A DNA stretch of 61,729 nt, filler included, from Stramenopiles sp. TOSAG23-6 (Eukaryota), in assembly GCA_900128565.1 (NCBI GenBank). It is 2 parts of 2 records of this genome, joined end to end, with 100 filler letters (N's around TTAATTAATTAA, not from the genome) between each part and the next. Parts side by side here need not be neighbours in the genome. Positions count along the whole stretch, not along the records: positions 30,987 to 61,729 come from LT635963.1; 1 more part is not named here. The stretch is one strand, 5' to 3'. Positions within the stretch are counted from its first letter, which is position 1; each line of letters opens with the position of its first letter. Positions 1 to 61,729 of this stretch are shown in pieces. A model generated the notes under the pieces. The model saw only the letters and a list, made by a program, of their open reading frames with translations, ran no database searches and was not told where the DNA came from. Position numbers and translations under genes: made by a program.

Positions 1-52
1 TACAAAATTTCGTACGAAAAAAAAATCGAATTTGAAAAAAAATAAAACATAC
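1..52 (-). mobile_element. Introner-like intron, 5' part (truncated by window edge)
   Basis: AT|GTATGTTTTATTTTTTT..TTCGTACGAAATTTTGTA family consensus. Confidence 0.85.
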
Positions 53-778
53 ATGATTATCATATTTTTGAGTATCTCCTGCTGAAGTATTCATTATTGA
101 ACTTGTAGGATTCCACCATCGTTGACAGCACCATGAAGCTTCAGACTTTGGATAATTTCGCTCTGGTAGTCCCTCATACTGCCCATCGTTTTTTTCTTCC
201 GCACCAATTGAATTTTCATCGTCGTCATTCGCTTTGAATCCTAAAGGTCTATTACCCTCCTTTTCTAAAAGTTGTAATAAATCATCCGCATCGATGTCAT
301 CATTATTACTCTTGCAATTAGTATCTTCTTCATATCGTTGCTCATACGCACCAAACCAACCACAATTTTGACCATATTCTATATAGTCATATAATGGGCG
401 TATGAAGCGATTTTCCCATAGTTGTCGTTTTGAAGAAAGTCTTTGGGGACTTTGGCAGTCATCAATAGCAAGATCCTTTTGATACTTTTTAGTTTCTTTC
501 GTTTCTTTCGTTTCTTTGGTTTCTTCTTGCCCTGGAATGACTGTAGTAGTGGTTGATGATTCTCCATCTTCTCCTATTCTTTCTGGACGAGTTGGTATTG
601 TTGACCCTGTTTGTACCAAGACGTCTTCTATCATACACATAATAACATCAACTAGGCCTAATGATTTTTGAAAGAAGTTTCTGTCTTGGAGTAACCCCTC
701 ATTATCACATACTTTAATACGCTCTTCGAACCATTCATCATAAAATTGTCGCAATTGTAGACATGGCCTCTTTGGCAT
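53..778 (-). CDS. Hypothetical protein, first exon (continues off the window past an introner intron)
   Basis: Manual translation: ATG at 778, open frame MPKRPCLQLRQFYDEW...QKYDNH ending at a CAT|GTATGT donor. Absent from the ORF track. Confidence 0.7.
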
Positions 779-1087
779 GATTTTTATTGTTTGTTTTTAT
801 CAAGTAAATGCTATAGCGGTGTGTATAGTAGTATTTTCTGCTATAGTATGGCTACTCTAGTCTACCTTGTCTTGTAAATCTGAAGTACGTTACGTTTTTT
901 TGAAACTTTTTTCGTCTTCAAGTTTAGTATCTCGGAGATTTTCAATTGAAATTATTTTACGCGAAGTAAGTACTCGACGTCACGTCGCGCAGTCGCGCTC
1001 TGTTTTTTCTCAGTTTTTCTGCCAATTTGATACTAATTTTCACGTCATTTAAAAAAAAAAAGAAAAATTTAAAAATTGGAAAATATT

Positions 1088-2556
1088 TTATCTTTTAATC
1101 ACGATAATACCATCACCAAGGACAGACCAATAATCTATATTTACAACCCATCCAAAATGTGCAATAACAGCTTTTATCTGCCAGTCAGAAGGATCTTTGA
1201 AATAGAAAATAGTACCAATATTTACTGTGTCCCAAAGTTGGGTGAGAAAAACTTCCCAGTGACCACGACATTCATATATTGTGAAAAAATATTTCAAAAA
1301 AAAATTGAAAAAATTCGTTAGGTACAAAATTTGGTACGAAATAAATAAATTCGAAATTCAATTTTGAAACATACATGTAAAACAAATGAAAACAAAAATA
1401 CATTAATATCTCTGCATCGATTATACAATTCGACATTTTCAAATTGTTTCTTGTCTTGTTTATCAACTAACTCAGTATTACCTTGATTTACTATGGATGA
1501 AATTTCTTTCGAGTTAGGGTTAGGGTAAATTAATGGTGATTTCAAATTGCATGGTAAACAATCAATCTTATGCCCAATTATTGTACTCAATTTTTCAACT
1601 AAAGGTGACCAATACTCGGATACGAAATCAAAAACAAAATAATCTGTTGTTGTCTTCGAATTCAGACAAAGTTGTTTAAACAAATGAAATCCATATAAAT
1701 CGTTACCTGGTCCACCCCCAATGGAAGCTATTTTTAATGAAGATGATTTCAAAAGTTGGTCGGATATACACTTAATTCCATTACATTGTAGTAGTGAAGG
1801 ATTTTTTTTCTTTTTCATTTCTATTTCCATGGGCTTTTCTATTGTTTTATTTCCCTCCATTTCTAATGGACAAGTTATACCTATAGGGTTAGGGTTAGGG
1901 CTAGAGTTACTTATGGTATTAGTACTTGTAATTACTGAGTGAAATGCTTCAAATACAAGTAATGCACGATTTGTAAATTTATGCTTCAAATATCCCCAAA
2001 GAGCACCTTGTTCGGAGAAATCCTCTTTTTTAACATCTCCTTTTCTCATTTTTAGCTGAAGCTCGTTCGATAGTTTTATGTTTTTACTTCGCAGTGTTTG
2101 GTATCTAGGCTCATCAGATAATAAAAGCTGAGTATCATTTTGAAATCTTTTGTGCACTTTAGCAATTAGCTCAGGTGGAGCTGTGCTAAATTCTACTTTG
2201 GCTCCACGCATTTTTGCCCCACTACCACCAGGTTCAAGACGAGCCCGACCTCGGCTTGTACTTTGCTTTTTAAGCCAGCGTGTTAGCTTCGCATCGGGCT
2301 CTCCTACCAAATCTTGAGTTGCATTCCTCTTTTTACCTCGTTTGTGGTCAACCCTATCTACACGTCTAATGCCTAGTGCAATCAATGCATTTTCACCAGG
2401 TAATATTGGTCGGTTCAGTGTGCCCTCCTTCCTGAGTGTGGCCGCTGCTTCCCTCTTGCGTTCGGTAACGTTCCCGCTGGCCCAGTCTTCCCCCCATCGC
2501 CACTTACAATACGTTCTGATATTCGACTTCCTGCGTTTTCCTTTTGTGCGAGCCAT
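1088..2556 (-). CDS. Hypothetical SAM-dependent methyltransferase-like protein, 2 exons
   Basis: IASIGGGPGNDL glycine motif. Removing 1274-1374 gives FSFVLH|ECRGHWEV and joins the two ORFs. Confidence 0.7.
1274..1374 (-). mobile_element. Introner-like GT-AT intron (101 nt)
   Basis: CAT|GTATGT...TACCTAAC...CACAATATAT|GAA; restores frame. Confidence 0.85.
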
Positions 2557-2840
2557 TGGGAATAAAATAAACTGGAAAAACGTGCACCAGGGACCGAGCT
2601 AGAGAATGTAGAGGGTGGTATTTAAAAAAGGTAATGGAAATAATTTAGGTAAGTGCTAGTAGTACTGCTAAGTTCTACTATAGTTACCGAATCTATAATT
2701 GCCTACCTACAATAACTAGCCTAAGTACCTGTAGTTATGTAGTTGTTTACATAAACAGTGGTGGGGACGTGCAGCTGAATCTATCAAAAAGTAGCAAATT
2801 TTTCATTTCCGATTTCAATTAATTCGAGAATATATTCATT

Positions 2841-4164
2841 ATGTGGGATTTTATAACTCATATACTAGCTTACCCGACTGGCATTTTTGTGGCTTGTGTC
2901 TCCGTTGCCACAGTGCATAGGTTCCAAAGACATTCACGGAGAAAGCGTATTTCTTTCAAGAGATTTTGCAAAGTCATTCCTAAGATTGAGCTTCACGCTC
3001 ATCTTCATGGTTCAATTAGAGATTCAACATTAATTGATCTAATGAAGAATCTTAATTATTCAAAAAAAAAGATATCTGAATTCCCACTGCATGGCGAAAG
3101 ATCAATTAGTGAATGTTTCGAGGTATTTGCTCTCATTCATAAACTAGTTTTAGATGCTGAAACAGTTGCTCGCATCACTAGAGAAGTTCTTGAAGACTTT
3201 GCTGCTGATAATGTAAAATATGTAGAGTTGCGAAGTACACCGAGGGTAGTTGAACAACATGGCTTAACAAAACGATTGTATGTTAAAACTGTTGTAGATA
3301 CGTTGAAGCATTGTGAAGAGATGCTTGGAATTCGTGCGCGTCTTATCCTCAGTATTAATAGAAAAGAAACACTAAAAGATGCTTTTGAAACACTCGAACT
3401 CGCGATGGAATTTGCAAATACTAATGATGGATCAACAAATTATGTCGTTGGTTTGGATTTTTCTGGTAATCCCACAATTAGCTCATTTAGTGCATTTTAT
3501 CCTGTATGGAAAAAAGCAAAAGAAAGTGGATTAAAACTTGCAATTCATGTTTGTTTTCGACATAAATTTCAATTTTTTTTTTGTATGAAAATTCGTACCT
3601 AACGGGTTTTTTTTTTTTCAAAAAAACAAATATTTTCTTACAGCACATGTCGGTGAAGTACCTTGTGCTGCATATACCGTACTGACATCGGATGAAACAC
3701 AGATGACACCTGAAGAAAAGAGTGCGGTCGATACAACAGATATTTTACAATTCAATCCTGATCGATTAGGGCATGCTGTATGCCTCAACCACGACCACAA
3801 AACATATTTACTTTCACAATTACAAGACAAAAATAGAAAAGCAATTCCAATAGAAATTTGTCCAACATCCAATGTAAGAACGTTAGGATTAAAGAAATAT
3901 GAGGATCATCCAACATGTAAGTTTTGGTTGGATGTAGGATATCCAATAAGTATAAATACAGATGATATGGGAGTTTTTTCTACATCTCTCAGTGAAGAAT
4001 TATTTCGTATCGGTAATGCTTTAAAAATAAGTAAAGTTGAGTTGGGAAAACTTGTTGTAAACTCTATTTCTCATTCATTCTTATCAGAAAAAGAAAAACA
4101 GAAAATGTCAAATGAATTTCGGTTGAAAATATCTTCTTGCTTAAGACTGTGTAATGTTGAGTAG
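2841..4164 (+). CDS. ADAL: Adenosine deaminase-like protein (ADAL/MAPDA), 2 exons
   Basis: Motifs PKIELHAHLHGSI, YVELRSTP, GLDFSGNP, IH|VGE, RLGHA, IEICPTSN, INTDDMGVF. Confidence 0.9.
3549..3648 (+). mobile_element. Introner-like GT-AT intron (100 nt)
   Basis: ATTCAT|GTTTGT...TACCTAAC...TTACAGCACAT|GTCGGTGAA restores the catalytic HxGE motif. The nearby AG would frameshift. Confidence 0.85.
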
Positions 4165-4299
4165 TTGGTACACTCAGTAGAGTTCTAGAGTCACTTACTA
4201 CCAGTTCAAAAACAAATTACTGATGCGTTGTAAAAAATGTTAATACTTTATAATAAATGGCTTGGTTATTAAAGAAATAAATTGCCAATTCTTTATATG

Positions 4300-4509
4300 C
4301 TACACATAGAGCCCCGCCCATAGGAGTAAAAATAGTGTGCCGAACCCTAAAAAAACAGAACTGAACAAAGCTAACAGCAACTCAACCACGATGTTTTTCT
4401 TCTCACGTGTTACGCCCAATTCAAACACTAAGAATGCACCCGTGCCTAAGAGTCCAATAATTGTAAATATTATAGCAAAAAGACGGAAATTATATGTGGA
4501 AAGCTCCAT
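4300..4509 (-). CDS. TMEM258: Oligosaccharyltransferase subunit TMEM258/OST5
   Basis: Two TM helices; C-terminus ELLLALFSSVFLGFGTLFLLLWAGLYV. Confidence 0.85.
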   Translation of the reverse strand: MELSTYNFRLFAIIFTIIGLLGTGAFLVFELGVTREKKNIVVELLLALFSSVFLGFGTLFLLLWAGLYV

Positions 4510-4827
4510 ATTTTCTACAACTACAATGTTTGGTTTCTATACAAAACTAAAACAAGAAACTTGAGACCAATCTATCTTACTATTATCAAGGGACGCTGAA
4601 GTCGTTCGTTCGTGTGTCATGGATGGCCAAACGACCTGTCATTTTTGAGGTGAACCGGGTATCCGGATATCCGTCGGTTAAAACTTTCCCTCTCCTTTTA
4701 GAAAATAATCGTATCTACGTCTATTATATAGTCAAGGAAAAATAGAAATAGTTTTGCGTGAATTAGAACTCTGAATTGGAACTTGATTTTAAATTAAGCA
4801 TATATATCCGCATACACCAGAAGAATC

Positions 4828-7800
4828 ATGAGTGCTCCTCAGCCTCCATTGCCAAAAGATTGGATCGCGGCAACAGATAAAAAGACAGGTAAGCTTTACT
4901 ATTATCATAAAGTAACGCGAGAGACTACGTGGGTTCGTCCACTTCCTGAAGTGGGTGGTGAAACGAAAATAGACTCGAACAAGCAGGTAAAACGTACATT
5001 GTTGAGGGGTGGTATAACGCCCCGTTCAAAATTACTACAGTCGAAAAAAATGAAATCAGAAGCTGAACAATTTGTTGCGACGTCTTCACCTGATCAAATA
5101 CGAAAACGAATTGAACAACTAAAAGCAAAAGTCAAAAAGCAAAATGTTCAAGCCAAAAGAGCGAATCAAGAATTAGTAAGAACTATTCGTGCAACTGCGC
5201 AAGAAAGTCTTCAGCTTGTTAAACGCGAAGGTAATAATGCAAAAAAACTTCGTAGTAAAGTCAATGCAGTTGAAATTAAATTTGCAAAGACACAACAAAT
5301 GTGGTTAAGAAAATTGCGCGAAATGCAACAGATATTATTGAAAAAACACCAAGTTCAACTTTCGCGTTTAGCAAACGCAGATAGTCATATCTACGCACAA
5401 AAACCACAGCTTCAATTACAACAAACACAGGCTTTTCAGACGCCAATGCAGGCAAATCTACGACAGCATTTAATAACTGTCAAAGCAGCACTTGACGTTT
5501 CTCATTTAATTGATTCCGGCAACTCGGAAAAATTGAAACAGTTGAGGGAAGAAGGTCGGAAACAAAGACTAAAAACTATAGCAAATGAAGAGTCTGATTC
5601 TGCTAAATATAGAAAGTTACTTTATGATAGAGCAACAAAAAATCAAAAGTCAGATACATTGAAAAAGAAAGACTCTGACACTTCCCATGAGTTACACGAG
5701 CCACTACATTTTAGAAATCTGCCCGATAGAGATGATATTCAAAATATAGCCCCTGATTCAAAATCATTTGAGTTCCAACCACTTCTTTATTCTATCGAGA
5801 GAGGTCAAGATATTGAAAAAAACATTTCAAGTGCAAAGAAGGAACTATCTTGGGAAGTAACGGAAAGAAATTTAGAAGAATTTGCAAAGAAGACCAAAGA
5901 GAAGCTTAGCAATATAACCGACCCTACAGAAAAAGAAAAAGTCGATTACCGTGCTGTTATTATTGAGGGCGAAGTTGATAAACGTCATTTATCAAGATTG
6001 TGGCATACGAGACATTTGTCTCTTCACGCAGGGGTGATGGTTATAGAAGCAAAACCTAAGAAAATTTTGAAATTAATTAAAACACGTTCTCATAAACACG
6101 AGTACCATGTAAAATGGTGCAGTGCAAAACTAGCCCGACATGCTGAGGGGAAGAAAAAAGGGGAATTATACGACGGTGGTCGAGTTTTCGTGTTGTCCAC
6201 TGGAGAAGATGGTAAGCATATTCTAGTATTGAGAGTGAAAACACCAGAGCAAGCAGAAGTTTGGGTGGAACAAATCAATTTAGCCCGAGTTGCTGAATTA
6301 GAGAGACTTGCTCAAAAAGCAATTCCACAAAAGAAAAAAATATTTGACGCAATGCCTGATACGGGGAATCTTGAGAAATTACAAAATAGAGTAAAAGAAA
6401 GTAAAAAAACGCTAGAGCTTGCAGTGAAGGACTGCAATGCTGAAAGAGCGGAAATGCTTCTGAAATTGCGCGCTTTATCTGCAAAGGCATTGGATACAAT
6501 AGGGAGTAAACATTTCAATGTTCCGGACGATGAAAGTAAAACAGAAAAGGTAATTCCACAGTATGTAGTAAACGATAATATATATATTCACCATGATACA
6601 CATGATAAGTTCTTATCCGCTACGATTACAAAAGTAGACGACGATGGTTGGTTTCATTGTAGGGTATCCAATGGAGGGAAAAAGTATAAGGTTTATGGCG
6701 TAGATTATGGTACAAAATGGATCTTCCCAGAGAAAGTAAATGATAAGATATTAGTACACCATGATGTACATGATAAATTTGTAGCTGCGACGATTACAAA
6801 AGTTAAAGACAGTTGGTTTCAATGTACAATAGATGAAGGGGGGAAATTGTATAATGTTCATACTGAAGATTTTGGTAGAAAATGGATTTACCCAGAAGAA
6901 AAAGTAAAGCGTCGCACAAAGTATGACAATAATGTGTCGACAAATCGTCATATTAGAGTCCTCCCAAATACTACAGATATCTCTGTCCTGGGAGTACTAG
7001 GTGAACATCATAAATTGTACAAAACTAAGCGAAGCAGGTTACAACACGGTATGAGGGTTCTGAATAAAGTTCACGAATATATGAATGATAAAGATCATTT
7101 TCGTGAGGAGCATTGGAATTATATCAACAAGTTGTTAGGCTACGATCTTGGAAGTCCCTCAAATAGTCCTACCAACTCCCCTCGATATAGTGATAGACAT
7201 AGTCCAAGAGCATTTCGTGTTCCATTGGCAAGGAAAGACTTGCGCCTGGATCCTTCTGATGAACAGTTTATTGAATGGATGGGGCGCCTTCGAAAATCGG
7301 AAGCGTTATTAGACGTCAAACTTTATGGTGTCAAAAGTATGATATTAATAGTTTCACTAATGCAACTGGCACCGTCGCTTGAGTTTTGGCAAAAACGTCG
7401 GCGATATCAACATGAAATATTTGCGGAACTTCAGCAATTAAATGGTAGTGGAAGCGCGCCAAGTGAGTGGAATGTTGATGAAATTGTATCTTGGGTTCGT
7501 TACACTTTACTGGAACCACAGTGTGCTGACGCGTTTAAGACAGAAGATGTGGATGGTATTACTTTACTACAACTAGATGAAGAGACATTTGCTGAGCTTG
7601 GAATTAATGATTCTCGAGTATGTAAAAAGGTCATGCGAAGATTTGCAAATATTGAAAATTTATACAGAGAGAAACTAAAAAAGAAGGAAAGAGAAAAGGC
7701 AAAGGAAAAACGATCACGAGAAAGAAAAGCTCATAAAAAACATCATCATCGGTCTAGGGTAAGTGATCTCATAAAGAGATTTACCAAGAAAGATGATTCT

Positions 7801-10800
7801 TCAAATAGTAGCGATACGGAGGATGAACATGATGAGCGTAAAATANAAAATANAAAAAAACAGNAAAAATNANTCCAGAGTATGCGGTAAATGACAATAT
7901 ATATATTCACCATGATGTGCATGATAAGTTCTTAGCCGCTACGATTACAAAAGTTAACGATAATTGGTTTCAATGTACAATAAATGATGGGGGGAAATTG
8001 TATAATGTTCATGAGGAAGATTATCGTACAAAATGGATCTTCCCAGAGAAAGTAAATGATAAGATATTAGTACATCATGATATACATGATAAATTTGTAG
8101 CTGCGACAATTACAAAAGTTAAAGACAGTTGGTTTCAGTGTACAATAGATGAAGGAGGGAAATTATATAATGTTCATACAGAAGATTTTGGTAGAAAATG
8201 GATATATCCCGAGAAAACAGTGTTACTTCCAGAAACACTGAAAGTAAAACAGAAACATCATAGTGTTCAGTTTACATTATTTGTATCTAGAAGTTTAGCT
8301 AATCTCGTTGCTGATGGTATTGATTGCTTAGGCAAATTAAACCCACGACAGCGAACAGCTGCATTTACTCGTCTTCGCCAAGCAGCTTTACTTTTGCTTG
8401 CACAATTAGAAAAATGTGCTGAAAGAAGACGGTCAATGGATCTAAAAGTTCCTTCTCATAAAGTTGGTCCGTATGCAACAGTTGTTCAACTACATCAGCG
8501 TGTTCAGCAACTTGAAGGGTTGGTGAAGCATGGCCCAGCATTAGAAAAAGACATGGGCTTAGCGTGGGGTCCAAAACTAAAGGAAAAAGAGGGCGAAGAA
8601 GATCATCCTGGTGACGCTTTAGCTGATTTACAAGAAAACTATGATGAGTTGCAGAAATCATATAAAGAAATGAAAGCAAAGTTGGATGCTCAAAAAATGA
8701 AAAGAAGAGCTTCTATGAATGCTCTACAAGCAAAACTAGATGCTGCAAATGAGGTAGCCGATGCAGCAATTCTTGCTAATAAAGATAGTGCAATAGAACT
8801 CAAACAAAATGCTGAAAGAATTGAAGAGATGAAAGAAGAATTAGAAAAACGACATGAAATTGCAGACCGTATTGGCGAGCAAGCTATTGGTGTTGTGAAA
8901 GCCAAAGGAGAACTTGCTCAGGATATGTTACATAATGGTTCTCGGGAAGCTCCATCCAAAGACTTGCAATCCAAAGGACAATTTTTATGTTGGCGTACTC
9001 AACTTTGGTGGTATTGCGAGCATCGGTTGGCTGCAATGGGTATGATGCGCAACTTATTGTTAGTTGCAAAAACTCGCCGTCGTCGACGTATTTTATTCAA
9101 AGTTCAGGTTCTTGGATTATTTAAACGCATAGCTAATGTTCGACGACAAAGAAGTAGGGCAAAGAAAGTATTATCATTAGGTATAATACCAGCATTACTT
9201 CGTCGACGAAGCCAGTCGCAGCTAATGTTGAAAATGTGGATCCTGGGTTCAACAGGTTCTTTGATTAATAAACGAAATGAGTTACACGTTGGAGTGACTT
9301 TAGGTTTATGTGGAGCACTTGAATATCTACAGGAGGAAAGAGATAGATTCGGATCCAGTAGGAAACGAGGTCGTGGTTCTTCTAGTAAATTAAAAAGGAG
9401 AAAAACGAAGTACGGAATAGTTGTACCAAAGACTAAAGTGCGCATTGGGCATTCTATTGCAGATGAAGGCCTGTGGAAAATGATGACACATTTGAAGGAA
9501 ACATTGTCTACGGGTGTAAACACCGATGAAGGAGAAATTCATTTTAATCGAGATAAAAATGGTTCTATTATCAAAAAGAAGGACCACACAGCGGATGAAC
9601 TTGTATATGATGTATTTGATGATTTTGAAAATGTTTTTACTTCTCGACCGATTCCAAAACATAAAAAGAAGAAAAAAAAACACGGTTTAGAAGGGCAGAA
9701 ATTCAAGTTTGAATTATCAAAGATGACTGCTCAATTCTCCACCAAAATTTCAGTTTCTTCGAAGAAGATTGAAAAATCATTTCCTAATTTTGACGATTTG
9801 TTCAAAGCTGTAGGAGTCTTCGATGTTGCTAAAGTAAGCGACGAAGATATCACAATGGTTAATAATCTTTTTGGGCCTGACGGAGATGGCGCAGACTTAA
9901 AAACTTGTATTTCTGAGTGTTTCCATATTCTTTCAGTCATTCGGGACCACGCTGCTGGTGTACACAAAGAAGAGAAAGGTGATACCGGGCGCCCAATAAG
10001 GAAAGGAAGAGCAGGAGAAGTAGACAAAATAGAAGAATTATTAAGGCAAAGACGAGAGAAACGATCCGGTTCAAAGAAAAAACAAACTATCAAAAAAGCG
10101 GTATGTTTATTTAAATCACTTGCTGATGTCAAGAATATGAAGGAGTATATTGCGAGAGTTATTGCACATCCTGCTATTGACATTGATAAATCGGCAAAAT
10201 TTCTATGTAATTTAATGGCAAGCTTAGATCCAGAAGATAAACTTGTGAATCCTTCGGAGAGATTGCCCATCTTTCACGAGAAGATTTCGTTGATGATGTC
10301 TTGTTATGAAATGCCTCGAATGGTGAAAGATATCGGGGATAAACTTGCGACTCTTCGAAAAGTAACGGAAGAGGTTCTCACATCCAAAAATCTACAAGAA
10401 TTTTTATGTGTTGTTTGTAAACTGGTCAATTCAATGAAAAAATGCAAGAAAGAAATGCCTCTTAATGCGATTGACGTCTCGGAATTTGATTTAGTGTTCT
10501 TTCAATCTCTCACTCAACATCCATACAATGAGAAGAAACCTCTTTGTTATTATGCTATTCATAAAATATCTCACGCACCTAAACTGGAGCATATTCTTAA
10601 TTTTCCTCGAGAGTTGTCTAATCTTGAGGAAATGTGCAAGATAGGATTTCATGTATCTCTTGATCTTCTCTTTCGTCAACTTAAAAGCGCTATTGACACA
10701 GCAAAAGCCCAATTCAAGGTATTTTCTAAGCATGGTGATGAATCATGGAAAGTTCATCTTGAAGGAATTGTAAATGACATGGAAACACATCGCAAGGATC

Positions 10801-11384
10801 TAATTGAGGAGAGAAAGAAAATTGATCTTACATATACGAAATTATGTATCTATTTTTCATATAACTCACATTTGTGTCAAAAGACAGGCGCCCCGAAAAA
10901 ACCTTCCCATTATGAAGACATATTTATCATTTTACTGCAATTCGTTCAACATTTTACCCGACTGAAGGAGAAACACACTCATGATGAAACAGTCGCAAAG
11001 CGAGCAGCACAGGCTAAGAAGGATGCAGAAAATAAAGCAAAGCGAAAAGCACGCCGCGCTGAGAGAATGGCACGGAAGAAGATGAATAAACATGCAGAAA
11101 TCGAACAAGATGAAAAAGAATCGAAAATTCTTTTGACTGGCGGCAAGGAATTTGGTTCAGATTCAGGTGAAGATGACAGTAAACACCAGCTTTCTTCCAT
11201 GGAAAGAGCTGACATTTTACTTCAGCTTTACATTCAAGAACGCAATAAAGTCCCAAGAGGGCCAAAATTGCTAATGTTATTTGGACGTAAAAAAATCCCC
11301 GGTACTTCAGTGACTGTGTCGGATCTTCAGGAAGCAATTGATAGATATAAACGAAAGGCGAAAAAGGATAGCGACAGTGATTAA
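4828..11384 (+). CDS. Large multidomain protein: WW, coiled coil, PH-like, duplicated Tudor/SH3-like repeat pairs, SAM, divergent formin FH2-like C-terminus. Split by low-quality N-containing sequence at ~7845-7875.
   Basis: WW (LPKDWIAATDKKTGKLYYYHKVTRETTWVRP); SAM (WNVDEIVSWV..FKTEDVDGITLLQL); FH2-like (LRKVTEEVLTSKNLQEFLCVVCKLVNSM). DNA at 7860-7916 is homologous to in-frame 6541-6597, so the two ORFs are one gene. Confidence 0.7.
6541..8215 (+). repeat. Intragenic duplication: ~360 nt block at 6541-6900 repeated at ~7860-8215, each holding two ~51-aa units
   Basis: Near-identical HDKFxxATITKVxDxWFQCTIDEGGKLYNVH..KWIxPEK units. Confidence 0.85.
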
Positions 11385-11495
11385 ATTTGAATTGTAGCAT
11401 TTTTATTTGAAAAAAACAAGATAATTCTACACGGTCTTTGACAAAACTGAAATTCATAACGTGTTTTGTTTTACACACAATTTTCAATTGATTAT

Positions 11496-12893
11496 TTAAT
11501 AAAATACAAATCCCTTGAGTTCGTTCCTTGGTTCCATGCATTTCATCATTGCCTTCAAGTTAGCTCCTTTTTCTCTATATTTATCAAGTTCACCACGCAT
11601 TGTCTTTCTGAATTGTTTTTCATCTTTTGCTCTCTGCTTACGAACTCTTTCATCATGGGCAAGACTGTCCTTTCGTGATTGGATCTTTCGCATAGCTTGT
11701 TCTTGTCGTTGATTATCTACAAATGCTTGTAATTCAAGTGCCCGTCTTTTAATTTCATCTTTCTCACGCTGGTCCTTCATTTGTAGTGCCGTTGATTCAG
11801 CTTTCCACTGTTTTGCAATCCTTTTATCATTATCTTTTTCCTCTTGTTTGAGCCGTGCCTTTCGTGCCAACATTGCTTGTCTTGATTTATGTATGGCTGC
11901 TGCTTGTTGAGCACGTTTTTCATCACGTGCATCTAACATCGCTTTGTTTTTAGCATCTGCGTCCGCAACCTGAGCCTCTAGACGAGCGCCTTCATGAGTA
12001 TTCATTTTAGATAATAATTCTACAGCTCTGTCAATCATTGCTTGTTGCGCTGCCTGGCGTTCAGCTTGTAACATTTTTCGATGTTCCTTTCGCTGCTCTA
12101 TCTTGTGATCTCGTTCATCTGCATACGCTTGGATTTTGTCCATTTCTTTTGCAAGCTTTAGTTTTTCTTTGTCTTTTAATTTTTCTAGCTTCTGGTTTTC
12201 TAGCTTCATTTCAAGATTATTTTGCCTGGCTCGACGTCTCGCTTCTGCTACTTTCTGTTTCTCAGCTTCGATGTCAGCTATTGCTTTTGCTACTACAATA
12301 TTTCCTTCTATGCGTTCCTGTACAAGTCTATCTACCTTTCGCTGCATCGATTCTTTTAACTGTTGTTGCTGCTCCCGCGCAAACCACTTTGCCTTTTCTT
12401 CCCTAGCTTTCTTCTTTGCAGCATCTGCTTCATTACCTTTTCTCATATTTTCCATTGTTACTTGATGAAAGTATGCTTCCAATGCATTGTGCTCGTCAAT
12501 TACCAATTGACGTTCTCCTAATTGCGCTTCATTATGGGCAAGGACATCACTTTGCATTTGCTTTGAACGAAAACTCTTAATCTCATCTCTTTGTTCGTAC
12601 ATCAATTTGTTCGCACGACTGAGAGCTCCAGATCGTTCTTTTCTTCTTTTTCCCGCTTCAAGTTCATCAAGCTTTACACGCTCTGCTTCTAAGCGAGCTT
12701 CACGCTCTTCTCTTGCTTTGAACTTGGCCAGGCGTTGCGCTCCTAGAGTATTACCCCACGTTGCTTCCCGAGCTTTTGACTGCTTTCGTAGTCTATCTTT
12801 TTCTTTACTTTTGTCACTCTTAAATTCTTCAAAGCTTGCAGCTCGCTTTATGCGCAAGAACTCTTTGCGCGAAATTTCCAGAGCTTTCGTCAT
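11496..12893 (-). CDS. Trichoplein/TPH-domain coiled-coil ciliary protein, CFAP210 (CCDC173)-like
   Basis: All-helical charged coiled coil with the motif REATWGNTLGAQR. Confidence 0.65.
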   Translation of the reverse strand: MTKALEISRKEFLRIKRAASFEEFKSDKSKEKDRLRKQSKAREATWGNTLGAQRLAKFKAREEREARLEAERVKLDELEAGKRRKERSGALSRANKLMYEQRDEIKSFRSKQMQSDVLAHNEAQLGERQLVIDEHNALEAYFHQVTMENMRKGNEADAAKKKAREEKAKWFAREQQQQLKESMQRKVDRLVQERIEGNIVVAKAIADIEAEKQKVAEARRRARQNNLEMKLENQKLEKLKDKEKLKLAKEMDKIQAYADERDHKIEQRKEHRKMLQAERQAAQQAMIDRAVELLSKMNTHEGARLEAQVADADAKNKAMLDARDEKRAQQAAAIHKSRQAMLARKARLKQEEKDNDKRIAKQWKAESTALQMKDQREKDEIKRRALELQAFVDNQRQEQAMRKIQSRKDSLAHDERVRKQRAKDEKQFRKTMRGELDKYREKGANLKAMMKCMEPRNELKGFVFY

Positions 12894-13208
12894 ATCTTAT
12901 GTGTAATGTTTATGTGTGTGTTAGCTCTTGGAATGATGGTATTACAATATAAAAGCCTTCTGTAATTTGACTGTTTGGTGGAGAGAGTGATATAGATAAA
13001 GCTACAAGAGATGAAATCTTTCTTGTCACTAATGTAACCGAAAACAAAAAAACACGAAATCGGCCTAAATAATTGAAGGATTCGATAAAATTCCGTCGAT
13101 CTTGGCCAACTCTTTTTTTGAGAAGGATCATTGTTCGTCTAAAAATCGTATCTAGTCAAGGAAAATAGATACTAATACTATTCAAAAAAAAGATACTGTA
13201 AAAAGGCG

Positions 13209-16200
13209 ATGATTCGCAGTGCAATTGAAGCACTATTATCATCGGCCGGTGGCGATAATGACCACAGTGTAATTTTGAGCGTTGAAAAGTCTATGATTGA
13301 TTTGTGCCGCTCTCATCCTAAAGACATGCTTTCGGTTTGTTGTGAGACTCTACGTGATACAAGTGATGCAACGAAGCGTGGCGCAGTACTTCGAATTGTA
13401 GAGACTACAATGAGAGAAGTCGTATCGGAAACTGACGAGGAAGGTATCCGCCAACAAACATGTGAGCTTGTCTCACTGATCATAAAAGACGTTACTCAAA
13501 GACCTACTTCAGAGGCTGGTTCTGTTCTTGTTGGCGCAGCATCTTGTTTTCCAGATGTGGTAATTAACGCACTCTTGGAGCGTTGTGAAATCCCCGGAGA
13601 GGCACCACCGATCAAAATTGTAGACTTGTTAGGAAACGTAGCAGCCACAAATCCAGTAGTATTTGAAACCCGAGCAAAGGAAGTTTTTTCTGTGCTTCTA
13701 CCAACGCTAGGAACTATCAAATCAAAACAAATGCGAATTTCATTTTCACAAGCCTTTGGACAGTTTTGTGACGCGATAAATGTTGCAAAAGAGCAGTCAA
13801 AAGCACCCCCCAAAAACTTCAATTCTGAAGCATTGACTGCATATCAAGTAATATATGGTAATTGGCTTGGCGATTCTGCTGGGGATGTCCGAGGTGCCGC
13901 AGCTGAAGCTCTTGGTCGATGTTCACTGATTTTGAACCTGGAGACGAAGAGGCAGCAACTAGGTGATACCGTGCGCAAACTAATACAATTACTTAATCGA
14001 GCACGGGGGAAAACATCAGAGAGATTAATGATTCTTAGAGGGCTTTCATCTCACTTGAGTAATATTTCTGCTATGGGGTGTGAAGAAGCAGAAAACATTT
14101 TATTAGGTGAGATTAATATTATTTTAGAGGCACTTTATCCTCTTGCGTCCAATCGACCAACAGATGAGAATGACAGCACAATACTACGAAGAGATCTTTT
14201 AGTATATGCTGAAGTATTGCGATGTGTAGAAGCCCTTGCTTCTGGATCTGGTAAACTACTTGGTTGTGTGCAAAAGTTTTTGATTAATGTATTTGGGGCT
14301 TTTATTTTACCTGGGGCGAAACAATTTCCTCCAGAATCTGCTATAATTGCAACATGCACCTTACTAGCTCATCTCGTAAACTCTTTGGGGAAAACTACAG
14401 CAAATACAGAAAATATCGAAAATCTTCTATCGAGTGTCCGGTCTCTCACAGAAATAGGGGATATAAACAATGAGCGCGAACATCGAAGAATTTTGTCTCC
14501 TGCAATTAGACTTGCGGTCGCACAGCTCATTTCTGCATGTGGAACTGCTGGATTTCTACAAACTCAAGATGGTAACCTTAGGATGGGTGCACGACCTGCA
14601 ATTTTATTTATTCTACGACAATGTTCTATCGCGCCAATAGATGAAGAGAATAATCTTGTATCTTTTCGAAAGGGCAAAGGAGGGCGAGGATGTGTCTCAT
14701 TATCCCAGCTTCGAAATGCATGTGATAATGTGCTACTACATGTTTCCAGATGTACGCCTTGTCCAACTGTAACTATTCTTTTACCAGCTGTGATATCTCC
14801 GGAATATCAACATGCATTAGCGATTATTGTACATTGTCTAGCTACGCTTCACTCTAATGGTATAATTGATTACAACGATCCTTTATTACAAATACCTAAA
14901 AAATCACAATTAATGGCAAGATTAATGGTCGCAGCAAATGCTCCATTAACTGGTAGATGTCGTAAAGGACCTCTGCGAGATACAGCGTTGAAGTTACTAC
15001 AGCTCCTGTCTCATCGACTGAGTCCTGAGATTAAAGCAAACGCGCTGATAATTCCAAGCTGCTCACCAAAGGGAGAAAAAGAAAATAACTTCAATGTAAG
15101 TCAACCTGGGTGGCGTCAAACATTATTTGCAAGATTTAGAGGAACTCTTGCAGCTGCTGAAAAAGTAAACCCACAATGGGTAACTGCCTTGGGTCTTGCT
15201 CTCGCCGAACAATTATCAATGTACTCATCAGTTTGTAAAAGTAAAGACAAAGAAGGCAATTATATCGTCACTGAAAATTCTGTTCTTAAATCAGCAGGTA
15301 TTCGATACCTCGGAGCTGTTGCTGCGGCAAGCGGTTTACCAGAACTTGTCACTTCTATTATCGAATCAGGTCTTAACTCAATCGATCATTCAGATATGAA
15401 CCAAGTTCGCGCTTGTGCAGTTGGTATTGGAATGTCGGCGTCGGGTTCGCGTGCTCATTTAGACACTGCAATTGGTTTACTTGGAAAAAAACTTCGTATA
15501 GCTGCTGGTTCAGGAAAAAAAGTAGGAGGGTGGTTCGGATTTGGAGGGAAAGTGGAAGGAAAAGATGATGCGCTCCGGGGTTCGATTGCTATTTGTTATG
15601 GACAGGTTGCGTTTGCTGCACCTAAATGTATTAGATCGAATTTATTAAATCCGACGTCTCCGCTGCTACAACTAACAGATAAAACGACAACAACATGTCC
15701 AAAACTTCGTGAGAAATTCTTACGCTCATTATCTGATATTGCCGCTGCTGCTGGAACTCGAGGTAATAACGAATGTTTCGAATTGTCTCAACGAGAACAA
15801 TTTATTGATCTAACTTTAAGTTATATGCAATGTGATAAAAATGATAAAAAATCAGCAGATACATTGATTGATATTCGTGACGTAGGGGCTATGGCATGTC
15901 TAGAAATGATGAAATTACATCCAATGTTAAGTGGAGAAATTCATATACAAATTCTATCTCAAATGATCCATCTTTGGAATTTGCCATGGAAAAAGATATC
16001 CGAGGAAAATGAACCTCCCAGAGGCGATATTGTTGATATTATTGAAATGACACCAGATCCACAAACGAAACTATTTGCTGAAGGCAGTAGCTATAATAAA
16101 CTCTTACAGGCTTTAGTCACTCAAATTCCACAAGAATTATTTCACGAAAAACTCTCTGTGCAAATAAAAAGTGAAAATCGAAGATGCCGATTGCGTTCTA

Positions 16201-19025
16201 TGAATGCACTCTATGAAGTGTTACTCAAAACAGCGAGACAGTATAATGTGGGAATTAAATCGATAAAGTTTGCGATTAGCAAATGGGCAGCAACACTGAT
16301 ACCTCGATGCTTCGACTCCATGCCAGCTGTGCGTGCACAGGCAGCGAGAGCATGTTGTGCTCTACTTGATATTGCTAAACATGAGGCAAATATTACTTTT
16401 GATATACCAAAAGAAGATAAAGTCTCTCGTAGAGAAATGATTTGGGTAAACCTTGTGCTATCCGAAAGTACCTCAGATAATTGTGCCGGGGTCCAGCTAA
16501 TTGCTGCTGCATTTGCAGATGTCATGCCTTTCATTGCCCCATCATCAAATACGAGTGGAATGATCTATGACGGTTCCGAATGTACTGATGGTAAAGAACA
16601 CGTAACTCCGAAGGAAATAAATCCTCTACTATGTATGCTTCAAAGTCTGCTTGCCGTCGGTATCCGCGACTGTAAAAGTTGTGTAAGAGTTAGTTCAGCT
16701 GTTGCTCTTCTTGTAATATTAACAAAGGTTGTTAAAAGTGAAGCTATCAGCGGGGCAATTCCCTCCCTAGTACAAGATATTCTAAAAATACTTGGTGAAG
16801 TGTACGAAGAACTTGAAGAAGATGAAACAACAATACTGGACGTTGATTGGTATAAACCAAATGATGGTGCTTCAAATGATTGTAATGGACAACAGCCAAG
16901 ACTTTCTTGGGGGCGCTCAAGAATTAAAGCTGAAAGAGCAAAGTCACAAAAGAAAAGTTCTTACAATTATTCGCCTACTGAAAAGTCACACATTCAGCAG
17001 ACAAAAGCCCTCTTGCACCACTCTATATTGACTCTCGCAAATTCATATTTTGAAGTAGTGGTAAACCAAATTTTGAGATCTGTACTCCCACTCCGAGTGG
17101 AAGCTACATATTCTCTAGCAGTATTAGTTGGAGCACCAATTGAGATTGGGTTTAGCGTTGTTCGAGGCGAAACAATTGCTGAAAAATGGGCAGAGGAAAC
17201 TGGCGACACGAACCCTGCAAAGTTAAGTGTACCTACAAAAATGCGAACGCAAATGGTCCAAAAACTAATTGAACATTTAACAGATATTCTAAATAATGTA
17301 AAACCAATTTCGGAAACCAGTGAACCAAGTTCAGATAGTTCATCTTCAGGCAAAAACACTTTAGCTGGAATGGATTCAGTCAAGAAAATTAGTATTGAAG
17401 GAGCCCAACATTTGGTACACGCTACATACAATGCATTTTCTGCCGTCTATTTACTACCGAGTGGGATTCTTAATCCCTTTACTAGTAAGCATTTAGTTCC
17501 TCTAGTCGCCACTCTTTTATTGGGTATCTCGTGTATTCATTGTGCATGTTCACCACCAAAGACTAAAAATATTACAGATAGTCAAGAAGAGGAAAAACAA
17601 AAAGATACCAGATCACATCTTTTATTTGCCGCATGTGCGTCATTACGATGTCTCATTGACTGTGCAAAAGCAGGTTCCATGCGCACAGCTCTTTTGAATT
17701 CAGACATATTTGAAAAATTATGTTCCATTGAAGAGTACGACGAAGCTATCGCAAAAATCACAGAAATTCTATGCCTGAACGCGCCGTCTGTCTTGCGAAA
17801 CAGAGATAAAATTGCCACCGAGCAAATCGTGTCAACAAAGGCAACCAATACTATTGCACGCTCGATTTCTAAAGTGATGTCAATTTTTGTTACTCGGAGT
17901 AATAATGGACAAAGAATAGCTGCCACTGTTTGCTGCGCTGCTGCGGTTCCACACATTGGAAGAGGGCTAAAAGAACCGGAACTCGAGATGCTATTAACAC
18001 GTGTAACTGATGATGAACATTTAGCTCGCAAACACGCAATACGGGGTATTGGTGCATCTTTTAAGACGATCGAAGTATTGAATACTGAATGCACTTATCC
18101 TAAAATCATCAAAGCATTGGAAAAATCAGTCAATGATCCTTTTGGTAGTGTGCAATGCGAAGGCTTACTCGCTATTGAGTTCTTAACTAGTATGCTACCA
18201 TTATCGACACTAGAAAAGTATATTTCATCCATTCTGGATTCATGTTGTGAAACATTGACGGTACTTAGTGCAGATACCAGATGTGCTACACTTCAAGTCT
18301 GGGCTGGACTTCTTGCAAAATTTGGTAGCACTAGACCTAGCAAACGTATAATTGTTAATGCAATGAATGTACTTCCAAATGTATTGGCACACCTTCGAGC
18401 TAGACACGCAAAGACAAGACGAGCGGCCTTAAAATGTCTTTCACATTTATTCGTAGTGATGGGAAATGACTTTGATTCAGCTGCCGCAATATTAGTTCGT
18501 TACGGTGGCGAAGACGTAACGCAAGATCTTCGATTTTCCCAAGATCATGGTATTGATGAAACAAAAGGTATCGAAGTATTACAATCTAATTTTGCAACAA
18601 ATGATGATGCCACGAATGATGAAATATCTGATAATCGTAAAGAAGTCTCAGACTTTGATGCTTGTTTGAAAGAAATTATCCCTAAAATAATCCTGCAAAA
18701 TGGTTGTAGTATCCGCGAAGACTTGGTATTAAACATGATAAGCACGTGTAGAAATTTAATGCTTCAAACCGGAAACAAATCTAGGACAACTAATTTTTAC
18801 CATGATCAAGAAAGCGATATTGATGCCGATACTTGGGCCCCAATTGCTGCCAATGCTGCGATGATTGCTGCATCGATTGTCACATTTACCCCAGAGCACA
18901 AAAGAAAGAAAATCCATTCAAATGAAGTTTGTGCTGATATTTCTAAACTTTTGATAAACCATCCATCTGCCCCAGCAAGAAGTCGCGCAGCGCAGGCACT
19001 TGGACTCTTAGGTACATCATCTTAA
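13209..19025 (+). CDS. Maestro HEAT-like repeat protein (MROH1/HEATR7-like), intronless
   Basis: 1938-aa ORF with HEAT repeats (DVRGAAAEALGR, LIPRCFDSMPAVRAQA, RSRAAQALGLL). Confidence 0.65.
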   Translation: MIRSAIEALLSSAGGDNDHSVILSVEKSMIDLCRSHPKDMLSVCCETLRDTSDATKRGAVLRIVETTMREVVSETDEEGIRQQTCELVSLIIKDVTQRPTSEAGSVLVGAASCFPDVVINALLERCEIPGEAPPIKIVDLLGNVAATNPVVFETRAKEVFSVLLPTLGTIKSKQMRISFSQAFGQFCDAINVAKEQSKAPPKNFNSEALTAYQVIYGNWLGDSAGDVRGAAAEALGRCSLILNLETKRQQLGDTVRKLIQLLNRARGKTSERLMILRGLSSHLSNISAMGCEEAENILLGEINIILEALYPLASNRPTDENDSTILRRDLLVYAEVLRCVEALASGSGKLLGCVQKFLINVFGAFILPGAKQFPPESAIIATCTLLAHLVNSLGKTTANTENIENLLSSVRSLTEIGDINNEREHRRILSPAIRLAVAQLISACGTAGFLQTQDGNLRMGARPAILFILRQCSIAPIDEENNLVSFRKGKGGRGCVSLSQLRNACDNVLLHVSRCTPCPTVTILLPAVISPEYQHALAIIVHCLATLHSNGIIDYNDPLLQIPKKSQLMARLMVAANAPLTGRCRKGPLRDTALKLLQLLSHRLSPEIKANALIIPSCSPKGEKENNFNVSQPGWRQTLFARFRGTLAAAEKVNPQWVTALGLALAEQLSMYSSVCKSKDKEGNYIVTENSVLKSAGIRYLGAVAAASGLPELVTSIIESGLNSIDHSDMNQVRACAVGIGMSASGSRAHLDTAIGLLGKKLRIAAGSGKKVGGWFGFGGKVEGKDDALRGSIAICYGQVAFAAPKCIRSNLLNPTSPLLQLTDKTTTTCPKLREKFLRSLSDIAAAAGTRGNNECFELSQREQFIDLTLSYMQCDKNDKKSADTLIDIRDVGAMACLEMMKLHPMLSGEIHIQILSQMIHLWNLPWKKISEENEPPRGDIVDIIEMTPDPQTKLFAEGSSYNKLLQALVTQIPQELFHEKLSVQIKSENRRCRLRSMNALYEVLLKTARQYNVGIKSIKFAISKWAATLIPRCFDSMPAVRAQAARACCALLDIAKHEANITFDIPKEDKVSRREMIWVNLVLSESTSDNCAGVQLIAAAFADVMPFIAPSSNTSGMIYDGSECTDGKEHVTPKEINPLLCMLQSLLAVGIRDCKSCVRVSSAVALLVILTKVVKSEAISGAIPSLVQDILKILGEVYEELEEDETTILDVDWYKPNDGASNDCNGQQPRLSWGRSRIKAERAKSQKKSSYNYSPTEKSHIQQTKALLHHSILTLANSYFEVVVNQILRSVLPLRVEATYSLAVLVGAPIEIGFSVVRGETIAEKWAEETGDTNPAKLSVPTKMRTQMVQKLIEHLTDILNNVKPISETSEPSSDSSSSGKNTLAGMDSVKKISIEGAQHLVHATYNAFSAVYLLPSGILNPFTSKHLVPLVATLLLGISCIHCACSPPKTKNITDSQEEEKQKDTRSHLLFAACASLRCLIDCAKAGSMRTALLNSDIFEKLCSIEEYDEAIAKITEILCLNAPSVLRNRDKIATEQIVSTKATNTIARSISKVMSIFVTRSNNGQRIAATVCCAAAVPHIGRGLKEPELEMLLTRVTDDEHLARKHAIRGIGASFKTIEVLNTECTYPKIIKALEKSVNDPFGSVQCEGLLAIEFLTSMLPLSTLEKYISSILDSCCETLTVLSADTRCATLQVWAGLLAKFGSTRPSKRIIVNAMNVLPNVLAHLRARHAKTRRAALKCLSHLFVVMGNDFDSAAAILVRYGGEDVTQDLRFSQDHGIDETKGIEVLQSNFATNDDATNDEISDNRKEVSDFDACLKEIIPKIILQNGCSIREDLVLNMISTCRNLMLQTGNKSRTTNFYHDQESDIDADTWAPIAANAAMIAASIVTFTPEHKRKKIHSNEVCADISKLLINHPSAPARSRAAQALGLLGTSS

Positions 19026-19268
19026 CCTGTATTATATGTATAAAATACAGCATACGCTTTTATTAAAATTGATAAAATATAAATCATGCCCTTTTTCTAT
19101 TTTTATTTTATTTGAGGAGCTTTGCTTCTTGGACATGTACTTTGCTATTCATTCGTAGTAACAAATTCCAATAATTTACATAGTATTTATTTATAATTTA
19201 TTACATTTTGAATCAAAAGATGATTTCGATTTGTTTCAGTTTAAAATATGTTCAATACTGTCGCAACT

Positions 19269-21270
19269 TCAATCTATATCCTTATTAACGACTTTGTCGT
19301 AGAGCATTGGAAATCGATTCTTTGCATCATACTTTGCTTTTAATCGGTCATATTCAACACCATTAAAATGATTATGTACAAATTTACGTGAATACAAAAC
19401 ATCTGAATAAAAAGTCTTTCCGCCACCGTGTTCTTCAATAAGTGCATCGATTTGTCGATTATGCCAGTATTTTTCTCCCTTGTGAGCAGGGTTTCGGGGA
19501 ACTGAGCCAAATGCAGCAACATCCATCATCAAACCTTTCTGCTTCGGCTCCGCAACACATCGTGGTGGAGGCCATAATGTAGCATCGTCTGCAAGTTCGA
19601 GATGACTTCCAAATGTTGCCGGGCATATATTGTTAAAAAATATGTTTAGAAAAAAAAATCGTTAGGTACATATGAAAAAAAAATTAAATTCGAAATGGGT
19701 AAAAAAATAAAACAAACATATCCAAAAGGGCAACTTAGCATGCCCACCATCCAAAAGCTGTTGTATAAATTTGGAGGTTGTCTTGAGGGGTACACCCATA
19801 TCCTGAATGACAATTTCATCTTGATCCACTGGAAAAATCCATTTAGAAAAAATGTATTGTAAAATTTTTTTTTTTTTTTTTTTTTTTGGTTTAAAAAAAT
19901 CATCAGGTACAAAATTTTCATACAGAAAAAAAAAATTGGAATGAATGATGAAAACGTACATATTTAATATCCAATTCTTCATATATCGTAACTGTAAACT
20001 AAGTGACCATAAAACAGTGGATCGTAATACTCGACGTCCGAGTAACCAACGTACCCAAGGTATTCCCAAACGTATTGTGAAAAAATATTTTTTTTTTTTT
20101 TACGAAAAAAAAAATTGTTAGGTACAAAATTTTCTGCCAAAAAAAAAAAATTCGAAATTCAATTTTGAAAATGTACAAATGGAATTCCTAATGTACCCCA
20201 GAACATATCGGTGTCCCATCGCCAAAGATAATCATATATGCTCATACAGAAAACTCTGCTAGTATCACAAGCCAATATTACATCTAAAAAACGACCATCG
20301 TCAGGTAAGTCCTTTGGAAAAATATTCTAAAACATTTCAAATTCGTTAGGTACAAAATTTGGTACGAAAAAAAATCGAACTTGAAAAAAATAAAACAGAT
20401 AGTGAAAATGTACAATTTTACCAGAGGCATTTTCTTAAGCTTATTAGGGCAATTATTAAAAGCCACTTGGATGACCACACCTTCATTGGCTGATAGTACT
20501 AGTCCTTCAATGTAGTCAACTGATTTGATCTGAGGATTATGAGATTTGATGGTTGTAGAGATATGCGAACACTTTGTTGCGAGTCGACCGAGCTCCTCCA
20601 CTGCATCATTCAATGCCATCCGCCGAACAAAAACTGTCACAAAGGGTGAAATTTTCATTAGTGATAGCTTGACAGAAAGTGCATATCCAAGAGTACCATA
20701 ACTATGCGCGAAGCCAGAGAAAAGATCAGCGTTTTCGCCGTGCCTGTTACACAACAACACGCGTCCATCAGAAAGTAAGACTTCGAATTCAACTACCGTA
20801 TTATGAACGAAGCCATATCGCCAACTGGAACTTTCAATGGCGACACCCGAAAGTGCGCCGCCTACAGTAATGCTGTGAAGTATGAAAGTAGTGAAAGTGT
20901 TTTTAAAATGAATAATAACGTGAACAGTAGTTTGATAGGGGGAAGTTTAGTATTGCTTTTTAATAAACATTTCTTACGTATCCAACTCGGGCACAACCTT
21001 TGGTGCAAATCCCCTTGGCAACAGGAACTCGGTCAACATTTTAAATGGTGTTTTCCCACCTACTGTGACTGTACTCGCTTTGTTGTCAAAGTTGATGATA
21101 CCCACAAAAGCATTTAGATTTAGTTTTCCACCTGGAGTACGCTGGGCAGATTGCGCAAAGATCGTCGAGACATTTCCAGTTTGATCTAACCACATTAATT
21201 GTGTGCTAGCCTGCATCTGTTTCTGCGCTGTGTCTACCGCGAGCATGTAAGTATTCAGACCGAGCTTCAT
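19269..21270 (-). CDS. FAD-linked oxidoreductase, Delta24-sterol reductase (DHCR24)-like, 6 exons
   Basis: Motifs restored by removing 5 introns: VVPELDT|ITVGG, HSYGTLGY, DYLWRWDTDMFW, IVIQDMGVP, PFWI|CP, KYDAKNRFPMLYDKV. Confidence 0.85.
19625..19717 (-). mobile_element. Introner-like GT-AT intron (93 nt)
   Basis: ATAT|GTTTGT...TACCTAAC...ACAATATAT|GC restores PFWICP. Confidence 0.85.
19852..19959 (-). mobile_element. Introner-like GT-AT intron (108 nt, in-frame, no stop)
   Basis: AT|GTACGT...TACCTGAT...CAATACAT|T. Confidence 0.75.
20070..20176 (-). mobile_element. Introner-like GT-GT intron (107 nt)
   Basis: CCATTT|GTACAT...TACCTAAC...CAATACGT|TTG gives GIPF|LGIPW. Confidence 0.8.
20307..20413 (-). 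mobile_element. Introner-like GT-TT intron (107 nt)
   Basis: AAATT|GTACAT...TACCTAAC...CCAAAGGACTT|ACCT. The upstream AG is 5 nt short and would frameshift. Confidence 0.75.
20873..20977 (-). other. Canonical GT-AG intron (105 nt)
   Basis: AC|GTAAGA...TTCACAG|C restores PELDTITVGG. Confidence 0.9.
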
Positions 21271-21637
21271 TGTTTCCTTTATACTGAGTAGTGATTGCAA
21301 AGACTTTTGAACCTCGACTCGAGACGGAGAGTCGAGACACAAAAAAAGATAATCTCCGATACGATACTACGCGTAATAATATTATACACCGGGTAACGAT
21401 TTCAAAGATTTTTTGATATTTTGATATTTTATGAAAATTGAATTTATTTATCTTTTATTATGTACAAAGTTAGTTTGATTTTATAAAATAAAATCAAAAC
21501 TGTGATAAAATTACTTCAATTATATACATATATCACATCGCCATTCATTTGATTGAATTGTACATTATTACAATTGCAAATAATAAAACACTAATTTAAA
21601 AAAATGGATACTCAGTGATTCTTTCGTCCTCCTACAT

Positions 21638-23464
21638 TTATTGTATTTTTTCTTTTTTTATTGCTTCTTCACCTGCTGAAGCTGATGCAGCGTTTTGTTG
21701 CCGGTAAGACATAATCCGATTCGATATTGTTTTTGATAAGGCAGCAATTGTAGAATTTGTATGTTTTTGAAGACTCTGAATCATTTCTGTTGTACCTTGA
21801 ATTTCATCAATTTTTGCCGTGTTAATTAGACTGCTTTGTGTGATGAGCAGCAGTACACCAAGTGCAGTATGTAAAATATGAAGATTATTCTGATGATCCT
21901 TCAACGATTTTACAATTGTAGCAATAGCATCTTCTGTTGCTCCAACCTTTGTTTGATTATCGGGATGTTTATATGTGGTGTTCAACAGTACACCAAGTGC
22001 CTGTGATACAATTTTAGGATTATTTTGATGATCCTTCAACGATTTTACAACTGTAGCAATAGCATATCCTGTTGCTCCAACCTTTGTTTTATTATCAAAA
22101 TGTTTATATGTGATGTTCACCAGTACACCAAGTGCCTGTGCTACAATTGTAGGATTATTTTGATGATCCTTCAACGATTTTACAACTGTAGCAATGGCAC
22201 CGTCTGTTGCTCCAAACTTTGTTTGATTATCAGGATGTTTACATGTGATGTTCTCCAGTACACCAAGTGCCCATTTTACAATTAGAGGATAATTTTGATG
22301 ATCCTTCAACGATTTTACAACCGTAGCAATGGCACCGTCTGTTGCTCCAACCTTTGTTCGATTATCACGATGGTTGATTGTGATGTTCGCCAGTACACCA
22401 AGTGCAAATGTTACAATTTTAGGATTATTTTGATGATCCTTCAACGATTTTGCAATTGTAGCAATGACACCGTCTGTTGCTCCAACCTTTGTTTGATTTT
22501 CACGATGGTTAAATGTAATGGTCGCCAGTACATCAAGTGCCCATGTTACAATTCCAGAATTATTTTGATGATCCTTCAATGTTTTTACAATTGTAGCAAT
22601 TGCATCTTCTGTTGCTCCAACCTTTGTTTGATTATCGGGATGGTGAAATGTGATGTTCCTCAGTACAGCAAGTATATTTGCTACAATAGCAGTATTATGA
22701 TGATTCTTCAACAATGATACAATTGTAGCAATAACATCTTCTGTTGCTCCAACCTTTGTTTGATTATCAGGATGGTGAAATGTGATTTCCGCCAGTACAA
22801 CAAGTGAGTTTATTAAAACGCCATCATCAGAAGCATTTTTCATAAGCTCAATAATTTTTTCAGTATTAATATACACTTTGCAAGCTTCCTCACTCATTAG
22901 TAGTTTCGAAAGTATAAATAGCGATTGTTGAATAACATCATTAATATTGTATGTAAAAAATCCCTGCAAGACATTAAATATTTCAACATTTTCCCTGATA
23001 ACTCTTCTCTTTTCTGGAATCATGACCATGTTCTGCAGTTCCATGAGAATTAAGTCACATGATTTCATTGCTTGGGTTCGTAAATGCGGAGAATGTATTG
23101 GAATGGATTTATGTATCCCTTGATAGCAGTGTCCAGCACGGAGCTGTTGAATGATTGCTTTTACTTCAGCATCTGAGATTTTTTGACAACATTTCATGCA
23201 CAACCAGTAGTTACAAGATTTACACGCGGCCACATGCGTATGCTTATTAATGTGACACTTACACCCGTCACATATGCCGTGTCCATTGGCTTCGAAGTTT
23301 TGCAACTGGTGGCCAAGGTTACACGGACCTGAAACTCTACTTCGTTTCGCACTTGACACGTCAGTTCCACCTGCATGCGGTCGTTTAGCGTTAGCAGCTT
23401 TGATAAACACAAAGTTACTGATTGAAACGAGCAAACATAGAGTAATTAGAGTAACGTTTTTCAT
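21638..23464 (-). CDS. Armadillo-repeat protein with predicted signal peptide, basic NLS-like motif and Cys/His zinc-finger-like domain
   Basis: MKNVTLITLCLLVSISNFVFIKA; KRPHAGGTDVSSAKRSR; CDGC...CKSCNYWLCMKC; ~7 near-identical 43-aa repeats. Confidence 0.75.
   Translation of the reverse strand: MKNVTLITLCLLVSISNFVFIKAANAKRPHAGGTDVSSAKRSRVSGPCNLGHQLQNFEANGHGICDGCKCHINKHTHVAACKSCNYWLCMKCCQKISDAEVKAIIQQLRAGHCYQGIHKSIPIHSPHLRTQAMKSCDLILMELQNMVMIPEKRRVIRENVEIFNVLQGFFTYNINDVIQQSLFILSKLLMSEEACKVYINTEKIIELMKNASDDGVLINSLVVLAEITFHHPDNQTKVGATEDVIATIVSLLKNHHNTAIVANILAVLRNITFHHPDNQTKVGATEDAIATIVKTLKDHQNNSGIVTWALDVLATITFNHRENQTKVGATDGVIATIAKSLKDHQNNPKIVTFALGVLANITINHRDNRTKVGATDGAIATVVKSLKDHQNYPLIVKWALGVLENITCKHPDNQTKFGATDGAIATVVKSLKDHQNNPTIVAQALGVLVNITYKHFDNKTKVGATGYAIATVVKSLKDHQNNPKIVSQALGVLLNTTYKHPDNQTKVGATEDAIATIVKSLKDHQNNLHILHTALGVLLLITQSSLINTAKIDEIQGTTEMIQSLQKHTNSTIAALSKTISNRIMSYRQQNAASASAGEEAIKKEKIQ
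21880..22800 (-). repeat. Tandem ~129-nt coding repeats (ARM units), about 7 copies
   Basis: Recurrent NITxxHPDNQTKVGATxxAIATxVKSLKDHQNN. Confidence 0.9.
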
Positions 23465-23777
23465 TGTAACAAATAGTAGGGTTTGCAATAATTTGAGTTT
23501 TACTTGCGCGCGCACTTCTTGTAAACATTTCTACGTCTCTACGTCTCTACGCTGACTCTGTCAGCTGACCAACAGAAGTTTTTTTACTACACGAAATCAG
23601 GCACTTTGGTACATATATGCGAAATAATAGTAATATAGTCAGTCTATTACGCAACACTCTTCTTTTTGAAGTAGTAGAATCCTACCATCAATTTATTTCA
23701 CAAATCTAGTGTGCTATCAATAAATAGTTTGAAGCCAGAGATTTATCACAGTCTAACATATTATATTGATCAACGAA

Positions 23778-24614
23778 ATGGAACTTTGCAAGTATATTCA
23801 AATTGTTTTATTGTTGTGTATGCATCTACAACTCAACCTTGCCGCTCAAGAGGCTCAAGACAACCGCCTCTTCCATTTCATCTTTCCTCCAAACAACCTC
23901 TGGACAACGAACGAGTTCACCGCACTATCGAATGTGCCAATTACACAACAACAAGCCCAACAAGAGCAAATAAAGAAACAAGCTCAACACAAGCAACAAG
24001 CACAATACGGGCAACAAGCAGAACAAGCACAACAACAACAACAACAACAACAACAGCAACAAAAACTAGTACTACAAATACAACAACAACAACAACTACA
24101 ACTACTACGATAGCGTGCATTTTTTCAAGTAAACCCAATGAAGCTCGGTAATGCTCCATTATATATCAAGAGCAATCCTTTAATTGTCAAAGAAGCAGTT
24201 GAAAGTGATCCCAGTTCAATTCAGTTTGTAGGTGACCAACTTCTCAATGGAAAATTACCCGAAGTTTTAATAAACTACGCGATACAGAAAATGGCCGATT
24301 TGGTAAAACAAAATGGTATGAATCTAAAACGATTTGAATGGTTTTTTTATATTGATGAACATTCTATATTTTGCAAGTATCAGACTATTTTCGAAAACAT
24401 TGCAATGATGGCAATTTGTCAAAATAAAGAAGCAGCGAAATTTCTTCCTTATAACTTCAAACTTAAATTGCCATTTCAAATGTGGCTACGACTCCAAAAT
24501 GATGGTTCATATGAAGAATTTATTAAACAGCGCCAGGATTTGAAACAAGAGAGTGATGAATTGAAGTTGCGAATATCTAAATTTGCTCTTGAGAAGGGAT
24601 ATATTATTAATTGA
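23778..24614 (+). pseudogene. Putative secreted polyQ + DUF4116-like protein interrupted by a single in-frame TAG (24111-24113)
   Basis: ORFs 23766-24113 and 24138-24614 share a frame (QLLR*RAFFQVNPMKLG). Hydrophobic N-terminus; NPLIVKEAVESDPSSIQFV and LVKQNGMNL repeats. Confidence 0.55.
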
Positions 24615-24765
24615 TAAGTTTGTGACTATTACTTGAACATTTTTTATGATGATAAAAAAATATTAAGAAAAAGAAGCATTAAATATAAATTATGCATATT
24701 TTGTGGTTTTATCGGGCCTTTATTGGTTTATTATTATCAAAATAGGAAACAAAACAGATATATTT

Positions 24766-27514
24766 TCAAGCCTGTTCATTCGCTTTGCTTTTTCCAGACG
24801 ATTTTCTTTTTTTCTTTTTCGGTTTTGCTGGAATCATCATTCGCATTCCTCCTTGCGCAGCCAAACGTTCTCTCAATGCAGATTTTCTATCCACAGCCTT
24901 TCTAGCTTCAACATCCTCCGGTGTTTCTTTTATATCAGAATCAGAATCAGAGTCTGGGGGAGGCGGCGGTGGTGATGAACCACGCCTCGCTTTTGGCGAG
25001 TTACCATCTACAGACACGGGACGCGATGGCCTCGGTGGGGGTGATTTTACTGTTGACGGAGTACTACCGCCTTGCATAACTGCTATAGGTTCAATTTCCG
25101 CATTTTCCTCGTTTGCTTTTGAAGAGGGTGAAGGAATACCACTGGTGACATCCGGCCCTTGATATTTGTTTTCATCTGATGACTTTGACACTAGCTTTGA
25201 TGCAGCTTCGATCTCACCAATTGTGGGTGATGCAAAGATACTTAACCTGCCACTATTTACACCTTTCAACGAGACTGTCTTTGACCTCTTTCTACCTTGC
25301 TCTGGGCTTTCCAGAATCTCTTCTGCAACGACAAGTTTAACATAATTTCCAGGAAAAAATCCTTCAGACCCTATTGGTATTCCTTGATCAGTAACAAGAG
25401 CTCCAGTCCACCACTCATTTACCCATGATGTCACTAAAATCATATCACCTAGAGAAAAATTGAGTCCCTGTTCATTTTCTGTTTTAAAGTCATATTGAGC
25501 TACGGCAAGCTTTGTTTCTCCAATCCGCATATCATCAACATTGTCATCCTTTGCAGAAATCTTTGAAGAACCGTTCGATACGTCATTGGTAGCAGTAGAT
25601 GCTTTCTGCTTTGGTGAAGAAGATTTGCTAAATGCATTAGAAACTCTATTGATTGACATTCGTTTTTCGCGCTTTATTTGTGCATTCATTGCTGCCATTG
25701 CTAAAGGATTTGGTTCCCTTTTATTTGCAGATAACCGATTTTTATTATTATCAATTGTAGGTGAATCTTCTTTTACTTCCAGAGGCTTAACTTCATCTGC
25801 TTCAGAGGTAAGACTTTCGTCTGGGTCGCTAACTGAAGTTTTCTCTTGTTTTTCTGGAGGAGGTGGTGGGATCTCATCTGAAAGTTCTTCTTTTAAAGGT
25901 GGTGGTGGGATCTCATCTGAAAGTTCTTCTTTTAAAGGTGGCTGTGAGATCTCATCTGAAAGTTCCTCTTTTAAAGGTGGCGGTGAGATCTCATCTGAAA
26001 TATCATTTTCACTGCATGAAATACTTTTTTCTCTGTCAATCTTTTCTTCATCATTTTCAACAACTTTTTCGACTTCAATTTCACCTTCTTGCTGAACATC
26101 TGAGGAGTCGTCCGAATTATCCTCATATTCATTTCCAGAATTCACATCAGAAACGTTTTCTTTGACTTCAGAAACAATTGGACCAGAATTCACATCAGAA
26201 ACATTTTCTTTGACTTCAGAAACAATTGGACCAGATTCATCATTACGCATACTTTTATGATGACTATTTCGGGGACTCATGCATTGTGAAAAAATATTTT
26301 TTTTTCCCTAAAAATAAATCATTAGTTTTTTTACGAAAAAAAAAAAAATTCAAACATTCAATTTTGAAAACGTACATAGATCCTCGGCGAGCTTCAGGTC
26401 TCCTTTCTTGGTAAAGTTTTTTAATCACTGCTTCTTCAGTTAGTTTGGCTGCAAAAGCTTCCATCAAATGTTTTGAATTTCCACCAAAAGCAGCGAGTAC
26501 GTTTGTCATGGCCAATATTTCAGTACGAATCATTAATGCTTGTTGCATTTGGAGAAAGTATTGTGAAAAAATATTTTTTTTTAGTAAAAAAAATCGNTAN
26601 GTACNGNANTNCCATACGAAAAAAATAAATTTTGAAATTTTGAAAACGTACATATCCACTGCTTTGTTCATTCTCAGGTCTGCTTCTCTATATTCTTCTT
26701 CACAATTTTCGTGCGCTTGCTGTCTTTGTAGAAGTTTATCTTCAGCTAAAGCAGCAACTTCATGACGATTTTTCTTTGCAAAGAATCCTGTTTTCAATGC
26801 TGCTGCACGTGCCTTTCGAGCTTTTCCTGCCGACTTTTCAAGCTTATAGTGGGCAGTTTCCAGATTGTCCATTGCTTCACGTCGCTTTCCAATCGCTCGT
26901 TCAACGTCGCTAATGAGAGCAATCAAGTTCGTCTGAAAACTTTCGACCGGTGCAAGTAATGAGGTTTGCCAAGTGCGTTCGTTATCAATTGAAATGAGTT
27001 GTTTTTGTGCGTCTGATAAACGTGTAAGGTCCTCAATATTGGTATCTACGTCATCTACTATGAACTCTTGGAGGCATTCCGTAACGTTTACAGAACTCGC
27101 ACAATAATCGCGCATATTTTCCAGCATTGCAGATGTCGCTTTAGAAATGGATACAATTTTCTTCGCCATGGCTTTTTTTTCTCGGACAAAGTCATGCTCC
27201 TGTGAAGAGTAAGAAAGAAATATTAGGGTAGAAAGGTGAGTAATGTGTATTTACTGATTGTGAAAGTCTGTATTCAAGAGAGGTTACTAAAATGACTTAC
27301 ATCTTTATCCTTGTATTTTGAATAACTAGACCACATTAAGCCACAACTTTGGATACAGCAATAGTGTAAATATTAATCCTACTGTTGCGAAAAAGAATCC
27401 GTCTCAGAAAAAAGAAGAAATATTCGATGAAACACTTAACGTAGTGTGAGGAGCGATTCTTCTTCGAATCAAATCAAAATCAGCTGAAGCTTCAAGTTTC
27501 TCCTCGAGAGCCAT
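24766..27514 (-). CDS. BAR-like + SH3 domain protein (amphiphysin/Rvs167-like) with Pro-rich tails, 5 exons
   Basis: Helical N-terminus; SH3 (AVAQYDFKTENEQGLNFSLGDMI..WWTG..GFFPGNYV). Exons joined through 2 GT-AG introns and 2 introner introns. Confidence 0.75.
25860..26233 (-). repeat. Coding tandem repeats: 4x39 nt (EELSDEIPPPPLK) and 2x~51 nt (SGPIVSEVKENVSDVN)
   Basis: Direct repeats visible in DNA and protein. Confidence 0.85.
26279..26375 (-). mobile_element. Introner-like GT-AT intron (97 nt)
   Basis: TCTAT|GTACGT...ACTAAT...CAATGCAT|GAGT. Confidence 0.8.
26556..26651 (-). mobile_element. Introner-like GT-TT intron (96 nt, in-frame, contains Ns)
   Basis: GATAT|GTACGT...CAATACTT|TCTC. 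Confidence 0.7.
27200..27300 (-). other. Canonical GT-AG intron (101 nt)
   Basis: GAT|GTAAGT...TTCACAG|GAG. Confidence 0.85.
27326..27440 (-). other. Canonical GT-AG intron (115 nt)
   Basis: AC|GTTAAGT...GCTTAAT..GTCTAG|T joins the MALEEKLE.. exon in frame. Confidence 0.6.
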
Positions 27515-27740
27515 CAAAAAAAATAAAAAAAACACGAAAAACTAAAAAAAATATCAATAATATGATCGATCAAACACGTCTTGACGCCCGAGTCAATGAA
27601 ATCGGACAGGTACAGAGCTCGACAGAAGCAGTCGTCGTGGAGAGTGCGCTTTACCATTTTTTCTAAATTACTGTGGATTCGCATTCGACAAATTCCATTT
27701 GCAGCCGAATAGCAGCTGTGTAGTTCTTTTTAATATTTTT

Positions 27741-30700
27741 ATGAAGAAGCTTCTGGTTGCTAAAGCAAAAGCTAAAAAAACAACGACTATGGTTAAACAA
27801 AAAGAAGGTTTGTGATCTGTATTACTGACATTTTTATTGTTGTGAATTTTCTTTAACTTTTTATTTACTAATATCTATATTGCTTTATTCCCACACAATT
27901 ACAGACCATGATGACGAAGATTACATGGATGATGAATCGGAAGGAGAGGAAGGTTATAAACAGGGTGGTTACCATCGAGTACACATTGGTGACGTGTACA
28001 ATAACCGATACAAGGTTTTGACAAAACTAGGCTGGGGACATTTTTCTACTGTTTGGACTGCGCTTGATACACAAAAGCGCCAGTATGTTGCATTGAAAGT
28101 TCAAAAGAGTGCAAAACACTATACTGAAGCTGCGATGGATGAAATTGCAATATTGACACGAGTAAACGAGGAGGCCGGAGTTGAAGACGTCAATGTAGTT
28201 CGTCTGCTGGATCACTTCAAACATAGTGGACCGAATGGTATTCATGTTTGCTTTATATTCGAAATGCTTGGTGAGAATCTGTTGAGTCTTATAAAGCAGT
28301 ATCACTACCATGGTATCCCACTTCCGATAGTTAAAAAAATCACAAAAGATGTTTGCAAAGGGATGGCGTTTCTGCATTCAAAATGTTCTATCATCCACAC
28401 CGACTTAAAACCAGAAAATATTTTAATCTCGATTCCTCAGTCAAGCAAGTTAAAATATCTCGATAGTACAATACCAATAGCAATTGGTCCAGATTTAGAA
28501 CAACTCCGACGGAGTAATGCAAATGGGGGCGAAGTCTCGTCATTTTCAACGAATAACCCTAACCCTACTCTGATTTCTACCAGTAAGTCATTAGCCACCG
28601 ACACGGCTCAACCTCCTATTCCTCCACCACCAACTGAAATGACTATTGAAGAAATATTAAAACAACTGAAGTCTTCAAAATCTGAGATGAGCTCTTCGAA
28701 AAGAAAGCGATTGAAAAAGAAATTAAAAAAGTTGTATCAGGATAAAGCTGAACATGTGGTAACAGATACAAAGGAATTGTGCAACAACGAAGAAAATGAA
28801 GAAAACGAAAAAAATGACAAAAATGAAAAAAATGACAAAAATGAAGAAAACGAAGAGAACGAAAAAAATGACAAAAAGAGTGACATGTGTAATAATTCAA
28901 CAATTTCAATAGAAACAATGGAAAAAACTCCTGTCAGTGGAAGCAATGCTAGTGTAACATGCGACATACAAAGAAATACAAAAAACGCGACAAATTTGCA
29001 AAATAATTTAAGTTTATTTGATGTAAAAGCTCCTCAAGTTCCAATAGAAAATAGTGAAGAAAATCTTCAAAATTTAAAAAAACTAAAAAATGATTCTGAA
29101 AAGAATGAAGATAATGCGATTCTATCTTCATCCGCTAAATATAAATTCCAAAAATTCGTGATAGTAAAACATGTAAAATATGACGAATATTCTGATGGAG
29201 AATTTGGATTTGAAATATTACAATGTAAAATTCCAATGAATGAAGAAGCAGCCAACAAAACTAAAACTAGCAATGATAAAAATGATATTCGGACAGATTG
29301 TTCCACGTATCGTAATATTATTTTTACATCGTTGAGTGTTGCTCGTGCGTACAATGAGAGCATGATAGAAGAACATGAACAACTTCTCCAAGAATCTGAA
29401 GAGAATGAAGAAGACGAAGATATTGATTTTTTTCACTCTTTTATTTGTCCAATTAAAACAGGGGATTTAAAGTTCTCTAACGATCGAATTCCCATACAAA
29501 TACATGATATAGATGATTTACCCTCTCCTCCTTTGTTTCGGCGTGCGAGATTTGACGAGTGGTGTGTTGTATCCAATACACAAATCTACAGATTATTTGA
29601 GCAAAAGAATTTCAACTGCTCTTTACTAAAAGATATTCATAATAATATCCTCCAATGGGAGCAGAATAGACCCCATTCTGGTGCTCACTACGATCCTACT
29701 CTTGACTATGCTAACCTTTTCAACAAGGAGAAGAATCTTTCTAGTAGTGTTGTTGACTCAAAGCCTAACCCTAACTTATATAATTCTTTAAATACTTCAA
29801 AAAAACCTCCTCTTCCTCCTGGTTCTCTTACTCAGCAAATTCGAAATTCGCCAAGTGATGCCTCTCTGCAGAAGAATTCTCCTTCGTTGCCTCCGAATGA
29901 TAATGATGACGATAGTGTTGGCAATGTTCCATTGGAAGATATGCAAATAGATTGTATAGAACCTACACTGGAGCCAATATCTAAGTTTGATTGGAAGTAT
30001 CCACCAAGACAACATATTTTTCGTGTCATTTTTGCCGCTCCAAAAGGTGTAATGCAAAGCGCTTTTGAGTGTCCTAAAATGAAACAAATTATTGCATCGG
30101 ATGAACAGAAAGAAAAAGTCGTAGATAAACTTTATTGTGAAGATGATGATAGTACTGATATGAACCCACCTTTGAGAGATTGGCATTTTAGTTGTTCTAA
30201 TGGTACTGATAGTTCTCTTTTGATGATACGATTTCACGATGAAGATGAAGAAATACATATTGCAAATTCTATTGGACGTATCGCAAAATTGAATATGGGA
30301 CAACATCGTTCTGGTGCTCCTGATAAATTTGATGATCTTTATTTATGGAGTATTCGATTTGATGCGCGGCATTGTATTGCCGTTTTCACTGCTCTGGAAG
30401 AACATATGAAAAATCTTTTCTTTTTTCGTGTACCCATGTCTTCACACTCTAAGGGAACTAAAGGTCCGGCTTTATTCCCAGAAACTGTTTATGAACAATG
30501 TAGACTCCCACGTATCATTAGAAGTGATAAACTTGTAGTCATGGGATGTTATATACCACCGGATAGTGATCGTTTTAATTTTAGTAATTGTATCTTATCT
30601 GTGAATGAACGCTTTAAATCATGGGAAGATAAACTATCAAGTTGTCAGTCTGGCATAGCAACACAGCTTGATGACGGACGTGATATTCAATGTAAAGTTG

Positions 30701-30822
30701 TGGATCTTGGAAATGCTTGTTGGAAAGATCGTCATTTTTCAGATGACATTCAAACTAGACAATATAGATGCCCCGAAGTAATATTAGGGGCTAAATATTG
30801 CACTCCTGCTGATATGTGGAGT
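27741..30822 (+). CDS. SRPK: SR protein kinase (SRPK family), 3'-truncated by assembly gap
   Basis: GGYHRV, KLGWGHFSTVW, VALKVQKSAKHYTEAAMDEI, IIHTDLKPEN, long spacer, VDLGNACW, DIQTRQYRCPEV. Confidence 0.92.
27808..27904 (+). other. Canonical GT-AG intron (97 nt)
   Basis: GAAG|GTTTGT...TACTAAT...TTACAG|AC. Confidence 0.8.
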
Positions 30823-30886
30823 GTAAGTTTTATATGAATTTCTAATTTAATTTTTTTTTCATACGAAATTTCGTACCTAACGATTT
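30823..30886 (+). mobile_element. Introner-like intron, 5' part (runs into gap)
   Basis: TGGAGT|GTAAGT...ATACGAAATTTCGTACCTAACG. Confidence 0.8.
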
Positions 30887-30986
30887 NNNNNNNNNNNNNN
30901 NNNNNNNNNNNNNNNNNNNNNNNNNNNNNNTTAATTAATTAANNNNNNNNNNNNNNNNNNNNNNNNNNNNNNNNNNNNNNNNNNNN
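30887..30986. other. Artificial contig-joining spacer (N-TTAATTAATTAA-N, stops in all six frames)
   Basis: Symmetric N runs around TTAATTAATTAA at 30931-30942. Confidence 0.9.
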
Positions 30987-31087
30987 TTGTGAAAAAATAT
31001 TTCAAAAAAAAAACTTAAATTTGTTAGGTACAAAATTTCGTACAAAACAAAATTCGATTTTTTTGTTAAAAAAAAAATAAAACATAC
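30987..31087 (-). mobile_element. Introner-like intron (3' end in gap)
   Basis: AT|GTATGT...TACCTAAC...TTTTCACAA. Confidence 0.8.
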
Positions 31088-34000
31088 ATATTAAATGGAC
31101 ATAACCAAGGCGAGCCTATATGATGGTCGCCTAATGCAGCTGCAACGGATAATGCGGAGCAGGAGTAAAACATATCCACGTATTTTGGAAAAATATTTGA
31201 AAAAAAAAATCATTAGGTACAAAATTTCGTACGAAAAAAAATTCGAAGTTGAAAAAAAATAAAACGTACACTTCCAAATGTTTGTTAATATGATGATGAT
31301 GGAGTCTTTCATACAAGGTTGTCAGATGACTTAAACTCCGAAATAAAGTATGTATTTTGGAAAAATATTTGAAAAAAAAATCGTTAGGTATGAAATTTCG
31401 TATGAAAACAAATTCGATTTTTTTGTTAAAAAAAAAAATAAAAATATTTGAAAAAAAAATCGTTAGGTACAACATTTCGTATGAAAAAAAAATTAAATTA
31501 GAAATTCATATAAAACGTACATTATCTTCATCCCATTCTTTACTTCTATTCAGTGTAATATGTTCAACTATAAAACGAAAACGCCGAAAATCTCTAGTCA
31601 GAATTTCCAAAACTGTTTTACTACATACATTGCGTTTACAATGTTTTTTGGAAAAATATTTCAAAAAAAATCTAAACACAATTGTTAGGTACAAAATTTT
31701 TTTACCAAAAAAAAAAATAAATTTGAAATTGAAAAAAAATAAAACATACATGCTGTTTGCTATTTTGATTGCTACCATCCTTACCATCACAAAATGAATT
31801 AGAATTCTGAGCTTGATGAAGGATTCCATTTGAATTATTTTGTCTACCATTGTCATAATTAAAAAGAGATTTTGGTTCAATTTCTGAACAAACTGAGCTG
31901 ATATTATCATAAGTATTCATACTTAATTTTGCAATCATGACTAACGGAAATTGTAATAATGAATCCGATGTATTTTGGAAAAATATTTCAAAAAAAATCT
32001 AAAACATTTTGTTAGGTACAAAATTTCGTACGAAAAAAAAATGTAGACAAAAAATTGAAAAAAAATAAAACATACATGCTCCAGAATCACTTATATGAGA
32101 ATCTTGTACCATTTCTTCCGGCATAAAAATAACTCGCCAATCCGTTAATAGCAAGGTACCAATTTTTAGTTCGTTAGGAGTAGGGTCAGGACAAGAACCC
32201 AATATCGCAAGAATATGTATTGTGAAAAAATATTTTGTGAAAAAAATCGTTAGGTACGGAATTTCGTACGAAAAAAAAACTTGAATTTGAAATTCATTAT
32301 GAAATTGTACATGAGGAATAACCAGTTCTGGGAGTTCTGTGGCTTTGGGTGGAAGAGAAAGAACTCTAGCCTGGGAAGCACGCTGATCTTTTGATGCATC
32401 AAGTAGTAACTTCACACGGCGTTTTCTGAAAAAGTCATTACGAAATTTTGATGCATACGTATTGCAAAAAAATATTGCAAAACAAAAAAATCGTTAGGTA
32501 CAAAATTTCGTACGAAAAAAATAAATTCGAAATTGAAAAAAAAAACGTACACTGTGTACATATAAAATGATCCCATGCAATGCGAAGCGACATCAACTCA
32601 CCGAAATTAAAAAACGTTTTCATTGCAAATTCTGCAACAGCATTTTGTAATTGAGTCCGTCTCGATGTATTTTGGAAAAATATTTCAAAAAAAAAAAATT
32701 AATTTTTGTTAGGTACAAAATTTCGTACGAAAAAAAATTCGATTTTTTGTTTAAAAAAAAAGATAAAACATACATGCTGCTAAAGATCTTGCACTGAACG
32801 GTTGGCGTGATTCCAACATTCCGCCCTCTCCTTTTTTTAATTCCATCTCTTCAATCGCTTTTACAAATATATTTTGGAAAAATATTTCAAAATTTACTAT
32901 AAAAAAATTTGTTAGGTACAAAATTTTCAAAAAAAAAAAATCAATTTTTTGTTAAAAAAAAAAAATAAAACATACATAATTCAAAACTTCCTGGGGAAAA
33001 AATGGGTTTTTCTCCTTCAGTATTTTTAGTATTTTTAGTATTTTTAGTATTTTTAGTATTTTTAGATTGTTCACTCACCCACTTGCGAAGAACCTTTCGA
33101 GACCATCGAGATAGTTGGGCACCTGAAAGGTTTACAATTGTATTTTCATTACTAGTTGTAGAAAAATGAAAACCACGTTTTGCCGCTGCAGCTACGAAAC
33201 GCCGAGTGACGTCATCAACTGCTTCTAGATTGGATCCAAGTCGAGTTTTTTCCACATTTGCTAAATTTTCAGCTCTTATATCAGCATCTATTTGAGCAAC
33301 TTCTGCTTCTTTTTTTGCTGCATCTAACAAATCAATGTGTATTTTGGAAAAATATTTCAAAAAAAATCTTAAAAAATTGTTAGGTACAAAATTTCCTATG
33401 GAAAAATAAATTCAATTTCAAATTTAAAAAAAAAAAAAAAACATACATTTGTTTTTTCTAGATCCAAACACTTTTCAATATATAATTTATCACTTGCAGA
33501 ATCGTTAGGGTTAGGATTTTGGAGGCTAAAAGGAAGCGCCAATCTACCTTCGCTTCGAATATTTCGTATGAATTGTGGAAAAATATTTCAAAAAAATCTA
33601 AAAACATTTGTTAGGTACAAAATTTCCTATGAAAAAATAAATTCGAAATTGAAAAAAAATAAAACATACATTGATTCGTGAACAATATTTTCACTCGGAG
33701 ATATCGAACAAATGGCCTCAACCAAAATTTCTCCAGTCACATATAATGAAAAGAAATATTTCCAAAAATTGATTTTTTTGTTAGGTACGAAATGTTCTAT
33801 GAAAAACAAACTTAAAATTCATGATAAATAAAAACGAATATAATAAAAACGAATATAATAAAAACGAATAGTATATAAAAACTCAAAAAAAAATCTTTTT
33901 TGTTTTTTTTGTTTTTTTTTGTTTTTTTTTGTTTAGGTACGAACTTTCCTATGAAAAAAAATAATAAATGAAAACATACATGCTTTGAACGTTTCGTCCG

Positions 34001-34792
34001 TTTGCCTAAGGGAAGCCATTCAGAACAGATGGTGCACGCAGATAGTGAACATATACTCATGTATTGTGAAAAAATATTTCAAAAAAAAATTAATTTTTGT
34101 TAGGTACAAAATTTCGTACGAAAACAAATTCAAAATTGAAAAAAAAATAAAACATACATAGCAGCTTTCCCAAGAAATTTTCCAGTGCCAATTATAGATC
34201 GTTTGTGAAAAACTTCGACTTCAATAAAAGAGTGTAACCCTTGAGACAACGGAAATACAAACATCATGTCCCAACTAGGGTTAATACCCCCCTTCTTCTC
34301 ACCCTCAATCTTATGGTCCAGTGTACATGTATTGTGAATTTTTTTTTTATAAAATTTGTTAGGTACAAAATTTCGTACAAAAAAAACAAAAATTTGAAAT
34401 TGATAAAACGTACAGGCTTTTCCGCTACCAACACGTACTTCACAATATGGATTTAATGTTCCAACAGTTCCTTTGGAAGTCAAGTTTCGGGCGCTAGAAA
34501 TTTTTACAACGATAAAAGGACCAAGGTCTTGCTGTTTGTGCCGAAGTGAAGACAACTCAAAGAACTCCTTTAATCCTCCTTGCGATCTATAAAGTCGAAC
34601 TGCAAGAGCTGGACGCTTTCTACACGATGCACGGGAATTAACTATAGGTACTATGTCTTCTACTGTAGGTGTATCTTGACCACCACCTTGATTTATTACA
34701 GTCTTCTTAGAATGAAAGTCACTATCAGACGAAGTTTCAACAGAAGGACAGGCATTTCGTTTTTTTCGTGAAAATGGGTTCCAACTCTTCAT
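31088..34792 (-). CDS. C2-domain + PH/GRAM-like protein (possibly myotubularin-related), at least 14 exons, 3'-truncated
   Basis: C2 (VKISSARNL..LNPYCEVRVG..GGINPSWD..IEVEVFH..FLGKA); GRAM-like (GTLLLTDWRVIF..QFPLVMIAKL). One continuous frame after removing 13 complete introner introns. Confidence 0.7.
31178..31269 (-). mobile_element. Introner-like GT-GT intron (92 nt)
   Basis: GAAGT|GTACGT...AAAATACGT|GGAT; GT duplicated. Confidence 0.8.
31350..31520 (-). mobile_element. Composite introner GT-AT intron (171 nt, two branch modules)
   Basis: AAT|GTACGT...two TACCTAAC...AAAATACAT|ACT. Confidence 0.75.
31641..31749 (-). mobile_element. Introner-like GT-AT intron (109 nt)
   Basis: CAT|GTATGT...CCAAAAAACAT|TGT. 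Confidence 0.8.
31968..32075 (-). mobile_element. Introner-like GT-AT intron (108 nt)
   Basis: GCAT|GTATGT...AAAATACAT|CG. Confidence 0.85.
32215..32310 (-). mobile_element. Introner-like GT-AT intron (96 nt, in-frame)
   Basis: CAT|GTACAA...CAATACAT|ATT. Confidence 0.75.
32457..32550 (-). mobile_element. Introner-like GT-GT intron (94 nt)
   Basis: CAGT|GTACGT...CAATACGT|ATGCA; GT duplicated. Confidence 0.8.
32665..32773 (-). mobile_element. Introner-like GT-AT intron (109 nt)
   Basis: GCAT|GTATGT...AAAATACAT|CG. Confidence 0.85.
32867..32975 (-). mobile_element. Introner-like GT-AT intron (109 nt)
   Basis: TTAT|GTATGT...AAAATATAT|TTG. Confidence 0.85.
33337..33446 (-). mobile_element. Introner-like GT-AC intron (110 nt)
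   Basis: AAT|GTATGT...AAAATACAC|ATTGAT; required by frame. Confidence 0.7.
33568..33669 (-). mobile_element. Introner-like GT-AT intron (102 nt)
   Basis: CAAT|GTATGT...CACAATTCAT|ACGA. Confidence 0.8.
33741..33979 (-). mobile_element. Composite introner GT-AT intron (239 nt, two branch modules, internal 16-nt tandem repeat)
   Basis: CAT|GTATGT...two GTACCTAA...CATTATAT|GTG. Confidence 0.7.
34059..34157 (-). mobile_element. Introner-like GT-AT intron (99 nt)
   Basis: GCTAT|GTATGT...CAATACAT|GAGT. Confidence 0.85.
34327..34413 (-). mobile_element. Introner-like GT-AT intron (87 nt, in-frame)
   Basis: GCCT|GTACGT...CAATACAT|GTACA; interrupts the C2 domain. Confidence 0.75.
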
Positions 34793-35182
34793 ATCACTTT
34801 CTACTACAAACTACAAACTACAACGTAAAGTAAAGTAAAGTAAAGCAAAAAGGTACAATGGTGTTGTGGAAGTTACAGGTGTGAAAATAGTGGTGCATTC
34901 CAAAAATGTTTCGTATGGGATGACCTATACCTACAAGTATATTAGTATCGATAAAGCGCGTGAAATGAAAAAATTCGACCTGAAATCCAAAAAATAGCAA
35001 ATTTGAAAAAGTCGATCCCGGTAATCCATCGGTTAAAAAAACGGAAATTTGAAATTTCTCTTTTTATACCCTTCGGCATTTGCCTAAACGTTTCACATTA
35101 TTCTGGAACATCGAAATCTACGCCGATCAATAGTGATTTATATGTGCACACGATTCAATATCCTGCATAATATACTTTGGTA

Positions 35183-35983
35183 ATGGTCAAGACTAAATCA
35201 AAGTCGAAAAAAAGTAAGCCTACTTGGGTCACGAAACTTGATGAAGGCATTGAAACACTAGATTTATCCACCTACAACTTTAGCGGTGAACGTACCAAAA
35301 AACTTGCTAAAAAATTAGTGCAAAACAATACATTGACTTTTCTCGACATGTATCGATCACGGTGTGGTCCAGTGGGTTGCACTGCTATTGCTGATGCCCT
35401 GGGAAAGAATCATACCCTCCAGCATTTGCATTTACGAAGTAACGGTGTCAAACCAGATGGAGTACTATATCTATCAAAAGCATTAGCACATAAGAGTTGT
35501 GCTCTCTTATCCCTTGATTTGTCATATAATCTACTGAAAGATGAAGGTATGATTGAAATTGGGAGATCTCTGAGAGGTAATCAATCACTCATTCGATTAT
35601 TTCTCTCTGGTAACGGTATTGGTGCCAAAGGCGTCGAAGCACTAACTAAACCACTACGTAAAAATGTGACGTTGACGGAACTAGATCTATCGTGTAATCG
35701 TCTTGGGGGTAGTAGTGGGACGCTGGCAGCAGAATGCATCGTGGTACTACTTCAAGAAAATAAACATTTACTTTCGCTCAACTTAGACACGAACAAACTT
35801 GGTAACGATGGTGCGCATATAATTTCCGGTGCTATTTCTGGAGACACAGCACTAACATATCTTGACATGTCTGCTAATTTTTTAAAAGAAGATGGGGCGA
35901 ATGCGTTGAGTGTTGCGGCTAGAGGCGCAATACAGTTAACAGTTTCAATGCAAGATAATAATCTACCTATAAAGAAGTTTTAA
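35183..35983 (+). CDS. RNI-like leucine-rich repeat protein
   Basis: 28-aa LRRs (NxTLxxLxLxxNxIGxxG). Confidence 0.85.
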   Translation: MVKTKSKSKKSKPTWVTKLDEGIETLDLSTYNFSGERTKKLAKKLVQNNTLTFLDMYRSRCGPVGCTAIADALGKNHTLQHLHLRSNGVKPDGVLYLSKALAHKSCALLSLDLSYNLLKDEGMIEIGRSLRGNQSLIRLFLSGNGIGAKGVEALTKPLRKNVTLTELDLSCNRLGGSSGTLAAECIVVLLQENKHLLSLNLDTNKLGNDGAHIISGAISGDTALTYLDMSANFLKEDGANALSVAARGAIQLTVSMQDNNLPIKKF

Positions 35984-36058
35984 TCTAAGTAAGATATTTC
36001 AGTAGAGTCAAATTATTTTTCTAATTTTATTATTTTGTGGGAAATTAAGGTTTTGAAA

Positions 36059-39000
36059 TCATTTGCCCTGAACATCAGTGTCGTCGTCGGTTTTAGACCT
36101 CCTGCGCCTCCTACGGCGTTCATCTTTTTGGTTCTTCCGTTTAGCAGCCATCAACTTTGCTTGATCTTCATGCTCATCCCTGGCTCGTGATTCTTCCTCG
36201 GCATCTTCAAGCAATGCATCGGTATCTTTCTTGTTTGTTGCTTTTTGCATAGCTTGTTCCCTTGCTGCATGACCAATCGCAGTATTCTCATCATGCACCT
36301 TCATCGACTGTTGCTTTCTTCTTTTTAGTTCCTCTCGTTTACGTTTTCGCCTATTGAAATCATCATCATTTAATTTGCTCTTCTTTCGTGCTATACCGCC
36401 TACTCCTTTTTTATTGTTTTCATTTGTAATAGTGGTAATTACATCCGTAACGTCGCCATCTCTATCAATGTGTAATATCCTACCATCTTTAGATGCTATG
36501 TTCATACTCTTCATACTCTTTATAGTACCATCTCCATGTGATTCTGTATTTTTTACATCAATAGGATCACTCCAAACTATATCCCCAGTAACTGAATTAA
36601 CCCAATAAGGAGCATCTTTAGAACGAGAGTAACTCTTGCGCCAATTCTGAACGGAGGATATAGGAACTACTGTACCTTTTTTCTTATTTTTAGACTTTTT
36701 GCACCATTCAAGTAGCGGCTCGGCGAATCTGTCCCGCATACAAGGAATCATACAAATCATAAGGAGAGCGCCAAATATCAAAACACTAATGTTAGAAATG
36801 ACGAGTAATTGTCCCAAAAATTCATTGTTTGAACATGATGTAGAAGTAGATATTAACAACCCACTGAAAAAGATAAAGAATAACACCATTAGTAGACATT
36901 GTTGTAGTACGTCATCGACATCTGTTTCATACGGTCTCGTATTCATTGCTAGAAGCATAAATAGCACCACTAACAATACACCTAAAATACAACGCTCAAC
37001 TGGCGTTCCTGCTAAAGACAGAAAGCCAGTCATCATCGCTTTTCTTAACATTTCTATTAGTTCAAACCACCAATATTGTCGCTCGTATTGTTCAAATAAA
37101 GATCCGTACACGCGTTTTGTGCGATGATAATGCCTATTTCTAATAAGTTCGGCCTCCGTACCAGATCCTGACAATGCCTTTGTATTAACCAAGTATTCGC
37201 GGCGGGAGTACAATATACAGACATATATAATAGGAATGCCAAAAACGTACAGAGCTATAAAAAGCATAGAAGCTGCTGCAAGTGCTCCGTATATCTCATC
37301 ATTCATATTACAAACAATACTAGAATCATCACGAAGGTAACTTATTCCGTTGACATCAAAACAATTAAATACACGAAAACATCTTGTTGCTAGCCCAGGA
37401 TATAAAAGAAAAACAACGAGATTAAACATTTTCACTGCATTATCTGAAACACTAAGCTTAGAGAATTGTGCCTCGGGGTTTACAGCTTTCAAACAACGAC
37501 ATAATATCACTGCACAGATTAAAATCATTGTAAATAGAGGTAAAACCATCATATACACATAAAACTTTGTGTCGTATTTTGTTGAAAAGTCACATGTAGA
37601 AAAACCTGCAAGAAGATTCATGAAATCTAGATTAATCACTTTGAAAAGGCGAAATAGATCGTCGAAGGCTTGGGGAAATTTGACGCCTAATGAGAAATCT
37701 AGCTGTGACATAATTTGCAAATGTCCTACTACCTGTCTAAGTGTTGCCGCCATTGCAGCAATATCAGCAAAGCCAAGTCCGCTGCCTCCAATACCACCAG
37801 TCATTGACAACATGTCATCTTTTTTTGTCATTATGTCATCTGCTTGTGTATATCCATCCTCCATTGATCTTTTCGTTTTGTTCTTTAAATTTTCAGGATT
37901 ACGAGTTTTCCCTACAGAAGATGCTGCAATATCGATCTCAGCTAAAACATTAACGTTGCGTACAAATTTTGAACCTTTTAAGGATCTTTTACGTTTTAGT
38001 CCTTTAGAAACAGTAGGTGTCTCATGTACATGTTTCTTCATTTGCATCTTGGACCATGTTTTTTCCATTTCTATAGCCCTTATCCACTCAGTGAAAGAAA
38101 TTGCCCCATTATGGTCTGTGTCAACAGCCTCTACCATCGCACTTGCAAGTCGACTATCCATTCCTTTTTTTGACAAGACGTAAAAATAATTCATCTAATC
38201 CAACAACGCCATTACCATCAATATCAATATCATTAAAAATGTCATATAAATCCATGTCAGATGCATCGACCTCTTCAAACGGAGGACGTCTACTGACGTA
38301 CCAAAATGATACCCAAAATGTTATAAAACACACTAAAATGAATAAATATGTAGCTCCGTCAGAACTTCCTCCGCCCTCACAAAGTACACAACTGACCTCA
38401 TCTCCACCTCTTACATAACTTTCAGCACATACACCACAAAGGGGTCCCTCATAACCAACCTTGCAAGTACCCCATGCGCCACCACCATTGCAAGCTTCGT
38501 GAGTTAAGTCTTCCACGAATGTAGTATTTGTTGAAGCTGTAGCAGTTGCTTCACATTCGTCATTGTCGTTTGATTCTAATGTATAAGCACCATTAATATT
38601 CTTACACGTGCGCATTCTTGCTGTTGCGGGTTTCAGTTTGAAGTATGGTCTCTCCTGCCAATAACCTTTCAAAATATGTATTTGCATATTAGGATCATTT
38701 GTCATAAATGCAAGACCTGGTTTCGTGCAATTCATTCCCGTGGTGCACATTGTACATGAAATTGCCAAGGTTTCATCGGATGAAAGATCTTCAATAAGCA
38801 TATCTGTAGCCGGTTTACCATATTTCTGCTGAAAATATGCTGAGTTAAATTGTTCATAACCTTGTACAGGTGGCTCATAAAGATCGACATCGCCTAAATG
38901 AGCATAGTACGATACTGGGCACTGGCAACGATCTTTTGTTTCATTCGTTGTTGCTATAGGATGCCAACAACTATAAGGTGCCTTCGATCCTGCTGGACAA

Positions 39001-42000
39001 AATTGGCCTTCTGTACATGGAACGATACTACTCTCATCTTGACAATACGATCCTGCAGGGCATTTAGTTCTTTCATACGCTCCCTCTGCACAACTGTATG
39101 CAATAGGTCCTTGTACAGTGCAACTCTTTTTCTCTGCCGGTGTTGTGCAATAAAACCCTCTAGGGCACGGAGAGAATTCCCAGCTTGCTTCTGGGCAATA
39201 TTGAGCTGTTGTAGTTCCCCCACAAGCTACTTTAGAATCGCCGCTACTACAATAATAACCTTTTGGGCACTTTTTTGGACTCGTGACGCCTGTATCACAA
39301 AACCATGAATCGACTTCGGCAGGGTCATATATAAAAGGATCTTGGGGCTCTCCTTCCGCTGGTTCTTCGTATTTGCATAGCTTCCTTTTTGAAGGCGAAG
39401 CACAATAGAAACCTTTAGCACATGGGGTTTCTTTAGATGAACCTTCTGGACAGTACATGCCTATTTCACAATCTATCTCAGTTTTTGACGCTTCATTTGG
39501 ACAATACTTACCCGCGCTACAAAGTGTTGCTGATGTTGAACCTTCAGAACAATATTTACCTGCAGAACATGCGCTCTTTTCACTACCATTGCTGCACCAA
39601 TATCCAATAGGACACATCTTGGGATATTGCGTTCCTTCTTCGCAATAATATGACTTACCCTTTGTCATATACGGATCTTCTGATGTTGATGGGTTGTCAC
39701 ATGTTACCTGCTGTGAAGGTGTTGGGCAGTAGTGTCCTTTTTTACAATTACTTTGAGAAATAGAGCCTGGTGGGCAGTATTGTGCCGTATTCTCATCTAA
39801 AGCACATGCTGTTTCACTCGTCGCACCTGCCTTTTCACAAAAGTGACCTGCACTACAACGGCTACCATTGATACTGGTACCATTTTGTTTATTGGTTCCT
39901 CCACTACAAAATTTACCAGCAACACATTCAGTTTTTGCATTGCCATTTTCACACCAGTGTCCTATTGGGCAAAGCAGTGGTTCTTGTGGTTTTGCTCTCT
40001 CCGCAAGACAAAGCCACGCTGTCCCTTCTTGAAGTTGAAGATCAGTGACCTGAAATGTGTCTTGAGGTGGAGCTTCCACTTCTTCGCCCAAATACCAAAT
40101 TTTGCCGGTAGTACAAGAAACTTTTGCACTTGGTATTGGGCAATACCAGCCTTCAGGACAATTTTCTTCATTCTTTCGATTAGTTGCGCTTTCATTTGCA
40201 TGAAGTACACAATACTTTCCTGCATTGCAAGCTTTTTTTGTGGCAGTGTTTTCACAATAAAATCCAGGAGGACAAATACCTTCTTCTTGTCTTTCTTTTA
40301 ACTTTGCTAATCTTTCTTCATTGCTTAGATTCTCGAGTTGAGTATCTGTTAAAAGCGGGCAAAATGAACCTTCTGAGCAAACTTCACGAGAATTTGGCTG
40401 AGCACAGAAATATTTCCCAGGGCAATGTGCCTGGTTTGAAGTTCCCAGTGGGCAATAATAACCACTTTCACACTGATTAGCTTCTGTTGATTGGACATCT
40501 GGACATTCGAAGTTTGCAGGACATTTTGTTGGAACTTCTCGATCAATGCTTTCCTTTGATTTAACAGGAACTTCCGAACAAATATAACCAGAGTTACATT
40601 TGTTCTTTCGAGACGTGTCAGAACAGTAATATGTTCCCGGGCATGACATGCTTCTCTCTCTTTCCTGCCCAGATGCCTTGGGGCAATAAGTACCTCGTTT
40701 ACATTTAGTACGGATTACAGAATTATTGTTTGTAGTACATATCCACCCAGCAGGACAGTCCTGTTCATATGTCCGATCTTGGCGATCCGCGTCACACTTC
40801 CCTTGTGTATCACAACGTTTAACTTCCTCGCCAAATATATTTATACATTCACCCACTTGTGAATTCTCTTTATTTACAAGCCAAAAGTTTGGCCCATTAC
40901 TCCATATTGCTGGGGATTCACAATCATCTTTAGCTCGTGTTTGGTCATTAGCATTAGGATCCTCCACCGCTGAAGTATTTTTGGTGAATGCTCCATTACT
41001 ACAGACATCCGCACGTAGTCTTTGTATACGGGCATTTGAACCAAATCCCACACATGAATCATCAGCTTGATTATATCCAACACATTGTGCATCGTTCAAA
41101 CATTTTTTGGCACAATCCATTGCTCCATTTATTGTCACGGTATTATCTCCATCTGCGACGTAACAATATGATTTTTTCAGGATATTTTATGAAATCACCA
41201 AAGTCCCGACATGTCCCACGGCTGCTACAGTATGTACCAGGACCACATACCGTTTTACTACTTGTAGTTGGACAATAAAATGAATCAGGACATTCTTGTT
41301 GTTGAGTTTGTCCGGTTGGACAGTAGTAACCGATGTCACAAGATTCAGGTTCTTTTGTGCTTACCGGGGGTTTCCATTCTGTTCCTTCAGAGTCACAAGA
41401 ATCGTATACATTGCTAATCTCCTCATTTGAGTTTTTATCCACACAATATCCCTCTGCCCCAATCATTTCTTCAGGACAATATTTCCCTGCAGGACATTCA
41501 GTTTCTCCCGTTGAACCCTCAATACAGAAAAATCCAGCCCTGCAGTTTTCCTTTAATAGTGTTGTTTTACAAAAATAACCTGCGGGGCATTTTACTTGCT
41601 CGTAACCCGAGCCACCACCACGCAATTTTCGGAAATTTACACGATCCTCGCCACAATAATGCCCAGGGGTACATTGCTCTTTTGTGTTAGGTTCTACGCA
41701 ATAATATCCGGCTGGACAAGGTTGTTCTTTTGTACGCGATGAGTGATCACCATAATTGTTTGCAGCGGCTCCTCCAGAAACTTTTGCGGCTCCTCCAGAA
41801 ACTGCGGCTCCTGCTGAAACTGCTGAGTTAGCGGCCACCGCTGAGTTACCGGCCGCCGAGGAGTGCGTTTTACAATACGAGCCTTGACTGCATGTTTGAG
41901 GTTCAGCATCTGGTGTAGGACAATAACTTCCTTCTGGACAATCTAATGGTCGAGTTCTTATTTCTCCTCCGGGACAATACATTCCATCGGGGCATTTACT

Positions 42001-45000
42001 AAGTTGAATAGAACTTTGGCAAAAGTAACCAGCTTTACATTTTCCTTCCTTTTCGGCATCTTTTGTATCTCGCTCAATCATTCTACAAATTTTTCTTTCA
42101 CCCTCTGAGTCTTGTACTTTGTGGGTATATTCAAGGCATGCTAACCTGTTTTGTTGGTGGCATATTTCACTCAGACCTGCTTGTGCTTCACAGGATGCGA
42201 CCCAAATTCTTTCCGTAACCGACCTTTTAAAAACACCGTTGCAAGAATTTTCTGTGGTTTTACTACTATCATTGCATGTGTTGTTAGTATAATCCCATAC
42301 TCTATCAAAATCTTTCATAAAAGGCCCACCTTTGCAATCTGTCTCTGTAGTTTCATTAGGGTCATTACAAGAAAATACCTTTGTGCAGTGAGTTGGACAC
42401 AATACATTTCCTTCTACAATAGTACTGGGACAATCCATAACTTCACATAAACCGGAACAAAAAGCACCTGCTTGACATACATCGGAATCATGAGTTTGTG
42501 CTCGATTAGGACAGAATCTGCCATCTCTACATGGTCTACAAGTAGGAGTGTGAATTAATGCGCTGAATTTTCCAGCTTCACATTCTTCACACTTGAAACT
42601 ACCATCATCCTTTTGTGTATAATGCTCACCTGGACCACATGTTAAAGCCAACTTTGCTTCACTAAAATCACCTTTACCTTTATCATTTTCGGCTTGAACG
42701 CGTACAGAAATATTTGTCGTTCTGTTGACAGTCATAGTATGAACTACATTAAAAATACGCTCTGCGCCAGAAGAACAACCCCCAACATTTGTTTCGCCAG
42801 ATGCACCAACATTGAAATTGAACCCAGATATCATAGCCCCTCCATTTTCCGGGCACGTATACTTTACTTCAATGGTCAGTCGTGTTGATGAGTCAGTTGT
42901 CGTGGCTGATTTTATAAAAGCTCTCAATATTGTTGGTGTTTTAGGAACAGTTGCGTCTAACGCTACATTGAATTCTGCCGTTAAATCTGTCCTTCCTAGA
43001 CTATTTTCACCCCATGCAGTTATTTTGGCACCTCTAGTTCCCTCTTCAAGTCTAGTGACTGCAATTGATGACCCTGTCTCTACACTAAGCCACAACTTGT
43101 ATTCACTTGATGATGTACACGAACAACTAGAATTGTTCCAGCTACATGCCGAATCACTATTGCAATCAGACTCCTCCAAAGAAGTGCAGCTACATGGCTT
43201 ATCCTCAAGAGTTGGGTTAAATGTGCCCGTTGTAACATCTCCGCTGCGAGAAGTAGTAATCATGGCTAACTCCCCCATCCGTTTTCCAGATAAGAATTGT
43301 ACAAGTAAGTTTTTATGGTCATCATTTGTGTCTGGATCAATATACGCACCTAATTCAAACGCATCGAGTTCAGTGTCAATAAGTGTTCCACTCAAATCAC
43401 CATTGATAAATGTGTGAAATATAACATACTTGTCAGATTCGTCCTTTCCAAATGCCTTACCATCTTCGTTCACTCCATACAAGGCTGGCAACTCGTACAC
43501 AACTATAGTTCCAGCAGCAGCAATATATTGAATTTGAGGTTTTGTGTATTTACCCACACGCCCATCCGGTTCCCAGAGAGGTACAGATGCAAGAACACAC
43601 ACTTGATTATCTGCATCATACGTAAATATAATTCCTGCATCAACACATTTGGAAATTTTTTCTTCAATATCTAAATCTTCTTCGACATCTCCGCATTCAC
43701 CGGCATTGATAGCAAATAGTGAACATTCCTCTTTACAATGATCTTCATTGTAGTCGCCATCGTGTTCTAAATAACAACGACGCTGATTCCATACATTGTG
43801 AAAAAATATTTCAAAACAAAATCGTTAGGTACGAAATTTCGTACAAAAATTAAATTCGTAATTGAAAAAAAAATAAAACAAACATGGTTTCTCTTCTCCA
43901 ACATTTAGCGTATGTGTAATAGATTCTTGAGATGATCCCCAACATACATTATAGTTCCTATCTATTGGTGCAATCTTGCAAGAGTTTCCTAAAACACTTA
44001 AACAATTGGACACATTCTGATTTGGACATTTATCTGAACACACGTCATCGACCCATTCACAAGCACTCCCTATATCAAGACAATCACTACTGTTTAGGTG
44101 TGCATAACAAGGAATATGATATTTTCTTATACATTGTGGTGAAATATTAATCAACCCAATATCGTTACTAGAAAATTCAACTTGTTGTGTCATTCCTGGG
44201 GCTTCAATACCGAAAATAGTATAACTTATGGTAGTGTCCTCAATATCGGAAATTATTGGGGCATCCCACGTAACGGTAATTGTACTGCGCTCTGCGGTTG
44301 TGCTGCTGGTGGTTATTTTTGAAAAATATAGAATACTGTCAACAGTAAACTTAAACTTCCAACCAACGTAGTGATGCAGCGTAGGATTGAATAGGAAATT
44401 TTCTGGTGCATCAAGTATTGTAGACATGCGGTTTGCGCATCCCGATATTTTAGGGCATATTTCTTTACTCATCGTACTACACTGACAATTATTTACATCA
44501 TATGTGTTGCATTCACATGTTTCATCATTGGAATTATATGTACAATTGTCGTCACTTGAGCATTCTGAGACACTTTTGCTCTCACAGGCACATGTTGTTG
44601 AGCATTTACACGATTCATCCCAATGACAACCACCAGTGGTGTCACATTCAGATTCATCATATTGTTCACAAGTACAACTGCAATTACCAAAACAACGACT
44701 TTCAATATTTGAAAGTGATCCTGAAATACCTGTGACAGCTTTGTCACACGGCGCAGTAGTTACTTTGACATATGGCCTTGGCGAAGTTTCTTCAAAATAG
44801 TCAATAATGAAATGCATTTTATGTGTTTTAGTAGGAGAAAGAATTTTGTCCTGTTTTGACCAACCAAACATATCATCAATCATTGGAACCCTGGTGATCT
44901 GTAAAGGGGTATCTTCTGAAATAGCATTATAAAATTCGTTATCATTCTCTAAAAGTTTATAGCAAACAGACACGTGGTCATCTTCGTCTTTATTTTCGCT

Positions 45001-48000
45001 ACTCCATTCACTTAGATCTACTCGATCTAATGTAACTCTAGCTTCTGAATCGTTTATATATTCCAAACGCTCGTCGTGGGCTACCTCTCTAGAATCTTCG
45101 TCACATATGCTATTATTTTGATTCCCCATTGCTGCAATTTCTACATAAGGCATATTATCTTCAATGACATTTTTAACCGTGAATGTCAAAACAGACGGCC
45201 ATCCGTCTGCGAAGGATCCTCCAGAATATGTAACAGAAGGTGGTGGCTTTACTGTTATCGTTTTATCTACGATTTTTTTCCCATGTAGAAAAATCAACTT
45301 GGCGAAACTGATAACAAATTGAAAGAATTTTTTCTTCAACAGTTGGTGGCACAACAAATCGACCTGGTTTTAATGCGGTCATTTTTACAGCGTCGGTGTC
45401 CTCGTACTCAGTTATTCCAGCCATGCTTGGAAAACCGGGTTCATTATTACAATTACTATTCACAAATTTCACGGCTGGTAAAACTCCAGCAGAATCAAAA
45501 TTCTCGCCACTGAATATAATTTCGTTGTCATATAGGGATGCTACTTCATCCGCGTCAAATGTTTCTATAGATGGAAGAGTTTTCACTTCAATGTCTATTC
45601 CACTTTGTTCTATATATTGGCCACCTTCAATTTTGATACATATATTATATGTCCCGATACTCACATTATCGCTATCAGCAGACAGCGTAACACTTCCAGT
45701 GTTTGCGAATTCGAAATTTATTTCCCCTTCAATAACTGAGTCGTCAGAGCATTCATCTTCTTCAGAAACGATTTTCACGTATACCGGAAAAGTATCATCT
45801 GGAAAGTTCTCCATTTGGAATAGAAAACTTGTGTCTACATCTTGATACATCACTGGTGTTCTTGATTCTTCAGTATTTCCAACCCATAATATATAATCAC
45901 TTGAATTATCGCTGTTGCCTTCTGGTGATATTTTGGTTTTGAATATCAATTCATTTCTATTTTCATTGAAGTGTGCTGGATGTAATGTGTTAACTCGAAT
46001 TCCACTAGTGAACTGAACTGTTATTTCTTCATATGTGTTGCTTCCCTCGATGTAATAAAACAAATTATCAGTGTATGTGATCTTATCTACGTCATCATCT
46101 GACAATGTTCTAGATTCAAAAAGATGACTCTTTGTAGGCATGTATAAAATATCATCGATGGTAGGTGCGTCTCGTATATCAAGAGTATCTCTCAACAATA
46201 TAAAATCATCAACACTGCATGGATTATCATCAGGAGTGTAACAATAACATATTTGAAAACCCATTCCTGCCACCGCAGGCACCGGTGTAAGTGTAAATGT
46301 CCAGGTGGACGAATCGGCATCGTATACAAGTAATCCTTCAACATGATCAGATGAGTTGTCAGTTACGCCTGATCCTGTTACTTTTCCTGGTAAGCTAGAC
46401 TCTGATCTCGAATCATTGCATTTTTTTCCCTTTTGGAGGACCCTCAAATGTATTGATGGAGATGATTCATCTCTCATATTTACATCAAAAGTTAATTCCG
46501 TACTTGCGTTCTTTTTTACTATAGATAAACCATTAATTCCTATCACTCCTGGTTTTACTTTACTGTCATTAAGTTTGGAACAATTACCCTTTGATCCTAC
46601 TTTTCCATTTGAATTTACAGCATATACACATAAATGTGTATAATCTATAATAGTACCATCTTGTTCATCTCTTAAATTTGTATTGTCTGGTATGGTAATT
46701 GTAAAGTCAGAACTATCTGCTACAGATAATGGATCACCAATAGCCTTAGCAGCAAGACCCATATCATCTAGTGCTACGTACGCTTGATATGCAGCTACAT
46801 TATTTTCACTCAAATCAGTTCGCTCTTCCTGGCTAATGATATCAGCAATTTGTTCTTTCGATAAAGCATAATCATATAATTCTGCCATGTATAAATCCAT
46901 CTCTACATTTGGAGCATCTACGAACTCCATTGAGTTTGATAATACATCGTTTATATTTTGGTTTTGGTGTGCCCATAAAGCTAACACTTGATCTATTTTA
47001 GAGATGTTGCCTTTTCCAAATTTTACAAAAAAATTTGAATCTTTGCTTATTGTATTTTCGCCGTATGCAATGCTAGGCATTGTATGTAATTTCCCACACC
47101 CCTGAGGATGTGCCTCTTGACTGGAAGGACAACAATGCATGAGAGGTAATACTTTATCTGGAAATATTCCATTTATAGAAGTATTCTCGTTTGCACAACA
47201 TTCACCATTTTTACCGCTTTTTACATCATCTGAACAGTTTTGTGAAACTTTATAAAATTTCCCGTAGCAGTAGCAATTACAAGAGAAACACCAATCAGTA
47301 TCTTTTGGATTATAAGTATAACTAGTTAATGTTTTACGTTCTACCGATTGCTGTGACTCAAAATTATTGTGTGTTTTACTGTATATATTTATATCTCCAT
47401 TTGCTTTATATGTGATTGCTGTCAAAGAAACATCTTCATCTGATGGTATATCCAAAGTAGTAGAAGTAGTTCGGTCTTTATATATACTTCCAGGGAATAT
47501 TTCGCGATTACTTGCATCCAATGACAATGAATCATAATTGGTTTGAAAATGACCAGTGAAACCTTTCACTGTAGTAGCTGTCGTATATAATCCATACTTT
47601 ATTGTTTCATAATTATTTTCAGTTGGCTCTTCAAGAATATCATCAAGACTATTTCCATCCATCATACATAGATGAAATTCAAAACCATCGCTTTCACTCT
47701 GAATAATAAAGTGATCACCGGCTTTATATTCTTGTTTGGTCCCAAATAACGTACAATCTGTAGTATCACATTTACAATAAGGCTGGCCGTTAATTAAGAG
47801 CCACCCATGCCGTTTTTTATTTGAAGTTAATCTTCTACGGCGTTTCTGGGCTAGAGGTTCCAGATCCTCCTCTATGGTGTTTTGCGCCCTTCGTCGACCA
47901 TTCGCGTTCCCGTCCCCGTCCACAGAACAATTTCCTTCACCTCGGCGACACTCGCGGGTCTCTCCATGCCAATGAGGACACACAATACCACCATTGTCTT

Positions 48001-51000
48001 CTTCTTGTGTTATTTTATATGTCCTTTCATCATCACAGTCCCCACAATGACCATCCCAATGGCCATGACAATGAACAGGCGGCTTTTCGGGGAAACTACC
48101 ACTAACATGATTTAATCCCCATGATCTTTGTATACCAATGTCTTCTTTAATACGAAAACCACATGTTTTCCCACTGCTTATCCGGATACATTGTAATGCT
48201 GCTTTATTCCCGTCGGCATCAATTATTTTATCCTCTATTGTTTCGAATGTACATTTTGATAAAGGAGCTAACTTAAATTTGTCAAGAGAATCTCCACCTT
48301 TGAGAATAATTTTAGCATCACCCATTACAGGTAAAACCGCATTATGGCCAACACATGTGTGTCGCACACCCGGACCTGTACCTGTACATTCTGTATTTAA
48401 TTCTATATTTAAATTTAAATATCTACTTTTAGGGAATTTTTCAGTTTTAATTTTTCGAACAGCTTCGTTCCATGTATCATCGAGATCTTCTTTTGATAAT
48501 TGCATTGAACTTGTCAACTCACAAAATGTTCCAGTATGAAATTTACCACGTGTATAGTACTCCTCCATTGGTATATGCATTGGTGAAAGCAGTGTTATTG
48601 CTTCACTAACGTATGCATCTGTAAGCTCATCGTCAGTTTTGATTAACACAACCCCAAGATTTCCTTTGGATTGAATAATGCATGGGTCATCATCATAACC
48701 AGGAAAACTTATAGAGTTAACATCATTTATATCACAGTCATCTGGATTAAATTTATCCTCATGAGGAGGGGATGGACACAACCGAAATGATATAGTAGTA
48801 TTTTGCATATATTCTTCGACGTCAACGTGTACAGTATTATCCTCATCACATTTACAATATATAGTTTCATTTCCCAAATATAATCTCTGCCCACAACAAG
48901 AAATGAAAGGTTTATACTTATCGTCTGCACTAGTGTCTCCGTCAGAAACCTCTAAAAAGAGACCAGTACCTGATAAATAATCAGTTAATGATGGAGCGGG
49001 AATATACCCAAAGACACAATTAAACGAAGACTTGCTATTGAATAAAACACAACCATCTTCTTCATCTACATCACATGCCCGTATCGGACAAACTTCAAAT
49101 TGGGGAGTTTGATAATGCCAAAAATCATTATCATTTGTGATTGTAAATATATCTCCATCATTATGCCTTATAGTATTAGGGCGATTGGGAGGATTGGGAG
49201 GGCGATTGGGAGAATACCAGCATTCATCTTCAGGGCAAATAGTTTTTCCATGACTTATAGACGTGTAACAAAATTTTCTGGAATAATCCCATTGACAAAT
49301 ACTATTTTCAAAACACCCATTTCGATCAGTCAATAAGTTGCAGGGATCAAGGCAGGATTGAATAGTTCTTAAAGCATCCAGTGGCAAGCATACCTGTGTA
49401 TCTTCGGCCCATTCGCAACCATTTCCCCCCATCTTACATTTTTCTGAGCTTTTGAAAATGCATTCAGTTGGGATAGTAGCAATATCATAATCTGGTGATT
49501 GGTAATATTTTCTCCTATGCTCGCAATCTGAATTATAAGGAGCACACCCACCGTGACCATCCCCGTAACACATCTTTGCATTTGCTTTTTTCAACCTTAC
49601 CGGAGCCATGGTGATGTTTCATAGTAATTCTTGTGAAACCCGTTCCGAAAGGAGTTCTTTTTTCGTGCGAGGTAGCATCCCCAAGGAAATATAAACGAAG
49701 CATTCCGGTGCCATTTGCCTTGAATTTACATGAAAATCGTTTATGTTTCGCGAGTTTTTCTGTAAAGGAGATACATTGTGTGTCAGGATTGACTGGGCAC
49801 TCAATTGCATGCTCGAAAGATGAGTATATATTTCTAGATAAACCATGAACTCCCATTATTTCTGCAGTAGTCTCGGGCGTATCATTGAATGTACTTGGAA
49901 AACTCACCCACGCTAAAAGACTTCTCTCTTTCAAAGTCACGTTGTGATTACTTGGCTCGCTCATTAAAGATAAATTATTACCCGATTCTCCAGTGAATGA
50001 AATGAAATCGCCATAATTATCACTACTTTGTTTAGTATAGCACATAGATTTAGGAACCCAAGTATATGATTCGGTTTCACAATCTTCTTTAGTGGTAAGA
50101 GAACTATCACCATTACAAGTACCATAGTTGCAATTGGCCACACTCAAATGCAAATTGCCGAGAGAATCTTCCATAGTCTTTTCTCCATTCCTTTCAAATG
50201 TCCATCGACTTATTGGTGGTGGCGGTGCAGACATAAAAACAGATGGATCAAGACGACTTTCGATCGTGCTTTTTACATCTTCAAAATTAAGTTCTCCCCC
50301 AATCTGAGTCTCATCGCCATCTGTATCTGAAAATGTGAGATGACCTGGATAAAGATCAAATAAAATTGAACCGTCATCAATACAAGAAATACAACGGGTA
50401 CTTATCTCTTGACCAGAAGCAGAAAAAACTACTAATACATATATAATCATAGCCGTCAGGTTTACTAGTATTCTCTGGTATATCAATTGAATAATCAGTG
50501 TTTGTGGCAGGAATAATCGTTTTATACGCAATGGTTTTAACGGCGAAAGCAGGGCTATCCATTGCATTCCGAGTTGCAAGGAATACTTCAAATTTAACAA
50601 TCCCAGCAACACTGTTATATGTGCTGAAATTGAATGCCCCCTTTATTTGACCCGTGTGCCCATCTAAGTCTTCGAATGACAATGTAGTCATTTGTAAATT
50701 TGAACATTCTCCATATATACTTTTATGCGACTGTGTAATCGCTAAATCTGAGTCTTGACACGCATGACACATTTGCGAATTCTCTAATTCCCCACACCCA
50801 TCACAAGAAGCACTACATTTCAAATCAGTCCATGTTCCTTCTTTCATATTCTCACAATGATATTTCAGATTTTCTTTACTAAATACATTGCTAAAACTTT
50901 GTTTTATAGCTGCATAGTCTTGATTGGAAAAAGAAACATCACAATATCCTGATCGGATTTCAATAGGGTTTGATTTTACAGTAAAAGCTGCGGAGGGAAC

Positions 51001-54000
51001 TTGTGTGACTTCCAATAAATATTCAAGAGGGTTTGCTGCACCCCAATCGTAAGCAATATGTTCATTAATAGCAAGCTTACAGGCCGTTGTTTCGGTAAAA
51101 ACAAACTGCACGGTTTTATTAGGTTGTACACAGAATGAACTCCGCCAAGCTTTTGTTACACATACTTCATTTATAAGGGTACATTCACTAGTACATTGAG
51201 TAGGACTTCGGTTAAAACAAGGATCCCTACATTGTGTTTTACCAGCTATCTCTACTCTATCGCACAAAATGCCTTCAGGACCAGTGTACAATACAGGGCA
51301 TTTGCTTACTGAAAATGCTGAGCATGGATCACATGTAACAAACATTTCTACCCGGTTCGATGCATTTGTGCCCTTGTTTTTCCCACTTTTTACAACTTTA
51401 GTTGAGGTTGCACCCATTGTATGTCCGACAATGTCACAAACCGCATTATTCTCCCCCTCAAAAGTTGTTTTACCCAGTGACGATTTTAGCCTAAGTACAT
51501 GTTGCCGGAAAAGACCTGTTGGATTTGGCTTATACGGAGTTTGGAATGTAAAATATAATTTTGTTGGCCGAATGTTAGATTCAATAGTACTTAGTTGGGC
51601 AATTGCACCCATCTTGATATCGTCTACATCTATATAACCAAGGCACGATCCAACATTTTCGCTGTTTTGGTTTAGAACCAATAAATTATTCTCAGTATCC
51701 AATGCACATGAAGTGCATGAATCCGCTTTATTGGCTTCAATGCAGGTGTTACACGTTGAATGACACGCGCCCGCAGCAAACACCTCAGCAGACCTGACAG
51801 TAACATCATGGCTTTGTCCCCAATAGAAAGAAAAATCGATGTATTGTTTCTTCTTGATGAAGCATCCATTTGAAGATTTCCTTGGCTCTATTCCATTTTC
51901 GTCAATGTCTACATTATTAGCTTTGCGAATAATCCAGGAATGTTGTTCTGCTTCTGCAGTAAACGATCCGTACAGTGCACATCCCTTCCAGTAATCGAGA
52001 CCATATTGTCCAGCACCAGACCCAGCAACATATGCCTGACATTTTGGATTATCATTACATAGTTGCCGACATTCTTCAGATGAAGTCACAGAGCCCAATG
52101 TAGCAGTTGGATTTGGACAGATTGGATATGGCCTACGTAATAAACCCTTGTATGTTTTTTCCAATGGTACACACGAATTTCCTGTAAAGCTACAGCATGA
52201 ATTTTCCTTTGCTGGGATAGATTGGCATATCGAGAATTTATCTACGACACTAGATGAAATTCTTGATTGCTTCACTTCACATGTGTCTTGATAATCTGAG
52301 CCATTTGTACAATCATCCTCGTCTTCCATTTCACATGATCCATCATCACCGAAACGGCAACATCGATCAGCTTCACTTAGATTATTACACGATTGCAATG
52401 TTGTAGGATTTCTTTTTGTGGGACATAAGAGATCCACATCTGCGACATTTGTTATGTAGCTCTCGAGAGGGCGCGTAGAGCCATTTAAAGATATACCTTT
52501 GCAAACACCAAGTTGTCCATTACTTGACGCAATATATCCTTCGATACTTTCGTGACTTTTGAACTTACAGTGCGATCCACTTTTAATTACAACTTTTATC
52601 GGAGCTCCATGTGGGAGATTGTCATTCAGCGATATTGAAATGCTCTCTTCTTTTTCGGCAAGCATACAGTCACTTGAATTTGTGATAATCTCATATCCGT
52701 ACTTGCAGAAATAATAAAAATCTTCAGAACATTTTTTTCTACCCAATGCACTGCAATCTGGGTCATTCATACACTTAGTCTTAGCATCTTCTAAAGAATC
52801 AAACTCTTGGAAGTTGTACTGATGAGGAGCATCATGTATTGTGGAAAAATATTTAAAAAAAAAAATCATTAGATACAAAATGTAGTAGAAAAAAATATTT
52901 AGGTAAAAATTGAAATGAAAACATACACACGACAAATTCATCGATTCCATAAATAAATAAGCTATATTTGCGGTATCAAAATACTCTTCATCGTCACCAT
53001 TGACATTCTTAACACTGACGTCACACTGACTTTCACCAATTGGTAAACCTTTACCTTGGCTATCGATAAAAAAGGGAATATTTGCTTGGGATTCATCACA
53101 GGGTTTGACAGTGTAATATTTCCAGCTCAGACCAAAAGATGGTGCATTGGACAGTGATACATTAGAATTATTGAAGACAATACATTCTTTCTCTTTCGGA
53201 TTATATAATATTGCATTACATATACTACCCCAATTCGAGCATATATTGAAACAACTTTCAATAGTGGAGTGATTATTTTTCACTTTACTTGCTTTACCTT
53301 GTGATATTTGTTGTTGATGAGAATTTGAACCACTTGGATGAAAGAAAGAACTCCCCTCAAAACGGGGGCAATTCACATCTACGAATGAAAACTTTCGTTT
53401 ATGAACCATAAAATGTATGTTTGATGTATTCTGCGATACTCTGAATTTTGTAGAGATAGTTGTGGGTGCATGATCTGGACCAAATTGTAAGGAATCCATA
53501 AAAACACTCAGTTGACATTTACCTACGATATCACTAACTTCAGTTAGTGACAGTTCCCCATTACAATTTCCACAACGAGTTGCATCATTTTTATTATTAC
53601 AACCATTGCAGGTTTCGTGACAATCATTTAGTCCAATGCTTTGCAACGACTCTCTCTTGTGTTGTTCATCGGTAAAATAATGATTCCACTCCCTATAATA
53701 ACTTCCGCCATTTCCGTCAGAATATTTATGTCTCCATCGAATACCAAGACCTCTGTTATCATCATCGGCGGAATCAATTTCCCTAAATCTACAATCACTG
53801 TCATCATTTTCGTCTGATTGCATTATAATGGTTAACACTTCTCGATTTTGGGGAAATAAAGCAGTGGTTGAAAATTTGGCCAATATTGAAACATCTTTAG
53901 TGGCTAGATACATCTCTTCATGTTCTTCATCTGGATTAAGTGAAGGACATTTTTCATCATCTTCATCCAATGTTATGAAACCACTCTCATAATTTGATCC

Positions 54001-56009
54001 AGGATTTGCAATTTCACACCACGTAATATCACCATTATGAAAACATACATTAAGTGTCATTCCAGTACCTTCGCCACCTTTTGTTGCTACACCTTGAAAA
54101 CATTCATTTTGGACGTCATATCTTCCCTCATTATCACCATTATCATCCCGACAAGAAATCAAAGGTACAAATTCTAATTCAGGATTTTCATCATTTTCAG
54201 GGCGGATTTCATTTAAGAGAAATTGTTTTCTTGGAAATGATGAACCTGCAATGTAGGATTCAAATTTACACCTACTCGATTGTTCGTCGGAGTCTAAAAT
54301 AGATTGTTCAATTGCTGAAGATTCAGTTACATAAATCTCAGTACTTAAAATGTTTTGATCACTCCGATAATGCATTGTATTATCAGGCATTATTGAAATT
54401 TGTGCACTTGTTGGAGTAGTCTCTTCCTGTAAAGTGTTAAAAGTTGCCAAAATCTCTGGACACATTCCAACAATTTGAATCGGGGGCCAATTGCCGTCAT
54501 GGTAGCTCAAACTACTAACACTCGGATTTAGAAAGTCAATATTACACGCATGACAGCTATGACTATCATGCTGGGCATTGCACGAATCAAAGGCACAACT
54601 TCTTGGGCACCTCCCAGACTCAAGAAAATCGAGGGAGAAATAAAATTCAACATCGTCGTCTTCAATGTTTGCGTAAAATTCCATATTTGAAGAAGGATTT
54701 GAATTCATTGAGCAGATACTAGTGAACCGAATAACGATAACAAGCGTCTGATTTTTATTAACACTTTCAGATAAAGTGATTGTGAGTTTATCTGAGGAGT
54801 CTACAGTGATACATATATTGTGAAAAAATATCTTTTTGTAAAATTTGTTAGGTACGAAATTTCGTACAAAAAAAAAATTCGAAATTAAAAAAAATAAAAC
54901 ATACTCTCCGCAATATTTGTTTCGTGTGGATAGTTTCCGCGGACATCCAGAATACTGCAGTTCTCAATATAGTCTGGAAATATCCTATTTGCAGAATTGC
55001 CATTTATATCATGTCTTATGAAGATTTTGTCACCAGCAGATAAACTTTGACTCGTTTCAAACTCGGCGTAGAAAACATTTGGTACGCGACCAATTACTTG
55101 ATTATCAAATTTTACTCGAAAGTTGCCATTATTACCACCATTACCATTATTACCACCATTACCATTATTACCACCATTACCATAACCATCACTATCATCA
55201 TTACCACCACCACCTGCACCTCCATCATTATAATCATTACCTCCACCACCTGCAGCACCTCCATTATCATTGACTTCACATACACCAGTTGATCCATTAT
55301 TGTGATTATATCCCACACACTTTGGCTTGTCACTAGGGCACTGGCNCTGTGAGCTAACAGAGGAAGGATAAGACTGTCCACAGCAAGGTGAACTGGATTC
55401 GAAGTCTGCCTGGCAACCTTCATCATCTGCACCTCCACCACCTCCATTATTATTGACTTCACAAGCACCCCACGTATGTTGCGAAGAACTTGAACTTTGA
55501 ACATACCCCGTACACTTTGGCTTGTCAGTAGGACACTGGTACTGTGAGGGAACATTAGAAGGAATAGACTGTCCACAGCAAGGTGAACTTGAGGAGTAGT
55601 CAGCCATACAATCTTGATTGCAAGCACCCCACGTGAATTCATTTGCATTTAAACTATAAACATACCCCATACACTTTGGCTTGTCAGTAGGACACCGGTA
55701 CTGTGAGGAAACAGTCTGAGGAACAGACTGTCCACAGCAAGGTGTAGTTGAGGAGTAGTCAGCCATACAACCATTATTATTGACTTCACAAGCACCCAAC
55801 GTTTCTTGCAAAGAAGTTCTAACATATCCCACACACTTTGGCTTGTTAGAAGGACACCGTTTCCCTGAGGGAACATACTGAGGATCAGTCTGTCCACAGC
55901 AAGGTGAACTTGAGCCGTAGTCAGCCTTGCAACCGACCATTGCATCAACCGCAACTAAATGAATTAAGCAAAACAATACATATATTCTTCTGAACATGTG
56001 ATTCGACAT
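36059..56009 (-). CDS. Giant (~6,500 aa) Cys-rich cell-surface receptor-like protein: signal peptide, Cys repeats, PAN/PSI/TSP1/LamG/FN3-like modules, GCC2-GCC3-type CPxGxYC repeats, EF-hand pair, multi-TM domain, WW. Contains 3 introner introns and five +1 frameshifts.
   Basis: Eight consecutive minus-strand ORFs joinable by introns or single-base deletions in homopolymers. MSNHMFRRIYVLFCLIHLVAVDA; DIDGNGVVGLDEL/DTDHNGAISFTEW; YGSLFEQYERQYWWFELIEMLRK. Confidence 0.7.
43791..43883 (-). mobile_element. Introner-like GT-AT intron (93 nt)
   Basis: CCAT|GTTTGT...GTACGAAATTTCGTACCTAAC...CAATGTAT|GG. Confidence 0.85.
52834..52926 (-). mobile_element. Diverged introner-like GT-AT intron (93 nt, in-frame)
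   Basis: TGT|GTATGT...GTATCTAAT...CAATACAT|GAT. Confidence 0.75.
54813..54904 (-). mobile_element. Introner-like GT-AT intron (92 nt)
   Basis: GAGA|GTATGT...CAATATAT|GTATC; joins ORFs 54885-56069 and 50377-54708. Confidence 0.85.
55290..55935 (-). repeat. Four tandem Cys-rich coding repeats (CxADYxSSSPCCGQ..CPxDKPKCxGY..GAC)
   Basis: Near-identical DNA and protein repeats. Confidence 0.9.
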
Positions 56010-56255
56010 TTTAATAGTTTCTACTGAAGATTCATCAAACCAACCAGTTAGATATTTATGCAAGTACACCGTCGTTTTTTGTCAGTTTCTGTCAGTTACA
56101 AAACCGAAAAACCGCCAATATCTCCATATATTATTTCGTGCACAGCGGATTATTTTTTGTTGTCATAGACACCAAGAAAGAAGAGTAATAAGTAGTCAGC
56201 TACAAGTCATTATATTATTATAAGCATCGAAACTTAGTTAAACAGTATATCTTTA

Positions 56256-57529
56256 ATGTCAAAGGAACCACACCCGGGCGACTGGGAATGTCCCGGGTGT
56301 TTACTGGTAGTGTTTGCACATCGTAGTGAATGCATACGTTGTGGTTTTGCCAAGCCAGGTGAGTATACTGTACCAAAGAAGTTACGAGCAAAGGTATCGA
56401 GACCATTGGCCAAGGAGGAAACAATCTCAACGAAATGTAATAATAGTTTAGAAAAAGGAACACAATCCAAGACAATTCACAAACAATCACAACGAAGCCG
56501 TCACAATAAAAAACGGCGTCTTCGTCAAAGTGCTAGGAAGCCTCGCTTTGCAGCGTTTGCTCGTTGGATAAAGGAAAAGTTTGGTAATGTGATGCTCCCA
56601 GGTTGTTCTGTCCTTGATGTGGCTGGTGGTTCAGGAGGCCTGTGTTGGGAATTGGTTGCCCCGTTATCAACAATAGATTCAATTAGATGTACTGTGATAG
56701 ATCCAAATCCCGTCCGATTTAGTAGAAGAAAGACTGAAAATCTCATTCGCGCTGCCTTAGTTAGAGTTAATGATTGCAATTTCAGTGTGACCAAAGTTGA
56801 AAATGTCACCAAAATAGACTCTCAGATAAAGGTGGCACTCGACATCAAGTGCTTAGACAAGACAGTCATTGATAAGGCTTCAGATGTTGTAAGCGATACA
56901 GCTGTAAATATTCTTCAAAAACGTGGCGCCCAGCAGCTAAAAACTCTTTTTAATGCAGACTTTTGTTCTGGTCAAAATCCGAATGGGTCTGAAATCTCGA
57001 AAGATTTGTGGCAAAAATGTGTGTTGGTAGTTGGCTTACACCCAGACCAAGCAACGGATTCAATCGTAGACCTCGCACTGAAGCATCAAAAGCCTTTCGC
57101 TGTCGTTCCATGTAGGTTTTTTTATCATTACGTTTCACCTCTCTATTTTTTTTTATACCAAAATTTGTACCTAACAAATTTTTTACAAAAAAAAAAAAAA
57201 ATATTTTCCACAAAATATGCTGTGTATTTCCAACACTCTTTAAAAAACGTCGTCTTCCTGGTGAACTAAAAGTACGTACGCGTGAAGAATTATGTGAATT
57301 TTTGAGGTTAAAATCTCCGACTTATATACATATATGTTTTATTTTTGTTTCAGTTTCGAATTTATTTTTTTCATAAAATTTTGTACCTAACGATTTTTTT
57401 TTGAAATATTTTTCCAAAATACATGTAGATACAATACCTGATTTACCTGGTCCTTGTAATACGGTAGTTTGGTGTTGTGACTATTCTGTACCAACTTTAT
57501 CAACTGAAGACAATATTGTAAAAGTATAA
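56256..57529 (+). CDS. RanBP2-type zinc finger + methyltransferase-like protein, 3 exons
   Basis: GDWECPGC..FAHRSECIRC; VLDVAGGSG; VGLHPDQATDSIVDLAL..FAVVP|CCVFP. Confidence 0.8.
57112..57218 (+). mobile_element. Introner-like GT-AT intron (107 nt)
   Basis: CCAT|GTAGGT...GTACCTAAC...CACAAAATAT|GCTGT restores VPCCVF. Confidence 0.85.
57332..57424 (+). mobile_element. Introner-like intron (93 nt) with donor ATATGT; alternative GT-AG register 57336-57428
   Basis: CAT|ATATGTTTT...GTACCTAAC...AAAATACAT|GTAG. Confidence 0.75.
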
Positions 57530-57758
57530 AATATAAATATAATACATAATAATATTTTTTGTTAAAATTGATACCTACATTTTGTTTCATCATAAAAATA
57601 TCGAGTAAAAAATGGCACAAACCTGATCTTGTCCCCCAAGGGAGCGCGCATTTTGAGTCAGTTCGAATGCTTGGTAATTACTGGGCCACACGTCGCAATT
57701 ACTTGCCTGCTTGTACGGAGTATAGCTAGTCCTAAAACTCAAACAAAACAAAAAGGAA

Positions 57759-59724
57759 ATGAAGATTCTATCACTACTAACACTATTTGTTTCAGCATCT
57801 TTTGTATACGGAGGCGATCCTGTGCCTGTTCACGATGAAGGCTTTAAGCGTTTTCAAGGAAAAATTAAAGGAGCGCCCTTTGAGCTTATGCTTCTGACAC
57901 AGCATGTTCCCACCACATCAGGCGTCGATGCAGCTCTAGTCAAGAGTGAGAACGGACGTGTGATGATGTTTATTCCATATTTGGAGAATCTGCATTATAA
58001 ACTTACAGGGCTTGACCTTATCGTCACGTCATCAAATATTGTAAGTGTTTATGCCGCAAAGGGACCCATGGGAAGGTTGGAAGAGTTCGAGATAACTTTT
58101 TCTTCGACTGAAATAGCCAAAAGCTTTGTAACTGCTGTAGAAGCTGTATTTAATCCGACCACTGCAATTACCAAAAGTGAATCAAGTGCATTTCATATTC
58201 CAACAAGCCGTCAAGAATCTAAAGCTCCCGGTTATGCTTCAATCAATGAATCGGCACAGACTAACAACCAGCAGATTAAACCACATCTTCAAGATCTTCA
58301 AGTGCTCACAGCTAAAGACATAGACACTGGTTTTGAGCGACCTAAATTGACGAAAGAATCTTCAGCTGAGCTCCCCGGTAAGATTCATCTAATAAAAGAC
58401 AAATCACTTCAAGATTTGTATGAGTCAGATTCAACTTCAAGAGGAACTGCGTGGCAAACACGTGCAGGTGTGGCGGACTTCAGGACCAAGGAAGAAACCA
58501 AATCTTTTCTTGAGTTAGTAAAAGAAGGCAAACAACGTTATGATGACGTTGCGGACGATAAACACTCAGACCAGTACTATGAAGCTAACTATACCCACGA
58601 TGAATATCACTGTTATGAACAGATTGTAAAAGATGTTCCAGATCGAGTGGCTGCAACTGATCAAGAAAAAGAAGCACTGACAAGAATATTATGTGCTTAT
58701 TCCGTGTTTGATCAACGACTCCGGTTTTGTCAGGGAATGGATAATATTGCACTTACGCTTCTCAGACTCCCAATATCAGGAAACACAGATGAGGGGAAAC
58801 AAGATGGAGGGAAAACAAGCAAAATTTCTGAAGAGGATGCATTTTGGTTATTAGCAACAATATATCATGATAAAAAGTACAAATTATCAAATTATGCACG
58901 TATTGACGATGGTGGAACAGTAGCAGAAACTGTCGCAGAGGCTGTGGAAAATTTGATGGAGTTACAGGAAGGTAATGATGCATTACAGAAGATGCTTGAG
59001 TTTCCCAAAGCCATGAACAATTTGACTTTTTTTGTGTACAGTTTGACACATAAAATTTTCCAAATGTTTGAAGGGTTTGCAGTTAAGCTTGACATCTATG
59101 ACATGTTTATTGAAAGTGGGTGGCCAGGTTTAGTAAGAGCCATCGTTGCTCTTGTTAATTTTGCAAGGTAAGTGAAAATATATCATATTTTATTTTATGG
59201 AAATCTCGAAATCACAAATTTATATATACTAACTAATCAAAATTTCTATTTTTACCACATAATTCAACAGTACTTTGCTTTTGGAAAAATTTGGAGCAGC
59301 AAACAACTGGAAAATTGGTGAAATGGAAAATGATGCACAAGAAATATTTGAAGCGTTGCCCAAAACGTGTACACAGAAAAGATTTCGAGAGAGCCTTAAA
59401 GCGATTAAGCCATTTGAAGAATTTGATACAATTTATTTAAGAAAGTTGCATGATATTTTTTATGAATCGAAGTCACCACGAAAAATGTCAACAACTCAGA
59501 GACGTAGAAAATATCAAAAAGCTCGAATGTCTCAAATGCGGGGGCATTCACTGCCTGCAATGCCAAGAGAGCCAATGGAAGGCATGAACGTATCAGTACC
59601 GCGGCGATCCAAAAGCGCCAACGGCAGAGGAAGATCGATATCGCCAAAACCTATGTCAAGAGAGGCAGACACCGGGTCACTTTCATCATTTTTGTCTTTC
59701 TTCAAAAAATCTTCCGGAGAATAG
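57759..59724 (+). CDS. Rab-GAP TBC-domain protein with predicted N-terminal signal peptide, 2 exons
   Basis: QIVKDVPDR, LTRILCAYS, FCQGMDNIA, EEDAFWLL. Confidence 0.75.
59168..59270 (+). other. Canonical GT-AG intron (103 nt)
   Basis: AG|GTAAGT...TACTAAC...CAACAG|T. Confidence 0.9.
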
Positions 59725-59864
59725 GGGGTTCTAATGATAACAATTATAGCCAGCCTTCATTCGCACTAGAAGCATATTCTAGCAAAAACTTGCACATATT
59801 TTGTATATAATTATAAAAGATCATCAATTTGACTAATATATGACAGTATATTTCAATACTTTTA

Positions 59865-61674
59865 TTACAATTTTCTTATTTCTTTTACAACAAGACGAAT
59901 AAGGCATGCAGAAGCCATTAAACAGCAAAACATCAAAAAGTAAAATACATAATTCCATCCGAAATACGTTGAAATTGCACCAATAGCAACGCCTTGGATT
60001 GCAGCACCTATTGAACCTGTACCATCTACTATACCAGTTACGGTAGCCATTAATTTACCTTTTGAATAGTTTGAATGTTCATAATCTATGTTTGCAGATT
60101 CTGAATTGCTCAGAGAGGGATGACAACCGAGATCAGCTGAAACTGCTGTAGTAATGTATTTTGGAAAAATATTTCAATTGGTTTTTCTTTAGGTACAAAA
60201 TTTCGTACGAAAAATAAATGTGAAATTGAAAAAAAAAAATAAAACATACATGAGTGCGTAAGGACCATTAATTAATACTCCAACAAATAGCATGAGGAAT
60301 ACATTTGGTAGCAACTTATCGCCAATCTCAATAGATATATATCTGTATGTAAGTAATCCAGGGATTGAAAGTATCAGAAATCCAAAAGAGACACAAGCAG
60401 GTTTACGTGTCATATCTCGTAAAAGTCCAGCAAGGATACTCCCAAATATGCCACCAATATCAACAAAAGTACACAGATATCCCGCATGTACAACGGAAAA
60501 ACCATTATGCACTAAATAATATGGTGTCCAAAAAATAAAAGTATACGCAACTAATTTAACAAATAACAGACATACAGAAAATTCAATTACTCCAGGGATG
60601 TGTTTTGGAAAAATATTTCAAAAAAAAAATTTTCAATTTGTTAGGTACAAAATTCCGTACGAAAAAAAAAACGAATTTGAAAAAAAATAAAACATACATA
60701 CACAATGCTTTGTAAAAATTAGACAATGACTGTTTACGCTTTGGGTTTTGTTTCATATTGTCTGCGGATAACACTTGACTTTCATTATTTCTGAAAGATG
60801 ACAAATTTGGATGTACATTATTTGACACATTTTCTGGATTTGTCTGTAAACGAACTTGCCATACCCCGCTTTCTCGAGTGCTTACACTATGTAGTTGTCC
60901 AGTACTTGACATCAAATCAGAGTCGTTTAATTCTTCTTCATTGAGTCGTTGAGAATACATGTATTTTGGAAAAATATTTCAAAAAAAAATCGTTAGGTAC
61001 AAAATTTATGNAAAAAAANAANTTCGAAACTGAAAAAAAAATAAAACATACATATTCCTAATGCCAGTTTCAGTTGATGATATTATTTGATCTCCGATAT
61101 TTTCTTGAGAAATGACATCAAGATCACCTGTTGGAAATCCAAGTTTCGAAGGATATGGAATGATAAAAATAAAGACAGTTATTGTAGATATAAACATTAC
61201 AACACCCGCAATAACAAAAGCCATTGGCCATGTATTTTGGAAAAATATTTTTAAAAAAAGTAGTTAGGTACAAAATTTCGTACGAAAAAAACCTTCGAAT
61301 TTGAAAAAAAATAAAACATACATGAAACATTGTTTTTTCCTAATTCACCAGTCCATAGAGGGAAGCTTAAAGCTGCAGTACCCAATATACTCCCAATGAT
61401 ATTACCAGTACTAGTGTGAGCATTCCAAATACCCATGACTAGACCTCTTTCATGTTTTCCATACCAATTACCAACGATTGATACAACAGCAGGCCAACCT
61501 GAAGACTGAAAAATACATGTCCGAGAAAAAATATGTCAATCACAAAAAATATTATTAGAAACGGATACAGAATGTTTTGAAAATAAGAAAAACAAATGGA
61601 TTTCAGTCTGAAGAAAGTACCTTGTACTGCATAGATAGAAATAAAGTAAATCAGAGAGTGTTCTTTGAACCAGT
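59865..61674 (-). CDS. MFS sugar-phosphate exchanger (SLC37A/GlpT family), 5'-truncated
   Basis: QGIFQSSGWP, MGIWNAHTSTGNIIG, ALCIPGVIEFS, NGPYALITTAVSADLG, ATVTGIVDGTGSIGAA. Confidence 0.9.
60154..60249 (-). mobile_element. Introner-like GT-AT intron (96 nt)
   Basis: CTCAT|GTATGT...AAAATACAT|TACT restores ALITTAVSADLG. Confidence 0.9.
60598..60697 (-). mobile_element. Introner-like GT-AT intron (100 nt)
   Basis: TGTAT|GTATGT...AAAACACAT|CCCT restores ALCIPGV. Confidence 0.9.
60959..61051 (-). mobile_element. Introner-like GT-AT intron (93 nt)
   Basis: AATAT|GTATGT...AAAATACAT|GTAT. Confidence 0.8.
61230..61321 (-). mobile_element. Introner-like GT-AT intron (92 nt)
   Basis: TCAT|GTATGT...GTACCTAAC...AAAATACAT|GG. 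Confidence 0.85.
61517..61620 (-). other. Non-family (or highly diverged) GT-AT intron (104 nt)
   Basis: CAAG|GTACTT...CTCGGACAT|GTATTTTTCAG restores QGIFQSSGWP. Confidence 0.7.
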
Positions 61675-61729
61675 ATGTATTTTGGAAAAATATTTCAAAA
61701 AAAAATCTTAAAAAATTTGTTAGGTACAA
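61675..61729 (-). mobile_element. Introner-like intron, 3' part (truncated by window edge)
   Basis: GTACCTAAC...TTTTTCCAAAATACAT|ACTGG. Confidence 0.8.

What the first reader, a model, noticed from the sequence alone, without database searches (positions are those of the whole stretch)
20070..20413. Adjacent GT-GT and GT-TT introns: the acceptor dinucleotide itself seems unconstrained
20070-20176 ends AATACGT after exon ..CCATTT. The GT register yields IPF as in DHCR24-type proteins, while the shifted register gives IPC. 20307-20413 ends GGACTT after exon ..AAATT and bypasses an AG 5 nt upstream. With 26556 (TT) and 33337 (AC), this suggests the 3' cut is placed 2 nt after the AATAY motif rather than by base identity.
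Basis: partly seen in the sequence, partly recalled or inferred. Interest (0 to 1): 0.75.

Follow-up and report, generated by a model that had tools for sequence, protein, structure and literature searches.

The report
Transposon-born introns lacking AG ends
The two 107-base interruptions are copies of a repeated, transposon-like intron that begins with the usual GT but does not end in AG, a rare but already described kind of intron whose exact cut points still need RNA proof.

Summary
On the minus strand, an FAD-linked oxidase gene (21270..19269) is interrupted at 20413..20307 and 20176..20070. Removing exactly these 107-nt segments gives a 493-codon open frame whose junctions match homologues without gaps. 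Neither segment ends in AG.

They are not isolated oddities. They belong to a ~90-110-nt introner-like family with 36 profile hits in the window, all on the host gene's strand. Each copy carries GTAYGT, a TACCTAAC branch-like box, a T-rich tract and a conserved 3' motif ending ATAC. In 28 of 30 complete copies, cutting from the G to 2 nt past that motif restores the frame.

Those 2 nt repeat the 2 nt before the GT in 23 of 30 copies, which looks like a target-site duplication at YAT|R. The "acceptor" is therefore a duplicated target, and it is AT in 23 of 30. The GT and TT ends are minority variants, and the register is ambiguous by 2 nt.

No RNA contig bridges any junction, so removal at the RNA level is inferred. 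The closest precedents are the 3'AT/AC introns of Fritillaria and the introners of Amoebophrya. The source organism was not identified.

The parts
19269..21270 (-). Host gene: an FAD-linked (FAD_binding_4 / VAO-type, DHCR24-like) oxidoreductase. It has 6 exons: 21270-20978, 20872-20414, 20306-20177, 20069-19960, 19851-19718 and 19624-19272, followed by the stop at 19271-19269.
   Evidence: Pfam gives a weak FAD_binding_4 match. There are 98 homologues at 33-65% identity; one bacterial homologue is named Delta(24)-sterol reductase by UniRef. tblastn maps the exons. The spliced model is 493 aa without a stop. NCBIfam gives only distant FAD-oxidase matches, far below the cut-offs.
20873..20977 (-). 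Intron 1: an ordinary GT-AG intron (GTAAGA...CACAG) that is not a member of the repeat family.
   Evidence: Sequence read. The junction restores D-T-I-T-V-G-G; I, T, G and G are invariant in 98 of 98 homologues.
20307..20413 (-). I-a, the first intron of the finding. It is a family copy of 107 nt, with 5' GTACAT, a 12-nt 5' duplication, a degenerate 3' core (AAAGGAC) and TT both before and at the end.
   Evidence: nhmmer E=2.9e-19. The V-K-L-P junction matches 5 of 7 close homologues.
20327..20421 (-). Rival canonical GT-AG reading of I-a (GTAAAA...TTTTAG, 95 nt, also in frame).
   Evidence: Sequence. The 497-aa model is open. This reading is disfavoured because it removes the conserved V of V-x-L-P.
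20345..20352 (-). TACCTAAC branch-site-like box of I-a.
   Evidence: The box is exact in 24 of 30 complete copies.
20070..20176 (-). I-b, the second intron of the finding. It is a family copy of 107 nt, with 5' GTACAT and 3' core ..CACAATAC followed by GT; the flank before the 5' G is TT.
   Evidence: nhmmer E=2.9e-15. No AG lies between the branch box and the end. The F-L-G junction is shown.
20117..20124 (-). TACCTAAC branch-site-like box of I-b, 48 nt from the 3' end.
19852..19959 (-). I-c: a family copy of 108 nt (AT|GTACGT...ATAC|AT), with branch box variant TACCTGAT. It is open in frame if retained.
   Evidence: Downstream similarity to homologues (FS..) resumes right at the junction.
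19625..19717 (-). I-d: a family copy of 93 nt (AT|GTTTGT...ATAT|AT). Its junction is ambiguous within a duplicated ATATG.
   Evidence: It restores W-I-C-P.
26556..26651 (-). It ends TT while the upstream flank is AT, and it contains single Ns.
33337..33446 (-). It ends AC while the upstream flank is AT. An AG 13 nt after the branch A is bypassed.
30987..34413 (-). Introner-dense, C2-domain gene region with 16 profile hits, including two composite elements (31520-31350 and 33979-33739).

Best explanation
The two segments are diverged copies of a short, non-autonomous, DNA-transposon-like 'introner' family.

How the element inserts (inferred from the sequence pattern): it enters coding sequence at a roughly palindromic YAT|R target and duplicates 2 bp, usually AT.

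What the element carries: a yeast-like 5' splice site (GTAYGT), a branch-site-like box (TACCTAAC), a T-rich tract and a conserved 3' motif (..ATATTTTTYCAMAATAC).

How it is removed (inferred, not observed): the major spliceosome cuts before the G and 2 nt after the 3' motif. That removes the element plus one copy of the duplicated target and restores the pre-insertion mRNA exactly. The intron's last two bases are therefore whatever was duplicated: AT in most copies, GT and TT in the two copies of the finding. AGs nearer the branch box are skipped.

What is shown: the family, its strand bias, the frame restoration and the junction homology.

What is inferred: removal at the RNA level, the use of TACCTAAC as the branch site, and the GT-first register.
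For: Family: 28 core matches against 0.94 expected, and 36 nhmmer hits. These correspond to 30 complete elements, 2 of them composite, plus 4 cut by Ns or by the window ends. Mean pairwise identity is 0.75 and the maximum is 0.91.

Strand: all 36 hits lie on the strand of the flanking long ORFs.

Frame: 28 of 30 copies need offset class +2, although lengths range from 87 to 241 nt (87-171 for single elements) and fall in all mod-3 classes.

Homology: the I-a, I-b and I-d junctions align to homologues without gaps.

Signals: 5' GT in 29 of 30; TACCTAAC exact in 24 of 30, lying 32-51 nt from the end in single elements; invariant or near-invariant columns in the 3' motif.

Duplication: flank pairs are identical in 23 of 30, including the non-AT pairs GT/GT (2 copies) and TT/TT (1 copy). 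The target is YAT|R (position -3 is Y in 23 of 30, +1 is R in 21 of 30), while AT is only 9.4% of the window's dinucleotides. Intron phases are 10/10/10.

AG bypass: AGs after the branch box occur in 9 copies and are unusable in 8.

Weak RNA hint: the summed contig depth on the element-rich bin 19749-20373 is about 2180 and 2052 in two non-polyA seawater RNA libraries, but 4.8 in a polyA library whose covered exon bins (the other bins with any depth) read about 0.1-2.8.

Precedent: 3'AT is the commonest intron end in Fritillaria pellucida (44%) and F. borealis (34%), with YAY triplets before the 5' site and at the 3' end (PMC13326754, section 21 read). In this family YAY occurs upstream in 20 of 30 copies and as the last three bases in 24 of 30, in the GT-first register.
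Against: No RNA contig bridges any of the four introns. The joints reported are mosaics between element copies, with sides of only 20-34 nt. The tool warns that contig depth cannot rank features and that DNA may be present in RNA libraries.

A G...T first/last-base pair is not a known favourable combination for the spliceosome's second step (my own knowledge of the G1-G(-1) and A1-C(-1) pairs, not tested here).

The two introns of the finding lack YAY at their ends in the GT-first register (CGT and CTT).

The duplication is imperfect in 7 of 30 copies. Because AT is frequent at both flanks, AT/AT identity alone proves little.

I-a has an in-frame canonical GT-AG alternative.

The assembly is a draft, with Ns and homopolymer frameshifts.

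The organism and its spliceosome components are unknown.
Confidence: 0.65

Rival explanations
1. Non-spliceosomal, structure-guided RNA excision, as proposed for euglenid nonconventional introns. Pairing of the complementary termini (ATGTAT...ATACAT) brings the ends together, and an unknown activity cuts at fixed positions relative to the helix. This would explain why base identity at the cut matters little.
For: The minimum-free-energy folds of two consensus-like copies pair (C)AUGUAU with AUACAU(G). 81.9% of cells in a 7-pair terminal helix can pair. The boundaries carry direct repeats, as in euglenids and Amoebophrya (PMC11282704 and PMC7789003 passages).
Against: RNAalifold finds no consensus structure. 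Pairing and covariation do not exceed the shuffles (255/500 and 358/500). Fold z-scores are only -0.4 to -1.85. In I-a and I-b the termini do not form this helix in the same way. The family has a T-rich tract, a strict GT and a branch-like box, which euglenid nonconventional introns lack according to the review. The complementarity is equally explained as a transposon terminal inverted repeat.
Confidence: 0.1
2. DNA-level precise excision, like the internal eliminated sequences (IES) of ciliates. The assembly would represent germline-like DNA, and the elements would be cut out of somatic DNA by a transposase that leaves one copy of the 2-bp repeat.
For: The elements are bounded by 2-bp direct repeats of which exactly one must remain. 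They have inverted termini and a palindromic target. They lack a 3' AG. Ciliate IESs show the same logic, with TA repeats (Mesodinium preprint passages).
Against: All 36 hits are in sense orientation, whereas DNA excision should not depend on the transcription strand. GT, the branch box and the T-tract are conserved. Long ORFs are open under the standard code, and both TGA and TAA end genes. Element sequence is abundant in RNA-library contigs, although DNA carry-over cannot be excluded.
Confidence: 0.07
3. Minor-spliceosome-like (U12-type) introns read in the shifted register. Most copies would then be AT...AC, and the 3' site would be set mainly by distance, as is known for U12-type introns.
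For: In the -2 register the termini are AT in 23 of 30 copies at the 5' end. At the 3' end they are AC in 21 of 30, counted from the 3' cores listed. GTATGTTT shares 6 of 8 positions with RTATCCTT (consensus recalled, not tested by any tool). Expanded U12 systems with atypical borders and inverted repeats exist in Physarum (review passage).
Against: The CC of the U12 5' motif is absent. The branch-like box lies 32-51 nt from the end, against the 8-21 nt I recall for U12-type introns. GT is better conserved (29 of 30) than the upstream AT (23 of 30). No U11, U12 or U6atac snRNA is found in the window, which says little for a 62-kb window. For I-b this register gives TT..AC and a Cys that no close homologue has.
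Confidence: 0.06
4. Ordinary explanations: canonical sites are used instead, or the gene is a decaying pseudogene, or the odd ends are assembly errors.
For: I-a has an in-frame GTAAAA...TTTTAG pair with the AG 20 nt after the branch A. The assembly has Ns and homopolymer frameshifts.
Against: I-b has no AG after the branch box, and retaining it gives a stop after 7 codons. A 493-codon frame with conserved junctions is recovered only by the exact removals. The same rule holds in 28 of 30 copies in many genes. The canonical reading of I-a destroys a conserved Val.
Confidence: 0.05

Closest known systems
Non-canonical 3'AT/3'AC introns of the larvacean tunicates Fritillaria borealis and F. pellucida (Henriet et al. 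2019, not held and known only through citations; NAR 2026, PMC13326754, sections 4 and 21 read)
   Same: The introns are transposon-derived and the 3' end is formed by a duplicated target. 3'AT is the commonest end. A U-rich tract is kept. A YAY triplet lies before the 5' site and forms the last three bases; in this family that holds for 20 of 30 and 24 of 30 copies. They are removed by a U2-type spliceosome with modified 3' recognition. The habitat is marine.
   Different: Here the 5' end is a strict GTAYGT in 29 of 30 copies, not AG. A strong TACCTAAC box is present. The duplication is 2 nt (AT) rather than TAC. The two introns of the finding end CGT and CTT, not YAY. The host was not identified, and its gene content (a giant gene with PAN/TRP/EF-hand matches, and no animal hits) does not point clearly to a tunicate. 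I did not see that paper's supplementary figure S1 with the border rules.
Introner elements and non-canonical introns of Amoebophrya sp. A25/A120 (PMC7789003, passages read)
   Same: Repeated introns of about 120 nt in a marine protist, with direct repeats across the boundaries, inverted repeats at the ends, variable terminal dinucleotides and ambiguous borders.
   Different: Amoebophrya has 3-5-nt repeats, 8-20-nt hairpin-forming inverted repeats, no common 5' GT and a GC of about 54-58% in the cited genes. Here the repeat is 2 nt, the termini are weak, GT is strict and the window's GC is about 36%.
Classical introners of Micromonas and Aureococcus and the wider surveys (Huff 2016 through the review PMC11282704; PMC12130899, passages read)
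   Same: A short non-autonomous DNA element carries one splice site and takes the other from the target-site duplication. It occurs in sense orientation, shows no phase bias and is found in aquatic hosts.
   Different: Those families end in canonical AG. The 2025 survey states that it discarded families with unfamiliar splice sites that lacked transcript support, so a GT..AT family would be missed.
U12-type introns
   Same: AT..AC termini are possible in one register, and the 3' site tolerates several dinucleotides and depends on distance (recalled knowledge).
   Different: The 5' and branch consensus and the branch-to-3' distance are not met.
Euglenid and hemistasiid diplonemid nonconventional introns (PMC11282704; PMC12621601, section 5 read)
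   Same: The ends are non-GT-AG, the ends can pair, and the boundaries carry duplication-like repeats.
   Different: Those introns lack a conserved GT, a branch motif and a U-tract, and the diplonemid ends are C/G-rich. No structural support was found here.

Membership tests
Introner (transposon-derived spliceosomal intron) | Many similar copies interrupting unrelated genes | tested here: met
   36 nhmmer hits, interrupting at least 10 gene stretches as judged from the flanking ORFs. The core 11-mer occurs 28 times against 0.94 expected.
Introner (transposon-derived spliceosomal intron) | Target-site duplication at the boundaries | tested here: met
   Identical 2-nt flanks in 23 of 30 copies, including 3 non-AT pairs. 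The target is YAT|R, against 9.4% AT background. One copy of the repeat is needed to encode the conserved W-I-C. The duplication is imperfect in 7 of 30.
Introner (transposon-derived spliceosomal intron) | Terminal inverted repeats | tested here: inconclusive
   The termini are only about 6-7 nt (ATGTAT/ATACAT). 81.9% of cells can pair, which is not above the shuffles.
Introner (transposon-derived spliceosomal intron) | Removed from mRNA by splicing | not testable with these tools
   No bridging contig was found in the 3 RNA runs laid. No same-species transcript-derived protein was found. Removal is inferred from frame and homology.
Introner (transposon-derived spliceosomal intron) | Canonical GT/GC-AG termini (as in the families described so far) | tested here: not met
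   The 5' end is GT in 29 of 30 copies. The 3' end is AT in 23, GT in 4, TT in 2, AC in 1 and AG in 0.
Fritillaria-type non-canonical introns | YAY as the last three bases, and often before the 5' site | tested here: met
   In the GT-first register: last three bases 24 of 30, upstream triplet 20 of 30. It is not met by I-a (CTT) or I-b (CGT).
Fritillaria-type non-canonical introns | Intron starts with AG in the major classes (AG/AC, AG/AT) | tested here: not met
   The intron starts with GT in 29 of 30 copies.
Fritillaria-type non-canonical introns | Host is a fritillariid larvacean with duplicated or hybrid U2AF | not testable with these tools
U12-type intron | 5' RTATCCTT, and a TCCTTAAC branch box close to the 3' end | tested here: not met
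   The 5' end is GTAYGTTTT. The TACCTAAC box lies 32-51 nt from the end. The consensus and distance are recalled, not taken from a tool.
Euglenid-type nonconventional intron | Stable end pairing, no polypyrimidine tract and no GT-AG | tested here: not met
   No consensus structure and no covariation. A T-tract and GT are present.
Ciliate IES | TA-bounded, independent of orientation, in a host with germline and somatic genomes | tested here: not met
   The boundaries are AT, not TA. All 36 hits are in sense orientation. The ORFs use the standard code. Nuclear dimorphism cannot be tested.

The most novel reading that the evidence does not exclude
An unidentified marine eukaryote runs a U2-type spliceosome that sets the 3' cut of a whole intron family by position. 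The cut falls 2 nt after a conserved intronic motif (..TTTTYCAMAATAY) and 32-51 nt from a TACCTAAC branch. It ignores well-placed AGs and tolerates AT, GT, TT and AC as the last two bases. This would be an independent, non-tunicate origin of AG-free 3' splice-site selection that still keeps a textbook 5' site and branch site.
Probability: 0.25. Interest if true: 0.8.

Novelty: new member of a known kind. Interest (0 to 1): 0.55.

Why it matters
Standard gene finders accept only GT/GC-AG and AT-AC introns. In this genome they would split or truncate every gene that carries these elements; in this window that means at least 34 interruptions.

Surveys of introners that rely on annotated canonical introns would also overlook such families.

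If RNA data confirm the junctions, the family offers a clean natural series for asking how a spliceosome picks a 3' site without AG. It has the same 5' site and the same branch box throughout, but variable last bases, and some copies contain bypassed AGs. A similar question is being worked on in Fritillaria.

The six copies with imperfect duplications give a direct test of the cut register.

Tried and rejected
RNA evidence. One search found 3 seawater metatranscriptome runs holding about 5% of the sampled words. The second, 7874-26596, placed 397, 424 and 28 contigs, but none bridges an intron. All 11 listed joints link element copies or have short sides.

Same-species transcripts through protein databases. 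Exon 2 searched with 'longer' gave at best 50% identity. Exon 3 against the 1.84 billion representatives gave 5 hits, the best at 63% identity.

Collection scans. The metagenome scan with exon 3 returned 80 loci that match only the conserved YLWRWDTD region, i.e. distant homologues at 58-81% identity over 16-24 residues. The viral-contig scan with a 16-mer of the core returned 28 loci. The element profile matches only the seeded stretch in 18 of them and nothing in the other 10, so these are chance hits.

Taxon. No whole genome is held. The HEAT-repeat ORF found one EukProt protein at 44% identity, without an organism name. The TBC-domain ORF found nothing at E<=1e-10. The Atlas shows only that the TPH-domain ORF (11499-12896, minus strand) is CFAP53-like. 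Rfam found nothing in the window.

Earlier notes. There are none for this genome or this element. Two notes on Ostreococcus introns are unrelated.

Structure. RNAalifold, pair counts and single folds give no support for a hairpin.

Literature. A search for the branch-box string returned only primer matches. The searches found no description of a GT..AT introner family. This covers only the held open-access library. Henriet 2019 is not held, and I did not open the supplements of the NAR 2026 paper.

Two intermediate scripts crashed, and a local-alignment version mis-set several ends.
Full report
What is at the coordinates. The window is AT-rich (about 36% GC) and gene-dense, with long ORFs under the standard code. 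The finding lies in a minus-strand gene for an FAD-linked oxidoreductase. Pfam gives a weak FAD_binding_4 match. There are 98 homologues, mostly about 450-aa bacterial-type proteins; one is named Delta(24)-sterol reductase by UniRef. NCBIfam gives only distant FAD-oxidase matches. I-b is ..CCATTT|GTACAT...CACAATACGT|TTGGG (20176..20070). I-a is ..AAATT|GTACAT...CCAAAGGACTT|ACCTG (20413..20307). The same gene also holds one ordinary GT-AG intron (20977..20873) and two more segments of the same kind: I-c (19959..19852) and I-d (19717..19625).

Do they have to be removed, and exactly there? tblastn with the three closest homologues maps six exon blocks with these gaps. Joining the exons by coordinates gives 1479 nt, 493 codons, with no stop. 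At I-d the junction restores W-I-C-P; C is present in 95 of 98 homologues and P in 97 of 98. At I-b the junction gives ..GIPF|LGIPWVRWLLGRR. The three closest homologues align with no gap. In an alignment of 10 chosen homologues out of the 102 related proteins held, the junction residue stands opposite L, L, F, G, I, T, L in the seven close ones, and never C. In the 98-sequence alignment only 5 have a residue in that column: L2, F2, S1. Retaining I-b gives a stop after seven codons, and I-b has no AG after its branch-like box.

I-a has a rival reading: GTAAAA (20421) to TTTTAG (20327), 95 nt, canonical and also in frame. I therefore accept both 107-nt removals as the likeliest mature form. This rests on homology alone.

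They are members of a repeat family. All four segments share a core 11-mer that occurs 28 times in the window (at most 1 mismatch), against 0.94 expected and at most 5 in 100 shuffles. A profile built from the copies finds 36 hits at E<=1e-3. These are 30 complete elements (two of them composites of two hits) plus four cut by N runs or by the window ends. The alignment of 26 copies shows four conserved blocks:
- GTAYGTTTT at the start.
- ..CGTACGAAATTTTGTACCTAAC in the middle.
- A T-rich stretch of variable length.
- GAAATATTTTTYCAMAATAC at the end, followed by two bases.

Mean pairwise identity is 0.75 and the nearest neighbours reach 0.91. All 36 hits lie on the strand of the flanking long ORFs: 4 on plus-strand genes and 32 on minus-strand genes.

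The frame test. I set the boundaries from the profile consensus by coordinates. The 5' end of I-a was set by hand at 20413, because that copy carries a 12-nt 5' duplication. For each of the 30 complete copies I took the longest open frame running into the 5' G and asked which 3' cut continues it. In 28 of 30 the cut must fall in the class '2 nt after the conserved end' (equivalently -1 or +5). One copy prefers class 0: this is I-c, which is open either way (68 against 62 codons). One prefers class 1: the composite at 33979-33739, whose end is uncertain. Lengths run from 87 to 241 nt (87-171 for the single elements) and cover all mod-3 classes, so this is not a length artefact. Chance would give about 10 of 30.

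What the last two bases are. With the 5' cut before the G, the 5' dinucleotide is GT in 29 of 30; the copy at 57332 has ATATGT. The last two bases are AT in 23, GT in 4 (one uncertain), TT in 2 and AC in 1, so the last base is T in 29 of 30. The two bases before the G are AT in 23, GT in 3, TT in 2, CT in 1 and GA in 1. The two flanks are identical in 23 of 30: 20 AT/AT, 2 GT/GT and 1 TT/TT, the last being I-a. Seven copies have a non-AT upstream flank, and three of them have the same dinucleotide downstream, far more than the downstream frequencies of GT and TT would predict. The reconstructed empty site is roughly palindromic, YAT|R: position -3 is C or T in 23 of 30, -2 is A in 23, -1 is T in 29, and +1 is G or A in 21. 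AT makes up only 9.4% of the window's dinucleotides. Intron phases are 10/10/10. At I-d the retained AT is part of the conserved Ile and Cys codons, so it belongs to the host. Taken together this is the signature of a small DNA element that inserts with a 2-bp target-site duplication.

When the duplication is perfect, the registers GT..NN, (N)G..(N) and NN..AC give the same mRNA, and the 'acceptor dinucleotide' is a matter of convention. I-a (TT/TT) is such a case. I-b (TT against GT) is not: the GT-first register gives Phe and the -2 register gives Cys.

Splicing signals and AG bypass. TACCTAAC is exact in 24 of 30 copies and lies 32-51 nt from the 3' end in single elements. Nine copies have an AG between that box and the end. 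Combined with the family's GT, using that AG would shift the frame in seven copies and run into a stop in one; only one copy would tolerate it. The strict GT, the branch-like box, the T-tract and the exclusive sense orientation are what I expect of introns removed by a U2-type spliceosome. The conserved 3' motif and the bypassed AGs suggest that the 3' site is defined by that motif or by distance rather than by AG. This step is inference.

RNA evidence. One search found three seawater metatranscriptome runs with small shares of the stretch. The organism is present at low depth, as contigs of 150-450 nt with 0-4 differences inside the long ORFs. No contig bridges any of the four introns. Within the gene, the contigs listed lie at 19317-19473 and 20427-20633. 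The 11 listed joints connect different element copies or have sides of 20-34 nt.

The element-rich bin 19749-20373 has summed depths of 2180 and 2052 in two libraries labelled 'other', but 4.8 in the polyA library. In that library the other bins with any depth read about 0.1-2.8. The shares of contigs at 90-99% likeness, which are mostly other copies of the element, are 325 of 397, 360 of 424 and 15 of 28. This fits elements that are transcribed and then removed from polyadenylated mRNA. However, the tool warns that contig depths cannot rank features and that DNA may be present, so I count it only as a hint. Protein and contig collections gave no same-species transcript.

Structure. The termini of consensus copies are complementary (ATGTAT...ATACAT) and pair in the minimum-free-energy folds of two such copies. 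However, fold z-scores are -0.4 to -1.85, RNAalifold predicts no consensus pair, and a 7-pair terminal helix is no better than its shuffles. I read the complementarity as a short terminal inverted repeat, not as a demonstrated RNA structure.

Comparison with what is known. Introners that take one splice site from the target duplication are established, but they end in AG (review PMC11282704, passages). A 2025 survey says it discarded families with unfamiliar splice sites that lacked transcript support (PMC12130899, passages). Non-AG, duplication-derived ends are known in several groups:
- Fritillaria. 3'AT is the commonest end in F. pellucida (44%) and F. borealis (34%). The U-rich tract is kept. 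A YAY triplet often precedes the 5' site and almost always forms the last three bases. Divergent U2AF paralogues recognise such ends (PMC13326754, sections 4 and 21).
- Amoebophrya. It has 3-5-nt direct repeats and 8-20-nt inverted repeats (PMC7789003, passages).
- Euglenids and hemistasiid diplonemids.

In the GT-first register this family shows YAY upstream in 20 of 30 copies and as the last three bases in 24 of 30. In the -2 register the figures are 3 of 30 and 24 of 30. It therefore works like the Fritillaria 3'AT class. It differs in its strict GT start, its strong branch box and its 2-nt duplication. The two introns of the finding are the exceptions, ending CGT and CTT.

Whether the host is a fritillariid could not be settled. 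The closest proteins are unnamed EukProt and metagenome entries at 44-50% identity. A giant gene with weak PAN, TRP and EF-hand matches looks more protist-like. Several identification routes were closed or empty. I did not see Henriet 2019 or the supplements of the NAR paper. These may already show a GT/AT class with this motif.

Verdict. The positional rule is supported by frame and homology in 28 of 30 copies. 'Unconstrained' overstates the case: AT dominates, T is nearly invariant as the last base, and the variability is that of a target-site duplication. The best explanation is a transposon-derived intron family with canonical 5' and branch signals and an AG-free, duplication-derived 3' boundary. 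I hold it at about 0.65, pending RNA junctions. It is a new member of a known, rare kind.

Noticed in passing
window 30987-34413, minus strand: One C2-domain gene carries 16 profile hits of the element in about 3.4 kb, with exons of roughly 60-390 nt. Two elements are composite or nested (31520-31350, 171 nt; 33979-33739, 241 nt).
   Followed up: partly
window 19852-19959, 34327-34413 and 52834-52926, minus strand: Three copies have lengths that are multiples of three and no in-frame stop, so the ORF stays open if they are retained. One of them sits inside a 1528-codon ORF. Retention would add about 29-36 residues instead of breaking the protein.
   Followed up: partly
window 57332-57424, plus strand: The only complete copy whose first base is A (ATATGT instead of GTATGT), with AT flanks on both sides. 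In the shifted register it is a plain AT..AC intron.
   Followed up: no
window about 38170, 41170, 45270 and 49590, minus strand: Adjacent long ORFs of one giant gene (about 36060-56080) overlap at A-runs of 6-7 bases with no intron-like sequence there. These look like homopolymer indel errors of a draft assembly. Single Ns and two 44-N gaps occur elsewhere (7846-7873, 26597-26611, 30887-30986, 61011-61022).
   Followed up: partly
window 36060-56080, minus strand: A giant gene of about 6900 codons has only weak Pfam matches (two PAN domains, a TRP-channel-like stretch, and EF-hands at the overlap of the two 3'-most ORFs (about 38070-38250), upstream of the TRP-like stretch). It carries three copies of the element.
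   Followed up: no
window 19749-20373: Contigs resembling the element reach a summed depth of about 2000 in two non-polyA seawater RNA libraries, but about 5 in a polyA library. The family must be very abundant in some member of that plankton community.
   Followed up: partly
window 23779-24614, plus strand: A small gene has a long CAA/CAG (poly-Gln) run at 23980-24100 and an apparent frameshift at a T-run near 24120.
   Followed up: no
window 20401-20413, minus strand: I-a carries a 12-nt extra 5' piece (GTACATTTTCAC) ahead of a degenerate copy of the family's start (TATCTGTTTT). It looks as if the 5' end had been duplicated and only the outer GT survived.
   Followed up: no

Follow-up and report, generated by a model that had tools for sequence, protein, structure and literature searches.

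Repeated introns of about 100 bases have spread through the genes of an intron-poor eukaryote, Stramenopiles sp. TOSAG23-6. In the window, i.e. the whole stretch of 61,729 nucleotides analysed here, 34 loci of a 90-110 nt element were located, 30 of them with both ends. Every copy lies in coding sequence, reading frames reopen when the element is removed together with two further nucleotides, no copy ends in AG, and identical dinucleotides flank the copies more often than expected by chance. Judging from these sequence features, the elements are probably a non-autonomous introner family acting as spliceosomal introns, with the element and a 2-nt target-site duplication (TSD) being excised as one unit.

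A repeated element within coding sequence

A first nhmmer pass recovered 30 copies at E ≤ 1e-3; a second round and curation extended the set to 34 loci, all of them (34/34) within coding sequence and on the sense strand of the host gene. Pairwise identity among 26 aligned copies had a median of 0.76 (range 0.54-0.91). Strong conservation was found at the 5' end, in the branch region and in the last 20 nt; the interior contained many indels. The terminal consensus of the element was GT[A/T][T/C]GTTTT ... A[A/C]AATA[C/T]. The closest pair, c30823 and unit 1 of the composite copy c31520, shared 61 of 64 bases and belongs to two different genes. The following features were assigned:

1-52, minus strand: family copy, cut by the window start
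1274-1374, minus strand: family copy, flanks AT/AT
3549-3648, plus strand (c3549): family intron in an adenosine-deaminase-like gene; the junction gives AIH|VGEV
19625-19717 and 19852-19959, minus strand: two family introns of a DHCR24-like gene, both AT/AT
20070-20176, minus strand (c20176): family intron of the DHCR24-like gene, flanks TT/GT
20307-20413, minus strand: family intron of the DHCR24-like gene, flanks TT/TT
20873-20977, minus strand: host intron serving as comparator, canonical GTAAGA...CACAG, unrelated to the family
26279-26375, minus strand: family copy in an SH3-domain gene, flanks AT/AT
26556-26651, minus strand: family copy in the SH3-domain gene, flanks AT/TT
30823-30886, plus strand (c30823): partial copy with GT as its 5' flank, in an SRPK-like gene and truncated where the contig ends
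30987-31087, minus strand: partial copy with AT as its 5' flank and without its 3' end, which is lost in the linker between contigs
31178-31269, minus strand: the least diverged of the copies, flanked by GT/GT; the element occupies 31180-31269 and the dinucleotide 31178-31179
31350-31520, minus strand (c31520): composite of a 3'-truncated unit and a 5'-truncated unit of another subfamily, flanks AT/AT
31641-31749, minus strand: family intron, flanks AT/AT
31968-32075, minus strand: family intron, flanks AT/AT
32215-32310, minus strand: family intron, flanks AT/AT
32457-32550, minus strand: family intron, flanks GT/GT
32665-32773, 32867-32975, 33568-33669 and 34059-34157, minus strand: further family introns of a C2/GRAM-like gene
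33337-33446, minus strand: family intron of the C2/GRAM-like gene, flanks AT/AC
33741-33979, minus strand: composite family intron of the C2/GRAM-like gene
34327-34413, minus strand: family intron of the C2/GRAM-like gene, flanks CT/AT
43791-43883, minus strand: family copy in the region of a large Cys-rich gene, flanks AT/AT
52834-52926, minus strand (c52926): family copy in the large Cys-rich gene region, flanks GT/AT
54813-54904, minus strand: family copy in the large Cys-rich gene region, flanks GA/AT
57112-57218, plus strand: family copy, flanks AT/AT
57332-57424, plus strand (c57332): family copy, flanks AT/AT; starts ATATGT, not GTATGT
59168-59270, plus strand: host intron serving as comparator, canonical GTAAGT...TACTAAC...AACAG, unrelated to the family
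60154-60249, 60598-60697, 60959-61051 and 61230-61321, minus strand: four copies in a transporter-like gene, all AT/AT
61675-61729, minus strand: fifth copy in the transporter-like gene, cut by the window end

The C2/GRAM-like gene (minus strand) carries seven family introns in 32665..34413 besides six in 31178..32550. Reading of 33741-33979 as two separate introns was rejected; the 57-nt spacer, translated by eye, closes with an in-frame TAA. The host genes are unrelated to one another, and the best-scoring named homologues, with 38-43% identity, are scattered over animals, plants and amoebae. Intron phases were evenly distributed (10/10/10). Copies are strongly clumped by gene (chi2 158, df 16), a finding that counts against the explanation favoured here. 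The GC content of the window is about 37%. Searches of the window against Rfam matched no family, and a scan of a bacterial and archaeal genome collection with a pattern of branch site and 3' block returned nothing, as expected.

The reading frame was tested with the 30 complete copies. Removal of the element plus 2 nt (mod 3) left an open frame in 27, whereas element plus 0 and element plus 1 did so in one copy each; in the remaining three the frame was open as far as a genuine stop codon or an adjacent intron, so that 30/30 are compatible. Excision of the element with one duplicate had been described beforehand as scarless, and this held: the frame is open with element plus 2 nt only. Taking all 13 introns out of the C2/GRAM-like gene left one continuous ORF of ~730 aa. 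At four junctions, AIH|VGEV and three in the DHCR24-like gene, homologue spacing was reproduced exactly. For AIH|VGEV, register k=2 fitted the homologues (PDB matches), k=-1 left one residue extra and k=5 lost one. The read-through ORF of c52926, compared with 1.84 billion representative sequences, gave two weak matches, neither across the junction. Because frames are open and homologue spacing is exact after removal of element plus 2 nt, the copies are predicted introns. Assignment to the introners is well supported, since the copies are many and similar, lie within coding sequence and leave an intact ORF when taken out; splicing is predicted from the DNA.

Predicted splice signals and the 3' end

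Family introns start with the donor GTATGT (G1 in 32/33, T2 in 33/33; G1, T2, G5 and T6 each in 30-33 of 33). They contain the branch site TTTTGTACCTAAC, with ACCTAAC close to invariant, a U-rich tract, and a conserved 3' block of 20 nt, AAATATTTTTYCAMAATAY. The distance from the branch A to the 3' junction has a median of 40 nt (range 32-51 nt). GT donor and branch site are thus those of canonical U2-type introns, but the 3' AG is missing: the last two intron bases are AT, GT, TT or AC in all 31 copies and never AG, with AT in 26 of 31, so that introns end in YAT or NT where AG is usual. No AG occurs at all between branch site and junction in 18 of 29 copies. From the splice signals and the strict sense orientation we infer removal by the spliceosome, and the 3' cut would be set by the conserved 3' block and not by the terminal dinucleotide. 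Two observations count against this explanation: c3549 contains an unused but usable-looking TTACAG 5 nt upstream of its junction, and the first base of c57332 is A rather than G in an apparently intact gene.

The two introns of the window which do not belong to the family are ordinary GT...AG introns. They are not decayed family members, as their family-HMM scores were no better than those of 200 shuffles each. RNA structure joining the intron ends in the style of Amoebophrya or Euglena was also rejected; RNAalifold returned 0 pairs on 26 copies. Single RNA folds of five copies gave z-scores of -1.79 to +0.65, which are not significant, and the inner GTACGAAATTTTGTAC hairpin has a left arm that varies between copies.

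An unlikely reading moves the splice register by 2 bases, giving AT...AC (NT...AY) introns with GTATGT at +3, comparable to U2-type AT-AC introns or to the 3' AC/AT introns of Fritillaria. The first and last bases of AT-AC introns pair as A...C. For the 24 copies with matched flanks both registers give an identical product; of the six with unequal flanks, four would yield different codons in the two registers. After the shift the 3' end would be A (28/31) followed by Y (31/31), and the A of c57332 would no longer conflict with the G that a GT-first register requires. Against the shift stands the textbook donor formed by G1, T2, G5 and T6. Furthermore, the copy c20176 with its TT/GT flanks distinguishes the two registers: with the exonic TT kept the junction encodes F, in line with the L, L and F of three close homologues, whereas the shifted register gives C. 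In U12-type introns the donor consensus is RTATCCTT and the branch site lies 10-20 nt before the 3' end. The family introns are not of this type: their donor is GTATGTTTT, and 32-51 nt separate the branch site from the 3' end.

Ciliate internal eliminated sequences (IESs) are TA-bounded, short, AT-rich and located within coding sequence, and they are excised from DNA whatever their orientation. Removal at the DNA level would likewise keep one unit of a 2-base direct repeat, and the elements resemble IESs as short AT-rich insertions in coding sequence. We nevertheless regard such removal, or an origin of the copies as assembly artefacts or in pseudogenes, as highly improbable: donor, branch-site and U-tract signals accompany the 34/34 sense copies, the standard genetic code gives ORFs of up to 1949 aa, the repeat is AT/NT and not TA, and taking the elements out leaves conserved, intact host genes.

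Flanking dinucleotides and the mode of insertion

The same dinucleotide was found on both sides of 24 of the 30 complete copies, namely AT/AT in 21, GT/GT in two and TT/TT in one. The preliminary description had listed these 24 among 31 copies, and its flank types (GT/GT at 31178 and 32457, TT/TT at 20307) were all recovered. Since AT dominates both flanks (23/30 upstream, 24/30 downstream), 18.8 matches in 30 are expected anyway; a permutation that kept this preference gave 18.84 (sd 1.35), and 24 or more matches occurred with P=0.0015 in 200,000 shuffles. Flank identity is therefore above chance after the AT preference is controlled for. Three matches were non-AT, as compared to 0.43 expected (P=0.0036); the co-variation proposed earlier depends on these three copies and on one position only. 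This is position -2 (P=0.0013), and other offsets showed nothing; position -1 is T in 32/33 upstream and 30/31 downstream flanks (P=1). The dinucleotides observed were AT, GT, TT, CT, GA and AC, never TA.

Among 26 aligned copies, the 13 least diverged have identical flanks throughout, including both GT/GT copies, which are among the four least diverged of all. All five flank mismatches fall into the more diverged half (one-sided P ~0.02, by hand arithmetic and for a split chosen post hoc); when copies with and without matching flanks were compared for divergence by a Mann-Whitney test, P was only 0.13. On our best reading the dinucleotide repeat is probably a 2-nt TSD; the signal comes from three copies and one variable position. 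TA as the true TSD, within an ATG-TA-CAT target, would need a 6-nt deletion and an 8-nt palindromic target; it was rejected because homologue spacing is exact and leaves no 6-nt deletion. No paralogous empty site was found in the window by tblastx of the 30 joined junctions.

According to the explanation we favour, a short element of ~90-110 nt would insert as DNA at a (Y)AT|G-type target and duplicate 2 nt of it, leaving the dinucleotide repeat on both sides. Each copy would bring its own donor GTATGT, branch site, U-rich tract and 20-nt 3' block. The RNA would be cut at the first G of the element and 2 nt beyond its last base, so that the excised unit would comprise the element and 2 nt more and would end in a repeat of the final two bases of the upstream exon. 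As excision of the element with one duplicate would restore the frame, insertions into exons would be tolerated.

A reading without any TSD has a lower but appreciable probability. Here the mobile unit would be the whole GT...AT intron with its own terminal AT, copied into CAT|G-like 'proto-splice' sites, e.g. by reverse splicing and reverse transcription, and flank identity would reflect two independent AT preferences. The AT-rich flanks (23/30 and 24/30) already predict 18.8 of 30 matches, CAT|GT...CAT|G parallels the classical CAG|GT...CAG|G, no significant terminal inverted repeat is present, and all 34 copies are genic and sense. Matches across the intron only are ambiguous as evidence for a TSD, as far as Gozashti et al. 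(PMC9860276) treat the point. This reading does not predict the locus-specific GT/GT (twice) and TT/TT repeats (P=0.0036), nor the place of both GT/GT copies among the four least diverged.

Identity of exon end and intron end could also be imposed by the splicing machinery and selected after insertion, which we consider improbable. YAY closes the upstream exon in 22/33 and the intron in 26/31 copies, as compared to a background of 6.3%, and the same hallmark is described for Fritillaria non-canonical introns in PMC13326754. However, the six copies with unequal flanks (20070-20176, 26556-26651, 33337-33446, 34327-34413, 52834-52926 and 54813-54904) are still in open, homologue-compatible frames, and co-variation is confined to position -2. 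We know of no mechanism that compares exon position -2 with the penultimate intron base.

The features of a DNA transposon claimed in the preliminary description fared less well. Perfect inversion is limited to GTAT/ATAC, or ATGTAT/ATACAT when flanks are counted; the 4-bp terminal inverted repeat (TIR) was not above shuffled sequence in 26 copies (median P 0.49 for local alignment, 0.22 for end-anchored matches), and PMC9860276 defines a clear TIR as at least 6 nt. The inner pair (TTTCAAA/TTTGAAA as described before, TTTCAA/TTGAAA here) is present at both ends in just 8/30 copies. No transposase was found by Pfam among 24 ORFs, a weak test confined to the 62 kb window, and no orphan element ends occur there, so that the autonomous partner suggested for the family has no candidate in the window. 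None of the 34 copies is intergenic or antisense; non-ORF space makes up 2.6-8.7% of the window, and by a rough estimate ~4-6 such copies would be expected under unbiased DNA insertion, which counts against the favoured explanation. Of the term 'MITE-like introner', the introner is well supported, but the MITE remains hypothetical, with a TIR at chance level, no transposase, and all copies genic and sense. To our knowledge, Tc1/mariner-Stowaway MITEs are the only superfamily with a 2-bp TSD. The family shares their small size and 2-bp flanking duplication, but their target and TSD is TA, which differs from the AT/NT found here. A variable 2-bp TSD fits no transposon superfamily that we could name.

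Relation to known introners and consequences

TSD-derived and non-canonical acceptors are already known from Micromonas, Chrysochromulina, Fritillaria borealis and Amoebophrya; the family described here appears to be a new form. A narrow literature search found no paper that pairs GT-AT ends with introners, and the family may still have been published.

Fritillaria borealis has MITE-derived, species-specific repeated introns (PMC13326754, PMC11282704). As far as these reports describe them, they are similar in that the last bases of the intron repeat a short exonic triplet (YAY/TAC) which precedes the donor, forming a non-AG acceptor (AC/AT), and that a U-rich tract is retained in the 3' AT classes. 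According to the same accounts Fritillaria introns mostly start with AG and have poor U1 complementarity, whereas the family here has GT in 32/33, a perfect GTATGT donor, a yeast-like branch site and a 2-nt co-varying repeat. The host proteins look protist-like, not tunicate; the best adenosine-deaminase-like (ADAL) and DHCR24-like matches are ~50% identical.

Micromonas pusilla IE1 and Chrysochromulina sp. family 5 are introners which take one splice site from the TSD (PMC11282704, PMC9860276). In the descriptions given there, they too are short non-autonomous elements that carry a donor, find the acceptor in the duplicated target, are excised without a scar and are enriched in genes, as introners typically are; their TSDs of 3-4 bp supply a canonical AG, in contrast to the 2 nt, mostly AT and non-AG, found here, and their TIRs differ from the non-significant TIRs of this family. 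Amoebophrya introner elements, as portrayed in PMC7789003, share non-canonical boundaries, direct repeats over exon/intron borders and the lack of a transposase. The same source gives them inverted repeats of 8-20 nt forming hairpins, direct repeats of 3-5 nt and inconsistent terminal dinucleotides, whereas the present family has no significant hairpin and strongly conserved donor and branch signals; nuclear genes of Amoebophrya have 54-58% GC there, as compared to about 37% here.

More tentatively, the major spliceosome of this organism, which keeps ordinary GT-AG introns, may also remove introners with the 3' cut placed 2 nt past the 20-nt block, whether AT, GT, TT or AC stands there. The acceptor would then be AG-independent and 'measured', and would stem from a transposon whose 2-bp TSD varies; non-AG splicing would have arisen here independently of tunicates and Syndiniales. 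If the favoured explanation is true, this would be a further lineage in which transposon-born introns forced the use of non-AG 3' splice sites or took advantage of it. Unusually, the non-AG acceptor would be combined with a textbook donor and branch site, and canonical introns would lie in the same genes; since one spliceosome would handle two acceptor rules, the choice of the 3' splice site would be directly testable. A 2-nt duplication would extend the range of introner TSDs below the 3-9 bp given in PMC9860276. GT...AT introns are beyond what standard gene finders can model, so that genes such as the one with 13 introns at 31-35 kb would be annotated wrongly. One introner survey (PMC12130899) states that it dropped families with unfamiliar splice sites that lacked transcript support, and annotation-based surveys would overlook a GT...AT family such as this one.

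Copies of the element and their setting

A profile built from four copies of the element (approximately 90-110 nt) gave 30 matches in the window at E ≤ 1e-3. A second profile round with manual curation of the ends extended this to 34 loci; 30 of these have both ends, and the other four are truncated at a window end or at the linker. In transcript orientation the consensus reads GT[A/T][T/C]GTTTT ... TTTTGTACCTAAC ... AAATATTTTT[C/T]CA[A/C]AATA[C/T] and is followed by two bases, usually AT. The minus strand holds thirty copies, the plus strand four; every copy is in sense orientation relative to the flanking ORFs. One gene is interrupted by thirteen complete copies, six of them within 31178-32550.

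Copies were extremely clumped by gene (χ2 = 158, df 16, P about 2e-25). One CDS of 2.4 kb contained 14 copies and another of 1.1 kb five; two CDSs (6.6 and 5.9 kb) had none, and a Cys-rich region of ~20 kb had three. This clumping could be due to local hopping, to insertion linked to expression, or to selection. Two introns are composite:

Composite introns
31350-31520: 3'-truncated unit of one subfamily plus 5'-truncated unit of another
33741-33979: two units flanking three tandem repeats of 15 nt

A 57-nt spacer in the second, read by eye from the sequence, ends with an in-frame TAA.

The window is eukaryotic, has ~37% GC and contains very long uninterrupted ORFs (maximum 1949 aa, standard code). 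An artificial linker at 30887-30986 (N44-TTAATTAATTAA-N44, with stops in all six frames) joins two contigs. Both contig ends adjoining it lie inside an element copy; thus, the assembly breaks at the repeat. The minus-strand ORFs 36059-38194, 38154-41186, and 41143-43824 switch frame within A-runs at about 38165 and about 41175. These switches look like homopolymer indel errors, therefore the three ORFs are probably a single gene; homopolymers in the window also hold isolated N bases. Such errors render intron lengths across T-runs unreliable and leave exon frames unaffected. The Cys-rich region (36059-56081, minus strand) consists of large ORFs with CxxGYYC-type repeats. Nine ORF segments scanned there gave no Pfam match at 1e-5, and a 320-aa stretch had just two weak relatives among 1.84 billion representatives.

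Excised unit and splice signals

For each copy, the element plus k bases beyond its last base was deleted, the flanks were joined, and any open frame was sought. For k = 2, and equally for k = -1 or 5, a frame was open in 27 of the 30 complete copies, but for k = 0 or k = 1 in only one; in the remaining three it was open to a genuine stop codon or to an adjacent copy. When the 13 complete copies between 31090 and 34900 were all deleted at k = 2, one frame of ~730 codons without a stop resulted. In an adenosine-deaminase-like gene, exon 1 terminates with a histidine whose counterpart in solved ADAL structures immediately precedes the conserved xGE; an alignment with nine homologues revealed that the H-x-G-E spacing is reproduced only by k = 2, k = -1 adding one residue and k = 5 removing one. 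The junctions VKL|PDDGRF, GIPF|LGIPWVR, and FWIC|PATF of a DHCR24-like gene were gap-free as compared to the closest homologues. Open frames and homologue spacing agree with the preliminary description, according to which removal of the element and one duplicate of its flanking dinucleotide leaves the CDS scarless. Judged from these comparisons, the excised unit is predicted to be exactly the element plus 2 nt, with an end other than AG. Protein P0001, a homologue (~50% identity) of the product of gene 19269-21366, carries a 35-residue insert beginning YVLFSFFF that is absent from the window gene; this insert resembles the translation of an intron that begins with GTATGT and was left unspliced in a relative.

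The donor GTATGT is textbook (conservation across copies: G1 32/33, T2 33/33, G5 30/33, T6 32/33). The branch motif ACCTAAC is nearly invariant; its median distance to the 3' junction is 40 nt (range 32-51), and a U-run follows it. No AG occurs between branch site and junction in 18 of 29 copies. The copy at 3549-3648 contains a TTACAG 5 nt upstream of its inferred 3' junction; use of this TTACAG would shift the frame and break HxGE, so that splicing seems to pass over an available YAG. Among 31 copies, the penultimate intron base is A in 26, G in three, and T in two, and the 20 nt upstream of it hardly vary; the 3' cut may therefore be positioned relative to this conserved 3' block.

In the copy with TT before and GT after the element, retention of the exonic TT encodes F and the other register C; the corresponding residues of three close homologues are L, L, and F. 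This residue slightly favours GT-first cutting. The copy at 57332-57424 points the other way: it starts with ATATGT instead of GTATGT and the ORF over its junction is open to the stop codon of the gene, so that its presence in an apparently intact gene counts against GT-first cutting. Possible reasons for this start are a sequencing error, decay of the intron, or a cut two bases upstream.

Flanking dinucleotides and element ends

Flanks were equal in 24 of the 30 complete copies (AT/AT 21, GT/GT 2, TT/TT 1); the number 24 was as previously described, for a total that has to be corrected from 31. The 3' copies of GT/GT at 31178 and 32457 and of TT/TT at 20307 were found as reported. The six unequal pairs are TT/GT, AT/TT, AT/AC, CT/AT, GT/AT, and GA/AT. 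Since AT predominates on both sides (23/30 upstream, 24/30 downstream), chance level was determined by permuting the 3' flanks among copies. This predicts 18.84 matches (sd 1.35), with P(≥24) = 0.0015, and flank identity was thus above the AT-controlled chance level that was to speak against a duplication; the evidence for this excess is thin. It is confined to the first base of the pair (25/30 vs. 19.7 expected, P = 0.0013); the second is nearly always T and shows no excess (P = 1). Exact non-AT matches numbered three, as compared to 0.43 expected (P = 0.0036), and nine other offset pairings of the flanks gave no excess. All 13 least-diverged of 26 aligned copies had equal flanks and five unequal pairs fell into the more diverged half, with a Mann-Whitney test of divergence against flank mismatch reaching only P = 0.13.

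Terminal inverted repeats had also been proposed. Perfect inversion is limited to GTAT/ATAC, and local and end-anchored comparisons of the ends were no better than shuffles (median P 0.49 and 0.22, 26 copies). An inner TTTCAAA/TTTGAAA pair, described as a feature of the element, was recovered as TTTCAA/TTGAAA on both sides in eight of 30 copies. Conservation is asymmetric: it is strongest over the initial 9 bases, the branch region, and the final 20 bases, and the interior is rich in indels; this pattern looks like splicing signals rather than transposase-binding ends.

Origin of the family and known introners

Uniform intron phases (10/10/10), copies in unrelated genes, and a pair of copies with 61/64 identity in two different genes would fit spread by mobile-element insertion. 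Insertion would create a 2-nt target-site duplication (TSD), the second duplicate acting as acceptor; this would make the element plus 2 nt the scarless unit and would account for GT/GT and TT/TT and for equal flanks of the least-diverged copies. Alternatively, a whole GT...AT unit may have been copied without TSD into CAT|G-like sites. The pattern CAT|GT...CAT|G mirrors classical CAG|GT...CAG|G, with T in place of G. Some evidence speaks against a simple cut-and-paste MITE. The bias of the copies towards genes is common among introners, for which gene enrichment has been reported in 161 of 175 genomes (PMC9860276). The alternative without TSD therefore remains live. A DNA transposon with TSD is the best explanation, as yet unproven. 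The earlier observation, the inverted repeats excepted, is real. An introner using its duplicate as acceptor is well supported.

Introners with TSD-derived or non-AG acceptors are already known as a kind. Micromonas introners carry one splice site and obtain the other from a 3-nt TSD supplying AG (PMC11282704), and those of Chrysochromulina have a 4-bp TSD, no inverted repeat, and a co-opted 3' site (PMC9860276). Amoebophrya shows direct repeats of 3-5 nt and inverted repeats of 8-20 nt (PMC7789003); there and in Fritillaria borealis, non-AG acceptors have arisen from such repeats (PMC13326754, PMC7789003). In F. borealis the donor follows a YAY triplet that recurs as the last three intron bases, 3' ends being AT or AC (PMC13326754). 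The window family shares this YAY hallmark (22/33 upstream exon ends and 26/31 intron ends; background 6.3%). A limited literature search retrieved no paper on GT-AT introners, which does not prove the family undescribed. The family differs from the known systems in four respects: donor and branch site are perfectly canonical, the repeat is 2 nt long, there is no hairpin, and the copies occur alongside canonical introns in a protist-like genome that is poor in introns:

Canonical introns in the window
20873-20977, minus strand: GTAAG...YAG, 105 nt
59168-59270, plus strand: GTAAG...YAG, 103 nt

One of the two contains a perfect TACTAAC, and neither is related to the family. The host thus splices canonical introns and, by inference, the YAT/NT-ended family as well.

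Follow-up and report, generated by a model that had tools for sequence, protein, structure and literature searches.

The host gene and its 104-nt intron

The window, meaning the whole 61,729-nt stretch of DNA that was analysed, is AT-rich eukaryotic DNA with a GC content of 0.29-0.43, in which exons are open over great lengths. The genes in it include several of animal type (WW/SAM, Maestro-HEAT, RabGAP-TBC, SH3, protein kinase, adenosine deaminase and C2). There are no Rfam matches within the window. A giant gene at 36-56 kb, the junctions of which are left ambiguous by ORF logic alone, gives a weak PAN match in Pfam and nothing more.

The gene of interest is on the minus strand and extends from the end of the window (61729) to a stop at approximately 59866. 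Six exons join in a single open frame, with junctions of the ...AT/GTATG...ACAT/ type throughout. The exons and the intron considered here are as follows.

61674-61621, minus strand: exon 1 (61672-61621 in the six-exon frame), 54 nt, ending ...GTACAAG, with a family intron on its other side
61620-61517, minus strand: intron of 104 nt in phase 1, read in the GT..AT register as GTACTT...CGGACAT
61516-61322, minus strand: exon 2, starting GTATTTTTCAGTCTTCAGGTTGGCC and coding (G)IFQSSGWPAVVSIVGNWYGKHERGLVMGIWNAHTSTGN...
61229-61052, minus strand: exon 3 of the six-exon model
60958-60698, minus strand: exon 4 of the six-exon model
60597-60250, minus strand: exon 5 of the six-exon model
60153-59866, minus strand: exon 6 of the six-exon model

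Exon 1 codes (x)WFKEHSLIYFISIYAVQ and the first base of a Gly codon. Its translation aligns without gaps to residues 342-359 of P0001, a predicted protein of 681 aa that is the closest relative found, and several metagenome loci also align. Across the whole six-exon model, 194 of 399 residues are identical to P0001, with the gaps confined to a variable loop and the conserved junctions free of them. Exon 2 resembles solved SLC37/GlpT-type transporters, the rice protein Os08g0156600 at E 9e-18, and it also matches human SLC37A2 (E 6e-15) and E. coli GlpT (E 0.03); 29 homologues of this exon were present in the database. The host gene is thereby recognisable as an SLC37 / OPA sugar-phosphate exchanger, the GxxQxxGWP segment included. 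A search for near-identical transcript-derived fragments returned seven matches (34-111 aa), the best at 77% identity and none from the source organism. There were no close relatives among 19 metagenome loci, which are 38-80% identical.

The end of exon 1 in CAAG and of the intron in GGACAT, as given in the initial annotation, can be read directly from the minus strand. The next exon begins GTATTTTTCAG. Within and just beyond the intron the following features are seen.

61618-61620, minus strand: GTA at the intron start, repeated as GTA at 61514-61516, the start of the next exon
61554-61558, minus strand: CTAAT, the sole CTRAY branch-point-like motif of the intron, with its putative branch A 38 nt from the CAT end
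61517-61519, minus strand: CAT, a YAY triplet and the proposed 3' end of the intron
61506-61508, minus strand: CAG, 11 nt into the downstream exon and the first AG past the candidate branch A

The last three bases of the intron (CAT, 61519-61517) are thus of the YAY form. The triplet directly upstream of the 5' splice site in the GT..AT register is AAG and is not, which weighs against that register. The distance of 38 nt from the branch motif to the 3' end agrees with that from the CTAAC of the family introns described below (34-43 nt) and with that from the TACTAAC of a canonical intron in the TBC gene (34-38 nt). The stretch preceding the end of the 104-nt intron is 63% pyrimidine. Folding the intron gave no significant structure or end pairing (z +1.45), and splicing driven by structure was rejected for it. 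The spacing of the branch motif, the pyrimidine stretch and the position of the first AG inside the exon together suggest, as the simplest model, that this would be an ordinary U2-type intron except for its last base. The GT donor does not appear to be spliced to the CAG at 61506-61508.

The repeated intron family

Many of the introns in the window belong to a repeated, MITE-like family. Its core, GTACGAAATTTTGTACCTAAC, has 23 matches at <=3 mismatches in the window where 0 are expected. With a profile made from 18 copies, 125 matches were obtained at E up to 100, and 36 of these are copies at E<1e-4, all in the sense orientation to the host gene where genes were assigned. Both ends lie inside the profile for 26 of the 36 copies, and for these the termini were extrapolated from the profile. 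On that basis 22 of the 26 start with GT, while the ends are AT in 20, GT in 3, TT in 2 and AC in 1, and 21 of the 26 copies end in YAY. The last two exon bases are the same as the last two intron bases in 19/26, and CAT or TAT is found upstream of the donor in 17/26. A search of the literature for the element core found no related paper. Two copies flank the exons on either side of the 104-nt intron.

61230-61321, minus strand: neighbouring family intron, 92 nt, GTATG...ATACAT, E 1.6e-21
61675-61729, minus strand: 3' portion of a further family intron truncated by the window end, profile positions 57-103, E 1.5e-7

The ends of the neighbouring copy pair in the fold as CAUGUAU/AUACAUG. The locus was found in two DNA runs of a single organism and, in part, in seawater metagenomes and polyA metatranscriptomes of several studies. 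Three of the polyA seawater metatranscriptomes (X4, X6 and X8) and one DNA run were mapped to 61023-61729. A polyA-RNA contig of 156 nt (X8 record 25) joins 61228 to 61321, so that the 92-nt copy has been precisely spliced out, although CATG is duplicated at this join and five registers fit it. Another RNA contig (X4 record 13) spans 61346-61496 in the downstream exon. All three metatranscriptomes have zero depth over 61503-61646 and are therefore uninformative either way on the junction of the 104-nt intron. In the DNA run, a single 402-nt contig crosses that intron at a flat depth of 24.4 with 0 differences. The family bins have summed DNA depths of 1e5-4e6, which indicates that the 104-nt intron is single-copy and that the family is massively repeated.

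As had been stated from the sequence initially, the family core is absent from the 104-nt intron, with 0/23 of its matches (<=3 mismatches) falling inside the intron, and the best profile match to it has an E of 39 and -0.5 bits. The intron has no inverted terminal repeat, and no second copy was found in the window. Since the intron lacks the family body, the inverted terminal repeat and a second copy, the earlier proposal that AT-type acceptors in the source genome extend beyond recognisable, young copies of the family is supported.

Two other unique introns in the window are canonical GT-AG introns, at 59168-59270 on the plus strand (ORF logic) and at 20977-20873 on the minus strand (homology). 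Both take AG despite an ACAT or CAT just upstream, which counts against the use of CAT in the 104-nt intron. AT is therefore not the rule for all non-family introns in the window.

Choice of the splice junction

All in-frame, stop-free donor/acceptor pairs nearby, 2167 in number, were scored against an HMM of 14 full-length SLC37 homologues. The best of them is the exact removal of the 104 nt, giving QGIFQSSGWP with 154.9 bits, which is the product expected initially from the SLC37 motif GxxQxxGWP. The join of 61621 to 61516 reads ...YAVQGIFQSSGWPAVV and is gapless against P0001 (...YSLNGAFQSIGWPAVV). In the homologue alignment the Gly is conserved in 14/14 sequences and the Gln in 13/14; between Gly and Phe the homologues carry A, L, V, G or I, with Thr in none of them. 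As a control of the method, the same scan of an FAD-oxidoreductase gene ranked a canonical GT..AG pair first (PELDT/ITVGG, matching P0039).

No 3' AG gives the 104-nt intron an in-frame conserved product with a GT donor. The best GT-AG pairs are 24 bits below the exact removal. One of them, 61620-61499, deletes IFQSSG (130.1 bits) and had been put forward as the only in-frame AG nearby, but 61627-61506 is also in frame and deletes VQGIFQ (130.7 bits). The GT at 61620 joined with the nearest CAG would take out 115 nt and shift the frame into a stop. Judged by these scores, it is very likely that the acceptor is something other than AG and that the product keeps G-x-F-Q.

The exact register is a finer matter. 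The intron had been described as being without terminal duplication, which is true on the upstream side, but GTA is duplicated downstream, at the intron start and the start of the next exon, so that the GT..AT, TA..TG, AC..GT and CT..TA registers give identical mRNA. The likeness extends for approximately 12 nt (GTACTTTCTTCAG against GTATTTTTCAG), and five more registers, at shifts of +4 to +8, give QGTFQ with 154.5 bits. Nine registers over two mRNAs, with Ile or Thr, are thus tied within 0.4 bits, and it counts against GT..AT that homology leaves eight others so close. The intron therefore fixes the register, as initially proposed, against the upstream, AT-AC-type shift, but not within these nine. 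The GT..AT register is probably the most sensible of them, given its U1-like AAG/GTA donor, its family-like CAT end and its Ile rather than a Thr that is unseen in the homologues.

The alternative that scores closest is removal of the same length shifted 4-8 nt downstream (TT..AT, TT..TT, TC..TT, CT..TT), which would give QGTFQSSGWP from a non-canonical donor and a non-canonical acceptor. Its 154.5 bits against 154.9 leave it hardly worse by homology, and its TT..AT register (61616-61513) alone has YAY on both sides: TAC precedes the donor and TAT is the last triplet, the arrangement described in a study of Fritillaria introns (PMC13326754). Its donors have no U1 complementarity, though, GT starts 22/26 family copies in the profile-extrapolated register, and the Thr is without precedent at that position among the 14 homologues. 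This alternative is considered unlikely.

An intron with AG at both ends (61609-61506) would combine the canonical CAG acceptor with a non-canonical AG donor and give QGTFFSSGWP. It is in frame, leaves the length of the protein unchanged, and uses as its acceptor the first AG past the candidate branch point; AG is also the dinucleotide with which F. borealis introns most often begin (PMC13326754, PMC11282704). With 149.6 bits it is nevertheless 5.3 bits below the best, it replaces by Phe the Gln that 13/14 homologues conserve, and GT is the start both of most family copies (22/26) and of the two canonical introns of the window. It is accordingly rated as quite improbable.

Just as improbable is a canonical GT-AG intron after all. 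It could come about through loss of six residues (61627-61506 or 61620-61499), through a transcript that is frame-shifted, non-functional or subject to NMD, or through a G at 61517 misread as T. Such introns are present in the same window, and the window is a draft with N's. The cost of the six-residue loss is 24 bits and the G-x-F-Q motif. A dead gene is argued against by the five downstream exons, which are all open and conserved. A base error does not agree with the DNA contig of 402 nt and depth 24.4, which has no differences across the site and confirms the T at 61517, although this run may be the assembly's own source.

Least probable is a register moved upstream by 2 nt (AG..AC or GG..CA), which parallels the AT-AC reading of the family copies and was correctly said at the outset to produce QCIFQ. 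It scores 151.0 bits (3.9 below the best), and AG/AC ranks first among the F. borealis classes (PMC13326754), but it puts Cys in place of a Gly shared by 14/14 homologues and by all 17 loci spanning the site, and both its upstream triplet (ACA) and its terminal triplet (GAC) are non-YAY.

Splicing mechanism, known systems and origin

The stretch 61517-61620 on the minus strand is best explained, with the probability leaning that way, as a unique, non-repetitive 104-nt spliceosomal intron with a U1-compatible donor and a CAT end that is removed by a relaxed machinery. In the gene for an SLC37/GlpT-type sugar-phosphate exchanger, it would interrupt the Gly codon within the conserved motif G-x-F-Q-S-x-G-W-P. 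The putative signals would be an ordinary U1-compatible donor (AAG/GTA), the branch-point-like CTAAT and a T-rich tract, followed by CAT in place of YAG, and the CAG 11 nt further on, although the first AG past the branch site, would be skipped. A fritillariid U2-type spliceosome may be responsible, one that accepts 3' AT, has lost the U12 system and has a duplicated or changed U2AF. If such a spliceosome tolerates 3' AT, the same relaxed machinery may remove both the 104-nt intron and the many transposon-like GT...AT introns of the window.

The system most like this is that of the non-canonical U2-type introns of the Fritillariidae (Soo et al. 2026, PMC13326754; Henriet et al. 2019). According to the former, 3'AT outnumbers every other 3' splice site, at 44% in F. 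pellucida and 34% in F. borealis, and GT/AG makes up <10% of F. borealis introns (PMC13326754). The same text reports that the last three intron bases are almost invariably YAY, with YAY often also before the 5' splice site, that the U12 spliceosome has been lost in larvaceans, and that the U2AF subunits are duplicated or chimeric, some paralogues preferring a 3'AU probe (PMC13326754). A review places the rare GT-AG introns at conserved positions and describes the non-canonical introns as having species-specific positions, inverted repeats and target duplications (PMC11282704).

The 104-nt intron would share with the fritillariid introns its proposed 3' AT end, with the YAY (CAT) terminal triplet, and the U-rich tract. 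Minority GT-AG introns beside many transposon-like introns with inverted ends and a short flank duplication are a further likeness to that description, and the host would likewise be an animal of the marine plankton whose genome is compact (PMC13326754). The pattern of the window, with transposon-like GT...AT introns carrying YAY signatures and unique canonical introns, fits the fritillariid picture. Unlike the introns so described, the 104-nt intron lacks an inverted repeat and a flank duplication of the family type and belongs to no repeat family, and the triplet upstream of it is AAG rather than YAY. It begins with a GT donor, in contrast to the main classes of F. borealis, which start with AG (PMC13326754). 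Because the genes are of animal type, the matches are to RNA and DNA from seawater and the element has this signature, a fritillariid larvacean is the most likely host, on circumstantial grounds.

It had been suggested that AT acceptors reflect an old or general property of the splicing machinery. Such a property does appear in the published account of the Fritillariidae (PMC13326754), and it is for that reason not new. With 3'AT acceptors already given there as the commonest in two Fritillaria genomes, the 104-nt intron is a further example of a published kind of splicing, not a new principle. The gain is one well-defined example of a phenomenon already published for Fritillaria. If the junction is borne out in RNA, an intron present once in the genome, whose donor, branch motif and T-rich tract are all ordinary, ends in CAT and bypasses a CAG 11 nt downstream. 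It would then be a compact natural test case for the choice of 3' site by a relaxed U2-type spliceosome with a changed U2AF, free of the inverted repeats of the transposon-derived introns.

Other known systems resemble the locus in part. The neighbouring introns of the host gene are like introner or MITE-derived introns in their 36 sense copies, paired ends and own branch motif; the 104-nt intron is unlike them in being single-copy and in its family profile match of E=39. Introns of this type have reportedly been described by Huff and colleagues (2016) and by Gozashti and colleagues (2022).

With U12-type and U2-type AT-AC introns the 104-nt intron has non-GT-AG termini in common, an internal GTATCCGTTT string resembles a U12 donor, and the family copies can formally be read as AT..AC. 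The AT-AC-type register is however disfavoured for the 104-nt intron by the homology scoring. By consensus, a U12-type intron opens with an RTATCCTT donor and carries a TTCCTTAAC branch site 10-20 nt before its 3' end. A U12-type reading was rejected, as the intron starts GTACTT and contains no TTCCTTAAC-like branch site at <=1 mismatch. The nonconventional introns of Euglena also have non-GT-AG borders. These depend on pairing of the intron ends, of which the 104-nt intron has no significant amount (z +1.45).

As to its origin, the intron would, if the junction is confirmed, bear on the two that have been proposed in print for odd splice sites, erosion and introner import. An origin by tandem duplication of the flanking exons was rejected: when the intron was aligned locally with exon 1, exon 2 and the expected B+A arrangement, every score fell below the shuffle mean (z -0.5 to -0.9 against 500 dinucleotide shuffles). 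Aligned globally with four family copies, the intron reached z 1.2-3.7 relative to mononucleotide shuffles, a weak control. A short ATATTTTT(T)C stretch is common to the 104-nt intron and the family copies, and the resemblance to the 3' part of the family is non-significant. At most, the intron could be a decayed family copy.

It is possible, although doubtful, that the intron is ancestral and was once canonical GT-AG, its terminal G having drifted to T after the spliceosome stopped requiring AG, and that the downstream CAG is now ignored. If true, this would be direct evidence for the decay of splice sites in pre-existing introns, as opposed to odd ends imported by transposons, and the intron would serve as a clean natural substrate, present in one copy, on which CAT wins over a CAG close by.

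Among the 19 metagenome loci compared, 17 SLC37-like loci span the site and none has an intron there, with the reservation that two of the compared loci (L013 and L014) look bacterial and some may be transcript-derived. Matches to L016 and L017 stop at the same place. Split matches place introns elsewhere in L010, L015 and L018, and in green-algal gene fragments an exon starts about 3 codons before the Gly, away from this site.

Family copies and their 3' ends

The repeated intron element of the window is about 92–110 nt long, has paired ends and carries its own CTAAC branch motif. A profile search of the window found 36 copies at E<1e-4, and wherever a host gene was assigned the orientation of the copy is that of the gene strand. 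Removal by splicing is demonstrated for one copy by a polyA-RNA contig.

Family copies in the window:
61230-61321, example
60959-61051, example
60598-60697, example
60154-60249, example
54813-54904, example
43791-43883, example
30986-34417, cluster of copies

One copy is interrupted by a stretch of N's; these are present, in runs or scattered, at about 30890-30985 (within the filler joining the two records), 61011-61022 and 7846-7872, and the assembly is therefore a draft. For the copy at 20070-20176 (-) the top homology register is GT..GT, with a 3' end of CGT, or TG..CG, its flanking exon ends being near-repeats that each encode LGIP. The case suggests tolerance of further 3' ends besides AT, namely GT and TT. 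In P0001, the 681-aa related-species prediction closest to the SLC37-type host gene, the string IFFFFFNFE (residues ~246-256) resembles the translated 5' end of a family-type element, which suggests that the genome of that species may bear similar intron elements and that the gene predictor may have translated through one of them.

Unique introns

Two unique introns elsewhere in the window are canonical:
59168-59270 (+), 103 nt, RabGAP-TBC gene, GTAAGT...TACTAAC...CAG
20873-20977 (-), 105 nt, FAD-binding oxidoreductase (DHCR24-like) gene, GT-AG

The first is read as ending in CAG because no other acceptor runs on into the 153-codon downstream ORF. An ACAT 10 nt upstream of this CAG is apparently unused, and the intron would be the mirror image of the unique intron of the SLC37-type gene (61517-61620), which is best read as GT...CAT. 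Within the SLC37 intron, GTATCCGTTT at 61559-61568 (-) is similar to the U12-type donor consensus. The intron shows no accompanying match to the U12 branch consensus, and splicing from this string would add 18 residues; the likeness is probably due to chance.

Host genes and long ORFs

The junction of the 20873-20977 intron, PELDT/ITVGG, exactly matches the related-species protein P0039, the sole eukaryote-set protein among the top matches to the FAD-oxidoreductase gene (19272-21270, -). The nearest database relatives of this gene are mainly metagenomic or bacterial 'FAD/FMN-containing dehydrogenase' entries, despite which it contains four introns of the family in addition to a single canonical one.

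Very long ORFs, the longest of 1528 codons, follow one another across 36059-56081 (-) and probably form one giant gene; several ORF-to-ORF junctions are ambiguous. A weak PAN domain was the only Pfam match to these ORFs. The product is possibly a lineage-specific secreted protein, and two repeat regions lie within the run:
55267-55940 (-), Cys-rich repeats of ~160 nt
55123-55263 (-), Gly/Asn-rich 9-nt repeat
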